From positions 9,555 to 66,940 of the forward strand of contig DAPT01000073.1 in assembly GCA_002502215.1 (NCBI GenBank): a stretch of DNA of 57,386 nucleotides, given 5' to 3'. The notes under the pieces were generated by a model, which saw only the letters and a program-made list of their open reading frames with translations, was not told where the DNA came from and ran no database searches. The translations under genes and the position numbers were made by a program. The stretch is from Euryarchaeota archaeon UBA124. Its GTDB lineage: Archaea; Thermoplasmatota; Poseidoniia; Poseidoniales; Poseidoniaceae. The stretch's first letter is position 1. Each line of letters starts with the position of its first letter. Shown here piece by piece: positions 1 through 57,386 of this stretch.

Positions 1-1815
1 CTCGAGCCGCTGCCTGCCAATCTTGAGCTCGTACTGCCAAGTGATGTTGATTCTACTGGGTTAGAAATCCCAGACTTTAGTCAGGGAGAAGGTGTCGAAT
101 CCTTGTCGTTCTTCCTCGGAGATGTTGTTGGTATAGGCGGACTTGTCAATGACTTAGTGTACGGCCTTGTCTCAAACATCGGTGATTCAACCGGCAACGC
201 ACAAGATGTTGCATTTGGGCTTGACATGATGACAGGTGAAAGTTTTGACATCGTTGCTGACATGCGAAAAGGAACGGTTCCTCTCGGCGAGCCAGAATGG
301 CAACACGGGCTCGATATGCAAGCGGTTGAGCGTACAGTTCTTGATTTCAATTTGTCGAAATTAACCAATTTAACCGAGTCAAATCGATTGGTTGTGAATG
401 GAATTCTCTCCGACTACGTCGTCGATAACGATGAGCGCACAACGTTGGAAGAGACCTTCTCGCAGTCAAATTTGTCTTTTGCCTACCCTGTGGTGGAGTT
501 ACTGGGTGACGGTGTTATCACCGAACGTGAACTGATAGGTTTCGATGTGGATTTGCTCGAAGAACTTGGATTGACATTCGAGAAACGTCGGAGTTGGCAT
601 CTCCGAACATGGTTGCCTCAATTACCATCGGGTAAAATCGATATTAGTTACGTTTTCACGTTAACCGACGACATTCCAACGTACGATTTCAGAATGGAAC
701 TCGAAGACTGGCTGCCTGCGCGTGAGAATTTCTATCTCACGATGAATGGAATTGAACTATCCTCTGCTGAATTGCAAATCTTTGGATTGGATACAGAACA
801 ATCGCGAGACGTTTCTGTCGCAGCGTTCTTTTATCGACAAGACAATCTGACAGTACCTCGACTCTCAATCGACATGAGTTACGATGTAGGTCAACGTTTG
901 GATTATGTTTATTCAGTGTTCACTGATCTTGAGAACCTTGTACGTGCTGAGACCTTCATAGAGGGTGTTCCACAACAGACGCGTTTCTCTGCAACCATTG
1001 GGGACGTTCTCTTGCTCGATGTTGACGTACCTCAAGCATTTAGGTCGGGTGAAACAAGCGTCGATTCGATGATGATTCAACAACATCGTTTTGTTGACGG
1101 TTTCTGGTGGCCTGCAACGACCTTCTTCCGTGATGTTCCATCGGTCATGAGCCTCGCTGCAGAACCGGATACACGATATGATATTCGCGAAGAAACCTCG
1201 TTCCAGGGCATGATGACGCTCGATTATGCTTCCAATTCAGACAAGATGGATATGTACATTGAAGCCAGCGGCAGAGCCATCGATGCGAAAGGCGATACGC
1301 TGATGATTGCCAAGAATCTCCCAAAGACGTTCAAACTTGAAACCACGGAGGATTGGGGTGTTCGCATCGTATCCTCGGACAACGGTGTTGAAGAGTTATA
1401 CATGCGTCAATCCAATCTTCCCGGCGCTCCTGGTGCTTTCCTTGACCGTCTCGAAATCATCGGTGAAGATCTCAAGGGTGCGACAATCACCATCCATCGA
1501 CCACTTGGCTACCCTGTCATTGTTCTCGATGACATCACAACTGGCCGGCTTGTATCAAGTGCAGAAATTCATCTCGAGCCCGGTGTCTACGTTCCTTTGT
1601 TTGGAGACCTTGAGGTGGATGGTCGAGGCGTTCTCCTCGATGCCCAATTCACGGGTATTCTTCCAACCTCCACGTCAATTGGAGTGAATGGTGTTGTAAC
1701 CGATCTTTCGGTTGTCAGTACGCTGACAGGGGGATCGGTTGAAACCCGCCACATTATGGTGGTTGAACCCTTTACATCGGGTGTTGCTTCGCTCTTTGCG
1801 ATGATTTTTGGGTGA
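1..1815 (+). CDS. Hypothetical large protein, C-terminal 604 codons (5'-truncated by window edge)
   Basis: Frame 1 is open from nt 1 (LEPLPANLELVLPSDVDSTG...) through the listed Met at 103 to TGA 1813-1815. I recognise no catalytic motif. The composition is acidic and Thr/Ser-rich, like the extracellular proteins encoded downstream on the same strand. Confidence 0.55.
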   Translation, partial: LEPLPANLELVLPSDVDSTGLEIPDFSQGEGVESLSFFLGDVVGIGGLVNDLVYGLVSNIGDSTGNAQDVAFGLDMMTGESFDIVADMRKGTVPLGEPEWQHGLDMQAVERTVLDFNLSKLTNLTESNRLVVNGILSDYVVDNDERTTLEETFSQSNLSFAYPVVELLGDGVITERELIGFDVDLLEELGLTFEKRRSWHLRTWLPQLPSGKIDISYVFTLTDDIPTYDFRMELEDWLPARENFYLTMNGIELSSAELQIFGLDTEQSRDVSVAAFFYRQDNLTVPRLSIDMSYDVGQRLDYVYSVFTDLENLVRAETFIEGVPQQTRFSATIGDVLLLDVDVPQAFRSGETSVDSMMIQQHRFVDGFWWPATTFFRDVPSVMSLAAEPDTRYDIREETSFQGMMTLDYASNSDKMDMYIEASGRAIDAKGDTLMIAKNLPKTFKLETTEDWGVRIVSSDNGVEELYMRQSNLPGAPGAFLDRLEIIGEDLKGATITIHRPLGYPVIVLDDITTGRLVSSAEIHLEPGVYVPLFGDLEVDGRGVLLDAQFTGILPTSTSIGVNGVVTDLSVVSTLTGGSVETRHIMVVEPFTSGVASLFAMIFG

Positions 1816-1819
1816 GAAT

Positions 1820-2464
1820 ATGGATGATGAGTTAGTGGTCCATGAAGACGATATTGTCGCTGCTCGGCCGATGGGATTGCTTGAAGCGACCCAACATCAA
1901 GAAGCAATGCAGATGGGTCTCGATTTGAGTGACCCTGAACAAGCTGAAGCTTATCGACAAGCGCAAGAAGTCGCTCTGCTTGTCAAAGAGCGTATTCGCG
2001 ACATCAATCCTGTCCGGGTTGCCATTGCTGGACTCATTCTCATGCTAATGGTTGGCTTGCTGGCAAGCAGCTGGTATTGGGTCATACCTCGAGATGATGT
2101 TGAAGTACATACGGTCTACATGCAACGAGGTGGCCATTTGGTCATGACCGAATTGCAAAACGATGGGAGTCGAGCGATTCATGATGTTGTGGTTGAAGTC
2201 CAATTCCTTGATTCTGAGGACGTACTGATTCAATCGATGAGAATTGAGGTTGATACGGTCAAAGCGCACTCATCCCTTGCGGGCGATGATCTGGAGATGA
2301 TTGTGTTGGGTTACACCGTATGGGATCAGTACACCCTGAAGATATCGGTACGGTACACGATGTTCGACAACAGTCAGAATCTCATGGAAGTGAACCACGT
2401 CGTCGGAACCTATGCGTCGGAAATCTTTGTCGATCAGGTCGAAAGAACGACACGCCTGTTCTGA
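1820..2464 (+). CDS. Hypothetical single-pass membrane protein
   Basis: ATG at 1820 (MDDELVV...) lies 5 nt after the upstream stop. There is one strongly hydrophobic segment (VAIAGLILMLMVGLLASSWYWVI), preceded by an acidic N-terminus and followed by a beta-rich domain of about 130 aa. The listed TTG start at 1808 is also possible. Confidence 0.5.
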   Translation: MDDELVVHEDDIVAARPMGLLEATQHQEAMQMGLDLSDPEQAEAYRQAQEVALLVKERIRDINPVRVAIAGLILMLMVGLLASSWYWVIPRDDVEVHTVYMQRGGHLVMTELQNDGSRAIHDVVVEVQFLDSEDVLIQSMRIEVDTVKAHSSLAGDDLEMIVLGYTVWDQYTLKISVRYTMFDNSQNLMEVNHVVGTYASEIFVDQVERTTRLF

Positions 2465-2528
2465 AGGCCATTTGTTCAAACAATTCACCCATAGCGATAA
2501 ATGCGTCATCCAAGCGAGAGTAGAATCA

Positions 2529-5500
2529 ATGGAGCGCCAAGTCCGTCTCGCCCTCGGGATTCTCATCCTCTTGCTGATGAGTCCATGGAGTTCGATGGTT
2601 GGCCTAGAGCAAGAATCCTCACAAAATCTTGAAGATGAACGAGACGTAGAATTCTTTTCAATTCGCACAGATGCTTATTCTGACTTTGTTGGGACCTATG
2701 ACGCATCAACCCAACAAGAGCACCGTGCTGTTGTGGCACACTCACGCTTGGGTGAGTTTTCTATTCACGGACTTGAATTGAATCGCCCTCTCTCCAGCGA
2801 TGTACTTGAACCGAGGATGGATGCTCAACTCCTCCTTATTGACAACGACCGACACATGCTCGACGTTCGCAAGGACCTCTCTGAAATACCAGGGCTTGAG
2901 GTTCGGGAATTCATTGGTCCTTCAGGATTGATGGTCCAAGGTACCTCGACAGCACTAGAAAATCTTCAATCAACGCCGAGCGTTGTCGCTCAGTGGGACG
3001 TCCCTCTTGCAATGTTCCTCGACGATTCGATGCTGGATGCCCTGATGTTCGAAAACGGAATCCAAGCACTTCAGGGCCAACCAGTTCGACTGGAGGGGTG
3101 GTGGAGCCAACAACAACTCGATACGCTTCTCATCGCTGATGATGCAGGGAACACAATTGAACAAGACTTGTCTGAAGTTGCAGCACTTTCGCTGAAGAAT
3201 GTTGAGCATCTCGACCATGGACAGTACCGTGGAAACCTTGCGGTCAATTCACTGCTCGATGTGGTACGGCAACCGTCGGTTATGTGGCTGAGGTTTGAGC
3301 CTCAAATGTCGATTGACAACGATCAATCAAAGAACCACATGGCGATCAACACCATGCGTTCCTACTTTACGACCGATCTCGATGGTTCGGGACAAATCGT
3401 TGCGGTTGCGGATTCAGGATTGGACGAGGATCACGGCGATTTTGGAACACGAGTTGTTGGCAACTACGACGTGATTGGTGACGGTTCAACTGCAGACCGA
3501 CACTCAGGCCACGGCACACACGTTGCTTGCACGGTTCTCGGTGACGGAACAAAAGGAGGGTATGCAGGCGTGGCGCCGGACGCTGAACTTTACTTCCAAG
3601 CAATGGAAAACGATAACACGGGGAACTTCGTTTCGCCTTCGCTGAATTACTTACTCAACAGTGCCTACAATGCAGGGGCAAGAATTCATACCAATTCGTG
3701 GGGGTCTGCAGCAACATCGACTCAAGGTGAATACACTTCTGAAGCGGAAGCAGTCGACGACCGGTCGTTCAATTACGACAAGGTAAGCAATGGACAAGAA
3801 GGTCTCACCATCTTGTTTGCTGCAGGAAATGACGGTCCGAATTCTGGAACAATTGGCTCACCCTCCACCGCGAAGAACGTGGTTACAGTCGGTAACCACC
3901 AAGCCCGGTACAGTGGAGCTCCTGACAATCTCATGTCCGGCTCATCACGAGGGCCAACCGATGATGGCAGGATCAAGCCAGACGTGATTGCGCCTGGAGG
4001 TTACGTGCGTTCTTGCCGAGCGCAAGAAGCGCAAGACACTGGGGGCTCAAGTTGGCGATCAACCTGGTATCTTGAATACACAGGCACTTCCATGGCGACA
4101 CCAAATGCTGCAGGTGCTGCGACACTGATTCGTGAATATTTGATTGAAATCGCTCAACGACCCTCGCCTCAGGGTGCTTTGGTGAAGGCGCTGCTTGTCC
4201 TTGGTGCACAGGACATCAACTCAAGGGACATTCCAAACAACGATGAAGGCTGGGGGCGGGTGAACCTAAAAGAAACACTCGCACCTTCCCAAGGGAGAGG
4301 AATTTGGGTCGATGACCGTTCGGTTCTGACGAGTTCGGGGACTTCGAAATCGTACGTTTTCAATGTGACATTTGCAAATTCTCAATTGAAAGCAGTGCTT
4401 GCTTGGTCGGATTACCGTGGGAGCAGATTCGCGAGCAAAGCTTTGGTAAACGATCTCGACCTTGAAGTTGAATCACCGGATGGGACAATTTACCTCGGAA
4501 ATGATTTTGCAAACGGGCGCTCAACAACAGGTGGTACGAAAGATGACATCAACAATCTCGAGGTTGTTTTAATCGATATGGCCATGAAGGGAATCTGGAC
4601 TGTACGTGTGAAGGATGCGTATCATGCTGGCAGTGGTTCGCAACCATTTGCTATCGCTGTGTCGGGCCAAGGTGTAAACGATTTGCGCCCTGACCCACAA
4701 ATCGTTCCCAACTCCATGCAATTGAACGTTACAATTCCGCAGGTAGGTGATCAGGTTCGCCTGACAACGGATGTGTTCAATGCAGGAAACATCAAAGCCG
4801 AATCGGTTGAATTGGCGTTCCTCGTTGATGGTACTGAACTCGACCGAAAAACGATGGACATCAATCCCGGTGCGAGCCGTCAATCCACATGGTATTGGAC
4901 TCCTCAACAATCTGGAATGAGCACACTTGAACTTGTTATCGATCCTGATGATACGATCGACGAAATTCAGGAGAACAACAACGTCCTTGCCAAGATTGTC
5001 GATGTGACCGCTCCAGGCGTGAAGGTTACGAGCGATGTCGCAGAGCGACAAGTGCAGTACGCAGAACAAACCACTACGACATGGAACCTTACTCTCGAAA
5101 ATACCGCCCTATTGGAAACGAACGCGTCAATCGATGCCCTCGGAGTTTACTCCGAAGCAGATGGAACGGAAGTGTCTTGGTACCTCGGAATGACGGCTTC
5201 AAATTTCACGTTGCAAGGAAAGGGAACTGCTGAAGTTTCGCTGACAATCGTCTATCCCGAGGCTCCTCAGCCCGGTCTTTACCGCATCGATGTTGTTGGC
5301 ATTGATGTTGATAATGGGATTGCGTATCCGCTTTCTCTTTACCTCGACGTACTTGAGATTCCAGAATTCCGAATTGAGTATGATTACACCGTTGTGCCCG
5401 TACATCCCATCGATTCGACAAACCTTACGATTCGGGTCTACAACGACGGAAATACGGAGATTGGTTACGACCTCTTCTTGCAAGCTCCATCTGGCTGGAG

Positions 5501-7001
5501 CGCTGGGTTTAGTGATTTGAGCAATGATCCCGGCGCAACATCAGGTTCGACCGGACTGATTGCGAAAGGCGGGCAAATGGATGTGAGCATGCAGTTCATA
5601 CCACCGCAGGTTTCAACTGCAGCAGGTGCACAGCGATTGGTCACATTGACTGCGATATCCCAAACGGAACCCTCTCAAACCTGGGAAGTTGATATTCCGA
5701 TTGAAATCATGGAAGTGCGCGAAGTTGAAGTCCTGCTTGAATCAACCATCGGTACGCCTCGGTCCGATGCGTTGCTCAACCTCCTGTTTACAATTGAAAA
5801 TCGCGGCAACGTTGACATGACGCTAACACCCAGTCTCTCCTTGCCAACAGGTTGGTCATTGCAGACGTCCCTTCAGCCAATTGAGATGGCATGGACAGAG
5901 CAATCGAAAAACATCCTCATTTCGGTACAAGGCAACGGAAATGCGCTCTCTGGCCCAATCCAACTGAATCTCGATGTTGGCGCCCAAAGATTCAGTTGGG
6001 CGAGTGAAATCAACGTCCTCGAGTTGCCGCAACCCTCAGTGACATTTTCGCAACTACAGTTTGAGGACGGTCAAACATTTGATCATCCATTCGGTCCTGG
6101 TTCACACCCTGCTGGTCAAGAAATGACCTTTACTTGGCTCCTCATCAACGAAGCAGAGGTTCCTTGGAATCCTTCGATCACAACCTCTCTTTCGCAAGGC
6201 GTCTTCGGGGAGTGTCTTGATGTCGGTACGGTTTCCGACGAAGTTGTACCAGTGGTTTGTTCAATCATTTTACCGCTCACGCTTGAAGTCGCATCCCAAC
6301 CCTCGTTCTCCTTCACCTTGGCCGGTGATGATGTCTCATTGACGGAAGGAACCAGCATGCTAGTGGCTGAGAAGCGCAGCGTTGAGTGGGAAGTGACAGG
6401 TCTTTCAAATCTTGACGAAACTGGCTCTGGCACGCTCCAAGTACGTGTATTGAACGCGGGCAACACCGCTCTATCGCATCAATTAATTCTCGAAACGTCG
6501 AACGGCATCGATGCTGCAATTATTGGCGATGACATCGTCAATGCGGTAGCTGGTGACTCTCAACAATTTAGCATAAAATTGACTGGAAAGACCACCGGTT
6601 CGCAGCAACTGACATTCATGCTCTCAGGTGTTCAGGATGTCGAAGCTTCATCGACATCGGTAAGTGTCGAGATTTCAGCCTCGTTTGAGGAATCTGCCTC
6701 CGGAAGCGGCACTGCGGTCTACATTGGTGCTGGAGTAGCGCTCTTGGTGGGCGTCCTCGCTGTTTTGTACGTTCTGAGGTTGAGAAATCCGAGAATGTCT
6801 CAGACGAGCACCACATTGCCCCCAACATCACTTGCTCAACAAGCAGCGCCCACATGTTGGTCATGCCGGAACCCGATTATCGGGCCAATGCAAGGCTGCC
6901 CTGGCTGCGGGGCCCGTTATCATGCTGATTCTCCAACCTGCAAAATGGTTGAGAAATGTTCGAACTGTGGAACATCCTCCGAACAGTTTGTATCGGCCTG
7001 A
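2529..7001 (+). CDS. Giant membrane-anchored subtilisin-like (S8) serine protease with CARDB/Ig-like repeats and C-terminal zinc-ribbon tail
   Basis: Signal peptide MERQVRLALGILILLLMSPWSSMVG from ATG 2529. S8 triad motifs are present: VADSGLDEDHGDF (Asp codon 3411-3413), HGTHVACTVLG (His 3510-3512) and GTSMATPNAAGAATL (Ser 4089-4091). CARDB-like beta-sandwich signatures occur downstream (VFNAGNIKAES, VYNDGNTEIGY, IENRGNVDMTL, VLNAGNTALSH, IQENNNV). A TM helix (AVYIGAGVALLVGVLAVLYVL) is followed by CWSCRNPIIGPMQGCPGCGARYH...CSNCG. Confidence 0.9.
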   Translation: MERQVRLALGILILLLMSPWSSMVGLEQESSQNLEDERDVEFFSIRTDAYSDFVGTYDASTQQEHRAVVAHSRLGEFSIHGLELNRPLSSDVLEPRMDAQLLLIDNDRHMLDVRKDLSEIPGLEVREFIGPSGLMVQGTSTALENLQSTPSVVAQWDVPLAMFLDDSMLDALMFENGIQALQGQPVRLEGWWSQQQLDTLLIADDAGNTIEQDLSEVAALSLKNVEHLDHGQYRGNLAVNSLLDVVRQPSVMWLRFEPQMSIDNDQSKNHMAINTMRSYFTTDLDGSGQIVAVADSGLDEDHGDFGTRVVGNYDVIGDGSTADRHSGHGTHVACTVLGDGTKGGYAGVAPDAELYFQAMENDNTGNFVSPSLNYLLNSAYNAGARIHTNSWGSAATSTQGEYTSEAEAVDDRSFNYDKVSNGQEGLTILFAAGNDGPNSGTIGSPSTAKNVVTVGNHQARYSGAPDNLMSGSSRGPTDDGRIKPDVIAPGGYVRSCRAQEAQDTGGSSWRSTWYLEYTGTSMATPNAAGAATLIREYLIEIAQRPSPQGALVKALLVLGAQDINSRDIPNNDEGWGRVNLKETLAPSQGRGIWVDDRSVLTSSGTSKSYVFNVTFANSQLKAVLAWSDYRGSRFASKALVNDLDLEVESPDGTIYLGNDFANGRSTTGGTKDDINNLEVVLIDMAMKGIWTVRVKDAYHAGSGSQPFAIAVSGQGVNDLRPDPQIVPNSMQLNVTIPQVGDQVRLTTDVFNAGNIKAESVELAFLVDGTELDRKTMDINPGASRQSTWYWTPQQSGMSTLELVIDPDDTIDEIQENNNVLAKIVDVTAPGVKVTSDVAERQVQYAEQTTTTWNLTLENTALLETNASIDALGVYSEADGTEVSWYLGMTASNFTLQGKGTAEVSLTIVYPEAPQPGLYRIDVVGIDVDNGIAYPLSLYLDVLEIPEFRIEYDYTVVPVHPIDSTNLTIRVYNDGNTEIGYDLFLQAPSGWSAGFSDLSNDPGATSGSTGLIAKGGQMDVSMQFIPPQVSTAAGAQRLVTLTAISQTEPSQTWEVDIPIEIMEVREVEVLLESTIGTPRSDALLNLLFTIENRGNVDMTLTPSLSLPTGWSLQTSLQPIEMAWTEQSKNILISVQGNGNALSGPIQLNLDVGAQRFSWASEINVLELPQPSVTFSQLQFEDGQTFDHPFGPGSHPAGQEMTFTWLLINEAEVPWNPSITTSLSQGVFGECLDVGTVSDEVVPVVCSIILPLTLEVASQPSFSFTLAGDDVSLTEGTSMLVAEKRSVEWEVTGLSNLDETGSGTLQVRVLNAGNTALSHQLILETSNGIDAAIIGDDIVNAVAGDSQQFSIKLTGKTTGSQQLTFMLSGVQDVEASSTSVSVEISASFEESASGSGTAVYIGAGVALLVGVLAVLYVLRLRNPRMSQTSTTLPPTSLAQQAAPTCWSCRNPIIGPMQGCPGCGARYHADSPTCKMVEKCSNCGTSSEQFVSA

Positions 7002-7068
7002 TTCGTGAACATCAAAGGACATCCTTTTGATAGGTCAACACCTGCCGTGAGTATAGGGAGGGTTAACA

Positions 7069-9936
7069 TTGCAGGATTTAGGTCAAAAGAAGCGAATTGC
7101 TATCCTTTTGATTTCATTGATGTTTTTGTCAATGGTCCCTGTCATAGCCCCACTCGCATCTGCTGACGAGGCTCGTGACGCAAACATCCAAGTGACGGTT
7201 ACACCAAACGCTCAGACCATCAATCCCGGCGAATCAGGTGAGTACACGGTCCGTGTGTACAATTCTGGGTCAAATCCAGTTACCGTACAACTCAGCACTG
7301 CTGAAGGGCAAGATCAAGATTGCAGTGCTTACACATCAACGATCACGCAAATCCCAGGCCCTATTGACTCGGGCTCCTACGAAGAAGCATCGATGAACGT
7401 TACCCTTGCACAAAACGCAGAAGGGTCTTGCGAGACAACCGTAACTGCGACCGCTCAAGACCAGCCAGAGCCACCTGAACCTCCCGGTCAACCCGCAACG
7501 GAGACTGCAACTGTGACTACCACGGCAGGAGATGGCTCGGGGAACGCTGTCTTTGGTGTCGATTTGTCCATGGTCACATCGAGCAAAACGTGGGGCGGTG
7601 AAGAAACCACTGAATGGACACTTATTGTCGAGAATACGGGGCAACAACAAGCAACGGTCAACTTAGCACTCGAAGAAGACAACTCGGCTTCAGGTTGCGC
7701 AGACCCGGATGGACTCTCGCCACAACTCTCCGAGACCTCTGTAACGCTTGATTCGGAAGAATCGACGGAAGTCTTGGTTTCACTCGATGTCACCAACGAA
7801 CAAGAAGCCGACAAATATTGCTGGGAAATCACAGGGACAGTAACAGGCGATCCAACCGGAAACACGAGTGATACGCAAACATTTGACATTACTGTACCCG
7901 TCCTCAAGGAATGCAGTCTCTCCTTATCGAAGACCAGCATCAACGTCGAACCTGACGGCGAAGGCACGCTCACTGCGACTTTCACCAACGAAGGTAACTC
8001 AGACTGGACCATCCGGGCTGACGCCGCAGGACCAAAATCGGGTTGGGTCTCTTTTGTAGGAGGTTCGAGTGGATTACTGCCTTACGACGGCGCAGGAACG
8101 AAAGCATTCAATCTCAAGGTTAATCCCGATGATTCGGTGAACGCTGGCGATGAACAAACGGTCTACATCCAAGGAAAAGACGGAAATCAAGTCAAGTGCA
8201 ATGCTGAGCTTGCAATCACGGTTGGCCAATCCTTTGGAGCAACCATTTCGATGACCTCCTCACAATTGAACAACATCGAACCCGGAACCTCGGCAACGAC
8301 CTCTGTTACGGTTGAGAACACCGGTAACGGCGTCGATACATTCAGAATCACTCCATCTTCTGTGCCGAGCGGCTGGACTGTAGAATTGGAAGAGACACTT
8401 GTAACACTTGATTCAAAGCACACACCGGACCGAAAAGAGACGGTCGACGTTACCGTCACTTTACCCGATGACGCACTTGCAACTGAAGTCGTCACCATTG
8501 ATCTCTCCGTCGCTCCGAATTCAGGAGGCGAGGCTTACGACGATGTTACACTCTCCGTGTCGGTCGCCGAAGTTCATGGGTTCGAAGCGGATTCTACTGC
8601 ATTGACTCAAACGGGAAAGAACGGAAACGAAGTGAAGTTCCCGTTTGAGGTTGAGAATACAGGGAACGTTGAGGATAATTTCCGATTGAGCGTTATTCAA
8701 CAAACTGCATCTCCATCATGGTCCTATTTCTTTGAAGACGAGGCTGGAAACCGATTTACAGAAGTCTCCGTTGATGCCCGAGAGACAAACCAACTGTTCT
8801 TTGTGGCAACGGTATCGGACAGCGATGAATACTCCACGTTCACCGTTCGTATCACCAACAAGGATGACAACAGAAACGTTGACGAGGATGGTGACGGCAT
8901 TCCAGACAACCAACGAGAATTGCGATTTACAGCTTTCCTTACAACCCGTGATTACGCAATGGATGTACGTCTTGAGGAAGGCGGTCTCGATGGACGAACG
9001 GGTGAACTGATCCTCGCTCCAGGCGATGAGGAAGACGTTGGACTATGGATTCGAAACATGGGCAACGGAGACGATACAGCTGTTCTGGAACTCACCGGTT
9101 TGAACGGCATTGCAACTCGCACAGTGTTCAACAAAGGACTGCCGCTTGCTTCCAACAACGAGATCAATGTACCGTTTGGTTATGGAATATGGGATGAGAA
9201 CAACAGCTCATTTGTTATCGATGCTTCAGGCGCTCCATACATCAAAAGCACCAAAGATGCGATGGAGGAGGAGATGCTCTTTACCCTCAATTTAAGCCAG
9301 GGCTATCAAGCTCGCCCGTACGAGATGTATTTGCAACTAAAGGTCGAGGTCAATGAAGCCACGCTCACAGGCGAAGGTGGCAACCTCTACATTGTTGTCA
9401 CCAGCAAATCCAATGCTGCAAACCGAACAGGGCAAGCGACTGTTTCGCTGAGTGTTCAGAAGTTCTTCGATCTCGACATCGTCGAACCTGAATCAACCTC
9501 TTTCGACCTAACGTACCCTGAAAGTCGATCCTTCACGATTCAAATTCGCAACGATGGAAACGTTGAGACGGAAACTGAAATCTTCTCATCCGAAAATCTC
9601 CGTGGATGGAAGATTGAACTCGAAGATCCACATGACGATTGTGAAACGGTTACATTGTCCTCCTTGCTTTGCACCATCGAGAAAGGTGAGATTCTGAACA
9701 TCACCGTCGAAATCAAGCCTCCATATGGGGCTGAATTATCGGATACATTCGACTTCACCATCTCTGCTCAACCTGAAGAAATTGGTGTCATTGGAAGAGT
9801 CAATCAGCAATTCGAAGTAACGGGTAACCTCGAAGAAGGCTTGTTTGGTCTTGCAGATGATACGACGCTGACACTCTTCGCAGGGGGCTTCTTACTGCTC
9901 GTTGGCCTTGTCTTTATCCTCAGTCGACGCCAATAA
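7069..9936 (+). CDS. Large CARDB/NEW3-like repeat surface protein with C-terminal TM anchor
   Basis: TTG start 7069 lies downstream of GGGAGGG (7056-7062). Signal peptide KKRIAILLISLMFLSMVPVIAPLASADE. Seven domain signatures of the [VI]xN[TSDMe]G[NSq] type are present (VYNSGSNPVTV, VENTGQQQATV, FTNEGNSDWTI, VENTGNGVDTF, VENTGNVEDNF, IRNMGNGDDTA, IRNDGNVETE). The C-terminus ends in a TM segment plus basic residues: LFAGGFLLLVGLVFILSRRQ. Confidence 0.8.
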   Translation: MQDLGQKKRIAILLISLMFLSMVPVIAPLASADEARDANIQVTVTPNAQTINPGESGEYTVRVYNSGSNPVTVQLSTAEGQDQDCSAYTSTITQIPGPIDSGSYEEASMNVTLAQNAEGSCETTVTATAQDQPEPPEPPGQPATETATVTTTAGDGSGNAVFGVDLSMVTSSKTWGGEETTEWTLIVENTGQQQATVNLALEEDNSASGCADPDGLSPQLSETSVTLDSEESTEVLVSLDVTNEQEADKYCWEITGTVTGDPTGNTSDTQTFDITVPVLKECSLSLSKTSINVEPDGEGTLTATFTNEGNSDWTIRADAAGPKSGWVSFVGGSSGLLPYDGAGTKAFNLKVNPDDSVNAGDEQTVYIQGKDGNQVKCNAELAITVGQSFGATISMTSSQLNNIEPGTSATTSVTVENTGNGVDTFRITPSSVPSGWTVELEETLVTLDSKHTPDRKETVDVTVTLPDDALATEVVTIDLSVAPNSGGEAYDDVTLSVSVAEVHGFEADSTALTQTGKNGNEVKFPFEVENTGNVEDNFRLSVIQQTASPSWSYFFEDEAGNRFTEVSVDARETNQLFFVATVSDSDEYSTFTVRITNKDDNRNVDEDGDGIPDNQRELRFTAFLTTRDYAMDVRLEEGGLDGRTGELILAPGDEEDVGLWIRNMGNGDDTAVLELTGLNGIATRTVFNKGLPLASNNEINVPFGYGIWDENNSSFVIDASGAPYIKSTKDAMEEEMLFTLNLSQGYQARPYEMYLQLKVEVNEATLTGEGGNLYIVVTSKSNAANRTGQATVSLSVQKFFDLDIVEPESTSFDLTYPESRSFTIQIRNDGNVETETEIFSSENLRGWKIELEDPHDDCETVTLSSLLCTIEKGEILNITVEIKPPYGAELSDTFDFTISAQPEEIGVIGRVNQQFEVTGNLEEGLFGLADDTTLTLFAGGFLLLVGLVFILSRRQ

Positions 9937-10015
9937 TTTAGTCCACGCCACCCATTGCCATAACATCTGAAGCTTCAATTTCTTTAGTATCGTTAATCAA
10001 GAATGAACTTGATAA

Positions 10016-10255
10016 TTATGCCACGTTATTGACTGACTTTGGGCATCTATTGCAAGCGGATTTCTTCTTTTTCTTGTACTTCTTGCAGCATTTCTTCTTG
10101 GCCTTTTTCGTTTTCTGATTGATGAAAGTTTCAGGTTCGCTCAGCTGGCTCAAATTGTTGCATGGAAAAACATCCATTCGTTGCAATGAATCCATGGAAT
10201 GTGATCCCTTCATAACGAAGGATTCGAGTGTGAGTATGTCGTTCTGGGGGCGCAT
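10016..10255 (-). CDS. Possible small Lys/Cys-rich protein (79 aa; may be non-coding)
   Basis: This is the only ORF of 60 aa or more in the 463-nt AT-rich gap upstream of nuoA, and it is divergent from nuoA. Its C-terminal half is QKTKKAKKKCCKKYKKKKKSACNRCPKSV. I recognise no homology. The composition could simply reflect AT-rich DNA. Confidence 0.25.
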   Translation of the reverse strand: MRPQNDILTLESFVMKGSHSMDSLQRMDVFPCNNLSQLSEPETFINQKTKKAKKKCCKKYKKKKKSACNRCPKSVNNVA

Positions 10256-10266
10256 ATTACGAATTA

Positions 10267-10303
10267 GTTTAGGGTTGCCTAAAACGTTTAGGGTTGCCTA
10301 AAA
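10267..10303. promoter_or_regulatory. Two tandem copies of an 18-nt element GTTTAGGGTTGCCTAAAA, each containing the palindrome TTTAGG-N4-CCTAAA
   Basis: Exact copies lie at 10267-10284 and 10286-10303, separated by 1 nt (19-nt period). They sit about 100 nt upstream of the nuoA ATG (10400) and 12 nt upstream of the divergent small ORF start (10255). Confidence 0.45.
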
Positions 10304-10399
10304 AAGGTGCCCCAGTTCTTATGGTGTATTGGGAACGCTTATGGAGGGCATTCAAGTGGCATTAAACAGAGTGCGGAGACGTTCTTGAGGCGATGGCAA

Positions 10400-10867
10400 A
10401 TGGTCGACACAGGTTCAGTCCCGAGCGCTTATCTCTCAATCGGATTTTTGGCGATTGTTGGCATCCTCATGCCGCTTACAAATTTCATCATGTCATGGGC
10501 ACTCCGACCACGAACCGACCCAGCGCGCCCCCACATTACCAGGTCCTACCTCTTGGAAGGCTACGAGCGTGATCACAGCCTCTACCCACGTCGTCTTTCC
10601 ACATTCGAATGCGGAAGCGAACCAATTGGGGATGCGATGATTCAATTTCACTTCCAATATTACTGGTACGCCATCGTCTTCTTGGTCTTCGATGTTGCCT
10701 TTATGTTCCTCGTTCTTGCCGGCATGGTTACTGCTGATGAGACTTCAAAGACAACCGGAGACATCGCGAACGCCGAAGCAGGCTTAGCGATTATTGGAGT
10801 GTTCTTTGCCATCATGTCACTCGGCGTGTGGTATGTGTTCCGCAAGCGAGGCCGAATCTACATTTGA
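10400..10867 (+). CDS. nuoA: NADH-quinone oxidoreductase (complex I-like) subunit A
   Basis: ND3/NuoA signature FECGSEPIGDAMIQFHFQYYWYAIVFLVFDVAFMFLV and three hydrophobic helices. It is the first gene of the nuo cluster. I trimmed the start to ATG 10400 (MVDTGSVPSAYLSIGFLAIVG); the exact start is uncertain. Confidence 0.88.
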   Translation: MVDTGSVPSAYLSIGFLAIVGILMPLTNFIMSWALRPRTDPARPHITRSYLLEGYERDHSLYPRRLSTFECGSEPIGDAMIQFHFQYYWYAIVFLVFDVAFMFLVLAGMVTADETSKTTGDIANAEAGLAIIGVFFAIMSLGVWYVFRKRGRIYI

Positions 10868-10877
10868 GGTGAATCAT

Positions 10878-11471
10878 ATGGCAGAATCTGGAGAAAACTA
10901 CACTGCATTCAACAGTCGAGCATTGGTTGAAGTTGTCGGCGACGTTACCGATGAAGCGCTCAAGGCGACAAAGATCAAACAATTGCTTTCGGTTCTCGCT
11001 GGCCGATTCTTCAACTGGGGTGGCCGAAAATCCCTCTTCACACTCCACCTTGGAATCAAGTGTTGTGCCATCGAAATGGCTGCTGCGGCAACTCCTCGGT
11101 TCGACGGAGATCGATTCGGTGTACTGTTCCGTTCGTCTCCTCGTCAATCCGATGTTCTTCTTGTGAACGGGCCTATCAGCAAAAAGTTCGCTGACAAGGT
11201 CGTTCGACTCTGGGAACAAATGCCAGAGCCGAAGTACTGCATCGCTATGGGCGAATGCGCAATCTCTGGCGGACCTTACTTCCAATCCTACAACATCTTG
11301 GAAGGTGTTGACACCGTTATTCCAGTCGACGTCTATGTTCCTGGATGCCCTCCACGCCCGGAAGCCCTTATTGATGGATTTGGACTTCTTCGTGAGAAGA
11401 TCATTCGAATTGGTGGTGCGCCGAGCACAGGCCGTGATGGTGAGAAACCCGTGATTGTAGGAGAGGACTGA
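10878..11471 (+). CDS. nuoB: NADH-quinone oxidoreductase subunit B (PSST/N2 cluster subunit)
   Basis: Motifs LGIKCCAIEM, CIAMGECAISGGPY and VPGCPPRPEAL supply the N2 Fe-S ligands. GAGGTGA lies 5-6 nt upstream of ATG 10878. The longer listed ORF overlaps nuoA. Confidence 0.95.
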   Translation: MAESGENYTAFNSRALVEVVGDVTDEALKATKIKQLLSVLAGRFFNWGGRKSLFTLHLGIKCCAIEMAAAATPRFDGDRFGVLFRSSPRQSDVLLVNGPISKKFADKVVRLWEQMPEPKYCIAMGECAISGGPYFQSYNILEGVDTVIPVDVYVPGCPPRPEALIDGFGLLREKIIRIGGAPSTGRDGEKPVIVGED

Positions 11472-11472
11472 G

Positions 11473-12123
11473 ATGGGAATGAGCATCTCTGCTGAACAAA
11501 ATGCAGCTGCTGCTGCTGCCTTCGCTGAGCAAGTTGAGCGCCAATTTGGCGGAAGCGGCGTTACAGTATCCGTTGAAAACCACAACAATGCTGCAAAGTA
11601 TGCGTTCATACGAATGACATGCCCGCCTCAGCATTGGATCGCAGTCGCTAAATGGATGCGTTTTGATGGAGGCGTCAATTATTGTTCGATGGTTACAGGT
11701 ACACATTACCCAGAAGGAACAGATCGCGGATGGGGCGTAGCGTATCACTTCTTGCGACAACCTGTACGCGATGTCAACCCGTTTACTGCAGATGTTCTCG
11801 AGGCCAGTGAACTTGAAGGCGCTTCTATACCCCTCGAAGTCGAAGTTCTCATCGACTTACCCAGCGGCGATGCTCCGGTGGTTCCAAGCGTCCAATCCAT
11901 TTGGATAGGTGCGGATTGGAATGAAAAGGAGACCTGGGATCTTGTCGGTATCCGATTTGAAGGCCACCAAAACATGCATCGTGTCTTGAATCCTCACGAC
12001 AGTCCAGAAGGATTCCACCCGTTGCAAAAGCAACACCAAATCCGTTACCACGATTTCAATGAAATGTACGACGATGCACAAGGATTTGTGCGCAAACCTT
12101 CGGATGAAGGCCGCGTAAAGTGA
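11473..12123 (+). CDS. nuoC: NADH-quinone oxidoreductase subunit C (30 kDa)
   Basis: ATG lies 1 nt after the nuoB stop. The conserved core is WIGADWNEKETWDLVGIRFEGHQNMHRVLNP. Confidence 0.9.
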   Translation: MGMSISAEQNAAAAAAFAEQVERQFGGSGVTVSVENHNNAAKYAFIRMTCPPQHWIAVAKWMRFDGGVNYCSMVTGTHYPEGTDRGWGVAYHFLRQPVRDVNPFTADVLEASELEGASIPLEVEVLIDLPSGDAPVVPSVQSIWIGADWNEKETWDLVGIRFEGHQNMHRVLNPHDSPEGFHPLQKQHQIRYHDFNEMYDDAQGFVRKPSDEGRVK

Positions 12124-12132
12124 GGTGAGCAT

Positions 12133-13272
12133 ATGGCACAAATGTGGATTACAATGGGCCCTCAGCACCCGATGACACACGGCCTCTGGACACTTCGAGT
12201 AAAGGTTGATGGAGAAACCGTTGTCGATACAGAAGCTGAACTTGGTTACATTCATCGCGGTGTAGAAAAGATTGCAGAAGCGAGAGATTTCACTCAAGTG
12301 ACACCGTATTGTGACCGTCTCTGTTACGTAAGCGCCATGACATGGGCCAACTCCTACATCTACGCAGCAGAAGACTTGCTTGAAGTGGAAGTTCCGGAAC
12401 GTGCTGAATACATTCGACTTATTGCTGCTGAACTGCAACGACTCGCATCGCACTTGATGTGGCTTGGAGCCTTTGGCCCCGACATAGGAAACCTGACGTT
12501 GATGACATGGTGCATGAGGGACCGTGAGATGTTCCTCGATCTTCTGCAAGAGCTTGGAGGGTCACGAATGCACTACAACTATCCGCGAATTGGTGGTGTA
12601 AAACGCGACATTCCAGTAGGGTTTGCCGACCGTGCCCGAGCAAAAATCAAGTTGTTTGAGAACCGAATCAATGAATACGAAATGATGCTCGACGAATCGA
12701 CCATCTGGCTCGTGCGCCTTCAGGGCGTTGGCTATTCTCGAGCAGAAGACATGGTCAACTCAGGGGTGTCTGGACCGAATGTTCGTGCTGCTGGAGTCAA
12801 CTACGACGTACGTTGGGCACACCCATACTCTGTCTACGATCAGGTCGACTGGGAGCCGGCGGTTGAGAAACCAACATCGGTCAAAGGTGCTGATTGCTAT
12901 GATCGCTACCGTGTTCGAATGGAAGAAATGCGCCAATCATGCAAAATGACGCTTGACGCTCTTGATAAGATTCCTGGCGGAGCCAACACTCACTACAACA
13001 CGGGCGATGAGATGATCATCACCAAGGCCCCCACTCGTGCGCCTGAGGGTGCAACGGGATTCAGCAATTACGAATGCACACGCGGCGCTTCACAATTCTA
13101 CATTCAAGGCGGCGGTGATGGACGAGGAAAGAACCCATACCGACTCTCAATCCGATCACCAATGTTCATCACCATTCCTTACGTTGCAAAGACCATGATT
13201 GGTTACAAGGTTGCAGATATCCCTGCAATCATGGGCAGCTTTGACCCCTGCATTGGAGAGACAGATCGTTGA
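12133..13272 (+). CDS. nuoD: NADH-quinone oxidoreductase subunit D (49 kDa)
   Basis: Motifs MGPQHPMTHGLWTLRVKVDGE, GYIHRGVEKIAE and the C-terminal MGSFDPCIGETDR. GAGGTGAG lies upstream of the ATG. Confidence 0.95.
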   Translation: MAQMWITMGPQHPMTHGLWTLRVKVDGETVVDTEAELGYIHRGVEKIAEARDFTQVTPYCDRLCYVSAMTWANSYIYAAEDLLEVEVPERAEYIRLIAAELQRLASHLMWLGAFGPDIGNLTLMTWCMRDREMFLDLLQELGGSRMHYNYPRIGGVKRDIPVGFADRARAKIKLFENRINEYEMMLDESTIWLVRLQGVGYSRAEDMVNSGVSGPNVRAAGVNYDVRWAHPYSVYDQVDWEPAVEKPTSVKGADCYDRYRVRMEEMRQSCKMTLDALDKIPGGANTHYNTGDEMIITKAPTRAPEGATGFSNYECTRGASQFYIQGGGDGRGKNPYRLSIRSPMFITIPYVAKTMIGYKVADIPAIMGSFDPCIGETDR

Positions 13273-13281
13273 AGTGATACC

Positions 13282-14790
13282 ATGGACGACATATACGACC
13301 TGAGAAGTCTCTTCATTGGAGAAGAGAGTTTTGCTCATAAGACCATAACTTCTCTTCTCGAAGGAACACCTCTTGAGGAAAGCTCCTCAGCAATTGCATT
13401 CGGTGTCGGAACCTTTGCGGTCGTTAACATTGTGTTCTTGCTTCTGTTTTTCTCCCAATTCGCAATCCTATGGATTGAGCGAAAAGCCGTTGCTCGAATG
13501 AACGACCGACGTGGTGCAACAACTGCTCTTCGTTCACTCTGGGTTGGCGAAAACGGTGTGACCGCTGGCGCGTGGTGGAACATGTTGCCATTCGGACTAG
13601 GCCGTCCCGTTGGTGCACTCAACAAGTGGCTCAACAATCGCTTCGGAAACGCATCCGATCACGAGACGGTTGACCGTGTTGGGAATCGCTCATGGATGGG
13701 CCTTAGCATCCTTCCAGGTTTCTTCCAGAACGTTGCGGATGGAATGAAATTTCTCGTGAAGGAACACATGGTACCACGTCGTGCAGACAAACTCATCTTT
13801 GAGGTTTCACCGTTCCTTATTGTCTCAACAACGCTTCTGATTCTCGGCATGATTCCACTTTCAAGCGGAATTTATGCAACAAACCCGGACCTTTCGATTC
13901 TCTACATTATTGCCATTTTTGGAATTGCTCCGATCGGTGTCTTCTTTGCAGGTTGGTCTTCCAACAACAAATACACGCTCATCGGAGGTATTCGTTCAGC
14001 GGCCCAACTGACCGCTTACGAGATTCCACTTTTACTCACACTTCTTTCTGTTGCTATGCTCACGGGTACGTTCAACATTATTGAAAGCGTCCACTTCCAA
14101 CATACAGCAGGAGCATGGAACATCTTCCTTATGCCACTGGGTGGTGCTTTGTTCCTCATCACCATGATCGCTGAAGTTGAACGTGTACCGTTCGACATGC
14201 CAGAAGCCGAAGCCGAACTTGTTGAAGGGTGGTGGACTGAATACGGGGGCATGCGTTTCGGAATGTTGTTCATGGCCGAATACATTCGAACTTATGCAGC
14301 ATGTTTCCTCTTTACTCACTTTTTCCTCGGTGGATGGCACCTTCCCTTCCAGGGCATCATTGGAAGCATCCCGTATCTTGGTCCTGCCTACCTTTTGATT
14401 CCAGGTGCTCTTGTCGTTCTCATCAAGGCATGGCTCGTTTTCCTTATCGTCTTCGTTTGGGCGCGATTCTCACTCGCTCGTATCCGAACCGACCAAATCC
14501 TCGAGTTTGGTTGGCGTATGCTCCTCCCTCTTGCCGTCCTGCAAGTCGTTCTTGCAGCAGTCTACCGTCTTTACCTGTTTGACCTTTCAGGCATGTCTGA
14601 CTCAACCTACGGAGGAACCGCTTGGGATGCGTTTGGAATCCCGTTCCTCGTCCCAGCTTTGACCACAATCCTGTGGCTTGCTCTCTTCTTCCTCTTGCTC
14701 AATGATACGGGCAAGAACGAGCGCACTGAGCGTATGTACCACGTGCAAACGGTGCAACCCGCAGGTACACATACTCCTGGACAGGACTGA
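13282..14790 (+). CDS. nuoH: NADH-quinone oxidoreductase subunit H (ND1), unusually long (502 aa)
   Basis: ND1 signature EVERVPFDMPEAEAELVEGWWTEYGGMRFGMLFMAEY and motifs WIERKAVARM...GFFQNVADGMKFLVKE. Many TM helices. An N-terminal extension, an insertion in the first loop and a C-terminal extension are present. Confidence 0.9.
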   Translation: MDDIYDLRSLFIGEESFAHKTITSLLEGTPLEESSSAIAFGVGTFAVVNIVFLLLFFSQFAILWIERKAVARMNDRRGATTALRSLWVGENGVTAGAWWNMLPFGLGRPVGALNKWLNNRFGNASDHETVDRVGNRSWMGLSILPGFFQNVADGMKFLVKEHMVPRRADKLIFEVSPFLIVSTTLLILGMIPLSSGIYATNPDLSILYIIAIFGIAPIGVFFAGWSSNNKYTLIGGIRSAAQLTAYEIPLLLTLLSVAMLTGTFNIIESVHFQHTAGAWNIFLMPLGGALFLITMIAEVERVPFDMPEAEAELVEGWWTEYGGMRFGMLFMAEYIRTYAACFLFTHFFLGGWHLPFQGIIGSIPYLGPAYLLIPGALVVLIKAWLVFLIVFVWARFSLARIRTDQILEFGWRMLLPLAVLQVVLAAVYRLYLFDLSGMSDSTYGGTAWDAFGIPFLVPALTTILWLALFFLLLNDTGKNERTERMYHVQTVQPAGTHTPGQD

Positions 14791-14801
14791 GGTGAAGAAA
14801 C

Positions 14802-15785
14802 ATGCCTACACACCCTCAAGCAAAACCGAATTTCCGAAATTTGTTCTGGTATCCTTTCAAGATTACCTTGATTACAGCGCTCAGAACCTTTCCGTTCCTA
14901 GGGCGCATGTTCCCAAAGAAATTAGGAATGGGATACCACAATACTTCCCACCCTGAATTCTTGGACGAGGCAAGCGAACATCGGGCAAAAAGTCGAGCAA
15001 AGTACAACGACATATCAAAGCAAGAATTTGCCCCTGACCGCGTTACATCGGATTTGTTCCCGAGTTTGTGGAAGCCGCAAACGGTTCAGTATCCGTACGA
15101 GCGCCTTGAAGACATGGAACCATGGCTGTTCGTACCTGGAAACTACAACGGACGAATCGGTGTCATCTGGGAGACCTGTACGGCATGCAAGATGTGCGTT
15201 AACATATGTCCAAACGATTGTTTGCACATGACCACAGAACTGCGTGTTGACGTTCTCGACAACGCAGAGGGCGAATACGATGGCTATGGTGCTGAACTCG
15301 AAGTCGGTGGATATGCCGCCAAGTTCCGAGAAGAAGTGACCGAAGAACTGGAATCCTTTGACCTCATCACCGCACACTCAGCACCTCCTTCTGAATGGAG
15401 GTTTGCTCAAGTGTTGGATCTCTCAGGAGACACTGCAACGGTTCGATGGAATGATTCGGGGCAAGAGGAGATTCTTGCTCAATCCGATCTCCGCACAGCC
15501 GACGATCAAATTGTATCTGGTCGCATTGACATCGGTCGCTGCATGTTCTGCGGACTTTGCATGGAAGCCTGTGGCTTCACATCGTTCTTCATGACCAACG
15601 AATACGACGGTATGTCTGGCTTCACTCGACAGGATCTATGGTTCGATGCAAATCGGACTCGCGTTCTACCTTCAGTTCACCAAGAAGCGGTTGATGGCGA
15701 GCTTGCAAAGCGTGCCACCAAAGAACGCGATAAGCGGGCAAAGGCTGCTGCAAAAGCAGCCAAGGCCGCTGAGGAAGGTGCCTGA
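14802..15785 (+). CDS. nuoI: NADH-quinone oxidoreductase subunit I (2x4Fe-4S ferredoxin), expanded (327 aa)
   Basis: Two cluster motifs: CTACKMCVNICPNDC (from about 15176) and CMFCGLCMEACG (from about 15539). There is a long N-terminal extension, an inter-cluster spacer of about 105 aa, and a Lys/Ala-rich tail KRAKAAAKAAKAAEEGA. Confidence 0.88.
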   Translation: MPTHPQAKPNFRNLFWYPFKITLITALRTFPFLGRMFPKKLGMGYHNTSHPEFLDEASEHRAKSRAKYNDISKQEFAPDRVTSDLFPSLWKPQTVQYPYERLEDMEPWLFVPGNYNGRIGVIWETCTACKMCVNICPNDCLHMTTELRVDVLDNAEGEYDGYGAELEVGGYAAKFREEVTEELESFDLITAHSAPPSEWRFAQVLDLSGDTATVRWNDSGQEEILAQSDLRTADDQIVSGRIDIGRCMFCGLCMEACGFTSFFMTNEYDGMSGFTRQDLWFDANRTRVLPSVHQEAVDGELAKRATKERDKRAKAAAKAAKAAEEGA

Positions 15786-15786
15786 G

Positions 15787-16062
15787 ATGGACGTCGCCTC
15801 AACGACCGAAACAATCATTTTTTTCGTGTTCGCTACAATTACCATCCTTGGAGCGTTGGGGCTAATCTATGCACAACGAGTTGCACATTCGATGCTCTCA
15901 CTGATTTTCTGTTTCATGGCCGTATCAGGTATCTTCATCCTCATGGGTGCCGAATTCTTGGCCGCCATCCAAATTCTCGTTTATTTGGCCAGCGTTGGTT
16001 TGGTCGTTTTGTTTGGTATTATGCTGACGCGCCGACAAATTCAGGAGGAGGATTTTGAATGA
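15787..16062 (+). CDS. nuoJ: NADH-quinone oxidoreductase subunit J, N-terminal piece (TM1-3)
   Basis: ATG 15787 lies 1 nt after the nuoI stop. ND6/NuoJ-like sequence GAEFLAAIQILVYLASVGLVVLFGIMLT. The listed longer ORF overlaps nuoI. Confidence 0.8.
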   Translation: MDVASTTETIIFFVFATITILGALGLIYAQRVAHSMLSLIFCFMAVSGIFILMGAEFLAAIQILVYLASVGLVVLFGIMLTRRQIQEEDFE

Positions 16063-16325
16063 GATTGATGTCTACACTAACCCGTCTTGGCTTGATTTTC
16101 CTTGCCGGTGCAATGATTACAGTTCTTGGAACGTCCGAACTTTGGGACGAAGAACCGAAGGAAATCACCACCCTTGATCTCGCAAACACAATGCTCGATG
16201 ATTGGGCTCTTCCCTTGCTCATTCTTGGTGTTCTGATGGCCATGGCTATGATGGGTGCTGCTTACCTCGTTCGGGACGAACGTCGTGAAAATTTGGAATG
16301 GGAGCAGCGAGGTGAAGACGCATGA
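16059..16325 (+). CDS. NADH-quinone oxidoreductase subunit J, C-terminal piece (TM4-5), separate ORF
   Basis: ATGA overlap with the preceding ORF. Two hydrophobic helices (LGLIFLAGAMITVLG; LPLLILGVLMAMAMMGAAYLV) occupy the position of the NuoJ C-terminal half, between nuoJ-N and nuoK. Confidence 0.65.
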   Translation: MRLMSTLTRLGLIFLAGAMITVLGTSELWDEEPKEITTLDLANTMLDDWALPLLILGVLMAMAMMGAAYLVRDERRENLEWEQRGEDA

Positions 16326-16624
16326 TTGATCCAGCATGGGTAAGCGTTCTTTCTGCTATTTTGTTCACCATCGGTCTGTGGGGCGCTTTCACTCGGAAGA
16401 ATGCCATCGTCGTCTTGATGTGTCTTGAATTGATTCTCAACGCTGCGAATCTTCAGTTTGTTGCAGCAGCCATCCAACATGGAGACGCATCCGGTTGGGT
16501 TTACGCCATTTTTGCTATTGCCATAGCAGCCTCAGAGGTTGCCATTGGTCTAGCCATTTTCCTCGCCATGTACGGCCAACACGAAACGATTTCACTCGAT
16601 GACGTGAATCTCTTGAAACACTGA
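16322..16624 (+). CDS. nuoK: NADH-quinone oxidoreductase subunit K (ND4L)
   Basis: 100 aa with three TM helices. Signature MCLELILNAANLQFVA...IAIAASEVAIGLAIFL. ATGA overlap with the previous ORF. Confidence 0.9.
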   Translation: MIDPAWVSVLSAILFTIGLWGAFTRKNAIVVLMCLELILNAANLQFVAAAIQHGDASGWVYAIFAIAIAASEVAIGLAIFLAMYGQHETISLDDVNLLKH

Positions 16625-16630
16625 GGTGAG

Positions 16631-18868
16631 ATGATGGCTGGTGGCGGTGCAATAACAACGATTGACAGTGGAATCATTGAATATGCGATATTTATCGTTC
16701 TTTTACCAATGCTCGCATTCCCAATCATTCTCTTCCTTGGACATATTTTCAATGGAAACCAAACATGGGTAAAGTCGGCGAAAGAAGGGGGTCTCATCGC
16801 ACTACCGATAATGGTTGCAAGTTTCGTTCTCTCTTTACTTCTCATTGTTGAATTCATAGGAGCAAGCCAAGGAGAATATTCCATTGGGACATGGTTGTCC
16901 TTTGGCTGGATTGATGCCAATACAATGGAAATTGATGACATGGCGTTTGGGGTTGGAATCTACATTGACCACGTCACAGTGATGCTTCTCTTCGTCGCTT
17001 CCTTCCTCTGCATGCTCATTAACATCTTCAGCATTGGATACATGAACACCGATCCAATTAACGACAACCGAAACCATCGTTTCTACGCTGAATTTGTCCT
17101 TTTCTGTTCAGGTATGCTCGGTATGGTTCTGGCTGATTCCTTCCTTTGGTTGTTCATCTTCTGGGAACTGATGGGTCTCTGTTCATACCTCCTCATTGGA
17201 TTTTACTACGAGAAACCGAGTGCAGCATATGCAGCAAAGAAAGCATTCCTTACGACCCGTATAGGAGACGTTTTTCTCGTAATAGGTTTAGTTATGCTGT
17301 GGAATCTTTTCGGTTCACTTGACTATGATGTCGTTTTCTATGAGGGTAACATTGCAAAAGTCGATCCAGGCGAACTTCAACTTGCTTTGGGCATGATGTT
17401 TATTGGCGCAGTTGGTAAATCTGCTCAATTCCCACTCCACGTATGGCTTCCCGATGCGATGGAAGGACCAACACCCGTTTCAGCTCTAATCCACGCTGCA
17501 ACGATGGTCAACGCCGGTCTCTATCTCGTTGCTCGAATGTTCCCATTCTTTGCGAATGGGGATATGGCCGGTGAACTCGTTGACCTCGCATTCATTATTG
17601 CCGCAATAGGAGGTATTACCGCCGTCATGGCTGCTGCAATTGCCTTTGTTCAAGATGATTTGAAGAAGGTGCTGGCATACTCCACAATGAGTCAACTGGC
17701 TTACATATTCACTGGATTAGGAGCTGCATTATGGCTTGCAAACACACCTGGAAAAGAAAAATATGCAATCGTGGCTTTCGGAGCTGCACTGTTCCACCTT
17801 TTCAATCACGCAATGGCAAAAGGAATGCTCTTCATGGCAAGTGGTTCTGTCATCCATGAGATGCATCATGCACACCATGACACTCATCATCACGATGACC
17901 ACGGCGACGATCACCATGACGACCATCACGATGACTTCGACGCACAGTCGATGTCGAACATGGGTGGCCTTGCATCGAAGATGCCGATTACTGCAACAGC
18001 GATGTTGGTGGGCTCAGCGTCCATTATGGGATTGCCATTCATTGGAGGATTTTGGTCGAAGGAGGGCATCATTGCAAATGCATGGCGTGTTGCGCTCGAA
18101 GACCCTCGGTTCTTCTTCCCGGCTGCTTGTGTTCTTCTTGGCGCTGCCATGACTGGATTTTACATGTCGAGAATGTGGCTCAAGACGTTCGCAGGCAAAC
18201 CAAAGACGGAAGTTGCAGAGCACGTCCACGAACAAACACCATGGATTCCAATTCCATTGGTCGTTCTGACGTTCGTATCATTGTCGAGTGTGATTCTAGC
18301 TGGAATGATGTTTACGCATTGGTCAAGCGATACTGGTTATGCTTTCTTTAGCGATAAGAATCTCATCGATGGTATGATCTACGAATTTGAACACGTATTC
18401 CTCAATCCAGATGCGTTCTTCTTCGTCTTGACGTATGTGGCCATCTTCATTGGCGCAATTGTTGGCCCTGGCCTTGCTATGGCTCTTTACGGTGGATCGC
18501 TCAAAGAAGGTGAGAAAGCAAAACCATGGATGCAGCCAATCGTCAACTTGTCGTCACGAGTCAACAAAAAACGTGGATTCGACAACAGCGCATGGGCGAA
18601 TTCGGGTCTTTCAGATGCACTTAGGGAACGATTGTATTTTGACAAGTGGTACGATGCGGCCATGCTGAAACTTGTTGTCGGTTTCGCAAACATCAGTGCT
18701 GCTTTCGATCGAAATGTTGTTGATGGAACCATCAAAACAATCGAATCAACATCTCAGAAAATCTCCACACAGGTTCGCCGCTTGACAACTGGATCTGCTC
18801 GAGACTACATCATGATGGCAGCCTTGGGTGTCCTTGTCATCTACTTGCTTCTGGGGGTGATGATTTGA
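16631..18868 (+). CDS. nuoL: NADH-quinone oxidoreductase subunit L (ND5, antiporter-like)
   Basis: 745 aa. Motifs WELMGLCSYLLIGFYY, GKSAQFPLHVWLPDAMEGPTPVSALIHAATMV, and a long C-terminal lateral-helix region. Contains a His/Asp-rich tract at 17855-17935. Confidence 0.95.
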   Translation: MMAGGGAITTIDSGIIEYAIFIVLLPMLAFPIILFLGHIFNGNQTWVKSAKEGGLIALPIMVASFVLSLLLIVEFIGASQGEYSIGTWLSFGWIDANTMEIDDMAFGVGIYIDHVTVMLLFVASFLCMLINIFSIGYMNTDPINDNRNHRFYAEFVLFCSGMLGMVLADSFLWLFIFWELMGLCSYLLIGFYYEKPSAAYAAKKAFLTTRIGDVFLVIGLVMLWNLFGSLDYDVVFYEGNIAKVDPGELQLALGMMFIGAVGKSAQFPLHVWLPDAMEGPTPVSALIHAATMVNAGLYLVARMFPFFANGDMAGELVDLAFIIAAIGGITAVMAAAIAFVQDDLKKVLAYSTMSQLAYIFTGLGAALWLANTPGKEKYAIVAFGAALFHLFNHAMAKGMLFMASGSVIHEMHHAHHDTHHHDDHGDDHHDDHHDDFDAQSMSNMGGLASKMPITATAMLVGSASIMGLPFIGGFWSKEGIIANAWRVALEDPRFFFPAACVLLGAAMTGFYMSRMWLKTFAGKPKTEVAEHVHEQTPWIPIPLVVLTFVSLSSVILAGMMFTHWSSDTGYAFFSDKNLIDGMIYEFEHVFLNPDAFFFVLTYVAIFIGAIVGPGLAMALYGGSLKEGEKAKPWMQPIVNLSSRVNKKRGFDNSAWANSGLSDALRERLYFDKWYDAAMLKLVVGFANISAAFDRNVVDGTIKTIESTSQKISTQVRRLTTGSARDYIMMAALGVLVIYLLLGVMI

Positions 18869-20430
18869 ACATTGATTTCCTCTCAATGCTGGTCATCGTA
18901 CCAATTCTTGCAAGTATACTCTTGTTGCTTATGACTTCTCGGCTCAACCCAGAGGCCCGGGAAAAGTTTGGTGCGCCAACTCGCATGGCCGCGTTCATCA
19001 TCTCGTTGGCAATGTTTGGTGTTACAACCATGATGTTCCTTGGACAAATTGGAGATGTGGGTTGGAATAATATTGAGTTCAACAATTTCGAATTCAAAGA
19101 ATCCTATGTTTGGATTGAACAACTCGGTATCACTTGGACAGTTGGTGTTGACGGACTTTCCTTCCCAATGGTATGGCTAACAACGTTGTTGATGCCAATC
19201 ACCATCATTGCAACATGGAACGAGAAGGCAGGAGCAACGTACTTCCCGCTCATGCTCATGCTCGGTGGTGCACTGATTGGTGTCTTTGTCGCTCTTGACA
19301 TGTTCATGTTCTATGTCTTCTGGGAATTGACACTCATTCCAATGTTCTTCATGATTCTCAAGTGGGGCGGGAAGGACCGAAAGTATGCAGCGCAGAAGTT
19401 CTTCATCTACACCTTCACTGCATCCGTCATCATGCTTCTCGGCTTGCTGACGATGTACTTCCTGATGGATACGCAAACCTTCAGCATGCAAGAGATGGTT
19501 GTTCAAGCAAGCGGCGCCAACGCAAACGGTGTTTGGCTTGGGCTTGAAGTCCAGAAGGTTCTCTTCATCATGCTCATGCTTGGTTTCCTCGTCAAACTAC
19601 CAGCAGCACCGTTCCATACTTGGCTTCCCGATGCACACGTTCAGGCACCAACCGGCGGTTCGATGATGTTGGCTGGTGTGATGTTGAAGATGGGTGCCTA
19701 CGGTATGTTCCGTCTACCTATCTCCCTCTTCCCTCATGCATTGGAGACATTCCAATACGCAATCATGATGATCGGTTTGGTCTCTCTGGTTTGGGGAGCC
19801 ATCGTCTGTCTCGGACAAACCAACCTCAAGAAGATGGTTGCTTATTCTTCTGTTTCACACATGGGTGTCATTCTCCTAGGTATTGCAAGCATGCAACCGC
19901 TCGGATGGGCTGCAGCACTCTTTATGATGTTCGCCCACGGAATCATCAGCCCAATGCTGTTCGCCGTCTGTGGCGCCTTCAAGCACCATTACCACAGTAT
20001 GGAGATTGGGGCAATGCGAGGTATGGCCAAGCACTCACCATGGCTTGCCACAAGCATGATGTTCGGTTGGATGGCCTCTCTCGGTCTTCCATTGTTGGCA
20101 GGATTCGTTGCTGAATTGATGCTCATGATTGCCTACTGGGATGCATACGGCTGGTTGATCATCTTCCCAGGTCTTGTTCTTGCGATAACCGCAGCTTACT
20201 ACCTATGGTCCATGCAGCGAACCATCTTCGAAGGCGGAGAGGCAACACAACCTCCAGAAAGCCTGCACGGAGATCCAGTTCCAGACATTGACAACTCAGA
20301 AAAAGTTGCAATGCTCTTGCTTGCAGCCTTTACCATCCTCTTTGGTGTCATGCCGTGGATTTTCCTCGACATGATGGACATGTGGACTCAAAGCGCAATG
20401 AAATTCCTCTTCCGCCTTGGAGGTGTCTGA
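18865..20430 (+). CDS. nuoM: NADH-quinone oxidoreductase subunit M (ND4)
   Basis: Motifs FYVFWELTLIPMFFMI, KLPAAPFHTWLPDAHVQAPTGGSMMLAGVMLKMG and YSSVSHMG. The TTG start overlaps the nuoL stop; ATG 18886 is an alternative start. Confidence 0.93.
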   Translation: MNIDFLSMLVIVPILASILLLLMTSRLNPEAREKFGAPTRMAAFIISLAMFGVTTMMFLGQIGDVGWNNIEFNNFEFKESYVWIEQLGITWTVGVDGLSFPMVWLTTLLMPITIIATWNEKAGATYFPLMLMLGGALIGVFVALDMFMFYVFWELTLIPMFFMILKWGGKDRKYAAQKFFIYTFTASVIMLLGLLTMYFLMDTQTFSMQEMVVQASGANANGVWLGLEVQKVLFIMLMLGFLVKLPAAPFHTWLPDAHVQAPTGGSMMLAGVMLKMGAYGMFRLPISLFPHALETFQYAIMMIGLVSLVWGAIVCLGQTNLKKMVAYSSVSHMGVILLGIASMQPLGWAAALFMMFAHGIISPMLFAVCGAFKHHYHSMEIGAMRGMAKHSPWLATSMMFGWMASLGLPLLAGFVAELMLMIAYWDAYGWLIIFPGLVLAITAAYYLWSMQRTIFEGGEATQPPESLHGDPVPDIDNSEKVAMLLLAAFTILFGVMPWIFLDMMDMWTQSAMKFLFRLGGV

Positions 20431-20431
20431 A

Positions 20432-22117
20432 ATGTCAACAGAAAACGAATTTGATGCCGACATGATTGAGACACTTGGTCCAGAATTCACTGTGTTCGTT
20501 GGATTGTTATTGATTATGATCGTCCCAAATCTTGGAAACGGAACGTTCCGAATTCCAGGTACATCGATTCGACTGCCTTGGTTCCTTGGCGGAACACGCT
20601 ACAAGGCAGTCGCATCACCTCGTCTACCAGGTCTCTTGGCCGTTCTTACGATGGCCGTCGCACTGTTCCAAGTGGTTTGGTATCTTCTTGACGCATCAGC
20701 GGCGGATAGCAAGATTATCTCAAGCGAAAACGGAATTGAAATCTTCAAAGTGAACATGTTCTCCAGAATTTTCGAGGCCATCTTCTTTGCAGCATTGCTT
20801 CTCGCTGCAATTGCATCGCTTGATCGCTTGCCAACAGGCTCCCAGAAGAGCGATGACATTGATGTGTTGTTCAACAACCGTCGTCAAGCAGACTTCTACA
20901 TCTTGATGCTGACTTCAGCACTTGGAATGAGTGTTGTTGCGCTTGCCCAAGACATGTTTGTTTTGTTTGTTGGATTGGAACTTGCCTCCTTTTCGACCTA
21001 TGTTCTCGTCGCCTTCCACAAAGAAACACGAGCAGGTTCAGAAGGTGGTGCCAAGTACTTCATCGTCGGTTCGGTTGCCTCTGCTGTTGGACTCTACGGT
21101 CTGAGTATGCTTTACTTGTGGGCGGGTTCGTTGCAATTCGATGCACTCGCAGCAAAGTGGGCTGCTGACGGTGCTTCATCTCTTAGCATGATGGCACTTG
21201 GATTTGTACTGGTTGGCTTTGCCTTCAAGATCAGCGCTGCTCCGTTTCACTTCGCTGCACCCGATGCTTATTCAGGTGCAAACAGCCCTGTTGCAGGTGT
21301 CTTGGCAACCGCAAGCAAGGCTATGGGTATGCTCGGTTTGATGCGTGTTCTGTTGCTCATCACCGTGCCCGATGCAGATGCCGATGGTTCGGCTATTTGG
21401 GTTGGACTTCTTGGTGTCCTCGCAGCAGTTACAATGACTTGGGGCAACATTGCTGCGCTTGGAAGTGAGAATCCAAAACGAATGCTCGCATACTCATCGG
21501 TTGCCCATGCAGGTTACATGCTGGCTGCATTGACCGCTATCGGTGCTTGGAACTGGGGACTGGTGGATAACGGAGGCGACGCCATGGATGTGGTTGTAGC
21601 GGCTCTTCTCTTCCACATGTTCGTTCTTGTGTTCTTCAAACTCGGAGCCTTCCTTGTCCTTGGTGTCCTCGAGATGGAAGGAGGAGCCTCGAGACTCTCC
21701 TCACTTGCTGGACTTGGAAAGCGTGAGCCACTCATTGCTGTTGCCATGTTCCTGTTCATGATCTCACTCGCTGGTGTACCACCAATGGCTGGATTCTTGT
21801 CCAAGCTGCTCGTCATCATGGGAATTGTTGAGGTTGCAACAGGAACGGGTTCTCTCTCAGCGATTGGCGACGCCCATTGGGTTTGGTGGCTTGCTCTACT
21901 CATGGTCATAAACAGCGCCATTTCGATGTTTTACTATCTTCGTATTGGTGTTGTCATGTACTTCCACGAGCCCGAAGAAGGACGAGAGGGAGCTCTTGCA
22001 TCTGGTTCATCCATTCGAGTTGCAATCGCACTATGCGCAATTGGAACCGTTGCATTCGGGTTGTATGGCGGCGAACTTATCGAACTTTGCCGCAATGCTG
22101 CAGATTCACTCCAATGA
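20432..22117 (+). CDS. nuoN: NADH-quinone oxidoreductase subunit N (ND2)
   Basis: Motifs FKISAAPFHFAAPDAYSGANSPVAGVLATASKA and MLAYSSVAHAGYM. ATG 20432 is preceded by GGAGGTG (20418-20424). Confidence 0.9.
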   Translation: MSTENEFDADMIETLGPEFTVFVGLLLIMIVPNLGNGTFRIPGTSIRLPWFLGGTRYKAVASPRLPGLLAVLTMAVALFQVVWYLLDASAADSKIISSENGIEIFKVNMFSRIFEAIFFAALLLAAIASLDRLPTGSQKSDDIDVLFNNRRQADFYILMLTSALGMSVVALAQDMFVLFVGLELASFSTYVLVAFHKETRAGSEGGAKYFIVGSVASAVGLYGLSMLYLWAGSLQFDALAAKWAADGASSLSMMALGFVLVGFAFKISAAPFHFAAPDAYSGANSPVAGVLATASKAMGMLGLMRVLLLITVPDADADGSAIWVGLLGVLAAVTMTWGNIAALGSENPKRMLAYSSVAHAGYMLAALTAIGAWNWGLVDNGGDAMDVVVAALLFHMFVLVFFKLGAFLVLGVLEMEGGASRLSSLAGLGKREPLIAVAMFLFMISLAGVPPMAGFLSKLLVIMGIVEVATGTGSLSAIGDAHWVWWLALLMVINSAISMFYYLRIGVVMYFHEPEEGREGALASGSSIRVAIALCAIGTVAFGLYGGELIELCRNAADSLQ

Positions 22118-22169
22118 TAAGGGGCGACTTCAAGAGGGGTTGACCTCTCGAATAACACGGTGAGACCCT

Positions 22170-22793
22170 ATGGGACGACGTTTTGAGGAAAAGGTGGACG
22201 AGGAAGAACTCGCACGCTTGGAAAATCCTGAAGGCTCATCCGGTAAAATTCGAGTAAAACTCCCGAACAACGGTAAATCCAAGGGCGAACTTGGTTACAA
22301 AGGAGAAATGTTTGCACTTGCAGAGGAGATTCTCGGTGGCCGACGCGTGACTGTTCTCTGTGCCGATGGCGAAACGCGAATGGCTCGAATTCCTGGTAAG
22401 ATGCGTCGCAGACAATGGGTCCGCGAAGGAGATTTGATCATCGTTTGGCCCTGGGATTTCCAAGATTCAAAGGCGGATGTTAAGCACCGTTATACGAAGA
22501 CACAAGCAATGTACCTCTCTCGAAAACAGGTCCTTCCGGACGTTGTTGACATGTTTGGTATGAATTCTCGTAGTGATGAGGATGACATTGGCGATGACTT
22601 GTTTGGTTCTTCTGACGCACCTGAAGAGGTTGTTGAAGAAACCGAGGATGACGATGACGACGTTGATGACATGTTTGGTTCAGATGAAGGTGAAGTTGTC
22701 GACGAACAACCGGTTATCGAGGATATGCCAGAACCCGAACCGCTCGATGATGACGACGATGACGACGACGATATCGATGCTTTGTTCGCTTGA
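22170..22793 (+). CDS. eif1a: Translation initiation factor aIF1A with ~85-aa acidic C-terminal tail
   Basis: S1/OB core GEMFALAEEILGGRRVTVLCADGETRMARIPGKMRRRQWVREGDLIIVWPWDFQDSKADVKHRY. The tail is D/E-rich with repeated DxFG motifs and ends in DDDDDDDDIDALFA. Confidence 0.9.
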   Translation: MGRRFEEKVDEEELARLENPEGSSGKIRVKLPNNGKSKGELGYKGEMFALAEEILGGRRVTVLCADGETRMARIPGKMRRRQWVREGDLIIVWPWDFQDSKADVKHRYTKTQAMYLSRKQVLPDVVDMFGMNSRSDEDDIGDDLFGSSDAPEEVVEETEDDDDDVDDMFGSDEGEVVDEQPVIEDMPEPEPLDDDDDDDDDIDALFA

Positions 22794-22847
22794 AAGGCAA
22801 AGGATTGAAGTCCATCGAATACAAACAAACAGTCGAGGGGTTTTGAC

Positions 22848-23843
22848 ATGGCACGTTCTGGCGATGACTGGGATGAGTTAACCGAACGGACCCGCCAACG
22901 TAAGCAGACACGTCGCAAGAGAGGTCGACGTCAACGTTCCAAGGAAGAGCAAGCCGACGACGACCATGATAATCGGCACACTTCGAAATTCATCTCAGAT
23001 CTTGCAAAAAAAGACAGTCAGTACAATTGGATGAAAGAAGAAAAGAACAAACGAATGTTCAAGAAAATCGAAAACCGAATACAAGGAGCAATGGGAACAG
23101 GTACCTATGACTGGGTAGATCGTCGTGTCTTTGATCAGGTTTTCGACCGATTAACGCTCATGTCGCTTTTCAAATTGATGAATGCTGGGGCACTAGATAC
23201 GCTTGATTTCCCAGTTGCGCGCGGGAAAGAAGCTCACGTTTTCCACGGAACGAATATCGAAGGAAAGAGTGTGGCAGTGAAAATTTTTCATACTTCAAAT
23301 GCGGTGTTCAAGAATCTGATGCAATACATTGAGGGCGATCCAAGATTCGGTGGCCTTCGCCGACGCCATCGTGATCTTGTTGATATTTGGGTTCGAAAAG
23401 AACATCGCAACCTCATGCGACTCCATAGGTGGGGTCTTCCTGTGCCTCAACCTCTGGCCATTCACAAAAACGTCTTGGTCATGGATTACCTCGGTACAGA
23501 GTCGCAACCATCTCCGAAATTACGGGATGTCCTGGTCGAAAACCCTCAGGCTGTTTACGACGAGATGCTCGAATTTCTTGCGGTATCTTGGCAAAAGGCT
23601 GAACTTGTCCATGGCGATTTTTCACCGTTTAACATTCTCTGGCATGGAAACGCTCCAGTCGTAATTGATGTAGGCCAAGGTGTAGTTCAGAATCACCCCA
23701 AGGCCAAGGAATTTCTCGTACGAGATGTCACACGCCTTGTTGAGTGGGCCAACAAAAACGGAATTAGTGTCGAACTCGCAGATGCAATGTACGACGTTCT
23801 TGAGATGGATCTCTCACACGTTGTGGAACGTGAAGAGGAGTAA
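22848..23843 (+). CDS. rio1: RIO-type serine/threonine protein kinase (Rio1-like) with basic N-terminal extension
   Basis: RIO motifs ARGKEAHVFHG, VAVKIF, VHGDFSPFNILW and VIDVGQGV. The N-terminus is Arg/Lys-rich: RQRKQTRRKRGRRQRSKEE. Confidence 0.9.
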   Translation: MARSGDDWDELTERTRQRKQTRRKRGRRQRSKEEQADDDHDNRHTSKFISDLAKKDSQYNWMKEEKNKRMFKKIENRIQGAMGTGTYDWVDRRVFDQVFDRLTLMSLFKLMNAGALDTLDFPVARGKEAHVFHGTNIEGKSVAVKIFHTSNAVFKNLMQYIEGDPRFGGLRRRHRDLVDIWVRKEHRNLMRLHRWGLPVPQPLAIHKNVLVMDYLGTESQPSPKLRDVLVENPQAVYDEMLEFLAVSWQKAELVHGDFSPFNILWHGNAPVVIDVGQGVVQNHPKAKEFLVRDVTRLVEWANKNGISVELADAMYDVLEMDLSHVVEREEE

Positions 23844-23844
23844 G

Positions 23845-24588
23845 TCACTCTTCTTCCCACGTTACTGACTCGTCTTCTGCCATTTCCATCATCGCTTCGA
23901 CGGCTTCATCATCTTGCGGATCGATTTGGCTCGCTCGTAGTCGTCGTCCTCTGCGTTCGGAGATGTCAGCAAGTCCTGGTACCAGTCCATCAAACCCGTC
24001 TGCTCGCCCCTCATCCTGTCGTGTTTCGATGTATTCAAGCGATCGATTGTCCACTTTCATTCGCTTTCGGCTTCGCTCCAGGAATGCGAGTACACTGCCG
24101 TGCTCAGAGCCACCTGCAATCATTTCAATGGCTTGACGGGCCAATCCAAGGCCGTCAGCATCTCCGACCAAAACAACGGTCGATTTGTAAATTGTAATCT
24201 CAACATCAGTGAGGTTCTCAATCAGACGTCGAATCTTTCCTTGGCTTCCAATAATACGGGCACGAATCCGACGTTGTTGATGGGAGCGCTTACCAACGAA
24301 ATCTTTCAAATCAACCATTTCAAAGAAATTGCCGTCTTCAAGCAACCGAATTGCAGCATTTGGTGCCATTCCTCGTCCAATGGCTTTGATGACATCTGGG
24401 AATTTCATTGCTTTGATTGGGTCGTACGAACCTGGTTCTCCCCATACAACCTCGACATCACCGGATTCAGAATCAATGTGGAATTCTTTGGACCCCGATG
24501 CTTCCCGGAGTGCTTTTGCTGTCGCTCCTTTTGATCCAATGAGGACCGCGATTCTGTCCTTGGGGATACGTGGCAACCCTTGTCGCAT
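23845..24588 (-). CDS. KH-domain RNA-binding protein (Dim2/Pno1-like)
   Basis: Two KH modules with GxxG loops (VLIGSKGATAKALRE; RIIGSQGKIRRLIE) and an acidic C-terminal extension. It is convergent with rio1, with stop codons 1 nt apart. Confidence 0.85.
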   Translation of the reverse strand: MRQGLPRIPKDRIAVLIGSKGATAKALREASGSKEFHIDSESGDVEVVWGEPGSYDPIKAMKFPDVIKAIGRGMAPNAAIRLLEDGNFFEMVDLKDFVGKRSHQQRRIRARIIGSQGKIRRLIENLTDVEITIYKSTVVLVGDADGLGLARQAIEMIAGGSEHGSVLAFLERSRKRMKVDNRSLEYIETRQDEGRADGFDGLVPGLADISERRGRRLRASQIDPQDDEAVEAMMEMAEDESVTWEEE

Positions 24589-24614
24589 GTATCAATGCCA
24601 CTCGCCACGCTTTT

Positions 24615-26417
24615 TCAATCTCGTTGTTGAAGCAACGCAACAACGAATCCAACAAAAATCAATGCACTAAGTGTCGGTGCAAACGATGGAACGAGACCTG
24701 GACTCGACACATCCGCACCGGTAACGACCATGTAATGATCGTTGTTGATTTCACTGTTTTCGTCGATTACGTTTGTTGGATCAATTCGAACACGTAGATC
24801 ATATTGGCCACTGTTTGGAACTGTGTACGACCATTCGATGATCTCGACACCATCTCCAAGAGATCCAGCAGGTAATGTTTGGACGTTCATCACCGTCCAC
24901 TGGGTTGTAGCACTGCGATCAGCAGGAGCGGCTTCCAGACTGACGACAACCGCACCAGCATACATTTGATTTGATTTCAGTTCCCCTGTAATAGCGACAT
25001 TTCCGAAAGTTTCACCTGGACGCACCACTAGACGGTCAACATCCGTTGCTGTTGTGTTCCAAGAAAGGTCAAGTCCGGGCATGACTTGGAATGCTTGGGG
25101 TTCTGTTGTTTCAGTGTTGCCAGCCTCATCTGCAATCGTGGCTCGCAGCATGAGGTATTGACGAGATTTTGTTGCCCAATTGGCCATAGCCAATCCACGG
25201 TCGAGTCCGGAACCAGGCAGTTCCAACCACTGGCCTGAGAGGTCAGGTGTTTGTCCTACGCCGTTGCTATCAAATCCATACTGCAACGATACAGCGCTGA
25301 GGTCGATACCTGATAGGAGATCGTACGTTGAATAGGAAATGTTTGCAGTTCCAATCAGGTCTGTGGTTAACGCATCCACAGTCCACCCAACCAGTTCCGG
25401 CATTGAGGTATCGACGCGAATCGTTTCAGAAATTGTGTTTCCAATGTTTCCAACACGATCCGTTGCTCGTAGAGAGATGGTATGGTTGCCTTCACTCAGG
25501 TCGATGGTGTGGGAGTTGCTCGACAATGACGTCCATGTACCTCCATCGATTTGCAATTCGACAAAATCAACACCGCTTCCTGACCCATCGTTTGCTGCGT
25601 CGAGTATTCCATTAACGATTACGGAGGTTGATGATTGCCACGAACCCCCGTTTCCAATCGCTACAGTACCCATTGTTGGCCCGCTTCGGTCAATACCGAT
25701 AAAGATCGTTTCAGAGCTGCTCAATCCCGAATTATCGAAGACTGTTAGTCGAGGATTCCAGGTTCCCTCAGAAAATGCGCCACTACTCCAGTCCCAGCCG
25801 TATGCCAGAGAAGTTGGACCATCCGAAGCAGGAGTCCCTGGTCCGGGTACATTTTGCAAGGAGGCTCGATCAAAATCATCATCCGAAATACCGTATCTGA
25901 ATTCGATTGTTCCGGTTTGGCTGACATTGAACCAAGCACGATCTGTGCTGCTTGTACCAGTTCCAATATCGGGTGAAAGGGCAGTAAAAGCCGTGATTTC
26001 GGGAATGTGATTGTCGATTGTAAATTCATCACTTGTTGTCATGGTTGCATCATTCACGTCTGAATCCCACCCACTGGCGCGAAGTGTATACGTGCCGTTG
26101 GTGTACGAAGTTGAGTCAAAATTGAACAACCAAGGTGATCCGGTTAAGTTGGTCAGCGTTGAGTAGGGGCCTCCAACCTCTGCGATTTCGACCAAGATGG
26201 AGTCGATGGTACCTGTGCCAGATAAACTGAATGTGATGGTCTTCAACCCAGTAACTGATTCGTCTTCACCTGGTCCGTTTGAGAACACTATGTTCACAGC
26301 GGATGTGGTAAACGATTTCTCATCCATATCGAGGTGAGTCGCCACTGGTGGTGAAAATGAGAGCATGGAGAGAAGTAGAAAGGCAACGAGGCTTACTGCA
26401 ACAGCCTTCCCTCCCAT
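24615..26417 (-). CDS. Secreted Ig-like/CARDB repeat surface protein with C-terminal TM anchor
   Basis: Signal peptide MGGKAVAVSLVAFLLLSMLSFSPPVA. Ig-like repeat signatures are present (DNHIPEITAF, DRSGPTMGTV, ATDRVGNIGNT, VDTSMPEL), as is a CARDB-type end (IDENSEINNDHYMV). The C-terminus is SPGLVPSFAPTLSALIFVGFVVALLQQRD. Confidence 0.75.
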   Translation of the reverse strand: MGGKAVAVSLVAFLLLSMLSFSPPVATHLDMDEKSFTTSAVNIVFSNGPGEDESVTGLKTITFSLSGTGTIDSILVEIAEVGGPYSTLTNLTGSPWLFNFDSTSYTNGTYTLRASGWDSDVNDATMTTSDEFTIDNHIPEITAFTALSPDIGTGTSSTDRAWFNVSQTGTIEFRYGISDDDFDRASLQNVPGPGTPASDGPTSLAYGWDWSSGAFSEGTWNPRLTVFDNSGLSSSETIFIGIDRSGPTMGTVAIGNGGSWQSSTSVIVNGILDAANDGSGSGVDFVELQIDGGTWTSLSSNSHTIDLSEGNHTISLRATDRVGNIGNTISETIRVDTSMPELVGWTVDALTTDLIGTANISYSTYDLLSGIDLSAVSLQYGFDSNGVGQTPDLSGQWLELPGSGLDRGLAMANWATKSRQYLMLRATIADEAGNTETTEPQAFQVMPGLDLSWNTTATDVDRLVVRPGETFGNVAITGELKSNQMYAGAVVVSLEAAPADRSATTQWTVMNVQTLPAGSLGDGVEIIEWSYTVPNSGQYDLRVRIDPTNVIDENSEINNDHYMVVTGADVSSPGLVPSFAPTLSALIFVGFVVALLQQRD

Positions 26418-26533
26418 GGTCTACCTAGACATGCGACCATCCTTCAAATCTCCCCTTCTTCCATGAGAATTCGCTCGGTCTTGTGTGATTCTGACCAGAT
26501 GGGTTCAAGTGCTTCGCATGTCGTCGAAATACC

Positions 26534-29359
26534 ATGGCGAGAGGCGCATATGCTGTGTGTTGTGTTCTTCTTATGTTGGCATCCGTGCCGATTGCTTCTG
26601 CAAATTCATACGATAGTAACGGAGTGCAGGCCTCAAGTTCTACTCTAAGCATTCTACCGGCAAGCCCGACCGAGGGCGGTTCAATCACGGGTTCGTTGAC
26701 GCTTCAAAACACAAATTCCCAGCTTGCGGCCAACGTTGAATATTCATTTTACGCAAACGCTATTTCGCCAAGTACACGTCTATTGACTTCAACTGTGAAC
26801 ATCCTTGCCAATGATTTTACGACTGTATCTGCGACATGGGACGGTTTGGCAGAGGGTGAAAACAAGTTATGGGTTAGCTATTCATACAACAACGGGCCAA
26901 CGCAAGAGTTCTACCATTCCTTCACAGTACAAGGCTTGCCGAGCCTTTACATCGTTGAATCAACCATGACTCCATCATCCGGTATCCATTCTGGCGATAC
27001 TGTGGGACTTAACACCAAGATTGCCAACATCGGCAGCGTCGATGCTCCTGCCTCGCATCTTGAAATTCGATTCCCAGGTTCAATGAGCGATGTTGAACTT
27101 GCAACCGAATCCATTGCTGCAGGGGCTGAAACATGGGTGAACACAACCTTCGTAGCACCATCAACAGGAACCTATCAGATTGAGCTCACGCCAGATGTCC
27201 GAGACGAAATCCAAGAATCTTCAGAACAAGGCAAATCCGTGTCTGTCGACCTTACTGTAGAGCCTCGAATGGATCTGTCGCACAATGGTGAATTGACCAT
27301 CACGGAAACACCTGGGTCATTGATTGGTCCTTGGACTGTTTCTGGCACCATGGCGCGTGAGGCCGGTGAAGGAACGACAACAGTCCCAATGGTTTTGCAA
27401 TTCCGAGAGGGTGCCTCAGTCATTCGTTCCTTGCAATCGTTCGACGTACAAATTTCCGGAACAGGGTACAGCACTCAATCATGGTCCACAACCATTGTGA
27501 GTACCGATATTGCCGGAATGCCGACAGGGCAGTATACTTTAGCGGCTGTTATCGATCCGTTCACATCGGGTTCTTTTACACAAGAGAACACAGAAAATGA
27601 TGAGCTCATTGCAACGTTTAGTCTCCCTGAAATTCCCGATGTATTCGTTGATCCTTTGGCTCTTGCAAACCGTTCAACAGTAGCGGCCGGAGAGCTTGTT
27701 GACTGGTCGATGACGGTAACAAATACAGGTGAAGTATCCGTTTCAGGAACGTTCCTTTACACCTGGGAAGGTCAAACATTTGAATCTCCACTCATCCTCC
27801 TCAATTCTGGTCAGACCTACACCTATACAACGTCTCATGGAACTGCACTGGGCCAACACACAGCAAACATCAATGTGCAGTGGAAAGCCTCGACAAATTC
27901 CTATGACCGAGTTCCGACCAACAGCGTCGCTACCGGAGACGTATTGGTTGAAGCGAATCTTCAATTGGATTGGGATGCGGACTCAATGATGTTGCTCGAT
28001 GAAGGAGGGGAAACAGCAACCTTCCCTCTCGAATCGGGTGAAGTGTACACCATGACCTTGGATGTTCGATCTACTCGTGGTACTGGGGACATCACCTTCA
28101 CATGCAAAAACAGCCAAACAACGTGGTCCTCAACGGATGTAAGCATTGAAAACCCAGGTGATCGAGAAGAAGTTTCGTGCACCTTTACCGCATCTGGTAA
28201 GATGTCGATTGTTCAGTTGATCCCATCCGATGCGATGATAGTGAGTACATTTGAGCGCTCTTTCTCTACTGCGATGGTTGATGGAAACACAGCCAATGGC
28301 GGGGACAGCGATGGAACCGGCACTGCGATTCTCATGCTCTTCGGTGCTCTGGCTCTCATCGGTGTTTTGGTTGGTGCTATTCTCCTGACTCGTGAGCGAG
28401 AAGAAGAAGTCGAGCGTGATATTTTCAACTATTGTCCTGCTTGCGATGGTGAACTTGAGGGTCATGAAGATCGCTGCCCGCATTGTTCGTTCAATCTACG
28501 AAAAGCTCGTTCGCAATTCCACGATTGTCATGCATGCGGTGAATCGATTCCCGACCTGATGGAAAACTGTCCATATTGTGGTACTGAGCAAGATGTTTCC
28601 TCTTTCTTTGAACGCAGAGAGCGTCGTGTTCGTGATGTTCCAAAAGAGAAAGAAGTCGTCGCATTACCTGACGAGGATGAAGATGAGATCGTTAGCGGTT
28701 CAGAGGACTTTGCTGATGCAGTCAAAGAATTCGGTTATGATGAATCAAACCTTGAAGATGAATGGGATGAAAACGTTGTTGCTGCGGAGGAAGAAGTTAC
28801 CGCAGCGTACGATATGCGAAACGCAGATGAAATCGCAATGGAAGACATGACCGAAGAGGAAATTGAAGAAATGCAAAACCAAGTTGTACCGACTCTGAAG
28901 ACGGTTCAAGAATCCTTTGAAGGCCATGATCTGGATGCCTTCTTGCCAACAAAGGACAAGATGAAATCGCTCAAGGACGATGGAGAGGACAAAGACGGGG
29001 CTGCTTGGACGACACTGTCTGCGAGCGATGCCGACATACGTGGCGACCTGTTTGAGTTAACAGGTGAGGAAGGCGTTATGCCTGGAGAGAAGGTTGTTGT
29101 TGGAATGGGTCTTACGGACAGTTCACTCGCTGGAAATGAGATTACTGAAGCGAGTGCGGACTTTGCTTTCGATGATGATTCTGAATTACCACTTACTGTC
29201 GAAGACGGTGATAAGACAGCAACTGCAAAACCGCGTCGCCGACCTCGCCGAAAGCGAACATCGAAGCCTGAAATCGAAACGGCAGATTGCGGTTCATGTG
29301 GCGCGGTCGTTCCTGCTGATGCCAAGGAATGCCCAACGTGTGGTGCAAAATTCGAGTGA
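26534..29359 (+). CDS. Large surface protein: extracellular CARDB-like repeats, one TM, ~320-aa acidic cytoplasmic tail with three zinc ribbons
   Basis: Signal peptide MARGAYAVCCVLLMLASVPIASA. Repeat signatures IANIGSVDAPA, VTNTGEVSVSG, ENTENDE. TM helix GTAILMLFGALALIGVLVGAILL. The tail contains CPACDGELEGHEDRCPHC, CHACGESIPDLMENCPYCG and the terminal CGSCGAVVPADAKECPTCGAKFE. Confidence 0.8.
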   Translation: MARGAYAVCCVLLMLASVPIASANSYDSNGVQASSSTLSILPASPTEGGSITGSLTLQNTNSQLAANVEYSFYANAISPSTRLLTSTVNILANDFTTVSATWDGLAEGENKLWVSYSYNNGPTQEFYHSFTVQGLPSLYIVESTMTPSSGIHSGDTVGLNTKIANIGSVDAPASHLEIRFPGSMSDVELATESIAAGAETWVNTTFVAPSTGTYQIELTPDVRDEIQESSEQGKSVSVDLTVEPRMDLSHNGELTITETPGSLIGPWTVSGTMAREAGEGTTTVPMVLQFREGASVIRSLQSFDVQISGTGYSTQSWSTTIVSTDIAGMPTGQYTLAAVIDPFTSGSFTQENTENDELIATFSLPEIPDVFVDPLALANRSTVAAGELVDWSMTVTNTGEVSVSGTFLYTWEGQTFESPLILLNSGQTYTYTTSHGTALGQHTANINVQWKASTNSYDRVPTNSVATGDVLVEANLQLDWDADSMMLLDEGGETATFPLESGEVYTMTLDVRSTRGTGDITFTCKNSQTTWSSTDVSIENPGDREEVSCTFTASGKMSIVQLIPSDAMIVSTFERSFSTAMVDGNTANGGDSDGTGTAILMLFGALALIGVLVGAILLTREREEEVERDIFNYCPACDGELEGHEDRCPHCSFNLRKARSQFHDCHACGESIPDLMENCPYCGTEQDVSSFFERRERRVRDVPKEKEVVALPDEDEDEIVSGSEDFADAVKEFGYDESNLEDEWDENVVAAEEEVTAAYDMRNADEIAMEDMTEEEIEEMQNQVVPTLKTVQESFEGHDLDAFLPTKDKMKSLKDDGEDKDGAAWTTLSASDADIRGDLFELTGEEGVMPGEKVVVGMGLTDSSLAGNEITEASADFAFDDDSELPLTVEDGDKTATAKPRRRPRRKRTSKPEIETADCGSCGAVVPADAKECPTCGAKFE

Positions 29360-29511
29360 TTGATGCCTGTCAGCACTCATAGGGTTCGTCATCGCTTGCG
29401 CTCGGATTCATTGTTGCGTCATTCAGGCAATGTGTTTGAATCACATCCTCCGTTTGAACGCTTCCCCACGACGGGGTGATTTTCATATCATTGAGTTGAC
29501 TGGGTCGAACC

Positions 29512-30063
29512 ATGCAGCAGAGGATGTTAACGGTCTTTCTGGCTCTTACCATGCTGCTCATCTCAACATCAGGCTGCATTGGTTTGCTCCAAGGAAGGGA
29601 GTTCATGGAGCACCTTCGTGGGGATGTAAAGCAAGATACGGACATTCAAACCACTGCTATCGAGCATTATTTCTCGAATGCAGAAGTCAATGTCGAATGG
29701 AATGAAAAGTTCACCATAGATTCAGAAGTAACGAGAATCGGTGTCTACTTCAAAACGGAAATGGCCGGAGAAATTATTCGTGATCTGGCTCCTGCAATTT
29801 TCGATATACGTGAAGTCGAAGTGACGATTCGCGATCCGAATGGGAAAATTGAGTACAACGCCACACATGATTCAACAAAATCAGCGCCTTACGTTCTTAT
29901 CGAACCAGAACTTGGTGGTAAGTTCGTTTCAGGAGAATGGGACATCGAGGTTGTCGGTACAGGTGGTGGATTCCTCACGGAACAAGACAATTTCCTTCTC
30001 AGCGTTGACGTCACTCGGACGTGTACCATCTACCCACAGGACGACGTTTGTGTCGTCGATTAA
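29512..30063 (+). CDS. Hypothetical secreted lipoprotein-like protein
   Basis: N-terminus MQQRMLTVFLALTMLLISTSGCIG is a signal peptide with a lipobox-like SGC. The remainder is beta-rich with no motif I recognise. Confidence 0.55.
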   Translation: MQQRMLTVFLALTMLLISTSGCIGLLQGREFMEHLRGDVKQDTDIQTTAIEHYFSNAEVNVEWNEKFTIDSEVTRIGVYFKTEMAGEIIRDLAPAIFDIREVEVTIRDPNGKIEYNATHDSTKSAPYVLIEPELGGKFVSGEWDIEVVGTGGGFLTEQDNFLLSVDVTRTCTIYPQDDVCVVD

Positions 30064-31250
30064 ACAAGCGATTCATCGCAGGCGTACCTGCGACTGCAGT
30101 TGCGGCATTTTCCTTCACGATCGTGATTTCGTTTCGCACCGCCTTCGACCATCAATCGCTGAACTTCAATGATGTTCTCCTGGAGATGTCGTTTGGAATG
30201 CTCGTCCCAGAAGACTTGGTGAATATCTTGATCTCCGTAGCGTAAAATGCCGTAAGGAGGCGATTTCTTGGTGTTTGATTCAACGAGTGAAATGTATGCA
30301 AGCAGTTGTAAACGATGGGATTGGTGAGGTTTCTTGGGCACCTTACCCGTCTTCTGCTCAACGGGGATAAACTCACCCTCGATGATGACGATTTGATCGG
30401 GTCGCCCACGTAGTCCTGAAACATCATCAACCAACAGTTCACTGCTCTTTTCATCGTCTGAATAAACCAGTTCAGTACCGGCATCAAGACCTGCTTTCTC
30501 TCGACTTGAAACCATCTCATTCTCGGCTCTGAGTGAGCGTTGGAGTTGCCAAGTAGCAAAAAACGTCCAAATGAAGGCGATTACGATGAGGATAAAACCA
30601 GCTTGACTTCGGTTTTCAGCAGCAACCAGAGCGATAGCATGGATGCCGATAACAATGGTTGCGAGCAAAAGACCTGCCTCGGTTTTGCCTGCTGAAAACC
30701 ATCCTCCAAGGAAGCCAATTGGGCTCCATGTGGGTTCCAAACCTGTCGAGGAAAATCGATTCCGAATCTCTCGAATCTCTTTCATACTGCGTTCAATGCT
30801 GAACCACTGACGCCACGGCAAGGCAATGGAAAGAACTGCAGCAATAAGACAAGAAACCGACCACATCGACAAAATCCTTGCAAATTCAATTGGTGAGTTC
30901 ATGACGTCGTCGATGTAGACAAAGGCGATTGAATCGATCATGAAGGCGATGATTATTCCGTACCACCATGACCAGATGAGTAACGAACGACGCATACGAA
31001 TCAGTGCTGTCTGAAAATCACTCATTTCATTGTGGATCTGTTTGTGTTTTTCTACACCCTCTTCAACGGCTTCACCAATTCCAGATGCTCCCTCTTTCGC
31101 AAGTTGCCATGAAAGAGGGCAATACATGAATCGTTCCAAATCGCTTGCGCTTACTGGCAACGGCGTCCCAGACCCGTCGTTGAAATAACCCTCAGGGCCT
31201 CTTTTCGCTTTGGCAAAAGAGCCCCCCATAATTTCATCTTTCATCCACAC
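30060..31250 (-). CDS. Cas4/DUF83-family PD-(D/E)XK Fe-S nuclease interrupted by a four-helix transmembrane insertion
   Basis: Cas4 elements occur in canonical order: FMYCPLSW, EGVEKHKQIH, LRGRPDQIVIIEGEFIPVEQKTGK, HRLQLLAYISL and CRNCSRRYAC (C-x2-C-x5-C). Four hydrophobic segments of about 20 aa are inserted between the first two parts (about nt 30515-30990). Confidence 0.75.
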   Translation of the reverse strand: MWMKDEIMGGSFAKAKRGPEGYFNDGSGTPLPVSASDLERFMYCPLSWQLAKEGASGIGEAVEEGVEKHKQIHNEMSDFQTALIRMRRSLLIWSWWYGIIIAFMIDSIAFVYIDDVMNSPIEFARILSMWSVSCLIAAVLSIALPWRQWFSIERSMKEIREIRNRFSSTGLEPTWSPIGFLGGWFSAGKTEAGLLLATIVIGIHAIALVAAENRSQAGFILIVIAFIWTFFATWQLQRSLRAENEMVSSREKAGLDAGTELVYSDDEKSSELLVDDVSGLRGRPDQIVIIEGEFIPVEQKTGKVPKKPHQSHRLQLLAYISLVESNTKKSPPYGILRYGDQDIHQVFWDEHSKRHLQENIIEVQRLMVEGGAKRNHDREGKCRNCSRRYACDESLV

Positions 31251-31351
31251 AGATTTGATTTCTTCCCCTTCTTACGTCAAAGACGTAGTTTGGAGATGAT
31301 GCGAAGCGGTTAAGAAGAGGGTTTTGGTCGGTTGCTTGCTGAGGCACCATT

Positions 31352-31960
31352 ATGTCTGATGAAACTGAACTCCTGATTCCACTAGAACTCTACGAAGAAT
31401 CCGGTGTTAACATTGGAACAAAGCAGAAGAGTGCCGACATGGGCCGTTTCATTGATACCGTCAATTCCGATGGTCTTTACCTTCTCAACCTCAACCAAAC
31501 CGACAACCGTATCCGCATTATTGCCTCCTTTTTGAACCAATACGAACCATCGCAAATTATGGTCGTTTCCGCTCGTCAATACGGACAGCGACCTGCTCGA
31601 ATGTTTGCTGAAGCAATCGGTGCAAACTCAGCTGTTGGCCGATTTATCCCGGGAAGCTTGACAAATCCAGCTCTCCGCTCGTACAAGGAACCAGACATCC
31701 TGTTCGTTACAGACCCAGCTTCTGACCAGCAATCACTCCGAGAGGCTGTCAACACGGGACTGCCAATCGTTGGGCTTGTCGATGCAAACAACAAACTCCG
31801 AAACGTCGATGTTGCACTCCCCGCAAACAACAAGAGTCGACATTCCCTTGCACTCATTTATTGGCTTCTCTCCCGAGAAGTTCTCAAGTCACGTGGTGAA
31901 ACCACCGACGAGGCGTGGGCAGAAGCCAACGATCTCGAAGAATGGAAGTCAACCTTTTGA
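31352..31960 (+). CDS. rps2: 30S ribosomal protein uS2 (archaeal S2/SAe type)
   Basis: Motifs LLIPLELYEESGVNIGTKQKSADMGRFI, GLYLLNLNQTDNRIRIIASFL, FIPGSLTNP, DILFVTDPASDQQSLREA and PIVGLVDANN. Confidence 0.9.
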   Translation: MSDETELLIPLELYEESGVNIGTKQKSADMGRFIDTVNSDGLYLLNLNQTDNRIRIIASFLNQYEPSQIMVVSARQYGQRPARMFAEAIGANSAVGRFIPGSLTNPALRSYKEPDILFVTDPASDQQSLREAVNTGLPIVGLVDANNKLRNVDVALPANNKSRHSLALIYWLLSREVLKSRGETTDEAWAEANDLEEWKSTF

Positions 31961-32983
31961 GATTGGTTTCAAGAATTCTGAAATCGCTTGTGCGGATTCA
32001 TTGACATCAGTAAGTTCGTGCATTAACGTCCGAACTGATCTTGCTCCTGGTAACCCTTTTGAGAATGCAATGGCATGTCGCTGCATTGTTTGTTTGGCAA
32101 GTCCTGTGGTCTCTCGACACAGCGTGATGTAACGATCCCAGCACCATCTTCGAGACGCAAAAGCTTTGGAAGTTTCAGACAACGTATCCCATTCACCTTC
32201 GTATTGACTGACCCAAGGCAACTCTTCTTTTTCCATCCAACCAAGACCGACCTTGATTTGTGCAAAGACGTCTGGTCGTCCAATCGCTGCGCGCCCAACC
32301 ATGAGTCCTGAGGCATTGGTTTGTTCCAAACACAATCGTGCACTTTTTGCATCGGTAATGTCTCCATTCGCTACGACTGGGACACCAACTGCATTGACCG
32401 CTGTTTGTATGGTTTCCCAATCAGCAATACCCGAGTATCGCTGGCGAAGCGTCCTTCCGTGGATGCACAATCGTTGTGCACCGACCTTTTCCAGTGACCG
32501 ACAGATGTTGACTGCATTGTTTGGACCTTGACCAGTACCAAGGCGCATTTTTGCAGTTACAGGCACATCAACGGCTCCCACAATGTTTTCTACCATCGTG
32601 ACAAGTCGTTGCGGTTCACCCATCAGCGCTGCCCCAGCACAGATGCTGGTGACCTTCGGTGCCGGGCATCCAAAATTGAGGTCGATAACATCCGCTGACT
32701 CTTGCAACATTGTTGCTGCTTTTACCATATCTTCCATTTCCCCTCCAAAGATTTGTGGGATGAACGGTTGTTCTCTCGGATCAGACTCCATTTTCCTCCA
32801 TGAAGCGGTTGCTTCCCTACTCAACGCTGTACTGTTGGTGAATTCAGTGATGGTGATGTCTGCCCCACATTCCTTTGCAAGCAAGCGATACGGAAGGTCT
32901 GAAACACCAGCCATTGGAGCCAAGTAAAGTGGTCGCTGTTCTCCCGACCAAGGCTCGTAGGTGTCAAACCCAACGTTGCTCAT
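31949..32983 (-). CDS. dus: tRNA-dihydrouridine synthase
   Basis: Dus/TIM-barrel flavoenzyme motifs LAPMAGVSDLPYRLL, DVIDLNFGCPAPKV, AKMRLG, IHGRT and VVANGDI. Its 3' end overlaps the rps2 3' end by 12 nt (convergent). Confidence 0.9.
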   Translation of the reverse strand: MSNVGFDTYEPWSGEQRPLYLAPMAGVSDLPYRLLAKECGADITITEFTNSTALSREATASWRKMESDPREQPFIPQIFGGEMEDMVKAATMLQESADVIDLNFGCPAPKVTSICAGAALMGEPQRLVTMVENIVGAVDVPVTAKMRLGTGQGPNNAVNICRSLEKVGAQRLCIHGRTLRQRYSGIADWETIQTAVNAVGVPVVANGDITDAKSARLCLEQTNASGLMVGRAAIGRPDVFAQIKVGLGWMEKEELPWVSQYEGEWDTLSETSKAFASRRWCWDRYITLCRETTGLAKQTMQRHAIAFSKGLPGARSVRTLMHELTDVNESAQAISEFLKPISKG

Positions 32984-34185
32984 CGTTCATCGCCCGCAGT
33001 CAAGACCTCTTCAATCATCGTGCCGACTCGTCGAATTCTTCGCAACAATCTGTCGAGTCGAGCAGTGATGTTTTGTTTTGAATCATCAATTGAAGTACCG
33101 ATGAGTCGGTAACCCAGCGGTAATCGTCCGCCGAGAAGATTGAGCAAAAGCATTTGTTCCGAAGCTCGGATGTTTTGCATGGAATTCTGGACTACTTCGA
33201 TGGTGAGTTTACCTTTGCTGAGGGGTTGAAGCAATGCGTTGTGATTCTTTTCATGAATGAGCCGCATGAAACCTCCTTTTTTGAGAAGCCAGTCTTCTCC
33301 ACGGCGCTGATGCTGCGTTACCATTGCAGACCACAATGCAGATGCGAGTCGATCGGTTCGTGGTATTCGTTCAACCAATCCACATGCTCGAAATCGTTCA
33401 AGAATTCTACCCAGTCGAGCTTTCTGTCCCCCGAATTGGTCATGCGCGTCATCCAATGAGATAGGGTTTCCAGTGTTGAGGAGAAGAGTGAACAGTTGTT
33501 CAGAGACCGAATTCTTGAGTAATTCATTACCGGGTCGATCACCAAGCAACCCAAAATCAGCCATCCATTGAGTTAACTCGGATGCGCCTTCTTGCTCAGG
33601 CCGATAGTCGGTGATACTCAAGTTGAGCGAGAGAGGCGATTCCTCTGCAATTTCATTCTCCAGAGCCAAACCTTCTCGATTCCAGCTCAAACCAAGTTGA
33701 TCCATTTTTTGTTCTAGAATTAATCCGTACTGAGAAAAGCATAATTCAAGCGAACGAGACAAACTTCCTCCACGGAGAATGTAAGTTCTCCAACCTTTTC
33801 CTTCGTTTGTGTAGGAGAGTAATCCAGATTGGCTGAGTCGAGATAAGTGGTGATTCAATGCAGCAGGTGTCATTGCCAGTTCATCGGACAATTCTTGCGC
33901 ATCCCATGACTTGGTTGGATGCGAGAAGAAATGATCCCTTAGCATACGATGTATCGGTGATGCCGAACCATAGTCCGCTGTCGCATCCCCCTTCCGACGA
34001 ACAAAACAAAACGATTCAACAAACCAACCAACCAATCGATCAATGGATCGGTCCGTCGTTGGCATTGGAAGTTCTTCCAACTTGACATTCAGCATGAAGG
34101 AAGTCATCTGCCGATGGTCTTTGAAGGCTATGCAACAATTGCTTTTCAGAAAGGGAAAATTAAGCCTGAACTCTGCGACCATCAT
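32980..34185 (-). CDS. Predicted transcriptional regulator with two winged-helix (ArsR-like) domains
   Basis: wHTH-like segments WDAQELSDELAMTPAALNHHLSRLSQSGLLSY...WRTYIL and LDDAHDQFGGQKARLGRILERFRACGLVERI. The stop overlaps the dus start (ATGA). The start is uncertain; ATG 34107 would avoid overlap with the upstream gene. Confidence 0.55.
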   Translation of the reverse strand: MMVAEFRLNFPFLKSNCCIAFKDHRQMTSFMLNVKLEELPMPTTDRSIDRLVGWFVESFCFVRRKGDATADYGSASPIHRMLRDHFFSHPTKSWDAQELSDELAMTPAALNHHLSRLSQSGLLSYTNEGKGWRTYILRGGSLSRSLELCFSQYGLILEQKMDQLGLSWNREGLALENEIAEESPLSLNLSITDYRPEQEGASELTQWMADFGLLGDRPGNELLKNSVSEQLFTLLLNTGNPISLDDAHDQFGGQKARLGRILERFRACGLVERIPRTDRLASALWSAMVTQHQRRGEDWLLKKGGFMRLIHEKNHNALLQPLSKGKLTIEVVQNSMQNIRASEQMLLLNLLGGRLPLGYRLIGTSIDDSKQNITARLDRLLRRIRRVGTMIEEVLTAGDER

Positions 34186-34828
34186 GCCATTGGTACGTCA
34201 AGCGGTCAGAGCGTCGAAATGTCTCAACGTGTATGTGCGATGCGAGATTGAGAATGTCTTGCCTTAGGATTCCTCGTCGTCGTAAGACCTTCACTGCAGA
34301 GTGGACACTTGCACGGGTCCGACCTATTCGGCGAGCCAACTGGGCCTGCGTGCGGGGCGTTCCTTCCTCGAGGATGTCATCGATCACTTGCCGTTGAACG
34401 GTGGAAAGCCCAATCGGTAGACTTGAAGCCATTCGTTGCTGATCGCTTGATACGGATTTCAGTACCTCTACTTGTGAGGGTCCACCAGCAAAGTAACATG
34501 TTCGGCCGTTGACGGGCAGGATTGTAATGTTGCCTTGATTGTGCATGACATCCAAATGGTGACGCAATGTTCCGTTTGCAGCACTTAGTTCATGTTGAAG
34601 TTCTCGATAACATAAACCAGGATGTCGTTCGAGTGTGCGCAGTACGCGCGCCCGGAACGGATGTTCAGTGGATTGTCGCTTGGTCGCAATGCCTCCAAAT
34701 GCAAGGGCTGATGCGGCCGATGTCATTGCTGCGAGGCCTTGAGCAATGCCTGCAATTCCACCGACTGTACCCGCAATACCTGCGGCCAACCAAGGACGTT
34801 GACGAACCCACTGCGTCAGAAGAGCCAT
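34160..34828 (-). CDS. Predicted membrane-associated transcriptional regulator with two wHTH domains
   Basis: Gly/Ala-zipper hydrophobic N-terminus WLAAGIAGTVGGIAGIAQGLAAMTSAASALAFGGIA. Two wHTH segments follow: RVLRTLERHPGLCYRELQHELSAANGTLRHHLDVMHNQGNI and TQAQLARRIGRTRASVHSAVKVLRRRGIL. I trimmed the start to ATG 34828 to avoid a 70-nt overlap with the HxlR gene. Confidence 0.55.
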   Translation of the reverse strand: MALLTQWVRQRPWLAAGIAGTVGGIAGIAQGLAAMTSAASALAFGGIATKRQSTEHPFRARVLRTLERHPGLCYRELQHELSAANGTLRHHLDVMHNQGNITILPVNGRTCYFAGGPSQVEVLKSVSSDQQRMASSLPIGLSTVQRQVIDDILEEGTPRTQAQLARRIGRTRASVHSAVKVLRRRGILRQDILNLASHIHVETFRRSDRLTYQWHDGRRVQA

Positions 34829-34875
34829 GCGCTGTTGTTGACCTCTTGGTATCTTAATGCATCGTATTGACGCAT

Positions 34876-35373
34876 CTAAGCTCCAACGATTGAGCCCTGA
34901 TGGATTTTCATGAAAGCAACCAAAGGTGAAAGGAGGCGCCCACATGTCATCCCATGGCTGGATAAGCGATACGTTACACGAACAGGAGGTCCATCCGTAA
35001 CAATGCGCTCGACCAAGCCCTTCTCCGCAAGATAACGTAGTTTATCCGAGAGCGTTCTTGAAGAAATCCCCTTCAATAGATGCTTCATCTCATTAAATCG
35101 GCGGTTCCCTGCGATGTAAAGCGTTGAAAGAATCTCGATTGTCCATCGAGAACCAAACACATTCAGGGCTTCAACAGCCGCATCCACCTCCCAATTCAAA
35201 TCAAATCGGCCTTGCCCAGAGTGGCCCTCAAGCAAGGAGCGAACCGAAGCACCAATCTGGATGGTTTCACTAATTTTGTCGCTGACATTCTTCAATTCAG
35301 TAGCGGGAAGGACCATCGGAGGTTCAGGCATGAACCTCCGATACATTTCGCATACTTGATTTCTTTTCAACAC
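34876..35373 (-). CDS. HxlR-family winged-helix transcriptional regulator
   Basis: HxlR signature FGSRWTIEILSTLYIAGNRRFNEMKHLLKGISSRTLSDKLRYLAEKGLVERI. It is divergent from the FadB-like gene, with a 31-nt gap. Confidence 0.8.
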   Translation of the reverse strand: MLKRNQVCEMYRRFMPEPPMVLPATELKNVSDKISETIQIGASVRSLLEGHSGQGRFDLNWEVDAAVEALNVFGSRWTIEILSTLYIAGNRRFNEMKHLLKGISSRTLSDKLRYLAEKGLVERIVTDGPPVRVTYRLSSHGMTCGRLLSPLVAFMKIHQGSIVGA

Positions 35374-35404
35374 CGATTAGTCAAAACGCAGGAGCGCATG
35401 ATTC

Positions 35405-37507
35405 ATGAACGGTTTGCTTGTCGTTCAATCCATGAAGGCAGTTGAGAACGTTGCAATCATCGGTGCAGGAAACATGGGTTCAGGTATTGCACAAAAAAGT
35501 GCACAAGAAGGATTCAATGTGCAAATGGTTGACAGAGAAGCACAATACGTTGCTCGTGGTCGTTCAATTATCGAGAACTTCCTGCAAGAAGCAATCGAAC
35601 GACGTATTTTCTCACAAGATGAAGTGAACGCAACACTTGGTCGAATTACGGATGTTGTAGGTACTGAGAATACTGCGTCAAACACCGATTTGGTTATCGA
35701 GGCGGTGTTCGAAGATTTTGACATCAAAACAGCTGTGTTCTCCGCTTTGGATGATGCTTGTGATGAAGGAACAATCCTTGCATCGAACACCTCTTCGCTT
35801 TCTGTCAATGCCCTTGCAGAGGCAACCGGTCGTCCTGATCGTTTCGTGGGATTGCATTTCTTCTACCACCCTGCCAAAAACCGATTAATCGAGGTCATTC
35901 CTGCGAAGACAACATCGAAAGAAACACTTGAGCGAACAGTTCAGTATTGCAGAACGCTTGGAAAGGTTGTCATTGTTTGCAAGGACCGACCAGGATTTGT
36001 TGTCAACCGATTCTTTGTCCCATGGCTAAATGAAGCCTGTTTACTGCTCGAGGAAGGCGTAGCAACTGCTGCGCAGATTGATGCGATAGCGTGCAAAGCA
36101 TTCCGACTCGGACTCGGTCCGTTTGGACTCATGAATCTCACAGGTCCTCCGATTGCATTGCACTCAACGGATTACCTTGCAGAACAATTGAACACCCCCC
36201 GCTACAACGGCGCCCAAAACCTCAGAGATCTTGTTGCCAACAATGCCATGTGGCCAATTGGAGATGATTCAGAGTATTCCAAGGAACAATACACGGCCGT
36301 ATCTGAACGCCTTCTCGGTGTTGTTTTCGGCGTCGCTGCGCAAATTGCAGAAGAAGAAATATGCTCGATGGAAGACGTCGACCGAGGGGCAAAGGTTGGT
36401 CTTCGATGGGCGCGTGGACCGTTCGAAATGATGAACCGTATCGGTGTTTCAGAAGCCTACAGAATGGCGGCTGCCTACCAAGTGCTTGCAGGTAATTCAT
36501 GGGTACTTCCCTCGTTCTTCAAAGAGCAATCCGATTCTTCAACAAATTGGGATTTTTCGTATGTTGACTCCTCAACAGAAGATGGAATGACAACTATCAC
36601 CATCAATCGCCCAGAAGCTATGAATGCATTAAACGAAGTTGTCATCCAACAACTCACCGCCGCAGTGGAGGCCGCAAACGGCGATAATGCAATTTCAACC
36701 ATCGTCCTTGATGGTGCCGGAAAAGCCTTCGTTGCTGGAGCAGACGTCAAATTCTTTGTCGACAAGATTCGTTCCGACGATATCCCCGACATTGAGACAT
36801 TTACCGAAAATGGGCACACGTTACTTGCTGCGCTTGAAAATTCCATGAAGACTACGATTGCATTGACAACAGGCCTTGCTCTTGGTGGAGGACTGGAACT
36901 CGCATTGGCTTGTGACTACCGAATCGGGACTCGACGCACCCAATTCAGGTTTCCTGAAACGAGTATTGGAATCTATCCTGCTCTTGGTGGGACGCAACGT
37001 CCTGCTCGAATCGCAGGTCGAGAGCTCGGCCGATGGGCCGTTCTTGCTGGGAACTTCATGAACGCTGAAACGGCCACAGATCTTGGGTTGGTTACTCACC
37101 TTGTCGACATTAACGATGTTCCAAATTGCATCAAAGACATCCACACATCAGGCAAACCGGAGGACAAGTATCCAGGTAAACCAATCAATGAGAACAGCCC
37201 TGTCGTTAAGTTCGCTAAGAAATTCTTCTCGGATGGAAACATGGCTGCTTTGCTCGCAGGGAGTTGCCCAGATGGCTTTGATGCTGAGGACAAAATCGTT
37301 GCTCGCCAACTCAAGTCGCTCAAGTTCACGGCTCCAATTGGATTAGCCATGGCCAGTGAACGAATCGATGCTACAGAATCGATGTCACTCGATGAAGGTC
37401 TCCAACTTGAGTTACAAGGCTTGGATCGAATCTTCTCAACCGAAGATGCACTTGAAGGACTCAGCGCACTAATTGAAGGCCGAAGAGCGACCTACAAGAA
37501 TGCCTAA
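35405..37507 (+). CDS. Fused 3-hydroxyacyl-CoA dehydrogenase (N-terminal) / enoyl-CoA hydratase (C-terminal), beta-oxidation
   Basis: Rossmann motif VAIIGAGNMGSGIAQ plus HAD core SNTSSLSV and GRPDRFVGLHFFYHPA. Crotonase motifs ITINRPEAMNALN, GAGKAFVAGADVKFF and LGGGLELALACDYRI. The start could instead be ATG 35432. Confidence 0.9.
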   Translation: MNGLLVVQSMKAVENVAIIGAGNMGSGIAQKSAQEGFNVQMVDREAQYVARGRSIIENFLQEAIERRIFSQDEVNATLGRITDVVGTENTASNTDLVIEAVFEDFDIKTAVFSALDDACDEGTILASNTSSLSVNALAEATGRPDRFVGLHFFYHPAKNRLIEVIPAKTTSKETLERTVQYCRTLGKVVIVCKDRPGFVVNRFFVPWLNEACLLLEEGVATAAQIDAIACKAFRLGLGPFGLMNLTGPPIALHSTDYLAEQLNTPRYNGAQNLRDLVANNAMWPIGDDSEYSKEQYTAVSERLLGVVFGVAAQIAEEEICSMEDVDRGAKVGLRWARGPFEMMNRIGVSEAYRMAAAYQVLAGNSWVLPSFFKEQSDSSTNWDFSYVDSSTEDGMTTITINRPEAMNALNEVVIQQLTAAVEAANGDNAISTIVLDGAGKAFVAGADVKFFVDKIRSDDIPDIETFTENGHTLLAALENSMKTTIALTTGLALGGGLELALACDYRIGTRRTQFRFPETSIGIYPALGGTQRPARIAGRELGRWAVLAGNFMNAETATDLGLVTHLVDINDVPNCIKDIHTSGKPEDKYPGKPINENSPVVKFAKKFFSDGNMAALLAGSCPDGFDAEDKIVARQLKSLKFTAPIGLAMASERIDATESMSLDEGLQLELQGLDRIFSTEDALEGLSALIEGRRATYKNA

Positions 37508-37746
37508 ATCCAACAGGATTGCAGGGTTTTAATGGAGTCTATGATTTTGTTGAGATCTATGGATTCTTCTCGTTCTTGTGCAAGAAGTATATTGTTTTCA
37601 ACAGCCTGTACAAAATCTTCAGAGGGTTCCTCGCCGAGTATGTCCGTTAATACATCTTTCAACGATTTGGATTGACCACGAAGTATAGCAATCTGTGCTT
37701 TGAGTTCCTCTTCATCATCGCGAGGTGAACGAACGTTGGAAGTCAA
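37504..37746 (-). CDS. Hypothetical small acidic helical protein (80 aa, TTG start)
   Basis: ORF only. It overlaps the FadB-like stop by 4 nt (convergent), has a non-ATG start, and carries no motif. Confidence 0.3.
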   Translation of the reverse strand: MTSNVRSPRDDEEELKAQIAILRGQSKSLKDVLTDILGEEPSEDFVQAVENNILLAQEREESIDLNKIIDSIKTLQSCWI

Positions 37747-37755
37747 GCCATCACC

Positions 37756-37905
37756 TCAATTGGAGAGTTCTGCCGCTCTGCGTACCATCGATCCCATGGA
37801 ACAACGTCTTCTTCCGTCCAGTGCTGGAACAACTAAATCAAGGGTGAGTCCACCGATTCCACCTGCTCCAATGATTAAAATTCGAGGCATACGCTTTGCT
37901 GTCAT
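37756..37905 (-). pseudogene. 49-aa ORF resembling only the N-terminal Rossmann beta-alpha-beta of an NAD(P)/FAD enzyme (possible gene remnant)
   Basis: This ORF is below the ORF-track size cutoff, so I translated it by hand: MTAKRMPRILIIGAGGIGGLTLDLVVPALDGRRRCSMGSMVRRAAELSN*. The GxGxxG dinucleotide-binding motif is followed almost at once by a stop (TGA 37758-37756). Confidence 0.2.
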
Positions 37906-37935
37906 GTCAAACAAACAATTCGACAGTATATCAAC

Positions 37936-38946
37936 TCAATTTTGAATCAATGGCAGTTTCTTGACTGGAGGTGCTATCCCCAAGTCGTCAGGGAAGTACA
38001 ATTCTGCTTCAGGGATTGGGATTGGAACAATCTCACGACCAATCAGGGCAACACGACTTGGCCGGCTTTCTGAGAGGACATCTCTGTTTACCTGTGGTGC
38101 AAGTTCATTCGAGAAGGAAAGAATATCGTCGTGGCTAGGCATGTTCTCCATCGAGAGATTTTCACGGCTGTGACCGACGTAGACATACCCTTTTGCTTCG
38201 ATGAAATCCGGGTCAGCACGGTTGTCAAGTTCTGCGAACTCCTTGATGTGGCTCGAGGACATGTTGACACCTTTCATCAGTGTATGCCGGCACACAATCC
38301 GCGTGTCGAGACTTGGCAGCAAGTCGATTGTTTTCTCAAACTGATTCCAAGCACCGCTGTTCCATTTTGGTCGACAAACATCGTCGAAGACTTGCTTGTT
38401 TGGAGCATCGACTGAGACATAGAGTTGTGTAGGAAGTGTATCCAAGTTCTCCAAAACTTTTGGAAGGGTGCCATTGGTAACGAGCATCGTTGTCATGCCA
38501 TGCTTGTGGCACAAATCCATGTATTCGCCAAGACGCGTGTACAAGGTTGGTTCACCATTAAGCGAAATCGCAACATGTTTTGGATCCTGAGCCTCAAGGA
38601 ACTTCTCTTTTGGGACCTTGTCGTTTCCACCAAACCCAGAGAGCAGTCGGCGTTGAGCACGTACGCTTTCGTAGAGGAGTTCGAGAGGATCTTGGTCGGT
38701 TAACTCCAAGCTGTCCATATGTGGTTCCCGCCAACAGTATGTGCAAGCGAGATTGCACTGATCGACAACAGGTGACATTTGCATGCAAGTGTGACTCTTG
38801 ACACCGTAAAAGGTTCCCTTGTAGCACGATCGATCGCGAAGAAGAGATTCTTTTGTCCAATGGCAGGTTTTGACTCCACCGTGTTCACCAACGATGTGGT
38901 ACCGTTGTTTCTGCAACTTTGCTTTGAGTGCCGGGTCCATACCCAT
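37936..38946 (-). CDS. taw1: tRNA 4-demethylwyosine synthase (Taw1/TYW1 radical-SAM enzyme)
   Basis: N-terminal YHIVGEHGGVKTCHWTKESL, radical-SAM motif CNLACTYCWR, plus AISLNGEPTLY and MLVTNG. Confidence 0.9.
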   Translation of the reverse strand: MGMDPALKAKLQKQRYHIVGEHGGVKTCHWTKESLLRDRSCYKGTFYGVKSHTCMQMSPVVDQCNLACTYCWREPHMDSLELTDQDPLELLYESVRAQRRLLSGFGGNDKVPKEKFLEAQDPKHVAISLNGEPTLYTRLGEYMDLCHKHGMTTMLVTNGTLPKVLENLDTLPTQLYVSVDAPNKQVFDDVCRPKWNSGAWNQFEKTIDLLPSLDTRIVCRHTLMKGVNMSSSHIKEFAELDNRADPDFIEAKGYVYVGHSRENLSMENMPSHDDILSFSNELAPQVNRDVLSESRPSRVALIGREIVPIPIPEAELYFPDDLGIAPPVKKLPLIQN

Positions 38947-39150
38947 GTTTTTTTCCTCCTGTAGCCGGAATCCACTGTCGATAAGCGGTTGGGAGCGGCT
39001 CGGATGTTTAGGCGTCTGAATTTTTGTTCTTGAAGAGAACGGTCATTTCGATGTTTATATTACAACTTAGTGTGTTTTTTACACCTATGTGTTGGCAAGT
39101 TTACCACGCCTTTGAATAGGTAGTGAACCACATTTAGAGTGAGGATAACA

Positions 39151-39312
39151 ATGGATAACGAACTCCAAACATACACCGACCGAATAATGGACCAACAACA
39201 GTACCGCTCGGGGATATTCCCGAACGTACTGTCTCCGATCTTGAACGCCATAGCTTCCTTTCGCTTCTCAGCGAATATTCGTGGAGTAATCCATGCAAGG
39301 AGTGATGATTGA
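39151..39312 (+). CDS. Micro-ORF A (53 aa), first of two tandem paralogous small ORFs
   Basis: Not in the ORF track (under 60 aa). ATG 39151 lies 5 nt after GAGGAT (39141-39146). Translation: MDNELQTYTDRIMDQQQYRSGIFPNVLSPILNAIASFRFSANIRGVIHARSDD*. Confidence 0.4.
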   Translation: MDNELQTYTDRIMDQQQYRSGIFPNVLSPILNAIASFRFSANIRGVIHARSDD

Positions 39313-39432
39313 ATGGATAAAAATCTAGAAATCTATGTCGAGCAGACGCTTGAATCGCAAATCTACCGCGGTGGCATCTCTTTCACACCGTCAATCCTTC
39401 GTCGGTTTGTCTCGCTCTTTCGACGCTCTTAA
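39313..39432 (+). CDS. Micro-ORF B (39 aa), paralog of micro-ORF A
   Basis: The start ATG abuts the stop of ORF A (TGAATG). Translation: MDKNLEIYVEQTLESQIYRGGISFTPSILRRFVSLFRRS*. It shares MD-x2-L-x2-Y-x-[DE]-x2-[ML]-[DE]-x-Q-x-YR-x-GI with ORF A. Confidence 0.4.
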   Translation: MDKNLEIYVEQTLESQIYRGGISFTPSILRRFVSLFRRS

Positions 39433-39453
39433 TTCGTGGAAGAAGGGCACGTC

Positions 39454-40902
39454 TCAGAGTGTTGCAGGCCCACCTGCTGGCATTTCTGCGAGCATGGTGA
39501 TCGTCTCTCCACGCAGACTTGGTCCTATGTGATATGTCCCAAAGATTCCTTGGTCTGCTAGATTGTGCGAGAGAGAGAACCAGGTTCTTCCGTACGCATC
39601 GACACGTATGTCGAGGAAATCACCAAGGCCACCACAGCGATTGTATCCACAATCAGGCTCTGTGTCGAGTGGGTCATCAACTCCATTCAATTGGACGGTC
39701 GTGAGTAGGGGTGTTTCATTGAACGCATCGGTCGTGTAGGTAAGGTATGCATTCCATGTTTCATCCTCACCAGCGGTCTCTCCAACGTATCCAAACGCCA
39801 CCGTGCCCTCATCGCCTGCGACGACAACTGGGAAGCCAGTTCCGGACAAATTGATTGGAGGGGCAATCATGGTCGCATTTGACCAGGTATCACCTTGATC
39901 ACGTGAATAGGACCAGTAAGGTTTGTTGTCAAGACCATTCCACATGGCGTGAACATTGCCTGCGGAATCCACCTCGACTTGGGCTTCTTCAGCATTCCAT
40001 GTGTCTGCAGTTCCTGAAATCTCAGTCGGTAATGGATGTTCAGTCCACGTTATCCCTGCATTTGTGGTTCGGAAAACGGAGTAACCTTCGCCTGTGCATC
40101 CTTTGTTTCCACGGTAGAAATTCCCATCGATGCTTCCAACCAAATGGGCCGACAATCCTCCCGATGAACATGTGACAGGAGCTCCAGACGTTTCAGGTCC
40201 CCACGTTGCACCACCGTCTTGACTGGACGAACAAAGTGGATGAGGTGCGTTTCCGTTGATGCAAAACATCCAGGTTGTTGGATAGGCAACCGCAGGCATG
40301 TTACTGCTTGCGATGGTTTGATGATCTTGAACCGAGTAAATCTGAGTGGCAACGCTGGGACCGTTCCATGTCCCACCATCGTCATCAGACCATTCAACGG
40401 TCATTCCCAACAGGGCATGCATATCGAACTTCATGATTCGACTTGTCCAAGGGTCGACGTAGATGTAGGGGTCGTTGGAGTTGGCGATCGGTAAGAGCGG
40501 ATCGTAGGTGTTCTCGCAAGAATAATCCAAGGATTCGGTCATTCCAATCAGGTTGCAAGCTATGACTGCAGTGGAACCTGCAGGTCCATTTCCGTACGAA
40601 CTCATGAAGAGAGTATCAGTCTCAGTGATTCCCATTGTCGGTTCAAACGTTGATATTCCTATGCTGTAATACGTTCCTTCAGCAGGGTAAGGCATGTTTC
40701 TTCCGTTTAATTCTACAGAGTCGTTGCCCCATACATCGACTGCATCTGGAAAGTGGTACCAAGTCAATTCTGGCCTTTCAAAGTCCCAAACACTCGGGCC
40801 GACGACTTCTGATTCTACCTCGGCTTCACCAAAGCATCCGGACAGTGAAAAAGAAACCATCAGAAACGCCAGCAGCATTGCACGTTGTGGATTCATGTGC
40901 AT
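39454..40902 (-). CDS. BNR/Asp-box repeat (sialidase-fold-like) secreted lipoprotein
   Basis: Signal peptide with lipobox-like LMVSFSLSGCFG. Four Asp-box motifs: SDDDGGTW, SQDGGATW, TTNAGITW, SRDQGDTW. Confidence 0.85.
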   Translation of the reverse strand: MHMNPQRAMLLAFLMVSFSLSGCFGEAEVESEVVGPSVWDFERPELTWYHFPDAVDVWGNDSVELNGRNMPYPAEGTYYSIGISTFEPTMGITETDTLFMSSYGNGPAGSTAVIACNLIGMTESLDYSCENTYDPLLPIANSNDPYIYVDPWTSRIMKFDMHALLGMTVEWSDDDGGTWNGPSVATQIYSVQDHQTIASSNMPAVAYPTTWMFCINGNAPHPLCSSSQDGGATWGPETSGAPVTCSSGGLSAHLVGSIDGNFYRGNKGCTGEGYSVFRTTNAGITWTEHPLPTEISGTADTWNAEEAQVEVDSAGNVHAMWNGLDNKPYWSYSRDQGDTWSNATMIAPPINLSGTGFPVVVAGDEGTVAFGYVGETAGEDETWNAYLTYTTDAFNETPLLTTVQLNGVDDPLDTEPDCGYNRCGGLGDFLDIRVDAYGRTWFSLSHNLADQGIFGTYHIGPSLRGETITMLAEMPAGGPATL

Positions 40903-41029
40903 GCCAAGAATCCGTGGAATTAAGGGTTGCTGCTCATTTTAAGCGCTCCTTTCTTTCATCGAGGATGAAATTCACGATGAAATGTGATTCGAAGGCAACG
41001 CATTTGAATCAGAAGTCACTGGTAACACC

Positions 41030-42004
41030 ATGGCTAAGTGGGCTCCGCATTTGATTGGGTTGCTCACACCCCTGTCCGCTGTCGTTTCCTTGCTCGTCGG
41101 CGGCTGGTGGATGCTTACCCCAATCGTCCTCTTGCTCGGTTTGTACCCATTCCTCGATTCGTTCGTTGGTTCCTCGACAATTCATGATGTTGAGGAAGAA
41201 GGCAAGGGACATGACATCATCGTTCACGCCCATGGGCTTCTTGTCCCCGTCGTCGTTCTTTGTCTTCTTTACCGTGTTTGGACGGGTGTTGGTTCAATAC
41301 CGCTTCTTGTTCCAATAATTTCAGCTGGCCTTGCTACTGGAGCCGCAGGCGTTGTTGCAGCGCATGAACTTGGTCACCGACGTCCAAGATCGTTCAGCTG
41401 GTGGCTCGGGCGTCTCGATTTACTTTCTGTAATGTACCTTCATTTTACTGTCGAACACAACCACACACATCACAAGCATTGGGCTCGTAAAGTTGATCCA
41501 ACAAGCTCGCCTTGGGGTCGAAGTGTCTATGGGCACTTGATTCGAACCGTACCCCGTCAACTTCGAAATGCGTACAAAATACGTCCAAAGGACACAAGGA
41601 TTTCTCTGTTGGTTGAAGCAACTCTTCTCATCGGGCTTGCCATTTGTGGACTACCGTATTTTGCTGCATTTGTTGGTCAAGCCTTGATAGCGATTTATCT
41701 TCTTGAATTTGTAAACTTCATTCAACATCACGGACTCGAGCGCGGCGAAGATGAGCGTCCGCATGCAGGACACGCATGGGAAAGCCGTACTCGATGGTCT
41801 CGATACACGCTGATGAATCTCCCATTGCATGCAGCCCATCATCTTCGATCAAGCACGCCATACGAGCGACTGCGACCGTACGATGAATCACCTCAGTTAC
41901 CAGGCGGTTACTACCAAATGTTCTGGATTGCACTCATTCCGCCGCTGTTCAATCGGTTGATGCAGAAGTCTGTAGATTATTCTGGCGGCGTAGGTGGAGC
42001 ATAG
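41030..42004 (+). CDS. AlkB-like integral-membrane di-iron hydroxylase / fatty-acid desaturase family protein
   Basis: His boxes in AlkB order: HELGHR, EHNHTHHKH, NFIQHHGLER and LHAAHH. Multiple TM helices lie in the N-terminal half. Confidence 0.8.
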   Translation: MAKWAPHLIGLLTPLSAVVSLLVGGWWMLTPIVLLLGLYPFLDSFVGSSTIHDVEEEGKGHDIIVHAHGLLVPVVVLCLLYRVWTGVGSIPLLVPIISAGLATGAAGVVAAHELGHRRPRSFSWWLGRLDLLSVMYLHFTVEHNHTHHKHWARKVDPTSSPWGRSVYGHLIRTVPRQLRNAYKIRPKDTRISLLVEATLLIGLAICGLPYFAAFVGQALIAIYLLEFVNFIQHHGLERGEDERPHAGHAWESRTRWSRYTLMNLPLHAAHHLRSSTPYERLRPYDESPQLPGGYYQMFWIALIPPLFNRLMQKSVDYSGGVGGA

Positions 42005-43041
42005 CCTCCATCAACGGCTTCCTGCACGATAGCAAGATCAGATTCGACCATCATTTCGATGAGTTGCTCAAAGGTGGTTTTTGTTTCCCAACCAAGTTTT
42101 TCTTTCGCATAGGTTGGATCGCCGATTAGGAGGTCAACCTCTGCAGGACGGAAGAATTTGGGATTGGTTCGGACTCGAACAACGCCACTCTGATCGGTTG
42201 CAATCGTACCGACACCCTCGCCTGACCAAGTGAGTTCAAGGTCAATGTGCGAGAATGCAAGACTGATCATGTCTCGAATGCTGTGGGTTCGCCCTGTTGC
42301 TATAACATAGTCATCAGGTTCATTTTGTTGTAGCATTTTCCATTGCATCTCGACATAATCGCCGGCAAACCCCCAATCGCGTTTTGCATCGACGTTGCCG
42401 ATGTGAAGGCATTCATCGAAACCGTGCTTGATCCGTGCAGCCATCATGGTCACTTTCCGTGTTACGAATTCAAGACCACGGCGTGGGCTTTCGTGATTGA
42501 AGAGGATGCCTGTGCAGGCATACATGTTGTAGGACTCACGGTAATTGCGAGTAATTTCGAATGCCATGACTTTCGCACAGCCATATGGAGATCGAGGGTG
42601 AAATGGAGTTGTTTCGGACTGCGGGACTTCTCGAACCTTACCGTATTGTTCGCTTGAACCAGCTTGATAGAACCGACAATCAGGAGCATGCTTGCGTACC
42701 GCTTCGAGGCAACGCAGTGCTCCCAACCCGGTAATGTCCGCCGTCATCATTGGAGAGCGCCACGATTCGGGAACAAATGACATTGCACCAAGGTTGTAGA
42801 ACTCATCAGGTTTTACTTGATGAACAGCGTTGTCGATCGAGTTTTGGTCTGCTAGGTCTCCGTTGAGAACATGAAATCGATCGTTGCTCATCAAGTGATT
42901 AATGAGATTCCTCCCAAGACTCGGCTGGGATACTCTACGCACCAATCCATAAACGGTGTAACCCTTGTCTAAAAGCAACTCAGCGAGGTAGGAACCGTCC
43001 TGCCCGGTGATGCCGGTGATAAGTGCAGTCTTCCCGCTCAT
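41977..43041 (-). CDS. gmd: GDP-mannose 4,6-dehydratase
   Basis: Motifs MSGKTALITGITGQDGSYLAELLLDKGY, SSEQYG, SPYGCAK and LFNHESPRRG. I trimmed the start to ATG 43041. The listed upstream 88 codons are the antisense shadow of the ABC ATPase gene. Confidence 0.95.
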   Translation of the reverse strand: MSGKTALITGITGQDGSYLAELLLDKGYTVYGLVRRVSQPSLGRNLINHLMSNDRFHVLNGDLADQNSIDNAVHQVKPDEFYNLGAMSFVPESWRSPMMTADITGLGALRCLEAVRKHAPDCRFYQAGSSEQYGKVREVPQSETTPFHPRSPYGCAKVMAFEITRNYRESYNMYACTGILFNHESPRRGLEFVTRKVTMMAARIKHGFDECLHIGNVDAKRDWGFAGDYVEMQWKMLQQNEPDDYVIATGRTHSIRDMISLAFSHIDLELTWSGEGVGTIATDQSGVVRVRTNPKFFRPAEVDLLIGDPTYAKEKLGWETKTTFEQLIEMMVESDLAIVQEAVDGGYAPPTPPE

Positions 43042-43165
43042 GCGATTTCCTGATGCTTCCCTTTTTTCAAAGCGTCGCAATAAAATGTAGAGTCTATCGA
43101 TACAAACCATTGTAAAGAAATAACCTCGGGCTCTAATCGTATGCTGAATAATCGGAGTTTTTCCA

Positions 43166-43873
43166 ATGCTTGAAGTCAACGGTCTGACCAAGAGTTTCGG
43201 TTCACTCAACGTCTTGAAAGGCGTCAACATGCAAGTTGAGAAAGGGGAAATGGTTGCGCTCATGGGGCCTTCTGGTTCTGGAAAGTCAACGCTTCTCAAC
43301 ATCATTGGGGGTCTCCTCGCAGGCGATACTGGTGAAATAAATCTCGACGACCGAATTTACGGAACTCGTGGTCCAGCAACTGTCGTCGACGTTCGGCGAA
43401 CCAAAATCGGATGGATTTTCCAAGACTTTCACTTGCTTGACAATCTCTCTGCACTTGACAACGTTGCGATTGCGCTCGAGTTATCCGGTGTTTCTTCAGA
43501 AGAAGCAGTAACTGCAGCAGAGGTCGCATTGCAGAAGGTGGGTCTTGGTGACCGCCTCAATTTCATTCCTGACCAACTCTCAGGCGGGCAACAACAACGG
43601 GTGGCGATTGCACGAGCAATAGCAGGCAATCGTCCTGTCTTACTCGCGGATGAACCGACCGGAAACCTTGACATTTCAAGTGGGAAAGAGGTAATGAAAC
43701 TGTTCAAAGAATTGTGTCATGACGAGAAAAATCCAATTTCTATCCTTATGGTAACGCATGACCCAGATTTGGCATCGACTGCAGATCGTATGCTCTTGCT
43801 CAACGATGGGAAAACCGAAGCTTCCGACATTCGCTCGGCTTGGGGACTTGACAGCGAGGGTGAAGAAGAATGA
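43166..43873 (+). CDS. ABC transporter ATP-binding protein (MacB/LolD/FtsE-like)
   Basis: Walker [11 protein letters not shown]-loop, signature [14 protein letters not shown], Walker [13 protein letters not shown] and H-loop MVTHD. Confidence 0.95.
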
Positions 43874-46800
43874 GCGATAATCCTCCAGAATTGAAAGAAA
43901 ACGACTTTGCCAAAGGGCGCTCTCGGCTTCGTCGATATCAACATACATTGGTCGAATTACCGAGTCGTTTACGCCTTGCCGCACAGAGCGCCTGGCGAGG
44001 CAAAGAACGAGGAATGGCTGTCATTGCAGGTGTCTTTCTCGCATCCTTGGTTATCACGACTGTTCTTGCTTATGGCGTTGGACTCTCCCAATTGTTCTTT
44101 GAAGAATCTCTTGATTCTGAACCGTTCGATGCAAAAATAGAGTTTGCCCGCACACCGGTTGAGAACGCTTCAGGTTGGTCAAACAACACGACGACGATGA
44201 CGGAGGTTTGCGATGAATTGATGAATGAATTTTCCGAATTCAATGATTGTACGCTCGTTCTCGGTCGTCAGGGAATCCACAGTGGAGGCTTCTTCAACAT
44301 CGATTTCGTTGTCGCCCAACCACTTGAAATGCGATCAATATCGGACAATGAAAACCCATTGTGGGACCCAATGGACTTTGATTACCCTGAAACGCTCGAT
44401 GCGGGCCCTCCTATTTCTGACAAACGTGCAATCCGATTCCTTGGACCTGAAGCCTTCGATGGTGAATTGGCCGATAGGCTCGGTGAGAACATTATTGCAG
44501 GGCTTGGAGAATGGCCTACACCCGAAAACATGAGTTTGAACCGTGGAATTATTCTCCCCTCTACGATTGCAAGCGAAGCTCAAGCAAAGGTAGGAGACGT
44601 ACTTGAGGAACTAACCTTTGCGTACGTTGTCGATGAATCCACACTGTTTGAAGCGAGCGTAACAGAGGAAAACTGTGCTGGCGAAATCACGCCAGAAAAC
44701 AACGAAATGATGTATTGTCGAATGTCGATGACGGTTGAGAATCTCACCGTTTTGGGAATCTATGAGCCTTGGGATTTTGGCAATCCAACACTTCCATTCA
44801 ATCCAATTTTTACCACATGGGAAACCCTTGAAGAATCACAGCGTGAGACGTTGATTAACTACGATCACATGTACCTCGGCGTCACAATCGATCGTGGACA
44901 ACTACCCACGACCTCAACAGCAGATGCTGCTGAATGGCTTGAAAATCTTGGGACTGAAGTGCAAGATGGCAACTACACGGATGAAGGCGTTGAGCTGTAC
45001 TACACCGACATCGTTTCTGGAACAATTACCTTCCTCAACATCTTCCTTGGTTTAATTCAAATCTTTGACTACATCATTATGATTCCAATCGTGTTCTTGT
45101 CGATTGCTGTGTTGATTTACGGACTGGTTTTATCGCTTGAACAACGACGCAGAGAGGTGAGCATTCATCGCGTCATTGGGGCGGATGGACAGAGTCTGCA
45201 AGGCATGGTCCTGCTCGAATTGTTTGTCATGTCATCCGTCGCCTGGCTCATTGGATATCTCTTGGCTCTCATGGCGGTACCAATCGTTCTCTCAGCAGTA
45301 GGATTCATGGAATTCAGAACAGGTGATTTCGATGTGAATCCCACACTTGGTTTTGGTTCAACACTGTTCACAGCAATTACGACATTAGGGCTCGCAATGA
45401 TCTTTGGACGCAGTAGAGCACGCGATTTCCTTGAACTTGAAATCGAGGAGGGGGTTCGCAAAACCACGGTCAAAGCAGAACCAAAACGATGGCTCCATTG
45501 GACGGCGTTCCTGTTTGGTATGCTCGCTGTGATTGATACATGGCTTGAGATGAACGGTAGCGAAGATGGAATCGTTTCCAACTTCTTCATCGAGGGATTG
45601 ATTGGTATCATCGGTCCGTTTGCTCTTTGGATTGGGGGAGCATTGCTTCTTGGAAGAATCGGTGCAAAAGGTCCGCAAATCATGCAACTCATCTTTGGAC
45701 GATCACCTATCCTCAAGGACGTGAAGAGAGGACTCAAAGGGTCTGGGTCTGCAGAGTCGGTGAACCGGCTTGCTGTCATTATGTTGCTTACACTCTCCAT
45801 CGTTACACTTGCAGCAGTGCAAGGTTATACCGGGACGCTTGTTGATGAAAAGACCGCTGATGCGACCGTTGGTTCAGATTTACAAATTTCTACGGAACAA
45901 GACATCAATTCGACCGCCCTTCTTTCGCTCGTGAATGAATTTGCCGACGCAGATGTCACCTCTGTTGCAACGAGTGTGCCTGAAATTACACTTGCTGACG
46001 AGCAGGGAGGCGATAGTTTGCAAACGTTCGTACTGTTTGACGGGAATGAAGACGTCTTACGTTGGAGTGAACAATCAATACCAGGAACGAGCATCAGCTC
46101 TGCGATGGATGGATATTCAAACAATGGTTTCACTGCTGGGCAAGATTCTGCATATTCGCTCGACTTGCCGGGTTCTGACCGCGGTGGCGAGGAGAATCGA
46201 CTCGACGATGTTTTGCTCCAACCCGGTGATGAGAAGTCTCGTGAAATTACATTCGTATGGGAAAAGATCGAATTTAACTTCACTTCAGGTGGTTCTGAAG
46301 AATCAGACCCACTGATGCTGTTTGAAGCTTACACCCTGCTTATGGATGCAGATTGGAGTGGACTCAACCTCTCCAATCAAGACTTGAATGAGAGGGATTT
46401 AGGACGTGTTGATTTGTCGAACACCAACCTTGCGGGAGCAGACCTCTCAAACCTCAACATGAGCGAATCCGTCCTTCTCGACGTGAACCTGAGCGATGCG
46501 GATTTGACCGGTGCAAACCTCGAGAACGCAATTCTTGTCAATTTCATGGGCGGTTCATTCCAGGATGCCGACTTTACGAATGCAAACCTCGCCGGAGCAT
46601 TTGGTTTGTTTGATCTATCATCCTCCATCCTGTCCAATACAACATGTCCTGATGGAACCAACAGCGATGACACCGCTTGTGCGAGTGGTGCAAGCCAACT
46701 ACCTCCACCATTAGCAGAAGATCTCTTCTTTGCAGATACCCGTGTTCAGGTTATTGTTACGCCTTACACGAACACGATGTACTACATGGGAACACACGAA

Positions 46801-47490
46801 TACATTCCAGGAGTTGGTGCAGCAACAATTGGATCTGCACTGGTCATCGGCGAAGATTCATGGCGTAATCTCGTAGGAGATTCTGCAGCTGATGAGTTTC
46901 GCTCAAAGACTTGGATTGTGCGCGTAGACGGACTTTCAGGCGATGAATTAGAATCGCTTGCTTCACAAATCAAAGCAGATTCGCGTGTATCTGGAGTACT
47001 TGATTGGTCGAGTACACACAAGGACGTTGAGCGAAACGGTGGTTTAATTTTCGGAACACCCGGTCTGCTCTCACTGCAGTTTGTTGTTGCAAGTGTTGCA
47101 GCAGTCGCCTCAAGTTTCGTTTTCCTTTCCCTCGTTCTCAGTCAACGTCAAAAAGAACTGGCAGTCCTGCAAGCGATTGGTGCTTCTCCAAACCAAATTA
47201 TCCGATTGGTCCTGTTCGAGATTCTTTCGATTGTTGTTGTTTCCATGGCACTCGGTATCGTTCTTGGTGTCGGACTCGCATTGTCCTTTAACGGATTCTT
47301 TGACATCTTCGGATTCATCTTCCAAATCTTTGGAGGATCATCGACGACCATACAACGGACGCTTGTCTATCCTTGGTCACAGATTATTTTCGTGTCTTTG
47401 GCAGTCTTTGCCGCAGTTGTTGTAGCATTGCTTGTGACAACACGACGAGCGTTAACAGCGGATTTGGCCAGTGTGCTGAAGGGGGAGTGA
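43870..47490 (+). CDS. Giant (1,206 aa) double FtsX/MacB-type ABC permease with large extracytoplasmic regions and an internal pentapeptide-repeat segment
   Basis: ATGA overlap with the ATPase gene. There are two FtsX-type modules: LSLEQRRREVSIHRVIGADGQSLQGMVLLELFVMSSVAWLIGYLLAL and LVLSQRQKELAVLQAIGASPNQIIRLVLFEILSIVVVSMALGIVLGVGLAL. Pentapeptide repeats lie at about 46354-46640. Confidence 0.9.
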   Translation: MSDNPPELKENDFAKGRSRLRRYQHTLVELPSRLRLAAQSAWRGKERGMAVIAGVFLASLVITTVLAYGVGLSQLFFEESLDSEPFDAKIEFARTPVENASGWSNNTTTMTEVCDELMNEFSEFNDCTLVLGRQGIHSGGFFNIDFVVAQPLEMRSISDNENPLWDPMDFDYPETLDAGPPISDKRAIRFLGPEAFDGELADRLGENIIAGLGEWPTPENMSLNRGIILPSTIASEAQAKVGDVLEELTFAYVVDESTLFEASVTEENCAGEITPENNEMMYCRMSMTVENLTVLGIYEPWDFGNPTLPFNPIFTTWETLEESQRETLINYDHMYLGVTIDRGQLPTTSTADAAEWLENLGTEVQDGNYTDEGVELYYTDIVSGTITFLNIFLGLIQIFDYIIMIPIVFLSIAVLIYGLVLSLEQRRREVSIHRVIGADGQSLQGMVLLELFVMSSVAWLIGYLLALMAVPIVLSAVGFMEFRTGDFDVNPTLGFGSTLFTAITTLGLAMIFGRSRARDFLELEIEEGVRKTTVKAEPKRWLHWTAFLFGMLAVIDTWLEMNGSEDGIVSNFFIEGLIGIIGPFALWIGGALLLGRIGAKGPQIMQLIFGRSPILKDVKRGLKGSGSAESVNRLAVIMLLTLSIVTLAAVQGYTGTLVDEKTADATVGSDLQISTEQDINSTALLSLVNEFADADVTSVATSVPEITLADEQGGDSLQTFVLFDGNEDVLRWSEQSIPGTSISSAMDGYSNNGFTAGQDSAYSLDLPGSDRGGEENRLDDVLLQPGDEKSREITFVWEKIEFNFTSGGSEESDPLMLFEAYTLLMDADWSGLNLSNQDLNERDLGRVDLSNTNLAGADLSNLNMSESVLLDVNLSDADLTGANLENAILVNFMGGSFQDADFTNANLAGAFGLFDLSSSILSNTTCPDGTNSDDTACASGASQLPPPLAEDLFFADTRVQVIVTPYTNTMYYMGTHEYIPGVGAATIGSALVIGEDSWRNLVGDSAADEFRSKTWIVRVDGLSGDELESLASQIKADSRVSGVLDWSSTHKDVERNGGLIFGTPGLLSLQFVVASVAAVASSFVFLSLVLSQRQKELAVLQAIGASPNQIIRLVLFEILSIVVVSMALGIVLGVGLALSFNGFFDIFGFIFQIFGGSSTTIQRTLVYPWSQIIFVSLAVFAAVVVALLVTTRRALTADLASVLKGE

Positions 47491-47492
47491 AG

Positions 47493-48473
47493 ATGAGCGA
47501 AACCATTCTGGAATCTGAGGGGTTGTATCATGTGTATGAATCGAAGGCTGAGGACGGAAACGTTGTCGCGCTCAGAGGTTTGCATATCAACATGAAAGCC
47601 GGTGAAGCAATCGCCGTTGTTGGTCCATCTGGATCAGGTAAATCGACGCTCATGAAGTGTCTCGGAGGGCTCATGAAACCAAGTGCGGGGTCTGTTAGTC
47701 TCGCTGGCAAAAACATGACCCGTTTGAAAGGACAGGAATTGGTAGAACTTCGACAGAAGACCGTTTCTTTCATCTTCCAGGAAGGAAACCTCCTTCCTGA
47801 TTTGAATGCTCGAGACAATGTTGCACAACCACTCCGACATCAAGGTGTTTCTTCCAAGAAAGCACTCGCCAAAGCCGATGCAATGCTTGAGCGACTGGGT
47901 ATGGGTCATCGAATTCGAGCACTTCCATCGATGCTGAGCGGTGGAGAACAACAACGCGTAGCGATTGCTCGTGCGCTCATCACCCGCCCACGATTGATTC
48001 TTGCAGATGAGCCAACAGGGGCTTTGGATCCTGTGACAAGCCGTGAAGTCCTTGCACTGTTCAAAGACCTGCATGAGAACGACGGTGTGTCTTTCTTGAT
48101 TGTCACACACTCAAAGGAAGTTGCTTCCTTTGCCAATCGATCCCTCGAGTTGAGGGACGGTCGTTTTGTTGCAGAGCATGGAGAATCCATCGATGTTGAA
48201 GATCTGAGCAAGGATCGAGAACTCATCATCGATGAAACTGGAACAGTAACGTTTCCTCCCGATCTCTTGGTTAGGCTTGGTGGAGCAGGGCGATACACTG
48301 TCGGGAACGTTGCCAGCGGATACTTGTCCCTTCAAGGCGACGCAGTTGAGTCCATGGGCAAGATGGAACTCGCTTCGGTATGTCCCGCCTGCAAGTACGA
48401 TTACGGTGACAGCGACGACCAAGAATGCCCCTCGTGCGGTTCAAGTAGACCGATGGTTGAGGTTAATTTGTGA
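47493..48473 (+). CDS. Second ABC ATP-binding protein with ~100-aa C-terminal extension ending in a zinc ribbon
   Basis: ATG 47493 lies 2 nt after the permease stop and is preceded by GGGGGAG. Motifs [35 protein letters not shown] and VTHS. The extension ends in CPACKYDYGDSDDQECPSCG. Confidence 0.9.
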   Translation: MSETILESEGLYHVYESKAEDGNVVALRGLHINMKAGEAIAVVGPSGSGKSTLMKCLGGLMKPSAGSVSLAGKNMTRLKGQELVELRQKTVSFIFQEGNLLPDLNARDNVAQPLRHQGVSSKKALAKADAMLERLGMGHRIRALPSMLSGGEQQRVAIARALITRPRLILADEPTGALDPVTSREVLALFKDLHENDGVSFLIVTHSKEVASFANRSLELRDGRFVAEHGESIDVEDLSKDRELIIDETGTVTFPPDLLVRLGGAGRYTVGNVASGYLSLQGDAVESMGKMELASVCPACKYDYGDSDDQECPSCGSSRPMVEVNL

Positions 48474-48766
48474 AGCGTTGGGTGACCTTGGTTGGGTATC
48501 TGGAGGGCTTCTCCTTCCTCATCTTGATGTTCTATGCGATGCCATTGAAGTACATCGCAGGAGAGCCCGAAATGGTCTCACTGTTTGGCTCCATCCACGG
48601 CGGTCTGTTCGTTGCTTACATCGGCCTTTTGCTGGCGGGCGTGGGCAAGCACTGGACGAGGACGGCGCTGATTCACGGCTTCATCGCTGCCGTCGTCCCG
48701 GCCGGGCCGTTTTTGTTCGAGGGCATGCTCTCGAGTGACGAGTATGATTTAAGAAACAACGAGTAG
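48470..48766 (+). CDS. DUF3817-like small integral membrane protein
   Basis: The GTG start overlaps the ATPase stop (GTGA). Sequence GYLEGFSFLILMFYAMPLKYIAGEPEMVSLFGSIHGGLFVAYI resembles the DUF3817/YdzA family, recalled from memory. Three TM helices. Confidence 0.7.
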   Translation: MKRWVTLVGYLEGFSFLILMFYAMPLKYIAGEPEMVSLFGSIHGGLFVAYIGLLLAGVGKHWTRTALIHGFIAAVVPAGPFLFEGMLSSDEYDLRNNE

Positions 48767-48829
48767 AATTGTATTGTTGTAGTATAAGATTATATCCTTG
48801 AACGATGGTGGCAATCTAAGTGATACATC

Positions 48830-49270
48830 ATGGATGCAAAGACAATATTAAACCCTAAAGGCTGGCTTATTGGCGTTGGAATCGTCAACATTTTGTTCAG
48901 CATAATAAATTTCCTGATGGCAGGCGATACCGCCACCACAGCACTTGAAGCGGAATACGGCGCACTATCTGACCGGGAATTGTCCATAGCGACGGGCTAT
49001 GAAGAAGGCTGGGGCCTCTTTGGCATTCCTTACGGCATCCTAGCCATCGCTTCTGGCCTTCTCCTCTCTGGCTCCGATCGAGCAAAGATGGCCCTGACCG
49101 CTGGTTTGGCATTCATCGTGACTTTCCTCGCGTTGGTGACCATTTCGAACGGCAACGGCTACGAAGTTCCTATTCCGCAGGCCGCACCGCTCTTCGTGCT
49201 GTTGTTGGCGCTCACAGCCTCGGGTTACCTCCACATGAACGATGACGAAGCACCTGCTACGGAGGCCTGA
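48830..49270 (+). CDS. Small 4-TM membrane protein, paralog 1 of a tandem family (146 aa)
   Basis: The N-terminal motif ILNPKGWL and the C-terminal YLHMNDDEAPATEA* are shared with the next ORFs. Confidence 0.65.
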   Translation: MDAKTILNPKGWLIGVGIVNILFSIINFLMAGDTATTALEAEYGALSDRELSIATGYEEGWGLFGIPYGILAIASGLLLSGSDRAKMALTAGLAFIVTFLALVTISNGNGYEVPIPQAAPLFVLLLALTASGYLHMNDDEAPATEA

Positions 49271-49272
49271 AG

Positions 49273-49665
49273 ATGGACCAACTCAAGAAAATCTGCAATG
49301 TGAAGATCTGGCTGATTATTCTCGCCATCATCCACACCGTGGTCGGCGTGCTTGCGCCACTTGACCCTCATTCTGACACACAGCTGGAGATAACCGGAGT
49401 ATTCTTGGCCATCTCTGTTTACCTTCTTTACACCGCCTTTGGTACCTCGGGCCAGGAGCAGGCCAGATGGGCTACCGTGTTGTGCGGGCCAATCTGGGTT
49501 TGGTTCGTAGTTTGTGGTGCTCTTGAACTGGAGGGCGTTGGCAACAACAGTTGGTCACTGTCCACTGAGTTGATTCCTCCCCTCGTTGTTTGGGGTATGA
49601 CGGCGCTCAGCGGTATCCTTCATTGGAACATGGACGAAGAAGCCGCACCTGCTGCTGAGGCTTGA
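49273..49665 (+). CDS. Small 4-TM membrane protein, paralog 2 (130 aa)
   Basis: MDQLKKICNVKIWL..., CGPIWVWFVV, LIPPLVVWGMTALSGILHWN and tail EEAAPAAEA*. The ATG lies 2 nt after the paralog 1 stop. Confidence 0.7.
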   Translation: MDQLKKICNVKIWLIILAIIHTVVGVLAPLDPHSDTQLEITGVFLAISVYLLYTAFGTSGQEQARWATVLCGPIWVWFVVCGALELEGVGNNSWSLSTELIPPLVVWGMTALSGILHWNMDEEAAPAAEA

Positions 49666-49667
49666 AC

Positions 49668-50048
49668 ATGGATCAATTGAAGAAAATCCTCAACCCCAAA
49701 ATTTGGCTTCTCGTTGTGGCTGGCGGACATACGTTAGCGACCATTCTACCCGTGCTGAGCGATCAAGGGCTCAACTTGGATGAAACAGAAGTCGAATACG
49801 CTGTTTGGCGTGTTGTATCAATGATCATTCCGATGGTGTTTATTGCGCTTACGTTCACGAAGGAGATTCAAGCAAAACTGGCAACGGCGATTGCTGGACC
49901 TGTTTGGGTCATGTTCGTGGTTTGGACCGTCATGGACGGATTTCAAACATTGTTCATTCCACCGTTGGTTCTGTGGGGTCTTCTCGCATTGAGTGGCGTG
50001 CTGCATGGTAACTGGCAGACGAATGAAGCCGCACCTGCGGAGGCTTGA
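49668..50048 (+). CDS. Small 4-TM membrane protein, paralog 3 (126 aa)
   Basis: MDQLKKILNPKIWL..., AGPVWVMFVV, FIPPLVLWGLLALSGVLHGN and tail NEAAPAEA*. The ATG lies 2 nt after the paralog 2 stop. The listed TTG 49662 is less likely. Confidence 0.7.
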   Translation: MDQLKKILNPKIWLLVVAGGHTLATILPVLSDQGLNLDETEVEYAVWRVVSMIIPMVFIALTFTKEIQAKLATAIAGPVWVMFVVWTVMDGFQTLFIPPLVLWGLLALSGVLHGNWQTNEAAPAEA

Positions 50049-50050
50049 CC

Positions 50051-50409
50051 ATGGACTTTCTCCGGGACATGCGCACGGCCGCCATCGCAAACGGCATCAT
50101 CGTCGCCTTTCATGTGTACGTCGCCTTGGCTTTGGAGGGCCTGTGGTTCCTCGTTCCGGTCGCCATCATTGGCGCGCTCGTCTTCGGGGCATATTCGACC
50201 AGAGGGCGATTGGGAGCAGGCCTCCTGGCCGTTCCTCAGGCCGCTACCTCCTGTTGGTGCCAGAGTTGATCGCCGCCCTCTCGAGTGAAAACACACCCGG
50301 GACCATGGAGTACCTTCTGATCCCATTTTGGTTCCTGACCATGATCGTGAACTTCTTTGTCATCCACGCAGAGTGGACCAGTGCACCACACCCGTCTTCA
50401 GAGGCGTGA
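50051..50409 (+). pseudogene. Paralog 4 of the tandem family, apparently frameshifted
   Basis: The N-terminal half (MDFLRDMRTAAIANGIIVAFHVYVALALEGLWFLVPVAIIGALVFGAY...) is in the frame of ATG 50051 and stops at 50269. The family-like C-terminal half (YLLLVPELIAALSS...EYLLIPFWFLTMIVNFFVIHAEWTSAPHPSSEA*) is in the -1 frame and ends at 50409. Confidence 0.45.
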
Positions 50410-50452
50410 TGGATGAACCGCACGGTGTTGGCGGTGGCGTTTCGCGTCTGTG

Positions 50453-50863
50453 TCAAGCAGACTTGACACCTTGAGGCCACAGTACGAGAATCAATGTCTT
50501 CCCACGCGTCTTCGGAGTGTGTGCAGACTCAGGGTCCATCCATACGATTGATCCTGTGGGATAGGTTCCATCCTCATCCCAGACTTCGCCTTCAAGAACG
50601 ACGTAGCATTCGCCGCCAGGATGGCTGTGTGGCATGAACGCATCGACCTCAACTTCAGATTGTGCTTCATACAAGACCAAAGACGTTTTTTCCTCACGCT
50701 TGAGTTTGCCCAAACGTACACCGGTCCCAAAATCCTTCCATGAGATGTTTTCAGCGAGCCAATCCTCGTCAATGTTGAAACTGAGCCAATCGGCCATGTC
50801 GTGGGTGAAGACCATGCACGTCCGAAGGCATCCAATATGATGAGATGTTCGGTTCAAATCCAA
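50453..50863 (-). CDS. Cupin-domain protein (ChrR-like cupin)
   Basis: Cupin core HSHPGGECYVVLEGEVWDEDGTYPTGSIVWMDPESAHTP. The start is uncertain; internal ATGs at 50815 or 50797 would avoid overlap with the upstream cupin gene. Confidence 0.7.
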   Translation of the reverse strand: MDLNRTSHHIGCLRTCMVFTHDMADWLSFNIDEDWLAENISWKDFGTGVRLGKLKREEKTSLVLYEAQSEVEVDAFMPHSHPGGECYVVLEGEVWDEDGTYPTGSIVWMDPESAHTPKTRGKTLILVLWPQGVKSA

Positions 50864-51213
50864 ACATCATTTGATGCTCTCAGTTCGCTCGCAGCATCCC
50901 CTGTGTTGACAACCCCTCGAGGCTCAATGAGCATGATTTTGCATTCCTCTTTGGCGTAAGGACGGTGCTGAACTCCTTTGGGGACGACACTCAATTCGCC
51001 AGTTTTCAATTCCATTGTTTCAGATTCGAATTCAATGAACAAGGTTCCTTCAATGACCAAAAAGAATTCATCCGTATCTGAGTGATTGTGCCATACAAAA
51101 TCACCCTCTACCTTAGCAATCTTGATTTGATAATCGTTCAATTCTGCGATAATTTTTGGTGTCCAGTGTTCTGAAAAAAGAGAAAATTTCTCAGACAGAT
51201 TTACTTTATTCAC
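50854..51213 (-). CDS. Cupin-domain protein (119 aa)
   Basis: Cupin motifs GDFVWHNHSDTDEFFLVIEG and GELSVVPKGVQHRP. Confidence 0.8.
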   Translation of the reverse strand: MNKVNLSEKFSLFSEHWTPKIIAELNDYQIKIAKVEGDFVWHNHSDTDEFFLVIEGTLFIEFESETMELKTGELSVVPKGVQHRPYAKEECKIMLIEPRGVVNTGDAASELRASNDVWI

Positions 51214-51281
51214 AACCTTCCCCTAGGCAACTCCAGTAGGGATGCGCTGATTGGTTTTTCCCGTAGATTACCGTGTATGGG

Positions 51282-51288
51282 TATATAT
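51282..51288 (+). promoter_or_regulatory. Candidate archaeal TATA box (TATATAT) for the 858-aa gene
   Basis: GGGTATATATCTC lies 23-29 nt upstream of ATG 51311. That spacing fits a leaderless or near-leaderless archaeal transcript. Confidence 0.3.
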
Positions 51289-51310
51289 CTCACGATGAAC
51301 ACCCGAGAAT

Positions 51311-53887
51311 ATGAGTCGAAGGGGATTCATCGTTTCCTTGATTCTCATTCTGCTGATTTCAACATGGACGCCAATGGCGGATGAAGTGCTTAACGACCTT
51401 CCAGTCCTTCAGCAATCTGTATCCGACGACGTTAATGGTGCAGAAGATTACACGATTGTCTATCAATTGGATATTCCCGATGATGCGGAGTACAACAATC
51501 AACCAATTCCATACTCAGTTGACTCCAGTTCAAGCATTGATTTCGACTTCGATCGTGTTGCGTATTACCTTGAGCTCGAAAAACCAAATGAGGACCGAAC
51601 ATGGGTCTTTGTCTCGTTTCCTAGTCTTACGACGCATGCCGATAAATTAGGGGTGCCGACCTTCAACTCTGGAACTGTGTACAATCAACTTTTGACAGAC
51701 GTCGAGGTCCAATCGAATCACGAGAATCTATCCTCACTCGGAGTTATTGATACGGGTGTAATCGAATTTTGGGGGACAAATTACGGAACTTCAAACTCCT
51801 TGGGCGTTCCAAATGGAGACGATTCAACTTATGATTTCGCAGATGCACAGTGGAGTTCTGATTCCGCAGGCTATGGAAGTATGCAAATCCACGATTATGA
51901 GTCTGGTCAGACCCTGTTTGCATACAATGCTTGGGGCAGTTCAAATACAGACGAAGTTGGAATAGGGAGCAATCCTGACCTTGATGAGAACCCAGATTGG
52001 ACCTTTGCATCAAATGCAGCAGAATACAATCTCAAAAGTTTGACTGTTTTGGTCCGTTCTGGACCAACGCCATCTGAATTAATGATTACATTGCAATCAC
52101 CTGATAATCATCAAATTGTTCAACGCGATGAGGACAACAACGGTATTTTCTCAGTACGTGGGTCAACGGAGTATACAGCCGATTTGATTGAAGGTAGATA
52201 CATCGATCTTGAAACCGGACTTGAATCTGAATGGGAGTTTGTCGCTGTACCATTGAGTTCAAATTTCTACGGCACGATTGAGGTTCCAACCGGTTGGTAT
52301 CGTCTCGAACTTCGTTTCATGCAGAACAGTAACCCACTTGCGATAAAAACCATTGAACCTGTTGGTGTGGGAGAAGTATTCATCGTTGCAGGTCAATCAA
52401 ATTCTGCGAATTCGGGGGATGCTCCTCTAACGCCAACAGATTCACGAGTGAGCACTTGGGGTCCCAGCGGTTGGCGTTTCGGTTACGACCCACAACCTGC
52501 TGCAACAGGAACCGCTGGGTCTCCTTGGCCGGTTGCTGGAGATCTTCTTGCAAGTCGTTACGATGTACCGATTGGTTTCCTTTCAGTGGGCTACGGGGGT
52601 ACGCCAGTCGATCGATGGGTTCCAAGCCAAAATGACCTGTTTCCTCGAATCACTGACGCCCTCGATGCGGTCGAACCGAGCGGAGCAAGAGCCATTTTGT
52701 GGCATCAAGGAGAAAGCAATGCTGGAGGTACTGCTGCAGAAGATTATGCACGCATGCTTGGAGAGGTTGTGCTTGGAAGTCGAGAACATGCAGATTATGA
52801 GATACCTTGGATTGTGGCTCGTGTAAGTTTTGTTCCGAATGGAGATCCGGTTAAGATGGGATGGATAATTGAGGGTCAAAATGCGGTGATTGCAGATGAT
52901 CCCTTGACGTTTCCAGGCCCGCATACTGATGACCTAAACGGCACGCAATGGCGGTACGATACAATCCATTTCAACGAGGCGGGTTTGAGGGAACACGGTT
53001 CCCGTTGGGACGTTCGAATTTCATCCGCAATGGATGACCTATTTGACCCGATTTCCGATTCGGATTCAGATGGGGTAACCGATGATAAGGATGCATGTCC
53101 AGATACTCCAGATACAACGGAAGTTTACCTCGATGGCTGCAGTGAAGAACAACGTCACCCAGGTAGCACGACCGATGAAGACCAAGATGGAATCATGGAT
53201 GCCGACGACCTCTGTCAACAAACGCCAGTCGGAGAATCCGTCTACACCAACGGTTGCAGCGATAGCCAACTTGATTCCGATGGTGATGGTGTATCCGATG
53301 CCGACGACCTCTGCCCATTCTTTAACGACGCCATCGATCAGGATTTTGATGCAATACCAGATGGTTGCGATGACCTCATCGATCGAGACAATGATGGTGT
53401 TTCGGATACCGATGATCTCTGCAACAACTTTGATGATGCAATCGATGTTGACCTTGATGGGATCCCAGATGGTTGCGATGATTTGATCGATTCGGATGGG
53501 GATGATGTCCCAGACGATGCAGACCGTTGCAACAATTACAACGACTCCATTGATGTGGATTTCGATGGTGTACCAGATGGTTGCGATGAACTGATTGATT
53601 CAGATAATGATGGTACGGCGGATGAATTCGATCGCTGTCCTGAATCCGATGACTCCATTGACTTGGATGCAGATTCGATTCCTGACGGTTGCGATGATTC
53701 CATTGATCTTCGCTCAGAAGAAGAGTTAGAGTCAAATGCATTAGCAAATGAAGGTCTGAGGGCTGCTGCATTGATCTTCGTCCTTGTTTTGGTCGCATTC
53801 CTCCTCATTGCAATGATTCGGAGAGGTAAACCACCAACCGATCAGAAGTACAGTGACTTCTCGGAAAAAGAACACATCAAATTCTAA
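51311..53887 (+). CDS. Membrane-anchored surface protein: unknown N-domain + SASA/DUF303-type carbohydrate acetylesterase domain + thrombospondin-type-3-like Ca-binding Asp repeats
   Basis: Signal peptide MSRRGFIVSLILILLISTWTPMA. Esterase motifs VAGQSNSANSG (from 52391) and ILWHQGESNAG. Six DxDxDGxxDxxDxC units are present. TM helix AALIFVLVLVAFLLIAMI near the C-terminus. Confidence 0.8.
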   Translation: MSRRGFIVSLILILLISTWTPMADEVLNDLPVLQQSVSDDVNGAEDYTIVYQLDIPDDAEYNNQPIPYSVDSSSSIDFDFDRVAYYLELEKPNEDRTWVFVSFPSLTTHADKLGVPTFNSGTVYNQLLTDVEVQSNHENLSSLGVIDTGVIEFWGTNYGTSNSLGVPNGDDSTYDFADAQWSSDSAGYGSMQIHDYESGQTLFAYNAWGSSNTDEVGIGSNPDLDENPDWTFASNAAEYNLKSLTVLVRSGPTPSELMITLQSPDNHQIVQRDEDNNGIFSVRGSTEYTADLIEGRYIDLETGLESEWEFVAVPLSSNFYGTIEVPTGWYRLELRFMQNSNPLAIKTIEPVGVGEVFIVAGQSNSANSGDAPLTPTDSRVSTWGPSGWRFGYDPQPAATGTAGSPWPVAGDLLASRYDVPIGFLSVGYGGTPVDRWVPSQNDLFPRITDALDAVEPSGARAILWHQGESNAGGTAAEDYARMLGEVVLGSREHADYEIPWIVARVSFVPNGDPVKMGWIIEGQNAVIADDPLTFPGPHTDDLNGTQWRYDTIHFNEAGLREHGSRWDVRISSAMDDLFDPISDSDSDGVTDDKDACPDTPDTTEVYLDGCSEEQRHPGSTTDEDQDGIMDADDLCQQTPVGESVYTNGCSDSQLDSDGDGVSDADDLCPFFNDAIDQDFDAIPDGCDDLIDRDNDGVSDTDDLCNNFDDAIDVDLDGIPDGCDDLIDSDGDDVPDDADRCNNYNDSIDVDFDGVPDGCDELIDSDNDGTADEFDRCPESDDSIDLDADSIPDGCDDSIDLRSEEELESNALANEGLRAAALIFVLVLVAFLLIAMIRRGKPPTDQKYSDFSEKEHIKF
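53273..53704 (+). repeat. Four in-frame tandem repeats of 108 nt (36 aa) within the 858-aa gene
   Basis: The 15-mer CCAGATGGTTGCGAT recurs exactly at 53357, 53465 and 53573. The variant CCTGACGGTTGCGAT is at 53681. Unit consensus: D-x-D-x-D-[GD]-x-x-D-x-x-D-x-C-x3-[ND]-D-[AS]-I-D-x-D-x-D-x-[IV]-P-D-G-C-D-x-[LS]-I. Confidence 0.8.
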
Positions 53888-54995
53888 GATTCTCTTTCAA
53901 ACGTTTTTCTTTTGTCAGATTCATATGAAATTGATGCACGCCTTTCTCATGTGTAGGTGAATATCTCCCACGTTGATACAGCTTTGATTGAAGACCACGC
54001 ATGCATCCTTCCACCACAAATTGGTCTTGGAGCTCAACTTTGTCGAGAAGAGATCCAGCACCTTTATCCAAAACTTCAGGGTTTTGGACATAACTCCTGA
54101 ACAACACGGTTGTTGTGTTGACGCTTGTGGGTATGATAATGTTCATTGAAACACCCCATGGATAAATGTTCATCATCAGATTGGGATAAAGCCACCAGTA
54201 GTAGGCAGCAACACGTTTTCCAGCATCAATCGAACCCTCTGGAATTTCAAAGTAAACATCGTCAGCGTCATTCGCCAAGCCGATTTGTAAGACTGCATTG
54301 TCAAAGCATTCCGTAGAATATCCATCACTCGCCAATGCATTGTTTAGTTCTGGATGAACAAATGGAATGTGAAAACCTTCGAGGTAATTATCAACATAAA
54401 GAATCCAATTTGCATCAATGTTCCATTCCCGATCTCTCGAAGGGTCATGCTTTAGGTGTAAATTTTCCAACCACCAACCCATTCGCTGTGTAACTGGCTG
54501 CATCATTGTTTCAATCTCGACTGCATCATTGACGGATGCAAATTCAAAGCCAAACCATTCGCTAAGTCTGAGGCTTGGAAGGTCATCCGATGGAGCAGGA
54601 AAGTTGCCAACATCTGCAAAACCAGGCATGTGTTTTAGGCGACCATCTCGGTGAAACGTTCGTCCATGGTATGGACATTGAATTGACTTACCGTCCCTGC
54701 TCTCCTGACACAGAATCATGCCTCTGTGCGTACACACGTTGGAGAGAAGAAATGTTTTGGATTCATTCATTGTTCGAAGGGTTGGTTGCCCTAGAATCGA
54801 TTCAAGATGTGAAATTGGCGTCATATCGGATGTAAACTCACTCTGATGGCCTGCAAATTGGAGAGAGCGACTCATCTCCTCCATTTGCTTTGAAAAATAC
54901 TTCTCGTCTGTGTAGTATTCAGAAGGAAGGGTTTGCGCGACCCGGATATCTGGATCAATGATGGCTTCCGACATTGGCTCAATGTTCGGTCTCAT
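53877..54995 (-). CDS. Rieske [2Fe-2S] non-heme-iron oxygenase, alpha-subunit type
   Basis: Rieske motif CTHRGMILCQESRDGKSIQCPYHGRTF (C-x-H-x16-C-x2-H). Mononuclear iron motif NYLEGFHIPFVHPEL. The 3' end overlaps the 858-aa gene's 3' end by 11 nt (convergent). Confidence 0.88.
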   Translation of the reverse strand: MRPNIEPMSEAIIDPDIRVAQTLPSEYYTDEKYFSKQMEEMSRSLQFAGHQSEFTSDMTPISHLESILGQPTLRTMNESKTFLLSNVCTHRGMILCQESRDGKSIQCPYHGRTFHRDGRLKHMPGFADVGNFPAPSDDLPSLRLSEWFGFEFASVNDAVEIETMMQPVTQRMGWWLENLHLKHDPSRDREWNIDANWILYVDNYLEGFHIPFVHPELNNALASDGYSTECFDNAVLQIGLANDADDVYFEIPEGSIDAGKRVAAYYWWLYPNLMMNIYPWGVSMNIIIPTSVNTTTVLFRSYVQNPEVLDKGAGSLLDKVELQDQFVVEGCMRGLQSKLYQRGRYSPTHEKGVHQFHMNLTKEKRLKENLRI

Positions 54996-55046
54996 TGTCT
55001 TGAGTGTTTGGGGTGTTTTGAAAACGGGAAAAGTGCTGACTGTACT

Positions 55047-55850
55047 ATGGCGGAACCTCTTGCAATTCCAGAACTTCCGCCAAGCGGTCCATGGGCCGCT
55101 TACGTTCTCGTGATTATTTGGATACCACTAATTCTCAGATTGATGTTCCTTATCATACCGTTCCGAAAGGCAATCAAGAAGTTAGCACCTCACACCGGAT
55201 GGGCTCTCAAGCAACTAAAGACACTGCCTGTGCGGGGATTTGGAATTCTGGCAATGAATGAAATTTTGGCATTCTTAACACCGCCGTTAATTGTTCTTAT
55301 GTTACGATTTTTACTCGATCCAATCGGTTGGCAAACCTGGTCTGAAGTTCCTCTAATCGGTATGCTTCTCCTCACAATTTTAGTCACGTTGTGGGTTGTC
55401 TTTGATTTGATAAGAATCTTAAGAGTGCGGAGAATGTTGATGGCCATTGATCGGTACGATGTAAATAAGCTACGAAAAATAGCAGATGCAGGATTAGGTA
55501 TACGAGGTTGGTTGCGAAAGTTCTCTAAAAGGAAGAAAAATGAGGAAAATCAAGAGTCTACATCGGAGCGAGTTGCAAAAAAATCACTCAAGATTTGGGC
55601 GGGACGTGCTATCATGGCAGGCAGGCTCACCCCCCAAGGGTTACTTGGTTCACTTGCAATAGGGGCAGCAGTTGAAGCAGCGAGGACAGGTGCTGGGAAA
55701 ATCAGTGATCGCATTGATGAAAAAATGCAGGAAGAATTTGATAAGATTGCCAAAGTAAACACAAGAACACTGCTTTCGCTCCTCATTCGAGACCTTGCGA
55801 TGGGGATTCTTCCATTGTTGGCGCTAGGAATACTCCCATTCTTGATTTGA
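55047..55850 (+). CDS. Hypothetical multi-pass membrane protein
   Basis: I trimmed the start to ATG 55047 (MAEPLAIPELPPSGPW...) because the listed 54933 start overlaps the divergent Rieske gene. There are four or five hydrophobic helices, a basic loop RKFSKRKKNEENQ, and no motif I recognise. Confidence 0.5.
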   Translation: MAEPLAIPELPPSGPWAAYVLVIIWIPLILRLMFLIIPFRKAIKKLAPHTGWALKQLKTLPVRGFGILAMNEILAFLTPPLIVLMLRFLLDPIGWQTWSEVPLIGMLLLTILVTLWVVFDLIRILRVRRMLMAIDRYDVNKLRKIADAGLGIRGWLRKFSKRKKNEENQESTSERVAKKSLKIWAGRAIMAGRLTPQGLLGSLAIGAAVEAARTGAGKISDRIDEKMQEEFDKIAKVNTRTLLSLLIRDLAMGILPLLALGILPFLI

Positions 55851-55896
55851 CCCATGGGCACGAATGCTTTATGTTTCGAATTCTCAAGGGCCAAAC

Positions 55897-56439
55897 ATGA
55901 CTCAAATCGTAACAGGCGATACAGCCCCCCAGTTTACCTTACCAGCAATCGATGGCTCGACGTTCAACATGGCAGACATGAAAGGTAAGCGCGTGATATT
56001 GACGTTCTTCAGGTTCTCAACATGCCCATTGTGCAACATGCGGATTAGGAGAATCGTTCAACGATGGAATGAATTTTCCAAAGATGCTGTGATGGTTGCA
56101 GTCTTTGATGCAAAGGTAGGGGAACTCCAGAAACGAATGAAGAAGCACGATGCTCCGTTCGTTGTCGTTGCCGATGAAACCTATGAGCAATTCAACAAGA
56201 ACGGTGTGAAGAAGTCGTTCTTCAAATTCATGTGGGGTGCCTTGCGTTCACCACTTACACTGTTGCAAGCGACACTCAGAGGATATGTTCCTCTTACCTT
56301 GTCAATATCAAAACTATCAACAATCCCAGTTGATATTCTGATCGATGAGGAAGGCAAAGTCGTTGAGGCACATTATTGCAAGGACACAGCCGATCATCTT
56401 TCTCTTGATAGAATGATTGCATTCTCAAATGGAGCTTAA
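55897..56439 (+). CDS. AhpC/TSA-redoxin family thioredoxin-fold protein
   Basis: GDTAPQFTLPAIDGSTFNMADMKGKRVILTFFRFSTCPLCNMR carries a CxxC in the redoxin position. The start is set at ATG 55897. Confidence 0.8.
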   Translation: MTQIVTGDTAPQFTLPAIDGSTFNMADMKGKRVILTFFRFSTCPLCNMRIRRIVQRWNEFSKDAVMVAVFDAKVGELQKRMKKHDAPFVVVADETYEQFNKNGVKKSFFKFMWGALRSPLTLLQATLRGYVPLTLSISKLSTIPVDILIDEEGKVVEAHYCKDTADHLSLDRMIAFSNGA

Positions 56440-56474
56440 GGCGTTCATTCTCTCTACAACGTTGGGTTCAAACA

Positions 56475-57386
56475 TCAGGACCATCGGTTGTTCCATATGC
56501 TTGCATCAATAAACAAGTCATAGAATGAATCAAGGCTGTGTTCTATCGGTTTTGAATAACCTCCTCCCATGAAGATGACCGTCGGAATTCTGTTTTGTAG
56601 CATCTTCTCAAACACATACTGATTCCGTTCTTGCATGCCTTCTCTTGTAACACAGAGTTTCCCCAAATGATCCTGTTCCAGTCCATCAACCCCCGCTTGA
56701 TACAGTACGAGTTCTGGTTGAAAATCAACACACTGTTCGACTGCCTCTCGAACTTTTTCCATAAACAATTCGTCACCAGCTTTTGGTTCTACAGGTAAAT
56801 CAAAATCGCTTATAGATTTTCGAAAGGGAAAGTTCGTTGAACAATGGACGGAGATTGTACGCGTACGCGCTTCATTCGACAGAATTGTTGCTGTTCCATC
56901 CCCTTGATGCACATCAAGGTCGAGAATTGCTACTCGTTTTATCCCCAATTTCTCGATTGCATACATTGCACTGATTGCGAGATCGTTGAAAATGCAATAT
57001 CCGGAACCAAAATCTCGATGCGCATGATGGGTTCCACCTGCCATATTTCCTGTGATTCCGCCGTACTCAACCGCATGAATGGTTGCTTCGAGCGCACCAC
57101 CTGTCAAACAAAGTGTTCGATCAATCATTTTCGGAGTCCATGGAGTAAGGCCAATCCTTCGCATCTCTTTCTCGCTCAATTTTTGTTCAAGAAATTCGTC
57201 GACGTATGTTGAGTCATGAGCGAGGAGAAGAGAATCTTTCGAGATTTGACGAGGTTCTCGAATTGCAAACATGTGAAACTGCTCTGAATCCTTTAGCCTG
57301 TTGAGAAGAATTTGATACCGCTCCCTCGGGAAGCGAGCCTCTACATGAATTCCATCAGTGTACAATGGATGATACCAAAGATTGAA
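56475..57386 (-). CDS. Histone deacetylase-family (class II/acetoin-utilisation-like) deacetylase, N-terminus cut by window edge
   Basis: Motifs GGTHHAHRDFGSGYCIFNDLAI, LDLDVHQGDGT and FMGGGY. The minus-strand frame stays open from the listed TTG (57365) to the window end (FNLWYHPLYTDG...), so the true start lies outside the window. Confidence 0.9.
   Translation of the reverse strand, partial: FNLWYHPLYTDGIHVEARFPRERYQILLNRLKDSEQFHMFAIREPRQISKDSLLLAHDSTYVDEFLEQKLSEKEMRRIGLTPWTPKMIDRTLCLTGGALEATIHAVEYGGITGNMAGGTHHAHRDFGSGYCIFNDLAISAMYAIEKLGIKRVAILDLDVHQGDGTATILSNEARTRTISVHCSTNFPFRKSISDFDLPVEPKAGDELFMEKVREAVEQCVDFQPELVLYQAGVDGLEQDHLGKLCVTREGMQERNQYVFEKMLQNRIPTVIFMGGGYSKPIEHSLDSFYDLFIDASIWNNRWS

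Follow-up and report, generated by a model that had tools for sequence, protein, structure and literature searches.

Cas4-type and membrane-confined nucleases

Cas4 proteins are among the best-known prokaryotic nucleases, and the role of many "solo" Cas4 genes is not settled. The four Cys that bracket the nuclease core are also typical of the iron-staple nucleases AddB, Dna2 and Exo5. To our knowledge, none of AddB, AdnAB, Dna2, Exo5, MGME1 and ACE1 is membrane-integrated. The Cas4 proteins proper (PF01930/TIGR00372; for instance SSO0001, 4IC1, the type I-C Cas4, 8D3L, and Cas4–Cas1, 7MI5) have a common order of motifs: an N-terminal Cys, a His, D...ExK, QxxxY and CxxCx5C.

Solo-Cas4 proteins, which are common in archaea, are encoded outside cas loci (Hudaiberdiev et al. 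2017, PMC5704561); transmembrane (TM) segments are nowhere mentioned in that phylogenomic survey. The solo-Cas4 from M. mazei binds a [4Fe–4S] cluster and cleaves DNA in a Mn/Mg-dependent manner; it was purified as a soluble oligomer, and stationary phase, but not virus, induces it (PMC12501428). At least one solo-Cas4 remains catalytically active without its Fe–S ligands (PMC12501428). SNIPE is a membrane-anchored GIY-YIG nuclease that faces the cytoplasm. Deletion of its TM segment leads to attack on the host nucleoid: the tether keeps the nuclease off the chromosome and allows the cutting of entering phage DNA (PMC13190303).

The protein described here has the Cas4 motifs in the same order, and its predicted fold superposes on the solved Cas4 structures. 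Unlike them, it has an insertion with four predicted TM helices inside the domain and, unlike CRISPR Cas4, it is encoded by a core syntenic gene with no cas1, cas2 or CRISPR neighbourhood. It resembles the solo-Cas4 proteins in being encoded outside cas loci but, unlike the soluble M. mazei enzyme, it is predicted to be polytopic, with a constrained membrane module. It shares the nuclease fold with AddB, AdnAB, Dna2, Exo5, MGME1 and ACE1, which are among its top Foldseek matches; unlike the AddB/Dna2-type proteins and ACE1, it lacks a helicase or any further soluble accessory domain, and no pAgo gene lies next to its own. The likeness to SNIPE is that a nuclease domain would be held at the cytoplasmic face of the membrane, and from this we infer no more than a functional analogy. 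There is no homology, and the fold is unrelated. SNIPE combines GIY-YIG and DUF4041 domains with a single N-terminal TM segment and is a bacterial, variable defence gene, whereas the present protein has no GIY-YIG or DUF4041 match in Pfam and PADLOC, only PD-(D/E)XK/Cas4 profiles. An earlier note on this DNA remarked that no membrane-integrated enzyme of the Cas4 family is known to have been characterised; indeed, a transmembrane Cas4 is not described in the full-text literature searched (subscription-only papers lay outside the search).

The gene and its assignment to the Cas4 family

The minus-strand open reading frame of 396 codons that the earlier note had delimited is present in the window (the whole 57-kb stretch of DNA analysed), with a GTG start. 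The start codon is uncertain among GTG 31250, ATG 31244 and ATG 31229; homologues are 389–408 residues long. The features of the locus are collected in Table 1.

Table 1. Coordinates in the window of the nuclease gene, its segments and the convergent neighbour.
Feature	Position	Strand	Basis
Probable membrane-embedded solo-Cas4 family nuclease ORF, 396 aa + stop	30060..31250	(-)	open reading frame
Cas4 N-terminal segment, aa 31-88	30987..31160	(-)	alignment, AF2, spliced-profile match
Cys44, putative first Fe-S ligand	31119..31121	(-)	invariant in 49/49 relatives
His69, putative metal-ligand His of Cas4 active site	31044..31046	(-)	at least 90% conserved
Predicted TM helix 1, aa 89-113	30912..30986	(-)	hydropathy, AF2, alignment
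Predicted TM helix 2, aa 124-146	30813..30881	(-)	hydropathy, AF2, alignment
Predicted basic cytoplasmic loop joining the hairpins, aa 147-190	30681..30812	(-)	alignment, AF2, charge count
Predicted TM helix 3, aa 191-211	30618..30680	(-)	hydropathy, AF2, alignment; E191 at its start conserved
Predicted TM helix 4, aa 217-237	30540..30602	(-)	hydropathy, AF2, alignment
Predicted helical linker extending TM4 into the cytoplasm, aa 238-258	30477..30539	(-)	AF2 helix 214-253
PD-(D/E)XK / Cas4 catalytic core, aa 259-396	30063..30476	(-)	profiles, alignment, AF2, Foldseek
Predicted catalytic motif D285 ... E298-x-K300	30351..30398	(-)	alignment
Q315-x3-Y319 motif	30294..30308	(-)	alignment
C382-x2-C385-x5-C391 triad, putative Fe-S ligands 2-4	30078..30107	(-)	invariant in alignment
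Convergent 183-aa lipoprotein-like gene	29512..30063	(+)	signal peptide + lipobox-like STSGC

The Cas4 motifs listed in the earlier note are all present, with C44 at the codon that it had given (31121–31119) and G65 and H69 in EGVEKHKQIH. The N-terminal segment has the conserved residues S34-A35-S36..E39-R40..Y43-C44-P45..W48; the catalytic core contains the strand Y263-S264-D265, followed by G282-R-P284-D285, E298-Q-K300, H312, Q315...Y319 and R374-N-H376. In an alignment of 49 members of the family with two or four TM helices, C44, K300, Q315, C382, C385 and C391 are invariant, and H69, D285, E298 and Y319 reach 90% conservation or more. The complete set of motifs is kept in 78 of the 79 Poseidoniales orthologues.

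The earlier note would have given up its reading for lack of a significant Cas4 or PD-(D/E)XK profile match. The intact protein matches Pfam PF01930 (E=3e-9, 37.4 bits, the cut-off being 22.7), Pfam PF12705 (E=5e-11) and the PADLOC Cas4 profile (E=6e-19). These matches are confined to residues ~264–392, that is, profile positions ~57–177, as expected from an insertion within the domain. The intact protein likewise aligns with positions 56–178 only of the TIGR00372 cas4 profile, with 58.2 bits, below the equivalog cut-off of 65; when residues 76–258 are removed in silico, the score rises to 68.4 bits, above that cut-off, and the match covers positions 2–178 of 180. The spliced protein thus fits TIGR00372 from end to end, which suggests that the segment with the N-terminal Cys and His is a true Cas4 N-terminus. 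A sequence search of the PDB gave only a weak match, to the Cas4 4r5q (E 0.18 for the intact and 0.09 for the spliced protein).

By its sequence the protein is a putative Fe–S nuclease of the Cas4 type, for which cluster binding, catalysis, the substrate and the biological role, including one at the envelope, are inferred. The word "orphan" used in the earlier note is right in so far as the gene is solo, i.e. not linked to CRISPR; the protein belongs, however, to a large family. The overall interpretation of that first reading is otherwise supported.

Membrane module, topology and predicted fold

The four hydrophobic stretches pointed out earlier are found by Kyte–Doolittle analysis at residues ~90–113, 124–146, 191–211 and 217–237, and the AlphaFold2 (AF2) model has helices at 60–116, 120–143, 189–210 and 214–253. 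They lie between H69 and D285, which agrees with the claim of an insertion between the N-terminal segment and the catalytic motifs; its size is ~150–180 residues. The helix that bears G65 and H69 continues directly into TM1, and TM2 ends with the conserved P145-W146-R147. TM1 and TM2 make up a first copy of a hairpin, TM3 and TM4 a second one. The loop between the hairpins, which is long in the 4-TM proteins of the Poseidoniales type and has low pLDDT at 152–186, carries an invariant G182-G183-W184 motif.

The four hydrophobic segments are free of gaps in 79 of 79 Poseidoniales orthologues, in which W93, W95, W96, D106, G182-G183-W184, E191, W228 and Q235-L236-Q237 are each at least 97% conserved. 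TM4 is the best-conserved membrane segment (A217, F219, L221, A225, W228, T229, Q235-L236-Q237). Judging from the alignment, the sequence of the membrane part is itself constrained. Since they are conserved across the 49 relatives and the 79 orthologues, neither the motifs nor the hydrophobic segments are there by chance. D106 lies within the membrane, in TM1.

An even number of TM helices, which the earlier note considered decisive for having the two halves on the same side, is found here (four) and in 61 of the 71 full-length representatives of the family; crude hydropathy counts give four helices in 32 of them, two in 16 and eight in 13. Odd crude counts (1, 3 or 7) are obtained for 9 of the 71, and three helices are scored in 21 of the 79 orthologues at a hydropathy threshold of 1.5. 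These odd numbers are undercounts, since each of the 79 orthologues has the full set of four segments, every one of them hydrophobic. The topology was deduced from hydropathy, the positive-inside rule and the AF2 prediction. Over the 71 representatives, the loops on the nuclease side contain 872 Lys and Arg and those on the opposite side 123. In the window protein the opposite loops are just ~5–10 residues long, and there is no signal peptide. This bias suggests an N-in/C-in topology, which fits the assembly of the Fe–S cluster in the cytoplasm; by the distribution of basic residues, the nuclease domain is predicted to sit in that compartment.

The earlier note had asked whether the split halves would rebuild a RecB-like core. 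The AF2 model of the window protein (pLDDT 82.6, pTM 0.77) consists of four long helices and a β/α core, and its Foldseek matches are Dna2, type I-C Cas4 (8d3l, TMt 0.50), Cas4–Cas1 (7mi5, rmsd 2.3 over 134 columns), MGME1 and Exo5. The model of a 2-TM relative from Methanofollis is more confident (pLDDT 91.1, pTM 0.87) and aligns over its full length, across the hairpin, with the solved type I-C Cas4 8d3l_J (TM 0.67, target-normalised); it also matches ACE1, SSO0001, AdnAB and AddB. These predicted models, which are confident and match the Cas4 fold, support the idea that both halves form one Cas4 fold.

Relatives, hairpin duplication and split forms

At least 568 relatives are found in species-representative genomes. 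The best 80 of these 568 are all from species genomes of Poseidoniales (49–91% identity), and among them the gene is syntenic with uS2 in 78 and with the lipoprotein-like gene in 79. The surrounding housekeeping block is strongly syntenic over more than 10 kb. The nuclease gene is thus a core, vertically inherited, syntenic gene of the Poseidoniales. Relatives in Thermoplasmata, in Aciduliprofundum boonei and in Methanofollis have two, four or eight TM helices. Taken with the two-gene forms described below, these paralogous architectures extend to other Thermoplasmatota, to Methanomicrobiales and to metagenomic lineages of unassigned taxonomy.

These forms appear, from sequence comparison, to have arisen by duplication of one 2-TM hairpin. 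A profile HMM made from the last hairpins recognises the upstream hairpins with a median of 27 bits, while composition-matched shuffles do not exceed 8.9 bits, and 56 of 68 real hairpins score above every shuffle. There are also two-gene forms: in 44 of the 67 evaluable metagenomic loci, an ORF coding for the N-terminal domain and one TM helix lies directly upstream of an ORF coding for one TM helix and the core; in one such pair the two ORFs code for 93 and 171 residues.

These split forms bear on the view that the window protein is an artefact, either a misassembled or miscalled fusion of two genes or a soluble Cas4 with chance hydrophobic stretches. The earlier note had named separate genes in relatives as an outcome that would speak against its reading, and the halves do occur as two genes in some lineages. 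The two ORFs are nevertheless adjacent or overlapping and the break falls inside the hairpin, so that each half retains one TM helix; the split forms therefore support the model rather than refute it. An assembly fusion, also envisaged earlier, is excluded by the occurrence of one uninterrupted ORF in at least 80 independent species genomes; the four segments recur in independent assemblies (79 of 79 orthologues), and the family has carriers in culture, A. boonei (ADD08116.1) and Methanofollis formosanus (WP_220682637.1). This recurrence across independent genomes refutes the artefact, whose probability we regard as negligible. The metagenomic class of split forms is mostly without taxonomic assignment and probably partly bacterial.

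Genomic context

The window contains neither cas genes nor a CRISPR array, as the earlier note had said. The Rfam scan of the 57 kb gives 0 matches, the Rfam, tRNA and tandem-repeat scans detect no RNA gene and no CRISPR array, and the sole repeat reported by TRF is a 19-nt unit present 1.9 times. Among the 38 other ORFs of the window, PADLOC and Pfam find no cas gene, only generic ATPase, subtilase and radical-SAM matches; five relatives are likewise free of cas genes and CRISPR arrays within 6–8 kb. The same note had seen no helicase partner, and there is none in the protein (profile search) or among its neighbours. No defence island and no mobility genes surround the nuclease gene in the window or in the contexts of its relatives, and no relative was found on viral contigs in the homologue search. 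A promoter and terminator scan, by a method ill-suited to archaea, gave nothing above shuffles.

The convergent lipoprotein-like gene, which shares its last 4 nt with the nuclease gene, was considered as a functional partner and rejected: it is convergent, and relatives in other orders do not have it in their surroundings. Its adjacency in 79 of 80 genomes does not indicate a partnership, since it is part of the >10-kb syntenic block. Other neighbours include Dus and translation or RNA-modification genes. Besides the lipoprotein, CARDB surface proteins are found among the neighbours.

Possible functions

We propose that the protein is a solo-Cas4, a putative Fe–S nuclease anchored on the inner side of the membrane, and we give this explanation as a whole a probability of about 0.6. 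That a cytoplasmic solo-Cas4-type domain is threaded through the membrane is, from sequence and models, highly probable. Two copies of the 2-TM hairpin, in tandem, would interrupt the domain, with its PD-(D/E)XK core and four Cys of the iron-staple type, after the helix that bears the His and before the first strand of the core. With the N-in/C-in topology, the two halves would come together on the cytoplasmic side and restore a single Cas4 fold, which two continuous helices (60–116 and 214–253) would hold against the membrane. Such a solo Cas4, operating outside CRISPR adaptation, may cleave DNA in a metal-dependent way; its confinement to the inner membrane face would keep it off the nucleoid and let it attack DNA arriving at the membrane.

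The role that we favour, tentatively and by analogy, is of the defence type: the nuclease may attack entering linear or foreign DNA, discriminating self from non-self by location as the unrelated SNIPE does. The housekeeping, strongly syntenic context speaks against its being a defence gene of the usual kind. It is a more speculative and rather unlikely extension that these proteins form an unrecognised class of membrane-integrated nucleases for the constitutive, CRISPR-independent destruction of DNA crossing the membrane in Poseidoniales/Thermoplasmatota, in which the duplicated hairpins might be an oligomeric platform, a sensor or a partner site where viral genomes enter or DNA is taken up.

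Poseidoniales (marine Group II) are among the most abundant archaea of the surface ocean, and one of their core genes would belong to a whole Cas4 subfamily whose domain is threaded through the membrane. Soluble proteins, proteins with 2, 4 or 8 TM helices and forms split over two genes make up a natural series, with which several questions can be tested directly: what purpose the tether serves, whether a Fe–S cluster can bridge two polypeptides, and whether archaea confine nucleases in space as bacteria do with SNIPE. The automatic annotation of these predicted membrane-bound Cas4 proteins as "CRISPR-associated" is corrected.

Three other readings of the protein itself have little probability. 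That it only keeps the Cas4 fold, as a non-catalytic Fe–S or redox sensor or a scaffold in the membrane, is very unlikely: Fe–S domains can serve as sensors, and the membrane module is constrained down to the buried D106 and E191, but H69, D285, E298, K300, Q315 and Y319 vary little or not at all in relatives down to ~25% identity, the pattern left by an active site that has been kept. An outward-facing nuclease (N-out/C-out), degrading or processing extracellular DNA for uptake or nutrition, is even harder to credit. An even number of helices would also allow both halves to be outside, Poseidoniales are heterotrophs, and surface-type genes (the lipoprotein and CARDB proteins) lie nearby; against this, Cas4-type proteins acquire their four-Cys cluster in the cytoplasm, and the excess of Lys and Arg on the nuclease side, the very short opposite loops and the missing signal peptide are at odds with such an orientation. 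Least probable of the three is a canonical CRISPR-adaptation Cas4 acting in trans with cas1–cas2 encoded elsewhere in the genome: the database name is "CRISPR-associated protein Cas4", and the top profile and fold matches are CRISPR Cas4 proteins, but this reading has to face the lack of cas genes and arrays in the 57 kb and near the five relatives, the order-wide housekeeping synteny and a TIGR00372 score under the equivalog cut-off for the intact sequence.

Finally, the same molecule may have a housekeeping function, as a membrane-proximal DNA-end or flap nuclease in repair, replication termination, segregation or membrane–DNA turnover. We consider this somewhat unlikely. No conserved helicase, Mre11/Rad50 or HerA/NurA partner adjoins the gene in the contexts examined, and no reason is evident for a repair nuclease to need a polytopic membrane module constrained in sequence. 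On the other hand, the gene is core and vertically inherited within a conserved housekeeping block in the best 80 of the 568 relatives, all Poseidoniales, and its neighbours in other orders have to do with translation and RNA modification (L15e beside it in 3 of 3 8-TM contexts; Trm1/NTPase_1). The 5'-flap and end nucleases Dna2, Exo5 and MGME1 are among the best structural matches, and the solo-Cas4 of M. mazei responds to stationary phase and not to virus (PMC12501428). In Methanofollis formosanus, the nuclease gene is followed by TrmO, and its start shares 4 nt with an RNase H gene upstream, a link seen in this single case.

A Cas4 domain interrupted by a membrane module

The minus-strand ORF had been read, in an earlier note made from the DNA alone, as a Cas4-family nuclease split by a transmembrane (TM) insertion, a reading that is now supported. 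Its boundaries and each of the motifs were correct: C44 (codon 31121-31119), G65/H69, D285, E298-x-K300, Q315-x3-Y319 and C382-x2-C385-x5-C391 are recovered in the 396-residue product, and a Kyte–Doolittle scan returns the four hydrophobic segments (aa ~90-113, 124-146, 191-211 and 217-237). The match to Cas4 profiles is significant (PF12705, E=5e-11; PF01930, E=3e-9, the latter above the gathering score; PADLOC Cas4 models, down to E=6e-19) and is confined to aa ~264-392, which correspond to positions 47-158 of 160 in the Pfam profile. The TIGR00372 model aligns with the intact protein over profile positions 56-178 only, with 58.2 bits, below the cut-off of 65. When aa 76-258 are excised in silico, the score rises above the cut-off (68.4 bits) and the alignment covers positions 2-178 of 180; the cas4g/cas1g model likewise aligns from position 2. 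This end-to-end alignment implies that the insertion lies inside an otherwise complete Cas4 domain, where it separates the His helix from the first strand of the core, and that the N-terminal and catalytic pieces belong to one domain.

In an alignment of 49 relatives, with identities down to ~25%, the invariant columns are Y43, C44, G282, P284, P296, K300, H312, Q315, G334, Y338, R374, H376, C382, C385 and C391, while conservation is 90% or more at H69, D285, E298 and Y319; this is the pattern of a protein that has kept both its active site and its cluster ligands. In Poseidoniales, conservation of the TM segments (0.66-0.77) is about equal to that of the N-terminal Cas4 segment (0.69) and slightly below that of the core (0.77), all four are retained in 79/79 orthologues, and W93, W95, W96, D106, P145-W146-R147, G182-G183-W184, E191, W228 and Q235-L236-Q237, among others, are conserved at 97% or more. 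The membrane module is thus more than an anchor. D106, E191 and the invariant cytoplasmic motif G182-G183-W184 are specific to Poseidoniales.

Databases label the relatives "Cas4" or "Dna2/Cas4 domain". The family is known, and the membrane-threaded architecture is new: full-text searches and targeted reading of the literature turned up no account of a transmembrane Cas4, and this reading took in a Cas4 phylogenomics paper, from which the word "transmembrane" is absent, and a PD-(D/E)XK survey.

Predicted fold and topology

The AlphaFold2 model of the window protein, built on the 49-sequence alignment, is confident (pLDDT 82.6, pTM 0.77), with disorder restricted to loop 152-186 and the very tip of the N-terminal end. 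The His helix continues without a break into TM1 (helix 60-116), and TM4 extends out of the membrane as helix 214-253. A Foldseek search of the PDB finds Dna2, type I-C Cas4, Cas4-Cas1, MGME1 and Exo5. The 2-TM relative from Methanofollis formosanus provides a cleaner fold test (pLDDT 91.1, pTM 0.87): its model aligns over the whole chain with the solved Cas4 8d3l_J, the hairpin being gapped out, with a target-normalised TM-score of 0.67, and its matches also include ACE1, SSO0001, AdnAB and AddB. By sequence, motifs and predicted fold, the window nuclease belongs to the Cas4 family.

In a crude hydropathy count over 71 full-length representatives (50% identity), 32 have four TM helices, 16 have two and 13 have eight, so that in 61/71 both halves are expected on the same side of the membrane, as the earlier note had anticipated; the odd counts (9 of 71) look like threshold misses. 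Lys and Arg residues number 872 in the nuclease-side loops vs 123 in the opposite, very short loops, a bias that predicts an N-in/C-in topology. The Fe-S cluster of Cas4-type proteins is assembled in the cytoplasm, which suits this orientation. The computations show a predicted Cas4 fold whose parts come together at the cytoplasmic face, where two rigid helices fasten it to the membrane by way of a duplicated hairpin module.

Hairpin repeats, split genes and a soluble form

In 4-TM and 8-TM proteins, a profile made from the core-nearest hairpin recovers the hairpins that precede it at a median of 27 bits vs at most 8.9 bits for composition-matched shuffles; 56/68 real hairpins score above all shuffles. 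The 2-, 4- and 8-TM forms therefore contain one, two and four copies, respectively, of the same 2-TM unit, for which tandem duplication is the simplest explanation.

About 25 of 150 representatives are proteins of ~170 aa, with one N-terminal TM helix followed by the nuclease core. In 44 of the 67 evaluable loci of a metagenome scan (L093-L172), such an ORF, which ends with the CxxCx5C motif, is abutted or overlapped by an upstream ORF of ~90 aa that carries the N-terminal Cas4 segment (YC...H) and one TM helix. L091 and L092 have a 93-aa ORF of this type (…FVYC…H…, then one TM helix) whose stop overlaps the start of the core gene. The hairpin's outer loop is thus a place where the gene can be divided with one helix kept by each half, which argues that the two helices help bring the N-terminal segment and the core together. 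That the gene might be an assembly fusion, as the earlier note had considered, is not borne out: split forms that break within the hairpin, one helix per half, are the opposite of such an artefact. The L091 pair is preceded by a Translin-like gene.

No N-terminal-segment ORF lies upstream of the "1 TM + core" gene in 23 loci (including L100, L103, L110-L112, L144, L145 and L171). What often stands in front of these genes is a YkuD-like L,D-transpeptidase-type ORF (…HGCIRL…), a hint of bacterial hosts. Nearly all members of the "1 TM + core" class share the Cys of the QLxAYC helix. P0251, a metagenomic protein of 198 aa (…EGKEVHEQIGKTSTDKTIREKYGLKEGGIIYSDLD…), is a soluble, uninterrupted member of the subfamily; it marks the exact point of insertion and is probably the ancestral state.

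Distribution and genomic context

At least 568 relatives occur in species-representative genomes, and the best 80 (49-91% identity) are all from Poseidoniales (Marine Group II), the order to which the window itself belongs; the names given to close homologues are Poseidoniales, Poseidoniaceae or Thalassarchaeaceae. The membrane form is widespread and ancient, not a one-off. In the best 80 genomes the neighbours are kept: uS2 (divergent, 78/80), the lipoprotein-like gene (79/80) and the CARDB protein (75/80), along with Dus, two HTH regulators and a KH protein. Around relatives, too, the genes are housekeeping ones, and they vary from order to order; NTPase_1 and Trm1 are found near the gene in two lineages. 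A search of viral contigs found no relative. The adjacency to L15e (8-TM) or uS2 (Poseidoniales) may be inherited translation-gene synteny or coincidence. The Methanofollis locus looks like an operon and, alone among the examined contexts, gives a hint of a partner in nucleic-acid processing.

Features of the window and of relatives' loci
Feature	Location or accession	Strand	Remarks
Cas4-type nuclease ORF, 396 aa	30060..31250	-	ORF and motif reading
D106 in TM1	30912-30986	-	acidic, ≥97% in 79 orthologues
E191 at TM3 start	30618-30680	-	acidic, ≥97% in 79 orthologues
Lipoprotein-like gene, 183 aa (MQQRMLTVFLALTMLLISTSGC…)	29512-30063	+	convergent with nuclease gene, 4-nt overlap
CARDB protein, 941 aa	26534-29359	+	conserved beside nuclease locus
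Three tandem paralogous small membrane-protein ORFs (146, 130, 128 aa)	48830-50048	+	
Perfect 19-nt tandem repeat (GTTTAGGGTTGCCTAAAAC x1.9)	10267-10303		partly palindromic; just upstream of ORF 10307-10867
Two-gene split membrane Cas4	L091:742-1538		overlapping ORF pair
Two-gene split membrane Cas4	L092:2559-3355		overlapping ORF pair
8-TM relatives	UCH89508.1, OYT46819.1		Thermoplasmata MAGs
4-TM relative	ADD08116.1		Aciduliprofundum boonei
2-TM relatives	WP_220682637.1		Methanofollis formosanus; also Poseidoniia archaea
8-TM loci directly beside L15e (3/3)	L081:7366-9632, L087:5386-7791, L090:6001-8126		
RNase H - nuclease - TrmO, M. formosanus	L083:7576-9240 (CP037968.1)		2-TM gene overlaps upstream RNase H by 4 nt

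Possible roles

Characterised Cas4 and solo-Cas4 enzymes have an Fe-S cluster and cleave DNA with Mn or Mg (PMC12501428); by family resemblance, the four Cys would bind a [4Fe-4S] or [2Fe-2S] cluster and the enzyme would perform Mn/Mg-dependent DNA cleavage. SNIPE, a bacterial membrane-bound GIY-YIG nuclease, works by membrane confinement, which restricts its contact with the chromosome and brings it to envelope DNA (PMC13190303). The folds are unrelated and the likeness is by analogy only, but by the same logic confinement could keep the window nuclease away from the chromosome and steer it to DNA at the envelope. We tentatively propose, with a probability of about 0.35, that it acts on entering foreign DNA.

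A role in repair or maintenance is nearly as likely, and is favoured by the core-gene status, by the housekeeping synteny and, in the single case of Methanofollis, by the RNase H operon. As the earlier note had stated, cas genes and CRISPR arrays are absent from the 57,386 nt of the window, as are tRNA genes and Rfam matches. Since it does not sit in such a context, the window nuclease is not a CRISPR-associated Cas4. No cas genes occur in the examined contexts of relatives either (L081, L083, L087 and L090 among them), and a CRISPR role in trans is a minor alternative. Equally minor are an outward-facing nuclease domain, to be weighed against the charge bias of the loops, and a non-catalytic sensor, to be weighed against the conserved catalytic residues.

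Other features of the window

The lipoprotein-like protein has no match in Pfam or PADLOC and evolves fast, with 26-35% identity where the nuclease has ~52%. The CARDB protein has an unusual surface-to-cytoplasm architecture: it combines a signal peptide and the CARDB domain with a TM segment in the middle of the chain and, in the cytoplasm, an acidic tail that bears several zinc ribbons (DZR, Zn_ribbon). Housekeeping genes make up the remainder of the window (nuo operon, ABC transporter, RIO, eIF-1A, FadB). All three small paralogues end in …APA(T/A)EA; those of 130 and 128 aa start with M(N)MDQLKKI.N.KIWL, and their ORFs overlap by 4 nt.

Follow-up and report, generated by a model that had tools for sequence, protein, structure and literature searches.

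Two paralogous ATPase genes flank a double-FtsX permease gene in a probable archaeal Type VII ABC transporter operon lying beside a variable small-protein array

Positions 43166-50409 of a 57,386-nt stretch of DNA from Euryarchaeota archaeon UBA124 (GCA_002502215.1, DAPT01000073.1:9555-66940; hereafter the window) were originally predicted to hold nine translationally coupled genes. Our sequence check reproduced the plus strand and the coordinates of every ORF, the junctions, the 63-nt A+T-rich spacer and the 2-nt gaps preceding 49273, 49668 and 50051. The predicted ORFs are thus real, but they amount to seven intact genes and a 72-aa frameshifted stub (Table 1). Positions 43166-48766 constitute a translationally coupled four-gene operon encoding one ATPase (A), a permease, a second ATPase (B) and a DUF3817 protein. 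ATPase A and the permease meet at the junction ATGA (43870-43873) and ATPase B and the DUF3817 gene at GTGA (48470-48473), with the two-nucleotide gap AG (47491-47492) between the permease and ATPase B. According to Pfam, the neighbours of the operon encode a GDP-mannose dehydratase, a fatty-acid desaturase-like protein, cupins and, 2.5 kb away, a SASA-esterase protein that is conserved in close relatives only. A search for a cargo gene nearby had been suggested; in the neighbourhoods of the relatives, we found no cargo or partner gene conserved beside the A-permease-B core.

Table 1. Features of the operon, the array and the adjoining intergenic region, in window coordinates.
Feature	Coordinates	Strand	Basis or remark
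Divergent intergenic region, presumed operon promoter	43045..43165		Between GDP-mannose 4,6-dehydratase gene (minus, real start about 43044) and ATPase A
ATPase A, 235 aa, MacB/LolD/FtsE/YbbA-type ABC nucleotide-binding subunit	43166..43873	+	Pfam, NCBIfam, motifs
Permease, 1,206 aa, two FtsX modules	43870..47490	+	Pfam, hydropathy, AF2, Foldseek
ATPase B, 326 aa, MacB/LolD-type NBD and C-terminal domain	47493..48473	+	Pfam, NCBIfam
DUF3817 / TIGR03954 membrane protein, 98 aa, GTG start	48470..48766	+	Pfam, TIGR03954
A+T-rich spacer, 63 nt, candidate array promoter/RBS	48767..48829	+	Sequence pattern
Small 4-TM family member 1, 146 aa	48830..49270	+	Family HMM, 147 bits
Small 4-TM family member 2, 130 aa	49273..49665	+	Family HMM, 164 bits
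Small 4-TM family member 3, 126 aa	49668..50048	+	Family HMM, 107 bits
Fourth small membrane-protein gene, frameshifted	50051..50409	+	ORF from 50051 ends 50269 (72 aa)
Direct repeats at array gene boundaries	49233..50055	+	Repeat search, families D1-D3

Pfam agrees with the predicted make-up of the 1,206-aa permease, detecting two FtsX stretches and pentapeptide repeats (about residues 824-934). Hydropathy predicts ten transmembrane (TM) segments in a 4+2+4 arrangement, in which two linker helices fuse the FtsX modules: TM1 (49-67), TM2-4 (about 395-511), TM5-6 (about 545-594), TM7 (634-652) and TM8-10 (1072-1190). Large extracytoplasmic domains (ECDs) of about 310 and about 420 aa follow TM1 and TM7 (ECD1, about 68-380; ECD2, about 653-1070). 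The pentapeptide-repeat insertion falls within ECD2 (about residues 797-956) and is missing from the ~960-1000-aa homologs of Asgard archaea and Thermoplasmatota. When an AF2 model of moderate confidence (pLDDT 64.5, pTM 0.53) was submitted to Foldseek, YbbP (PDB 9ge6/9ge7; E 1.7e-11) came out on top, followed by BceB, LolE/C and MacB, at a probability of 1.00. Judged from this model, the permease has the fused architecture of YbbP and BceB, with the FtsX modules of Type VII transporters. Its scores against the equivalog families are below the cut-offs, with 17.6 bits for YbbP (NF041854; cut-off 999) and 29 bits for LolCE (cut-off 362).

That two ATPase genes flank this one permease is likewise real, and the arrangement is tightly coupled and strongly conserved. 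Both ATPases match Pfam ABC_tran (E 8e-35 for A); A has all catalytic motifs intact, and B carries LSGGE and DEPTGALD. The best PDB and NCBIfam matches of both are among LolD, MacB, FtsE, DevA and YbbA, placing them in the MacB/LolD/FtsE subfamily. All the best NCBIfam matches of ATPase A (DevA, FtsE, LolD, MacB, YbbA) lie below the equivalog cut-offs, and the two proteins score 188-214 bits against LolD (cut-off 308) and 182-185 bits against YbbA (NF007879; cut-off 336). A and B are 40% identical to each other and show fixed type differences, LSGGQ/TGNLD in A versus LSGGE/TGALD in B. Motif scans showed the catalytic motifs to be kept in each of 136 A sequences and in nearly all of 139 B sequences. 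A tree of the ATPases contains a clean A|B bipartition with 99% bootstrap support, by which A and B are two old paralogous clades. The A and B topologies mirror each other, as expected for obligate partners.

ATPase B is longer than A (326 versus 235 aa) owing to a C-terminal domain (CTD) of ~100 aa (residues about 225-326) that is nearly invariant across the related loci. The CTD opens with a beta-rich segment, DRELIIDETGTVTxPPDLLVRLGGAGRYTVGN..SGYLSLQG, and closes with a predicted C4 zinc ribbon, CPACK..Y....Q.CPSCGSSRP, whose two CxxC knuckles are about 11 residues apart and whose four cysteines are invariant from Poseidoniales to Asgard archaea; the Asgard and Thermoplasmatota B subunits carry the domain as well. 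The model Zn_ribbon_3 matches 11 of 12 diverse CTDs (best E 2.5e-5), the zinc-ribbon matches of the window ATPase B itself being below the Pfam gathering scores, and the rubrerythrin rubredoxin domain matches the CTD with an E value of 0.003. Going by these matches, the CPxC...CPxCG tail is a conserved zinc ribbon with rubredoxin-like knuckles, as had been proposed. The middle of the CTD may resemble the beta-beta-alpha-beta-beta unit of the AbrB/SpoVT swapped-hairpin domain, a tentative lead: the two aligned over 37 columns in the expected register (hhalign probability 25%, with approximate reference sequences), and PF04014 matched two of the 12 members (E 0.079).

To learn how widely this gene set occurs, we used the best 80 of 148 places in species-representative genomes at which tblastn confirmed a relative of the permease. 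Nearly all of these 80 come from MAGs titled Poseidoniales or Methanobacteriota archaeon, and virtually all loci of sufficient length have the order A-permease-B-DUF3817. ATPase A has counterparts of 72-98% identity in 69 related loci, with a 4-nt overlap between its gene and the permease start in 53 of these; the gap between the permease and ATPase B is 2-3 nt in 70 of 71 loci, with ATPase B measuring 324-326 aa in 69 of the 71; and the DUF3817 gene overlaps ATPase B by 4 nt in 52 of 66. Relatives with shorter permeases (~1,020-1,050 aa) in marine metagenomes make up 80 loci and have, wherever the locus extends far enough, an A-type gene upstream and a B-type gene with the same CTD downstream. 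The A-permease-B trio also exists in Promethearchaeum syntrophicum (CP042905), a Heimdallarchaeota MAG and a Thermoplasmatota MAG, with sizes of 222-260 aa for A, 962-1003 aa for the permease and 324-351 aa for B including its CTD, except that the A-type gene of the Thermoplasmatota MAG is called as a 1,030-aa ORF. Public annotations of the relatives read 'ABC-type antimicrobial peptide transport system'.

The fourth protein of the operon is a bona fide member of the DUF3817 / TIGR03954 'integral membrane protein HG' family, as its scores exceed both curated cut-offs (PF12823: E 1.4e-18, 67.8 bits, cut-off 27; TIGR03954: E 1.7e-20, 73.6 bits, cut-off 33.25). It has three hydrophobic segments and the conserved HG motif. 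Coupling of this gene is confined to Poseidoniaceae-type loci and absent from the shorter-permease metagenome and Asgard loci. One paper has speculated that the family comprises transporter subunits or modulators (PMC10105947), and we found no published report of a DUF3817 gene coupled to an ABC ATPase gene. From sequence and gene order, the protein is probably an accessory transporter subunit in Poseidoniaceae-type loci.

Given the mirrored phylogenies and the fold of the permease, we consider it likely that the operon encodes an archaeal Type VII (MacB/FtsX-fold) ABC machine driven by an A/B heterodimer. A single pseudo-dimeric 10-TM permease would display the two large ECDs and would carry one coupling helix in each FtsX module, after TM2 and after TM8. 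Each coupling helix would dock one ATPase, A or B, so that the engine would be a heterodimer, unlike the homodimers formed by YbbA, BceA, LolD or FtsE. By analogy within the fold class, the long stalk helices TM1/TM2 and TM7/TM8 would relay ATP binding and hydrolysis to the outer domains and set these in motion (mechanotransmission). The CTD of ATPase B with its zinc ribbon would serve as a cytoplasmic regulatory or docking module, and in Poseidoniaceae-type loci the three-helix DUF3817 protein, coupled to B, probably acts as an accessory subunit. A homodimer of either A or B could instead drive the permease, leaving the other ATPase as a spare, a regulator or the engine of a different membrane partner. 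Indeed, the structurally characterised fused-permease Type VII systems, YbbA2-YbbP (PMC12646458) and BceA2-BceB, are all homodimeric, and with complete motifs in both ATPases each could in principle pair with itself. Such an arrangement is nevertheless improbable, as every lineage from Poseidoniales to Asgard archaea has the permease flanked by both genes with coupled junctions, the A/B split is ancient with mirrored trees, and the pseudo-symmetric permease offers two non-identical docking sites.

Beyond the operon lies the array of small membrane-protein genes, for which four tandem paralogs had been predicted. Three are clear paralogs, sharing 23-46% mutual identity. The fourth gene is 359 nt long, not a multiple of 3; the frame from its ATG stops at 50267-50269, and its '...SSEA' tail is in a different frame. 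The cause is a 1-nt deletion near 50243/50244 common to the window and the metagenome assemblies L168 and L169; intact alleles of 122 aa, ending ...AEAAPAAEA, are present in assemblies L170 and L172. This gene type did not match the family HMM, the intact allele scoring 5 bits and the window sequence, once repaired, no more than 10, and homology of the gene to the other three is not demonstrable at the sequence level.

The family to which the three paralogs belong comprises 480 protein clusters with conserved K11, W13 and G114. AF2 modelled member 2 from a 50-sequence alignment as a four-helix membrane bundle (pLDDT 87, pTM 0.80), to which no PDB fold corresponded (best E 1.8), and no homology to DUF3817 was detected. 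Member 1 is 84-87% identical to the copies in related loci L022, L030 and L058; the copies in L070 are 88% identical to member 2 and 95% to member 3, and the member 3 protein occurs in identical form on 8 contigs. The frameshift of the fourth gene and the deletion scars of relatives, namely a mini-ORF in L032 and a DUF3817 protein in L039 that ends in the EEAPAAEA tail of the family, might suggest that the array is a pseudogenising remnant or consists of spurious, functionless ORFs. We regard this as extremely unlikely in view of the many clusters with conserved residues, the confident AF2 model and intact copies that are 84-95% identical across lineages whose permeases are only 74-80% identical.

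Several features separate the array from the operon. The spacer between them (68% A+T) contains a TATA-like element, TATAAGATTATAT, at 48783-48795 and GTGAT 6-10 nt before the ATG, and in most array-bearing loci the first array gene is preceded by ATTATAT/CTATAA near -40 and GTGAT(A) near -10. This conserved promoter-like motif suggests that the array has its own promoter; read-through transcription from the operon may also reach it. Direct repeats of the form GAAGCCGCACCTGC...GAGGCTTGA.CATGGA, spaced 395 and 383-386 nt apart, lie at each gene boundary of the array, where they take in the conserved C-terminal tail and stop codon of one gene, the 2-nt gap and the start codon of the next. The array is recombination-prone, and its copy number at this site varies from 0 to 4 among relatives. 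Relative to loci L001 and L008, it is a clean 1.7-kb insertion between the operon and a convergent cupin gene.

The original prediction treated all nine genes as a unit, likening the small proteins to immunity proteins beside an exporter. If so, the locus would encode a toxin or peptide exporter with DUF3817 and the small paralogs as immunity or accessory proteins. The genes are indeed co-oriented with minimal spacing, and wherever the array is present in Poseidoniaceae-type loci it comes directly after DUF3817 in the orientation of the operon. DNA identity to the nearest relatives falls from ~93% to ~65% exactly at the DUF3817 start, so that DUF3817 and the array, sharing one divergent segment, appear to have been acquired together in the window; a functional link between the DUF3817 and small 4-TM proteins may exist. 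Yet the full operon stands without an array in 18 related loci, the closest relatives among them, and the shorter-permease metagenome and Asgard versions have neither DUF3817 nor the array family. Moreover, members of the family stand as arrays or singly among unrelated genes with no ABC transporter nearby; the same MAG has both an ABC-linked array (L058) and family members in an unrelated context on a second contig (L178). Pfam found no toxin, peptide precursor, ABC_membrane or Peptidase_C39 domain at the locus or in its neighbourhood, and PADLOC reported nothing beyond generic ATPase similarity. Judged by gene distribution, a nine-gene exporter is largely refuted and very unlikely, and the immunity analogy gained no positive support. 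The gene-neighbourhood comparison thus upholds the conserved A-permease-B-DUF3817 order but not the larger unit, since the array pieces occur independently. Together with the heterodimeric Type VII reading of the operon, we think it likely that 43166-50409 holds two separate things side by side, the transporter operon and an unrelated array, and that 48830-50409, rather than being part of the transporter, forms a variable cassette array whose four-helix membrane proteins belong to an orphan family restricted to Poseidoniales. The array offers a compact example of a recombination hot spot with a lineage-specific membrane-protein family, and hot spots of this kind often mark strain-level interactions with viruses or competitors.

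As to what the Type VII machine does, our tentative choice, by analogy to LolCDE and YbbAP, is that it may extract or expel a hydrophobic or lipid-anchored molecule from the outer leaflet; resistance to a toxin or peptide, or actuation of an extracellular partner, is less likely. In particular, BceAB-like sensing and detoxification of antimicrobial peptides or MacB-like toxin efflux, in place of lipid or lipoprotein extraction, seems unlikely, if less so than the alternatives above. It draws on BceB being among the best fold matches, on the public annotation of the relatives, and on the pentapeptide insertion not being in all of them, by which the outer domain partly differs between lineages. 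However, the permease has two large ECDs as in YbbP, against one in BceB, and the neighbourhood contains no histidine kinase, response regulator, adaptor or outer-membrane partner. Strong conservation and possibly high expression better fit a housekeeping role in the envelope: highly transcribed MGIIa genes include one for an 'ftsX-like permease' (PMC9723583), which may be this permease.

A-permease-B may well represent an old and so far undescribed class of archaeal Type VII systems, spanning Thermoplasmatota (including Marine Group II) and Asgard archaea, in which a fused pseudo-symmetric permease sits on an obligate heterodimer of paralogous ATPases, one of them bearing a zinc-ribbon regulatory domain. 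If true, asymmetry would be built into both the engine (the ATPases) and the stator (the permease), and the system could be an archaeal counterpart of the bacterial envelope-maintenance systems Lol and YbbAP and act on membrane lipids or on surface proteins with lipid anchors. The operon is near-universal in Marine Group II, to which the genome of the window belongs and which ranks among the most abundant archaea of surface ocean waters, and its function bears on envelope maintenance, remodelling or defence in archaea with a single membrane and an S-layer. Because the core also occurs in Asgard archaea, among them the cultured Promethearchaeum syntrophicum, it is open to experimental study.

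In subunit composition, two different ATPases with a fused permease differ from every characterised MacB, Lol, FtsEX and bacteriocin-ABC system, as originally noted, and equally from the Bce and YbbAP systems, and this combination is not among the subunit permutations in a 2018 review of the MacB family (PMC5985334); the permease, being of the structurally known YbbP/BceB type, is less unprecedented than had been thought. MacB and FtsEX share with the operon the 4-TM FtsX-domain module, the MacB-type NBD and the mechanotransmission fold class, but both are homodimers of 4-TM units, MacB with a fused NBD and the partners MacA/TolC, FtsEX acting on activators of peptidoglycan hydrolases, and neither set of partners is found at the operon. 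MacAB-TolC was rejected because the operon NBDs are separate genes and no HlyD/MFP-like gene occurs in the window neighbourhood, and a bacteriocin/PCAT exporter because ABC_membrane and Peptidase_C39 are missing and the small downstream proteins form an independent, dispersed family. The ADOP family (TIGR03434) has a duplicated FtsX permease, like the operon, and is the best NCBIfam match of the permease, but the score of 41.6 bits against a cut-off of 622 argues against membership. LolCDE is also an asymmetric Type VII system; the fold of the operon ECDs resembles LolE/LolC, and the ATPases score best against LolD models. In LolCDE, however, the asymmetry resides in separate permeases (LolC, LolE) on a LolD homodimer, whereas the operon fuses the two halves and adds asymmetry between the ATPases; this fusion, and LolCE and LolD scores far below the equivalog cut-offs, exclude the operon from that type. 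To our knowledge, archaea have no LolA/LolB pathway. BceAB(-S), which mediates bacitracin sensing and resistance in Firmicutes (PDB 7tcg, 8g3a), also has a 10-TM fused FtsX permease with separate NBDs, and the small or sensor membrane partner that it can carry (BceS) shows that an accessory membrane subunit, as proposed for DUF3817, has a parallel. A BceAB type was rejected, as the single large ECD of BceB (TM7-TM8), the BceA homodimer and a linked BceRS-like two-component system have no equivalent in the operon.

The best structural match to the operon permease is Escherichia coli YbbAP(-TesA). YbbP has 10 TM segments with ECDs after TM1 and TM7, assembled as YbbA2-YbbP (PMC12646458). YbbAP works with a periplasmic TesA-like lipid hydrolase encoded next to it; no TesA-like gene adjoins the operon, although a distant partner gene is possible. 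Unlike YbbAP, the operon belongs to an archaeal single-membrane envelope, and its permease is about 10% identical to YbbP in the structural alignment, 400 aa longer and equipped with a pentapeptide beta-helix insertion. Despite the common 4+2+4 topology, we do not assign it to YbbAP, since its scores are below the equivalog cut-offs and two ATPase genes are present in all lineages in place of one forming a homodimer. What the two systems have in common is a single fused 10-TM permease, two Porter/Sabre-type ECDs after TM1 and TM7, two coupling helices and separate MacB-type NBDs, which YbbAP supplies as two copies of one ATPase and the operon from two ATPase genes, ancient paralogs of which one carries the zinc-ribbon CTD.

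The window derives from a Marine Group II archaeon of Candidatus Poseidoniaceae, and the MAG NAT68 contains a permease gene that is 99% identical to the window's. That MAG carries the whole locus twice (L001 on NZVG01000015, permease 99% identical to the window's, and L008 on NZVG01000046, permease 93% identical); the NAT68 bin is therefore a mixture of at least two strains. A tRNA scan of the window found no tRNA genes. The open reading frames were confirmed together with their junctions (see table), as were the 63-nt spacer (68% A+T) ahead of the array of small genes and the 2-nt gaps separating those genes. Searches of Pfam and NCBIfam likewise recovered two ABC ATPases (A and B), a protein of 1,206 aa that combines two FtsX stretches with pentapeptide repeats, and a DUF3817 protein. 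As an observation the original prediction was largely correct; its interpretation, that nine genes form one unit, was wrong.

Features of the window and of related loci
Feature	Sequence	Position	Strand
3-hydroxyacyl-CoA dehydrogenase/enoyl-CoA hydratase fusion	window	35405-37507	+
Fatty-acid desaturase/alkane hydroxylase-like membrane protein	window	41030-42004	+
ATPase A	window	43166-43873	+
ATGA overlap	window	43870	
Permease	window	43870-47490	+
2-nt gap (AG)	window	47491-47492	
ATPase B	window	47493-48473	+
GTGA overlap	window	48470	
DUF3817	window	48470-48766	+
Insertion relative to L001/L008	window	48751-50452	
Small gene 1	window	48830-49270	+
Small gene 2	window	49273-49665	+
Small gene 3	window	49668-50048	+
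Fourth small gene	window	50051-50409	+
1-nt deletion	window	near 50243/50244	
SASA-domain protein	window	51311-53887	+
Called ORF ending in A-type ATPase	L167 (JASLWR010000005)	2912-6004	
End of DUF3817 gene	L039 (QQSD01000062)	about 14858	
Mini-ORF	L032 (JAURAI010000021)	about 12750-12841	
Array beside DEAD-box helicase gene	L081-L083	8001-9619	
Small gene beside DEAD-box helicase gene	L084	8001-8426	

Relatives of the permease were confirmed by tblastn at 148 places in species-representative genomes, and the best 80 were kept; their titles are nearly all of Poseidoniales or Methanobacteriota archaeon MAGs, with two bacterial MAG titles. When all proteins were compared by tblastn with these best 80 of 148, the order ATPase A, permease, ATPase B, DUF3817 proved to be kept in essentially all loci that are long enough. 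ATPase A overlaps the permease by 4 nt in 53 of 69 loci, the gap from permease to ATPase B is 2-3 nt in 70 of 71, and ATPase B overlaps DUF3817 by 4 nt in 52 of 66. A search of 50%-identity representatives reached full-length permeases down to 26-32% identity. Eighty metagenome loci encode more distant permeases of about 1,020-1,050 aa, with an A-type ATPase upstream and a tail-bearing B-type ATPase downstream wherever the locus extends far enough; DUF3817 and small-protein genes were found in none of these 80, and a convergent gene marks the operon end. Relatives at a still greater distance carry the annotations Heimdallarchaeota, Kariarchaeaceae, Promethearchaeota (including Promethearchaeum syntrophicum) and Thermoplasmatota. 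All three distant contexts examined present an ATPase, the permease and then a tailed ATPase, and the downstream ATPase of the distant loci is matched by the tail HMM with E values of 1e-11 to 1e-17, its four cysteines being invariant. The A-type ATPase of one Thermoplasmatota MAG (locus L167) is the C-terminus of a called 1,030-aa ORF whose N-terminal 800 aa hold a signal anchor and PKD/CARDB domains, an odd topology for a cytoplasmic ATPase; either its start was mis-called or the ORF is an unusual fusion.

Both ATPases find their best matches in LolD, MacB, FtsE and YbbA, all below equivalog thresholds. The catalytic motifs are all intact in each of the 136 motif-scanned A-type sequences and in nearly all of the 139 B-type sequences, and fixed differences set the types apart (LSGGQ/TGNLD in A versus LSGGE/TGALD in B). 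A neighbour-joining tree of the nucleotide-binding cores separates clean A and B clades with 99% bootstrap, each holding Asgard and Thermoplasmatota members in mirrored order. Read most economically, A and B would form an obligate heterodimer, docking on two non-identical coupling helices of the pseudo-symmetric permease and driving it by mechanotransmission.

ATPase B measures 324-326 aa in 69 of 71 loci and ends in a nearly invariant C-terminal extension of ~100 aa. Two profiles hit this tail, Zn_ribbon_3 in 11 of 12 diverse examples (best E 2.5e-5) and the rubrerythrin rubredoxin domain at E 0.003; the last ~30 residues are predicted to be a C4 zinc ribbon. The beta-rich segment ahead of the ribbon weakly resembles the AbrB/SpoVT half-barrel (hhalign probability 25%, with approximate reference sequences; PF04014, E 0.079), and phmmer and hmmsearch found nothing significant in the PDB for the middle segment. 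Since other ABC ATPases, such as MetN, ModC and MalK, carry C-terminal regulatory domains, a cytoplasmic regulatory or docking role for the tail is plausible. DUF3817 is tightly coupled to ATPase B in the Poseidoniaceae-type loci (the 80 Poseidoniales loci with the long permease), which suggests that it serves there as an accessory membrane subunit; a role of DUF3817 as a modulator of transporters is speculated upon in one paper (PMC10105947). It evolves far faster than the ABC genes, at 37-93% identity versus 80-97% for ATPase B.

Downstream of ATPase B the picture changes. The DNA of the window is about 93-96% identical to that of its nearest relatives, L001 and L008, through the ABC genes, drops to about 65% exactly at the start of DUF3817, and then shows a clean 1.7-kb insertion before identity returns to 95% in the convergent cupin gene. 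Within the best 80 of 148 loci, the DUF3817-cupin interval is empty in 18 and holds one to four genes of the small-protein family in another 18. Elsewhere it contains ORFs of 209, 441/449 or 633 aa, and the shorter-permease metagenome relatives have a subtilisin-like 655-aa ORF at the corresponding spot. These inserts are related neither to the transporter nor to one another. At this spot L018/20/21/52/53/66, L007/L074 and a subset of L040-L079 carry mutually unrelated inserts: a 209-aa ORF containing a CPGC motif, a cytoplasmic protein of 441/449 aa, and a protein of 633 aa whose N-terminus is PIN-like. The interval behaves as a general hot spot for insertion or replacement.

The array itself is a mosaic. 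Gene 1 shares 84-87% identity with copies from Poseidonia lineages, whereas the permeases of those lineages share about 80% with the window's; for genes 2 and 3 the figures are 88% and 95% against copies from a lineage with a 74%-identical permease. At each gene boundary a direct repeat takes in the conserved C-terminal tail (EAAPAAEA) along with the stop codon and the start codon of the gene that follows, and relatives of the window bear deletion scars. In L039, which has no array, the DUF3817 product ends in ...YDTEEAPAAEA, a tail typical of small 4-TM family members and such as would arise if a deletion linked DUF3817 with the end of the array's final gene. The mini-ORF MDAKLHMNDDETAQESTEA, upstream of the single array gene in L032, joins the first codons of a family member to its last ones and is what an internal deletion has left of a former first array gene. 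A TATA-like motif at about -40 and GTGAT at about -10 precede the first array gene in most array-bearing loci.

The small 4-TM family comprises 480 protein clusters, the named ones all being hypothetical proteins of Poseidoniales, Thermoplasmatota or Euryarchaeota that lack a Pfam domain; searches of Pfam, NCBIfam and PADLOC gave no match. Its AlphaFold2 model is a confident four-helix membrane bundle (pLDDT 87, pTM 0.80) with no significant PDB fold match, and homology to DUF3817 was rejected (hhalign probability 0.4%). Family members also form a three-gene array between Rieske oxygenase and DEAD-box helicase genes and are found as single genes in five further contexts, with no ABC transporter close to any of them; one of these contexts is on a different contig of a MAG that also bears an ABC-linked array. 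Poseidoniales arrays (L081-L083) or single genes (L084) adjoin a DEAD-box helicase gene, and the L081-L083 array ends in an unrelated 127-aa 4-TM protein that echoes the divergent fourth gene of the window. Because the site is variable, and because family members occur away from ABC transporters and are unrelated to DUF3817, we take the array to be a separate module, mobile by recombination, and no component of the transporter. A looser link between array and DUF3817 is possible.

The fourth small gene, predicted as a paralog of the other three, spans 359 nt; its frame from 50051 stops at 50269 and the tail lies in another frame. Intact 122-aa alleles exist in two other assemblies, and a 1-nt deletion is common to the window and two further metagenome assemblies; the gene is therefore frameshifted in this lineage. 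An assembly error was rejected on account of that shared deletion, and the frameshift is probably real, although the assemblies may sample the same population. Nor could the gene be shown to belong to the family: an HMM built from the other three small genes and their relatives gave no match, scoring 5 bits for the intact allele and no more than 10 bits for the window sequence under any -1 frameshift repair.

The closest folds are YbbAP and LolCDE, and by this analogy we favour a transporter that would act at the outer leaflet, extracting or expelling a molecule that is hydrophobic or lipid-anchored. Alternatively, it could confer resistance to toxins or peptides, or actuate an extracellular partner. 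The search for a conserved cargo or partner gene found none: neighbours differ among Poseidoniaceae-type, shorter-permease metagenome and Asgard loci, are not conserved across lineages, and in the examined loci comprise neither a hydrolase or adaptor nor a two-component system or peptide precursor. Lipid-metabolism genes lie near the transporter, the desaturase-like gene upstream of the operon in most Poseidoniaceae-type loci and the dehydrogenase/hydratase fusion further upstream, with synteny lost outside the family. Downstream in the window lies the gene for a protein of 858 aa in which a SASA (sialate O-acetylesterase-like) domain is followed by many acidic DxDxDG repeats resembling thrombospondin type 3 and by a TM anchor at the C-terminus; its conservation extends no further than the closest relatives. 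In coastal metatranscriptomes, one MGIIa MAG counts an 'ftsX-like permease' among its highly transcribed genes (PMC9723583); this may be either FtsX permease, since these genomes hold a second one (MG2_0585 type), and so is not attributable to the window's gene.

The pentapeptide segment of the permease (about residues 797-956) is an insertion relative to Asgard and Thermoplasmatota homologs of ~960-1000 aa. The ~1,020-1,050-aa metagenome permeases lack it, and at least one MGIIb MAG has it (supplement of PMC9723583). Six loci with shorter, insertion-free permeases (L103, L110, L111, L113, L122, L124) have a separate minus-strand pentapeptide-repeat gene 1.5-3 kb downstream of ATPase B, its repeats 30-38% identical to the window insertion.

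In conclusion, the valuable result is a conserved archaeal Type VII ABC variant, with two paralogous ATPases and a zinc-ribbon tail, common to Marine Group II and Asgard archaea. Its permease has ten predicted TM helices and extracytoplasmic domains of ~310 aa after TM1 and ~420 aa after TM7. An AlphaFold2 model of moderate confidence (pLDDT 64.5, pTM 0.53; 53-sequence alignment) best matches E. coli YbbP (9ge6/9ge7, E 1.7e-11), followed by BceB, LolE/LolC and MacB; its extracytoplasmic domains are similar to the periplasmic domain of LolE, and one of its segments to pentapeptide-repeat proteins. A review of the MacB family describes homodimeric, heterodimeric (LolCE) and fused permeases, none with two different ATPases (PMC5985334), and our literature search found no paper on a fused permease with two different ATPases. 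YbbP has the same 4+2+4 architecture as the window permease but binds two copies of one ATPase (PMC12646458), whereas the window operon encodes two paralogous ones.
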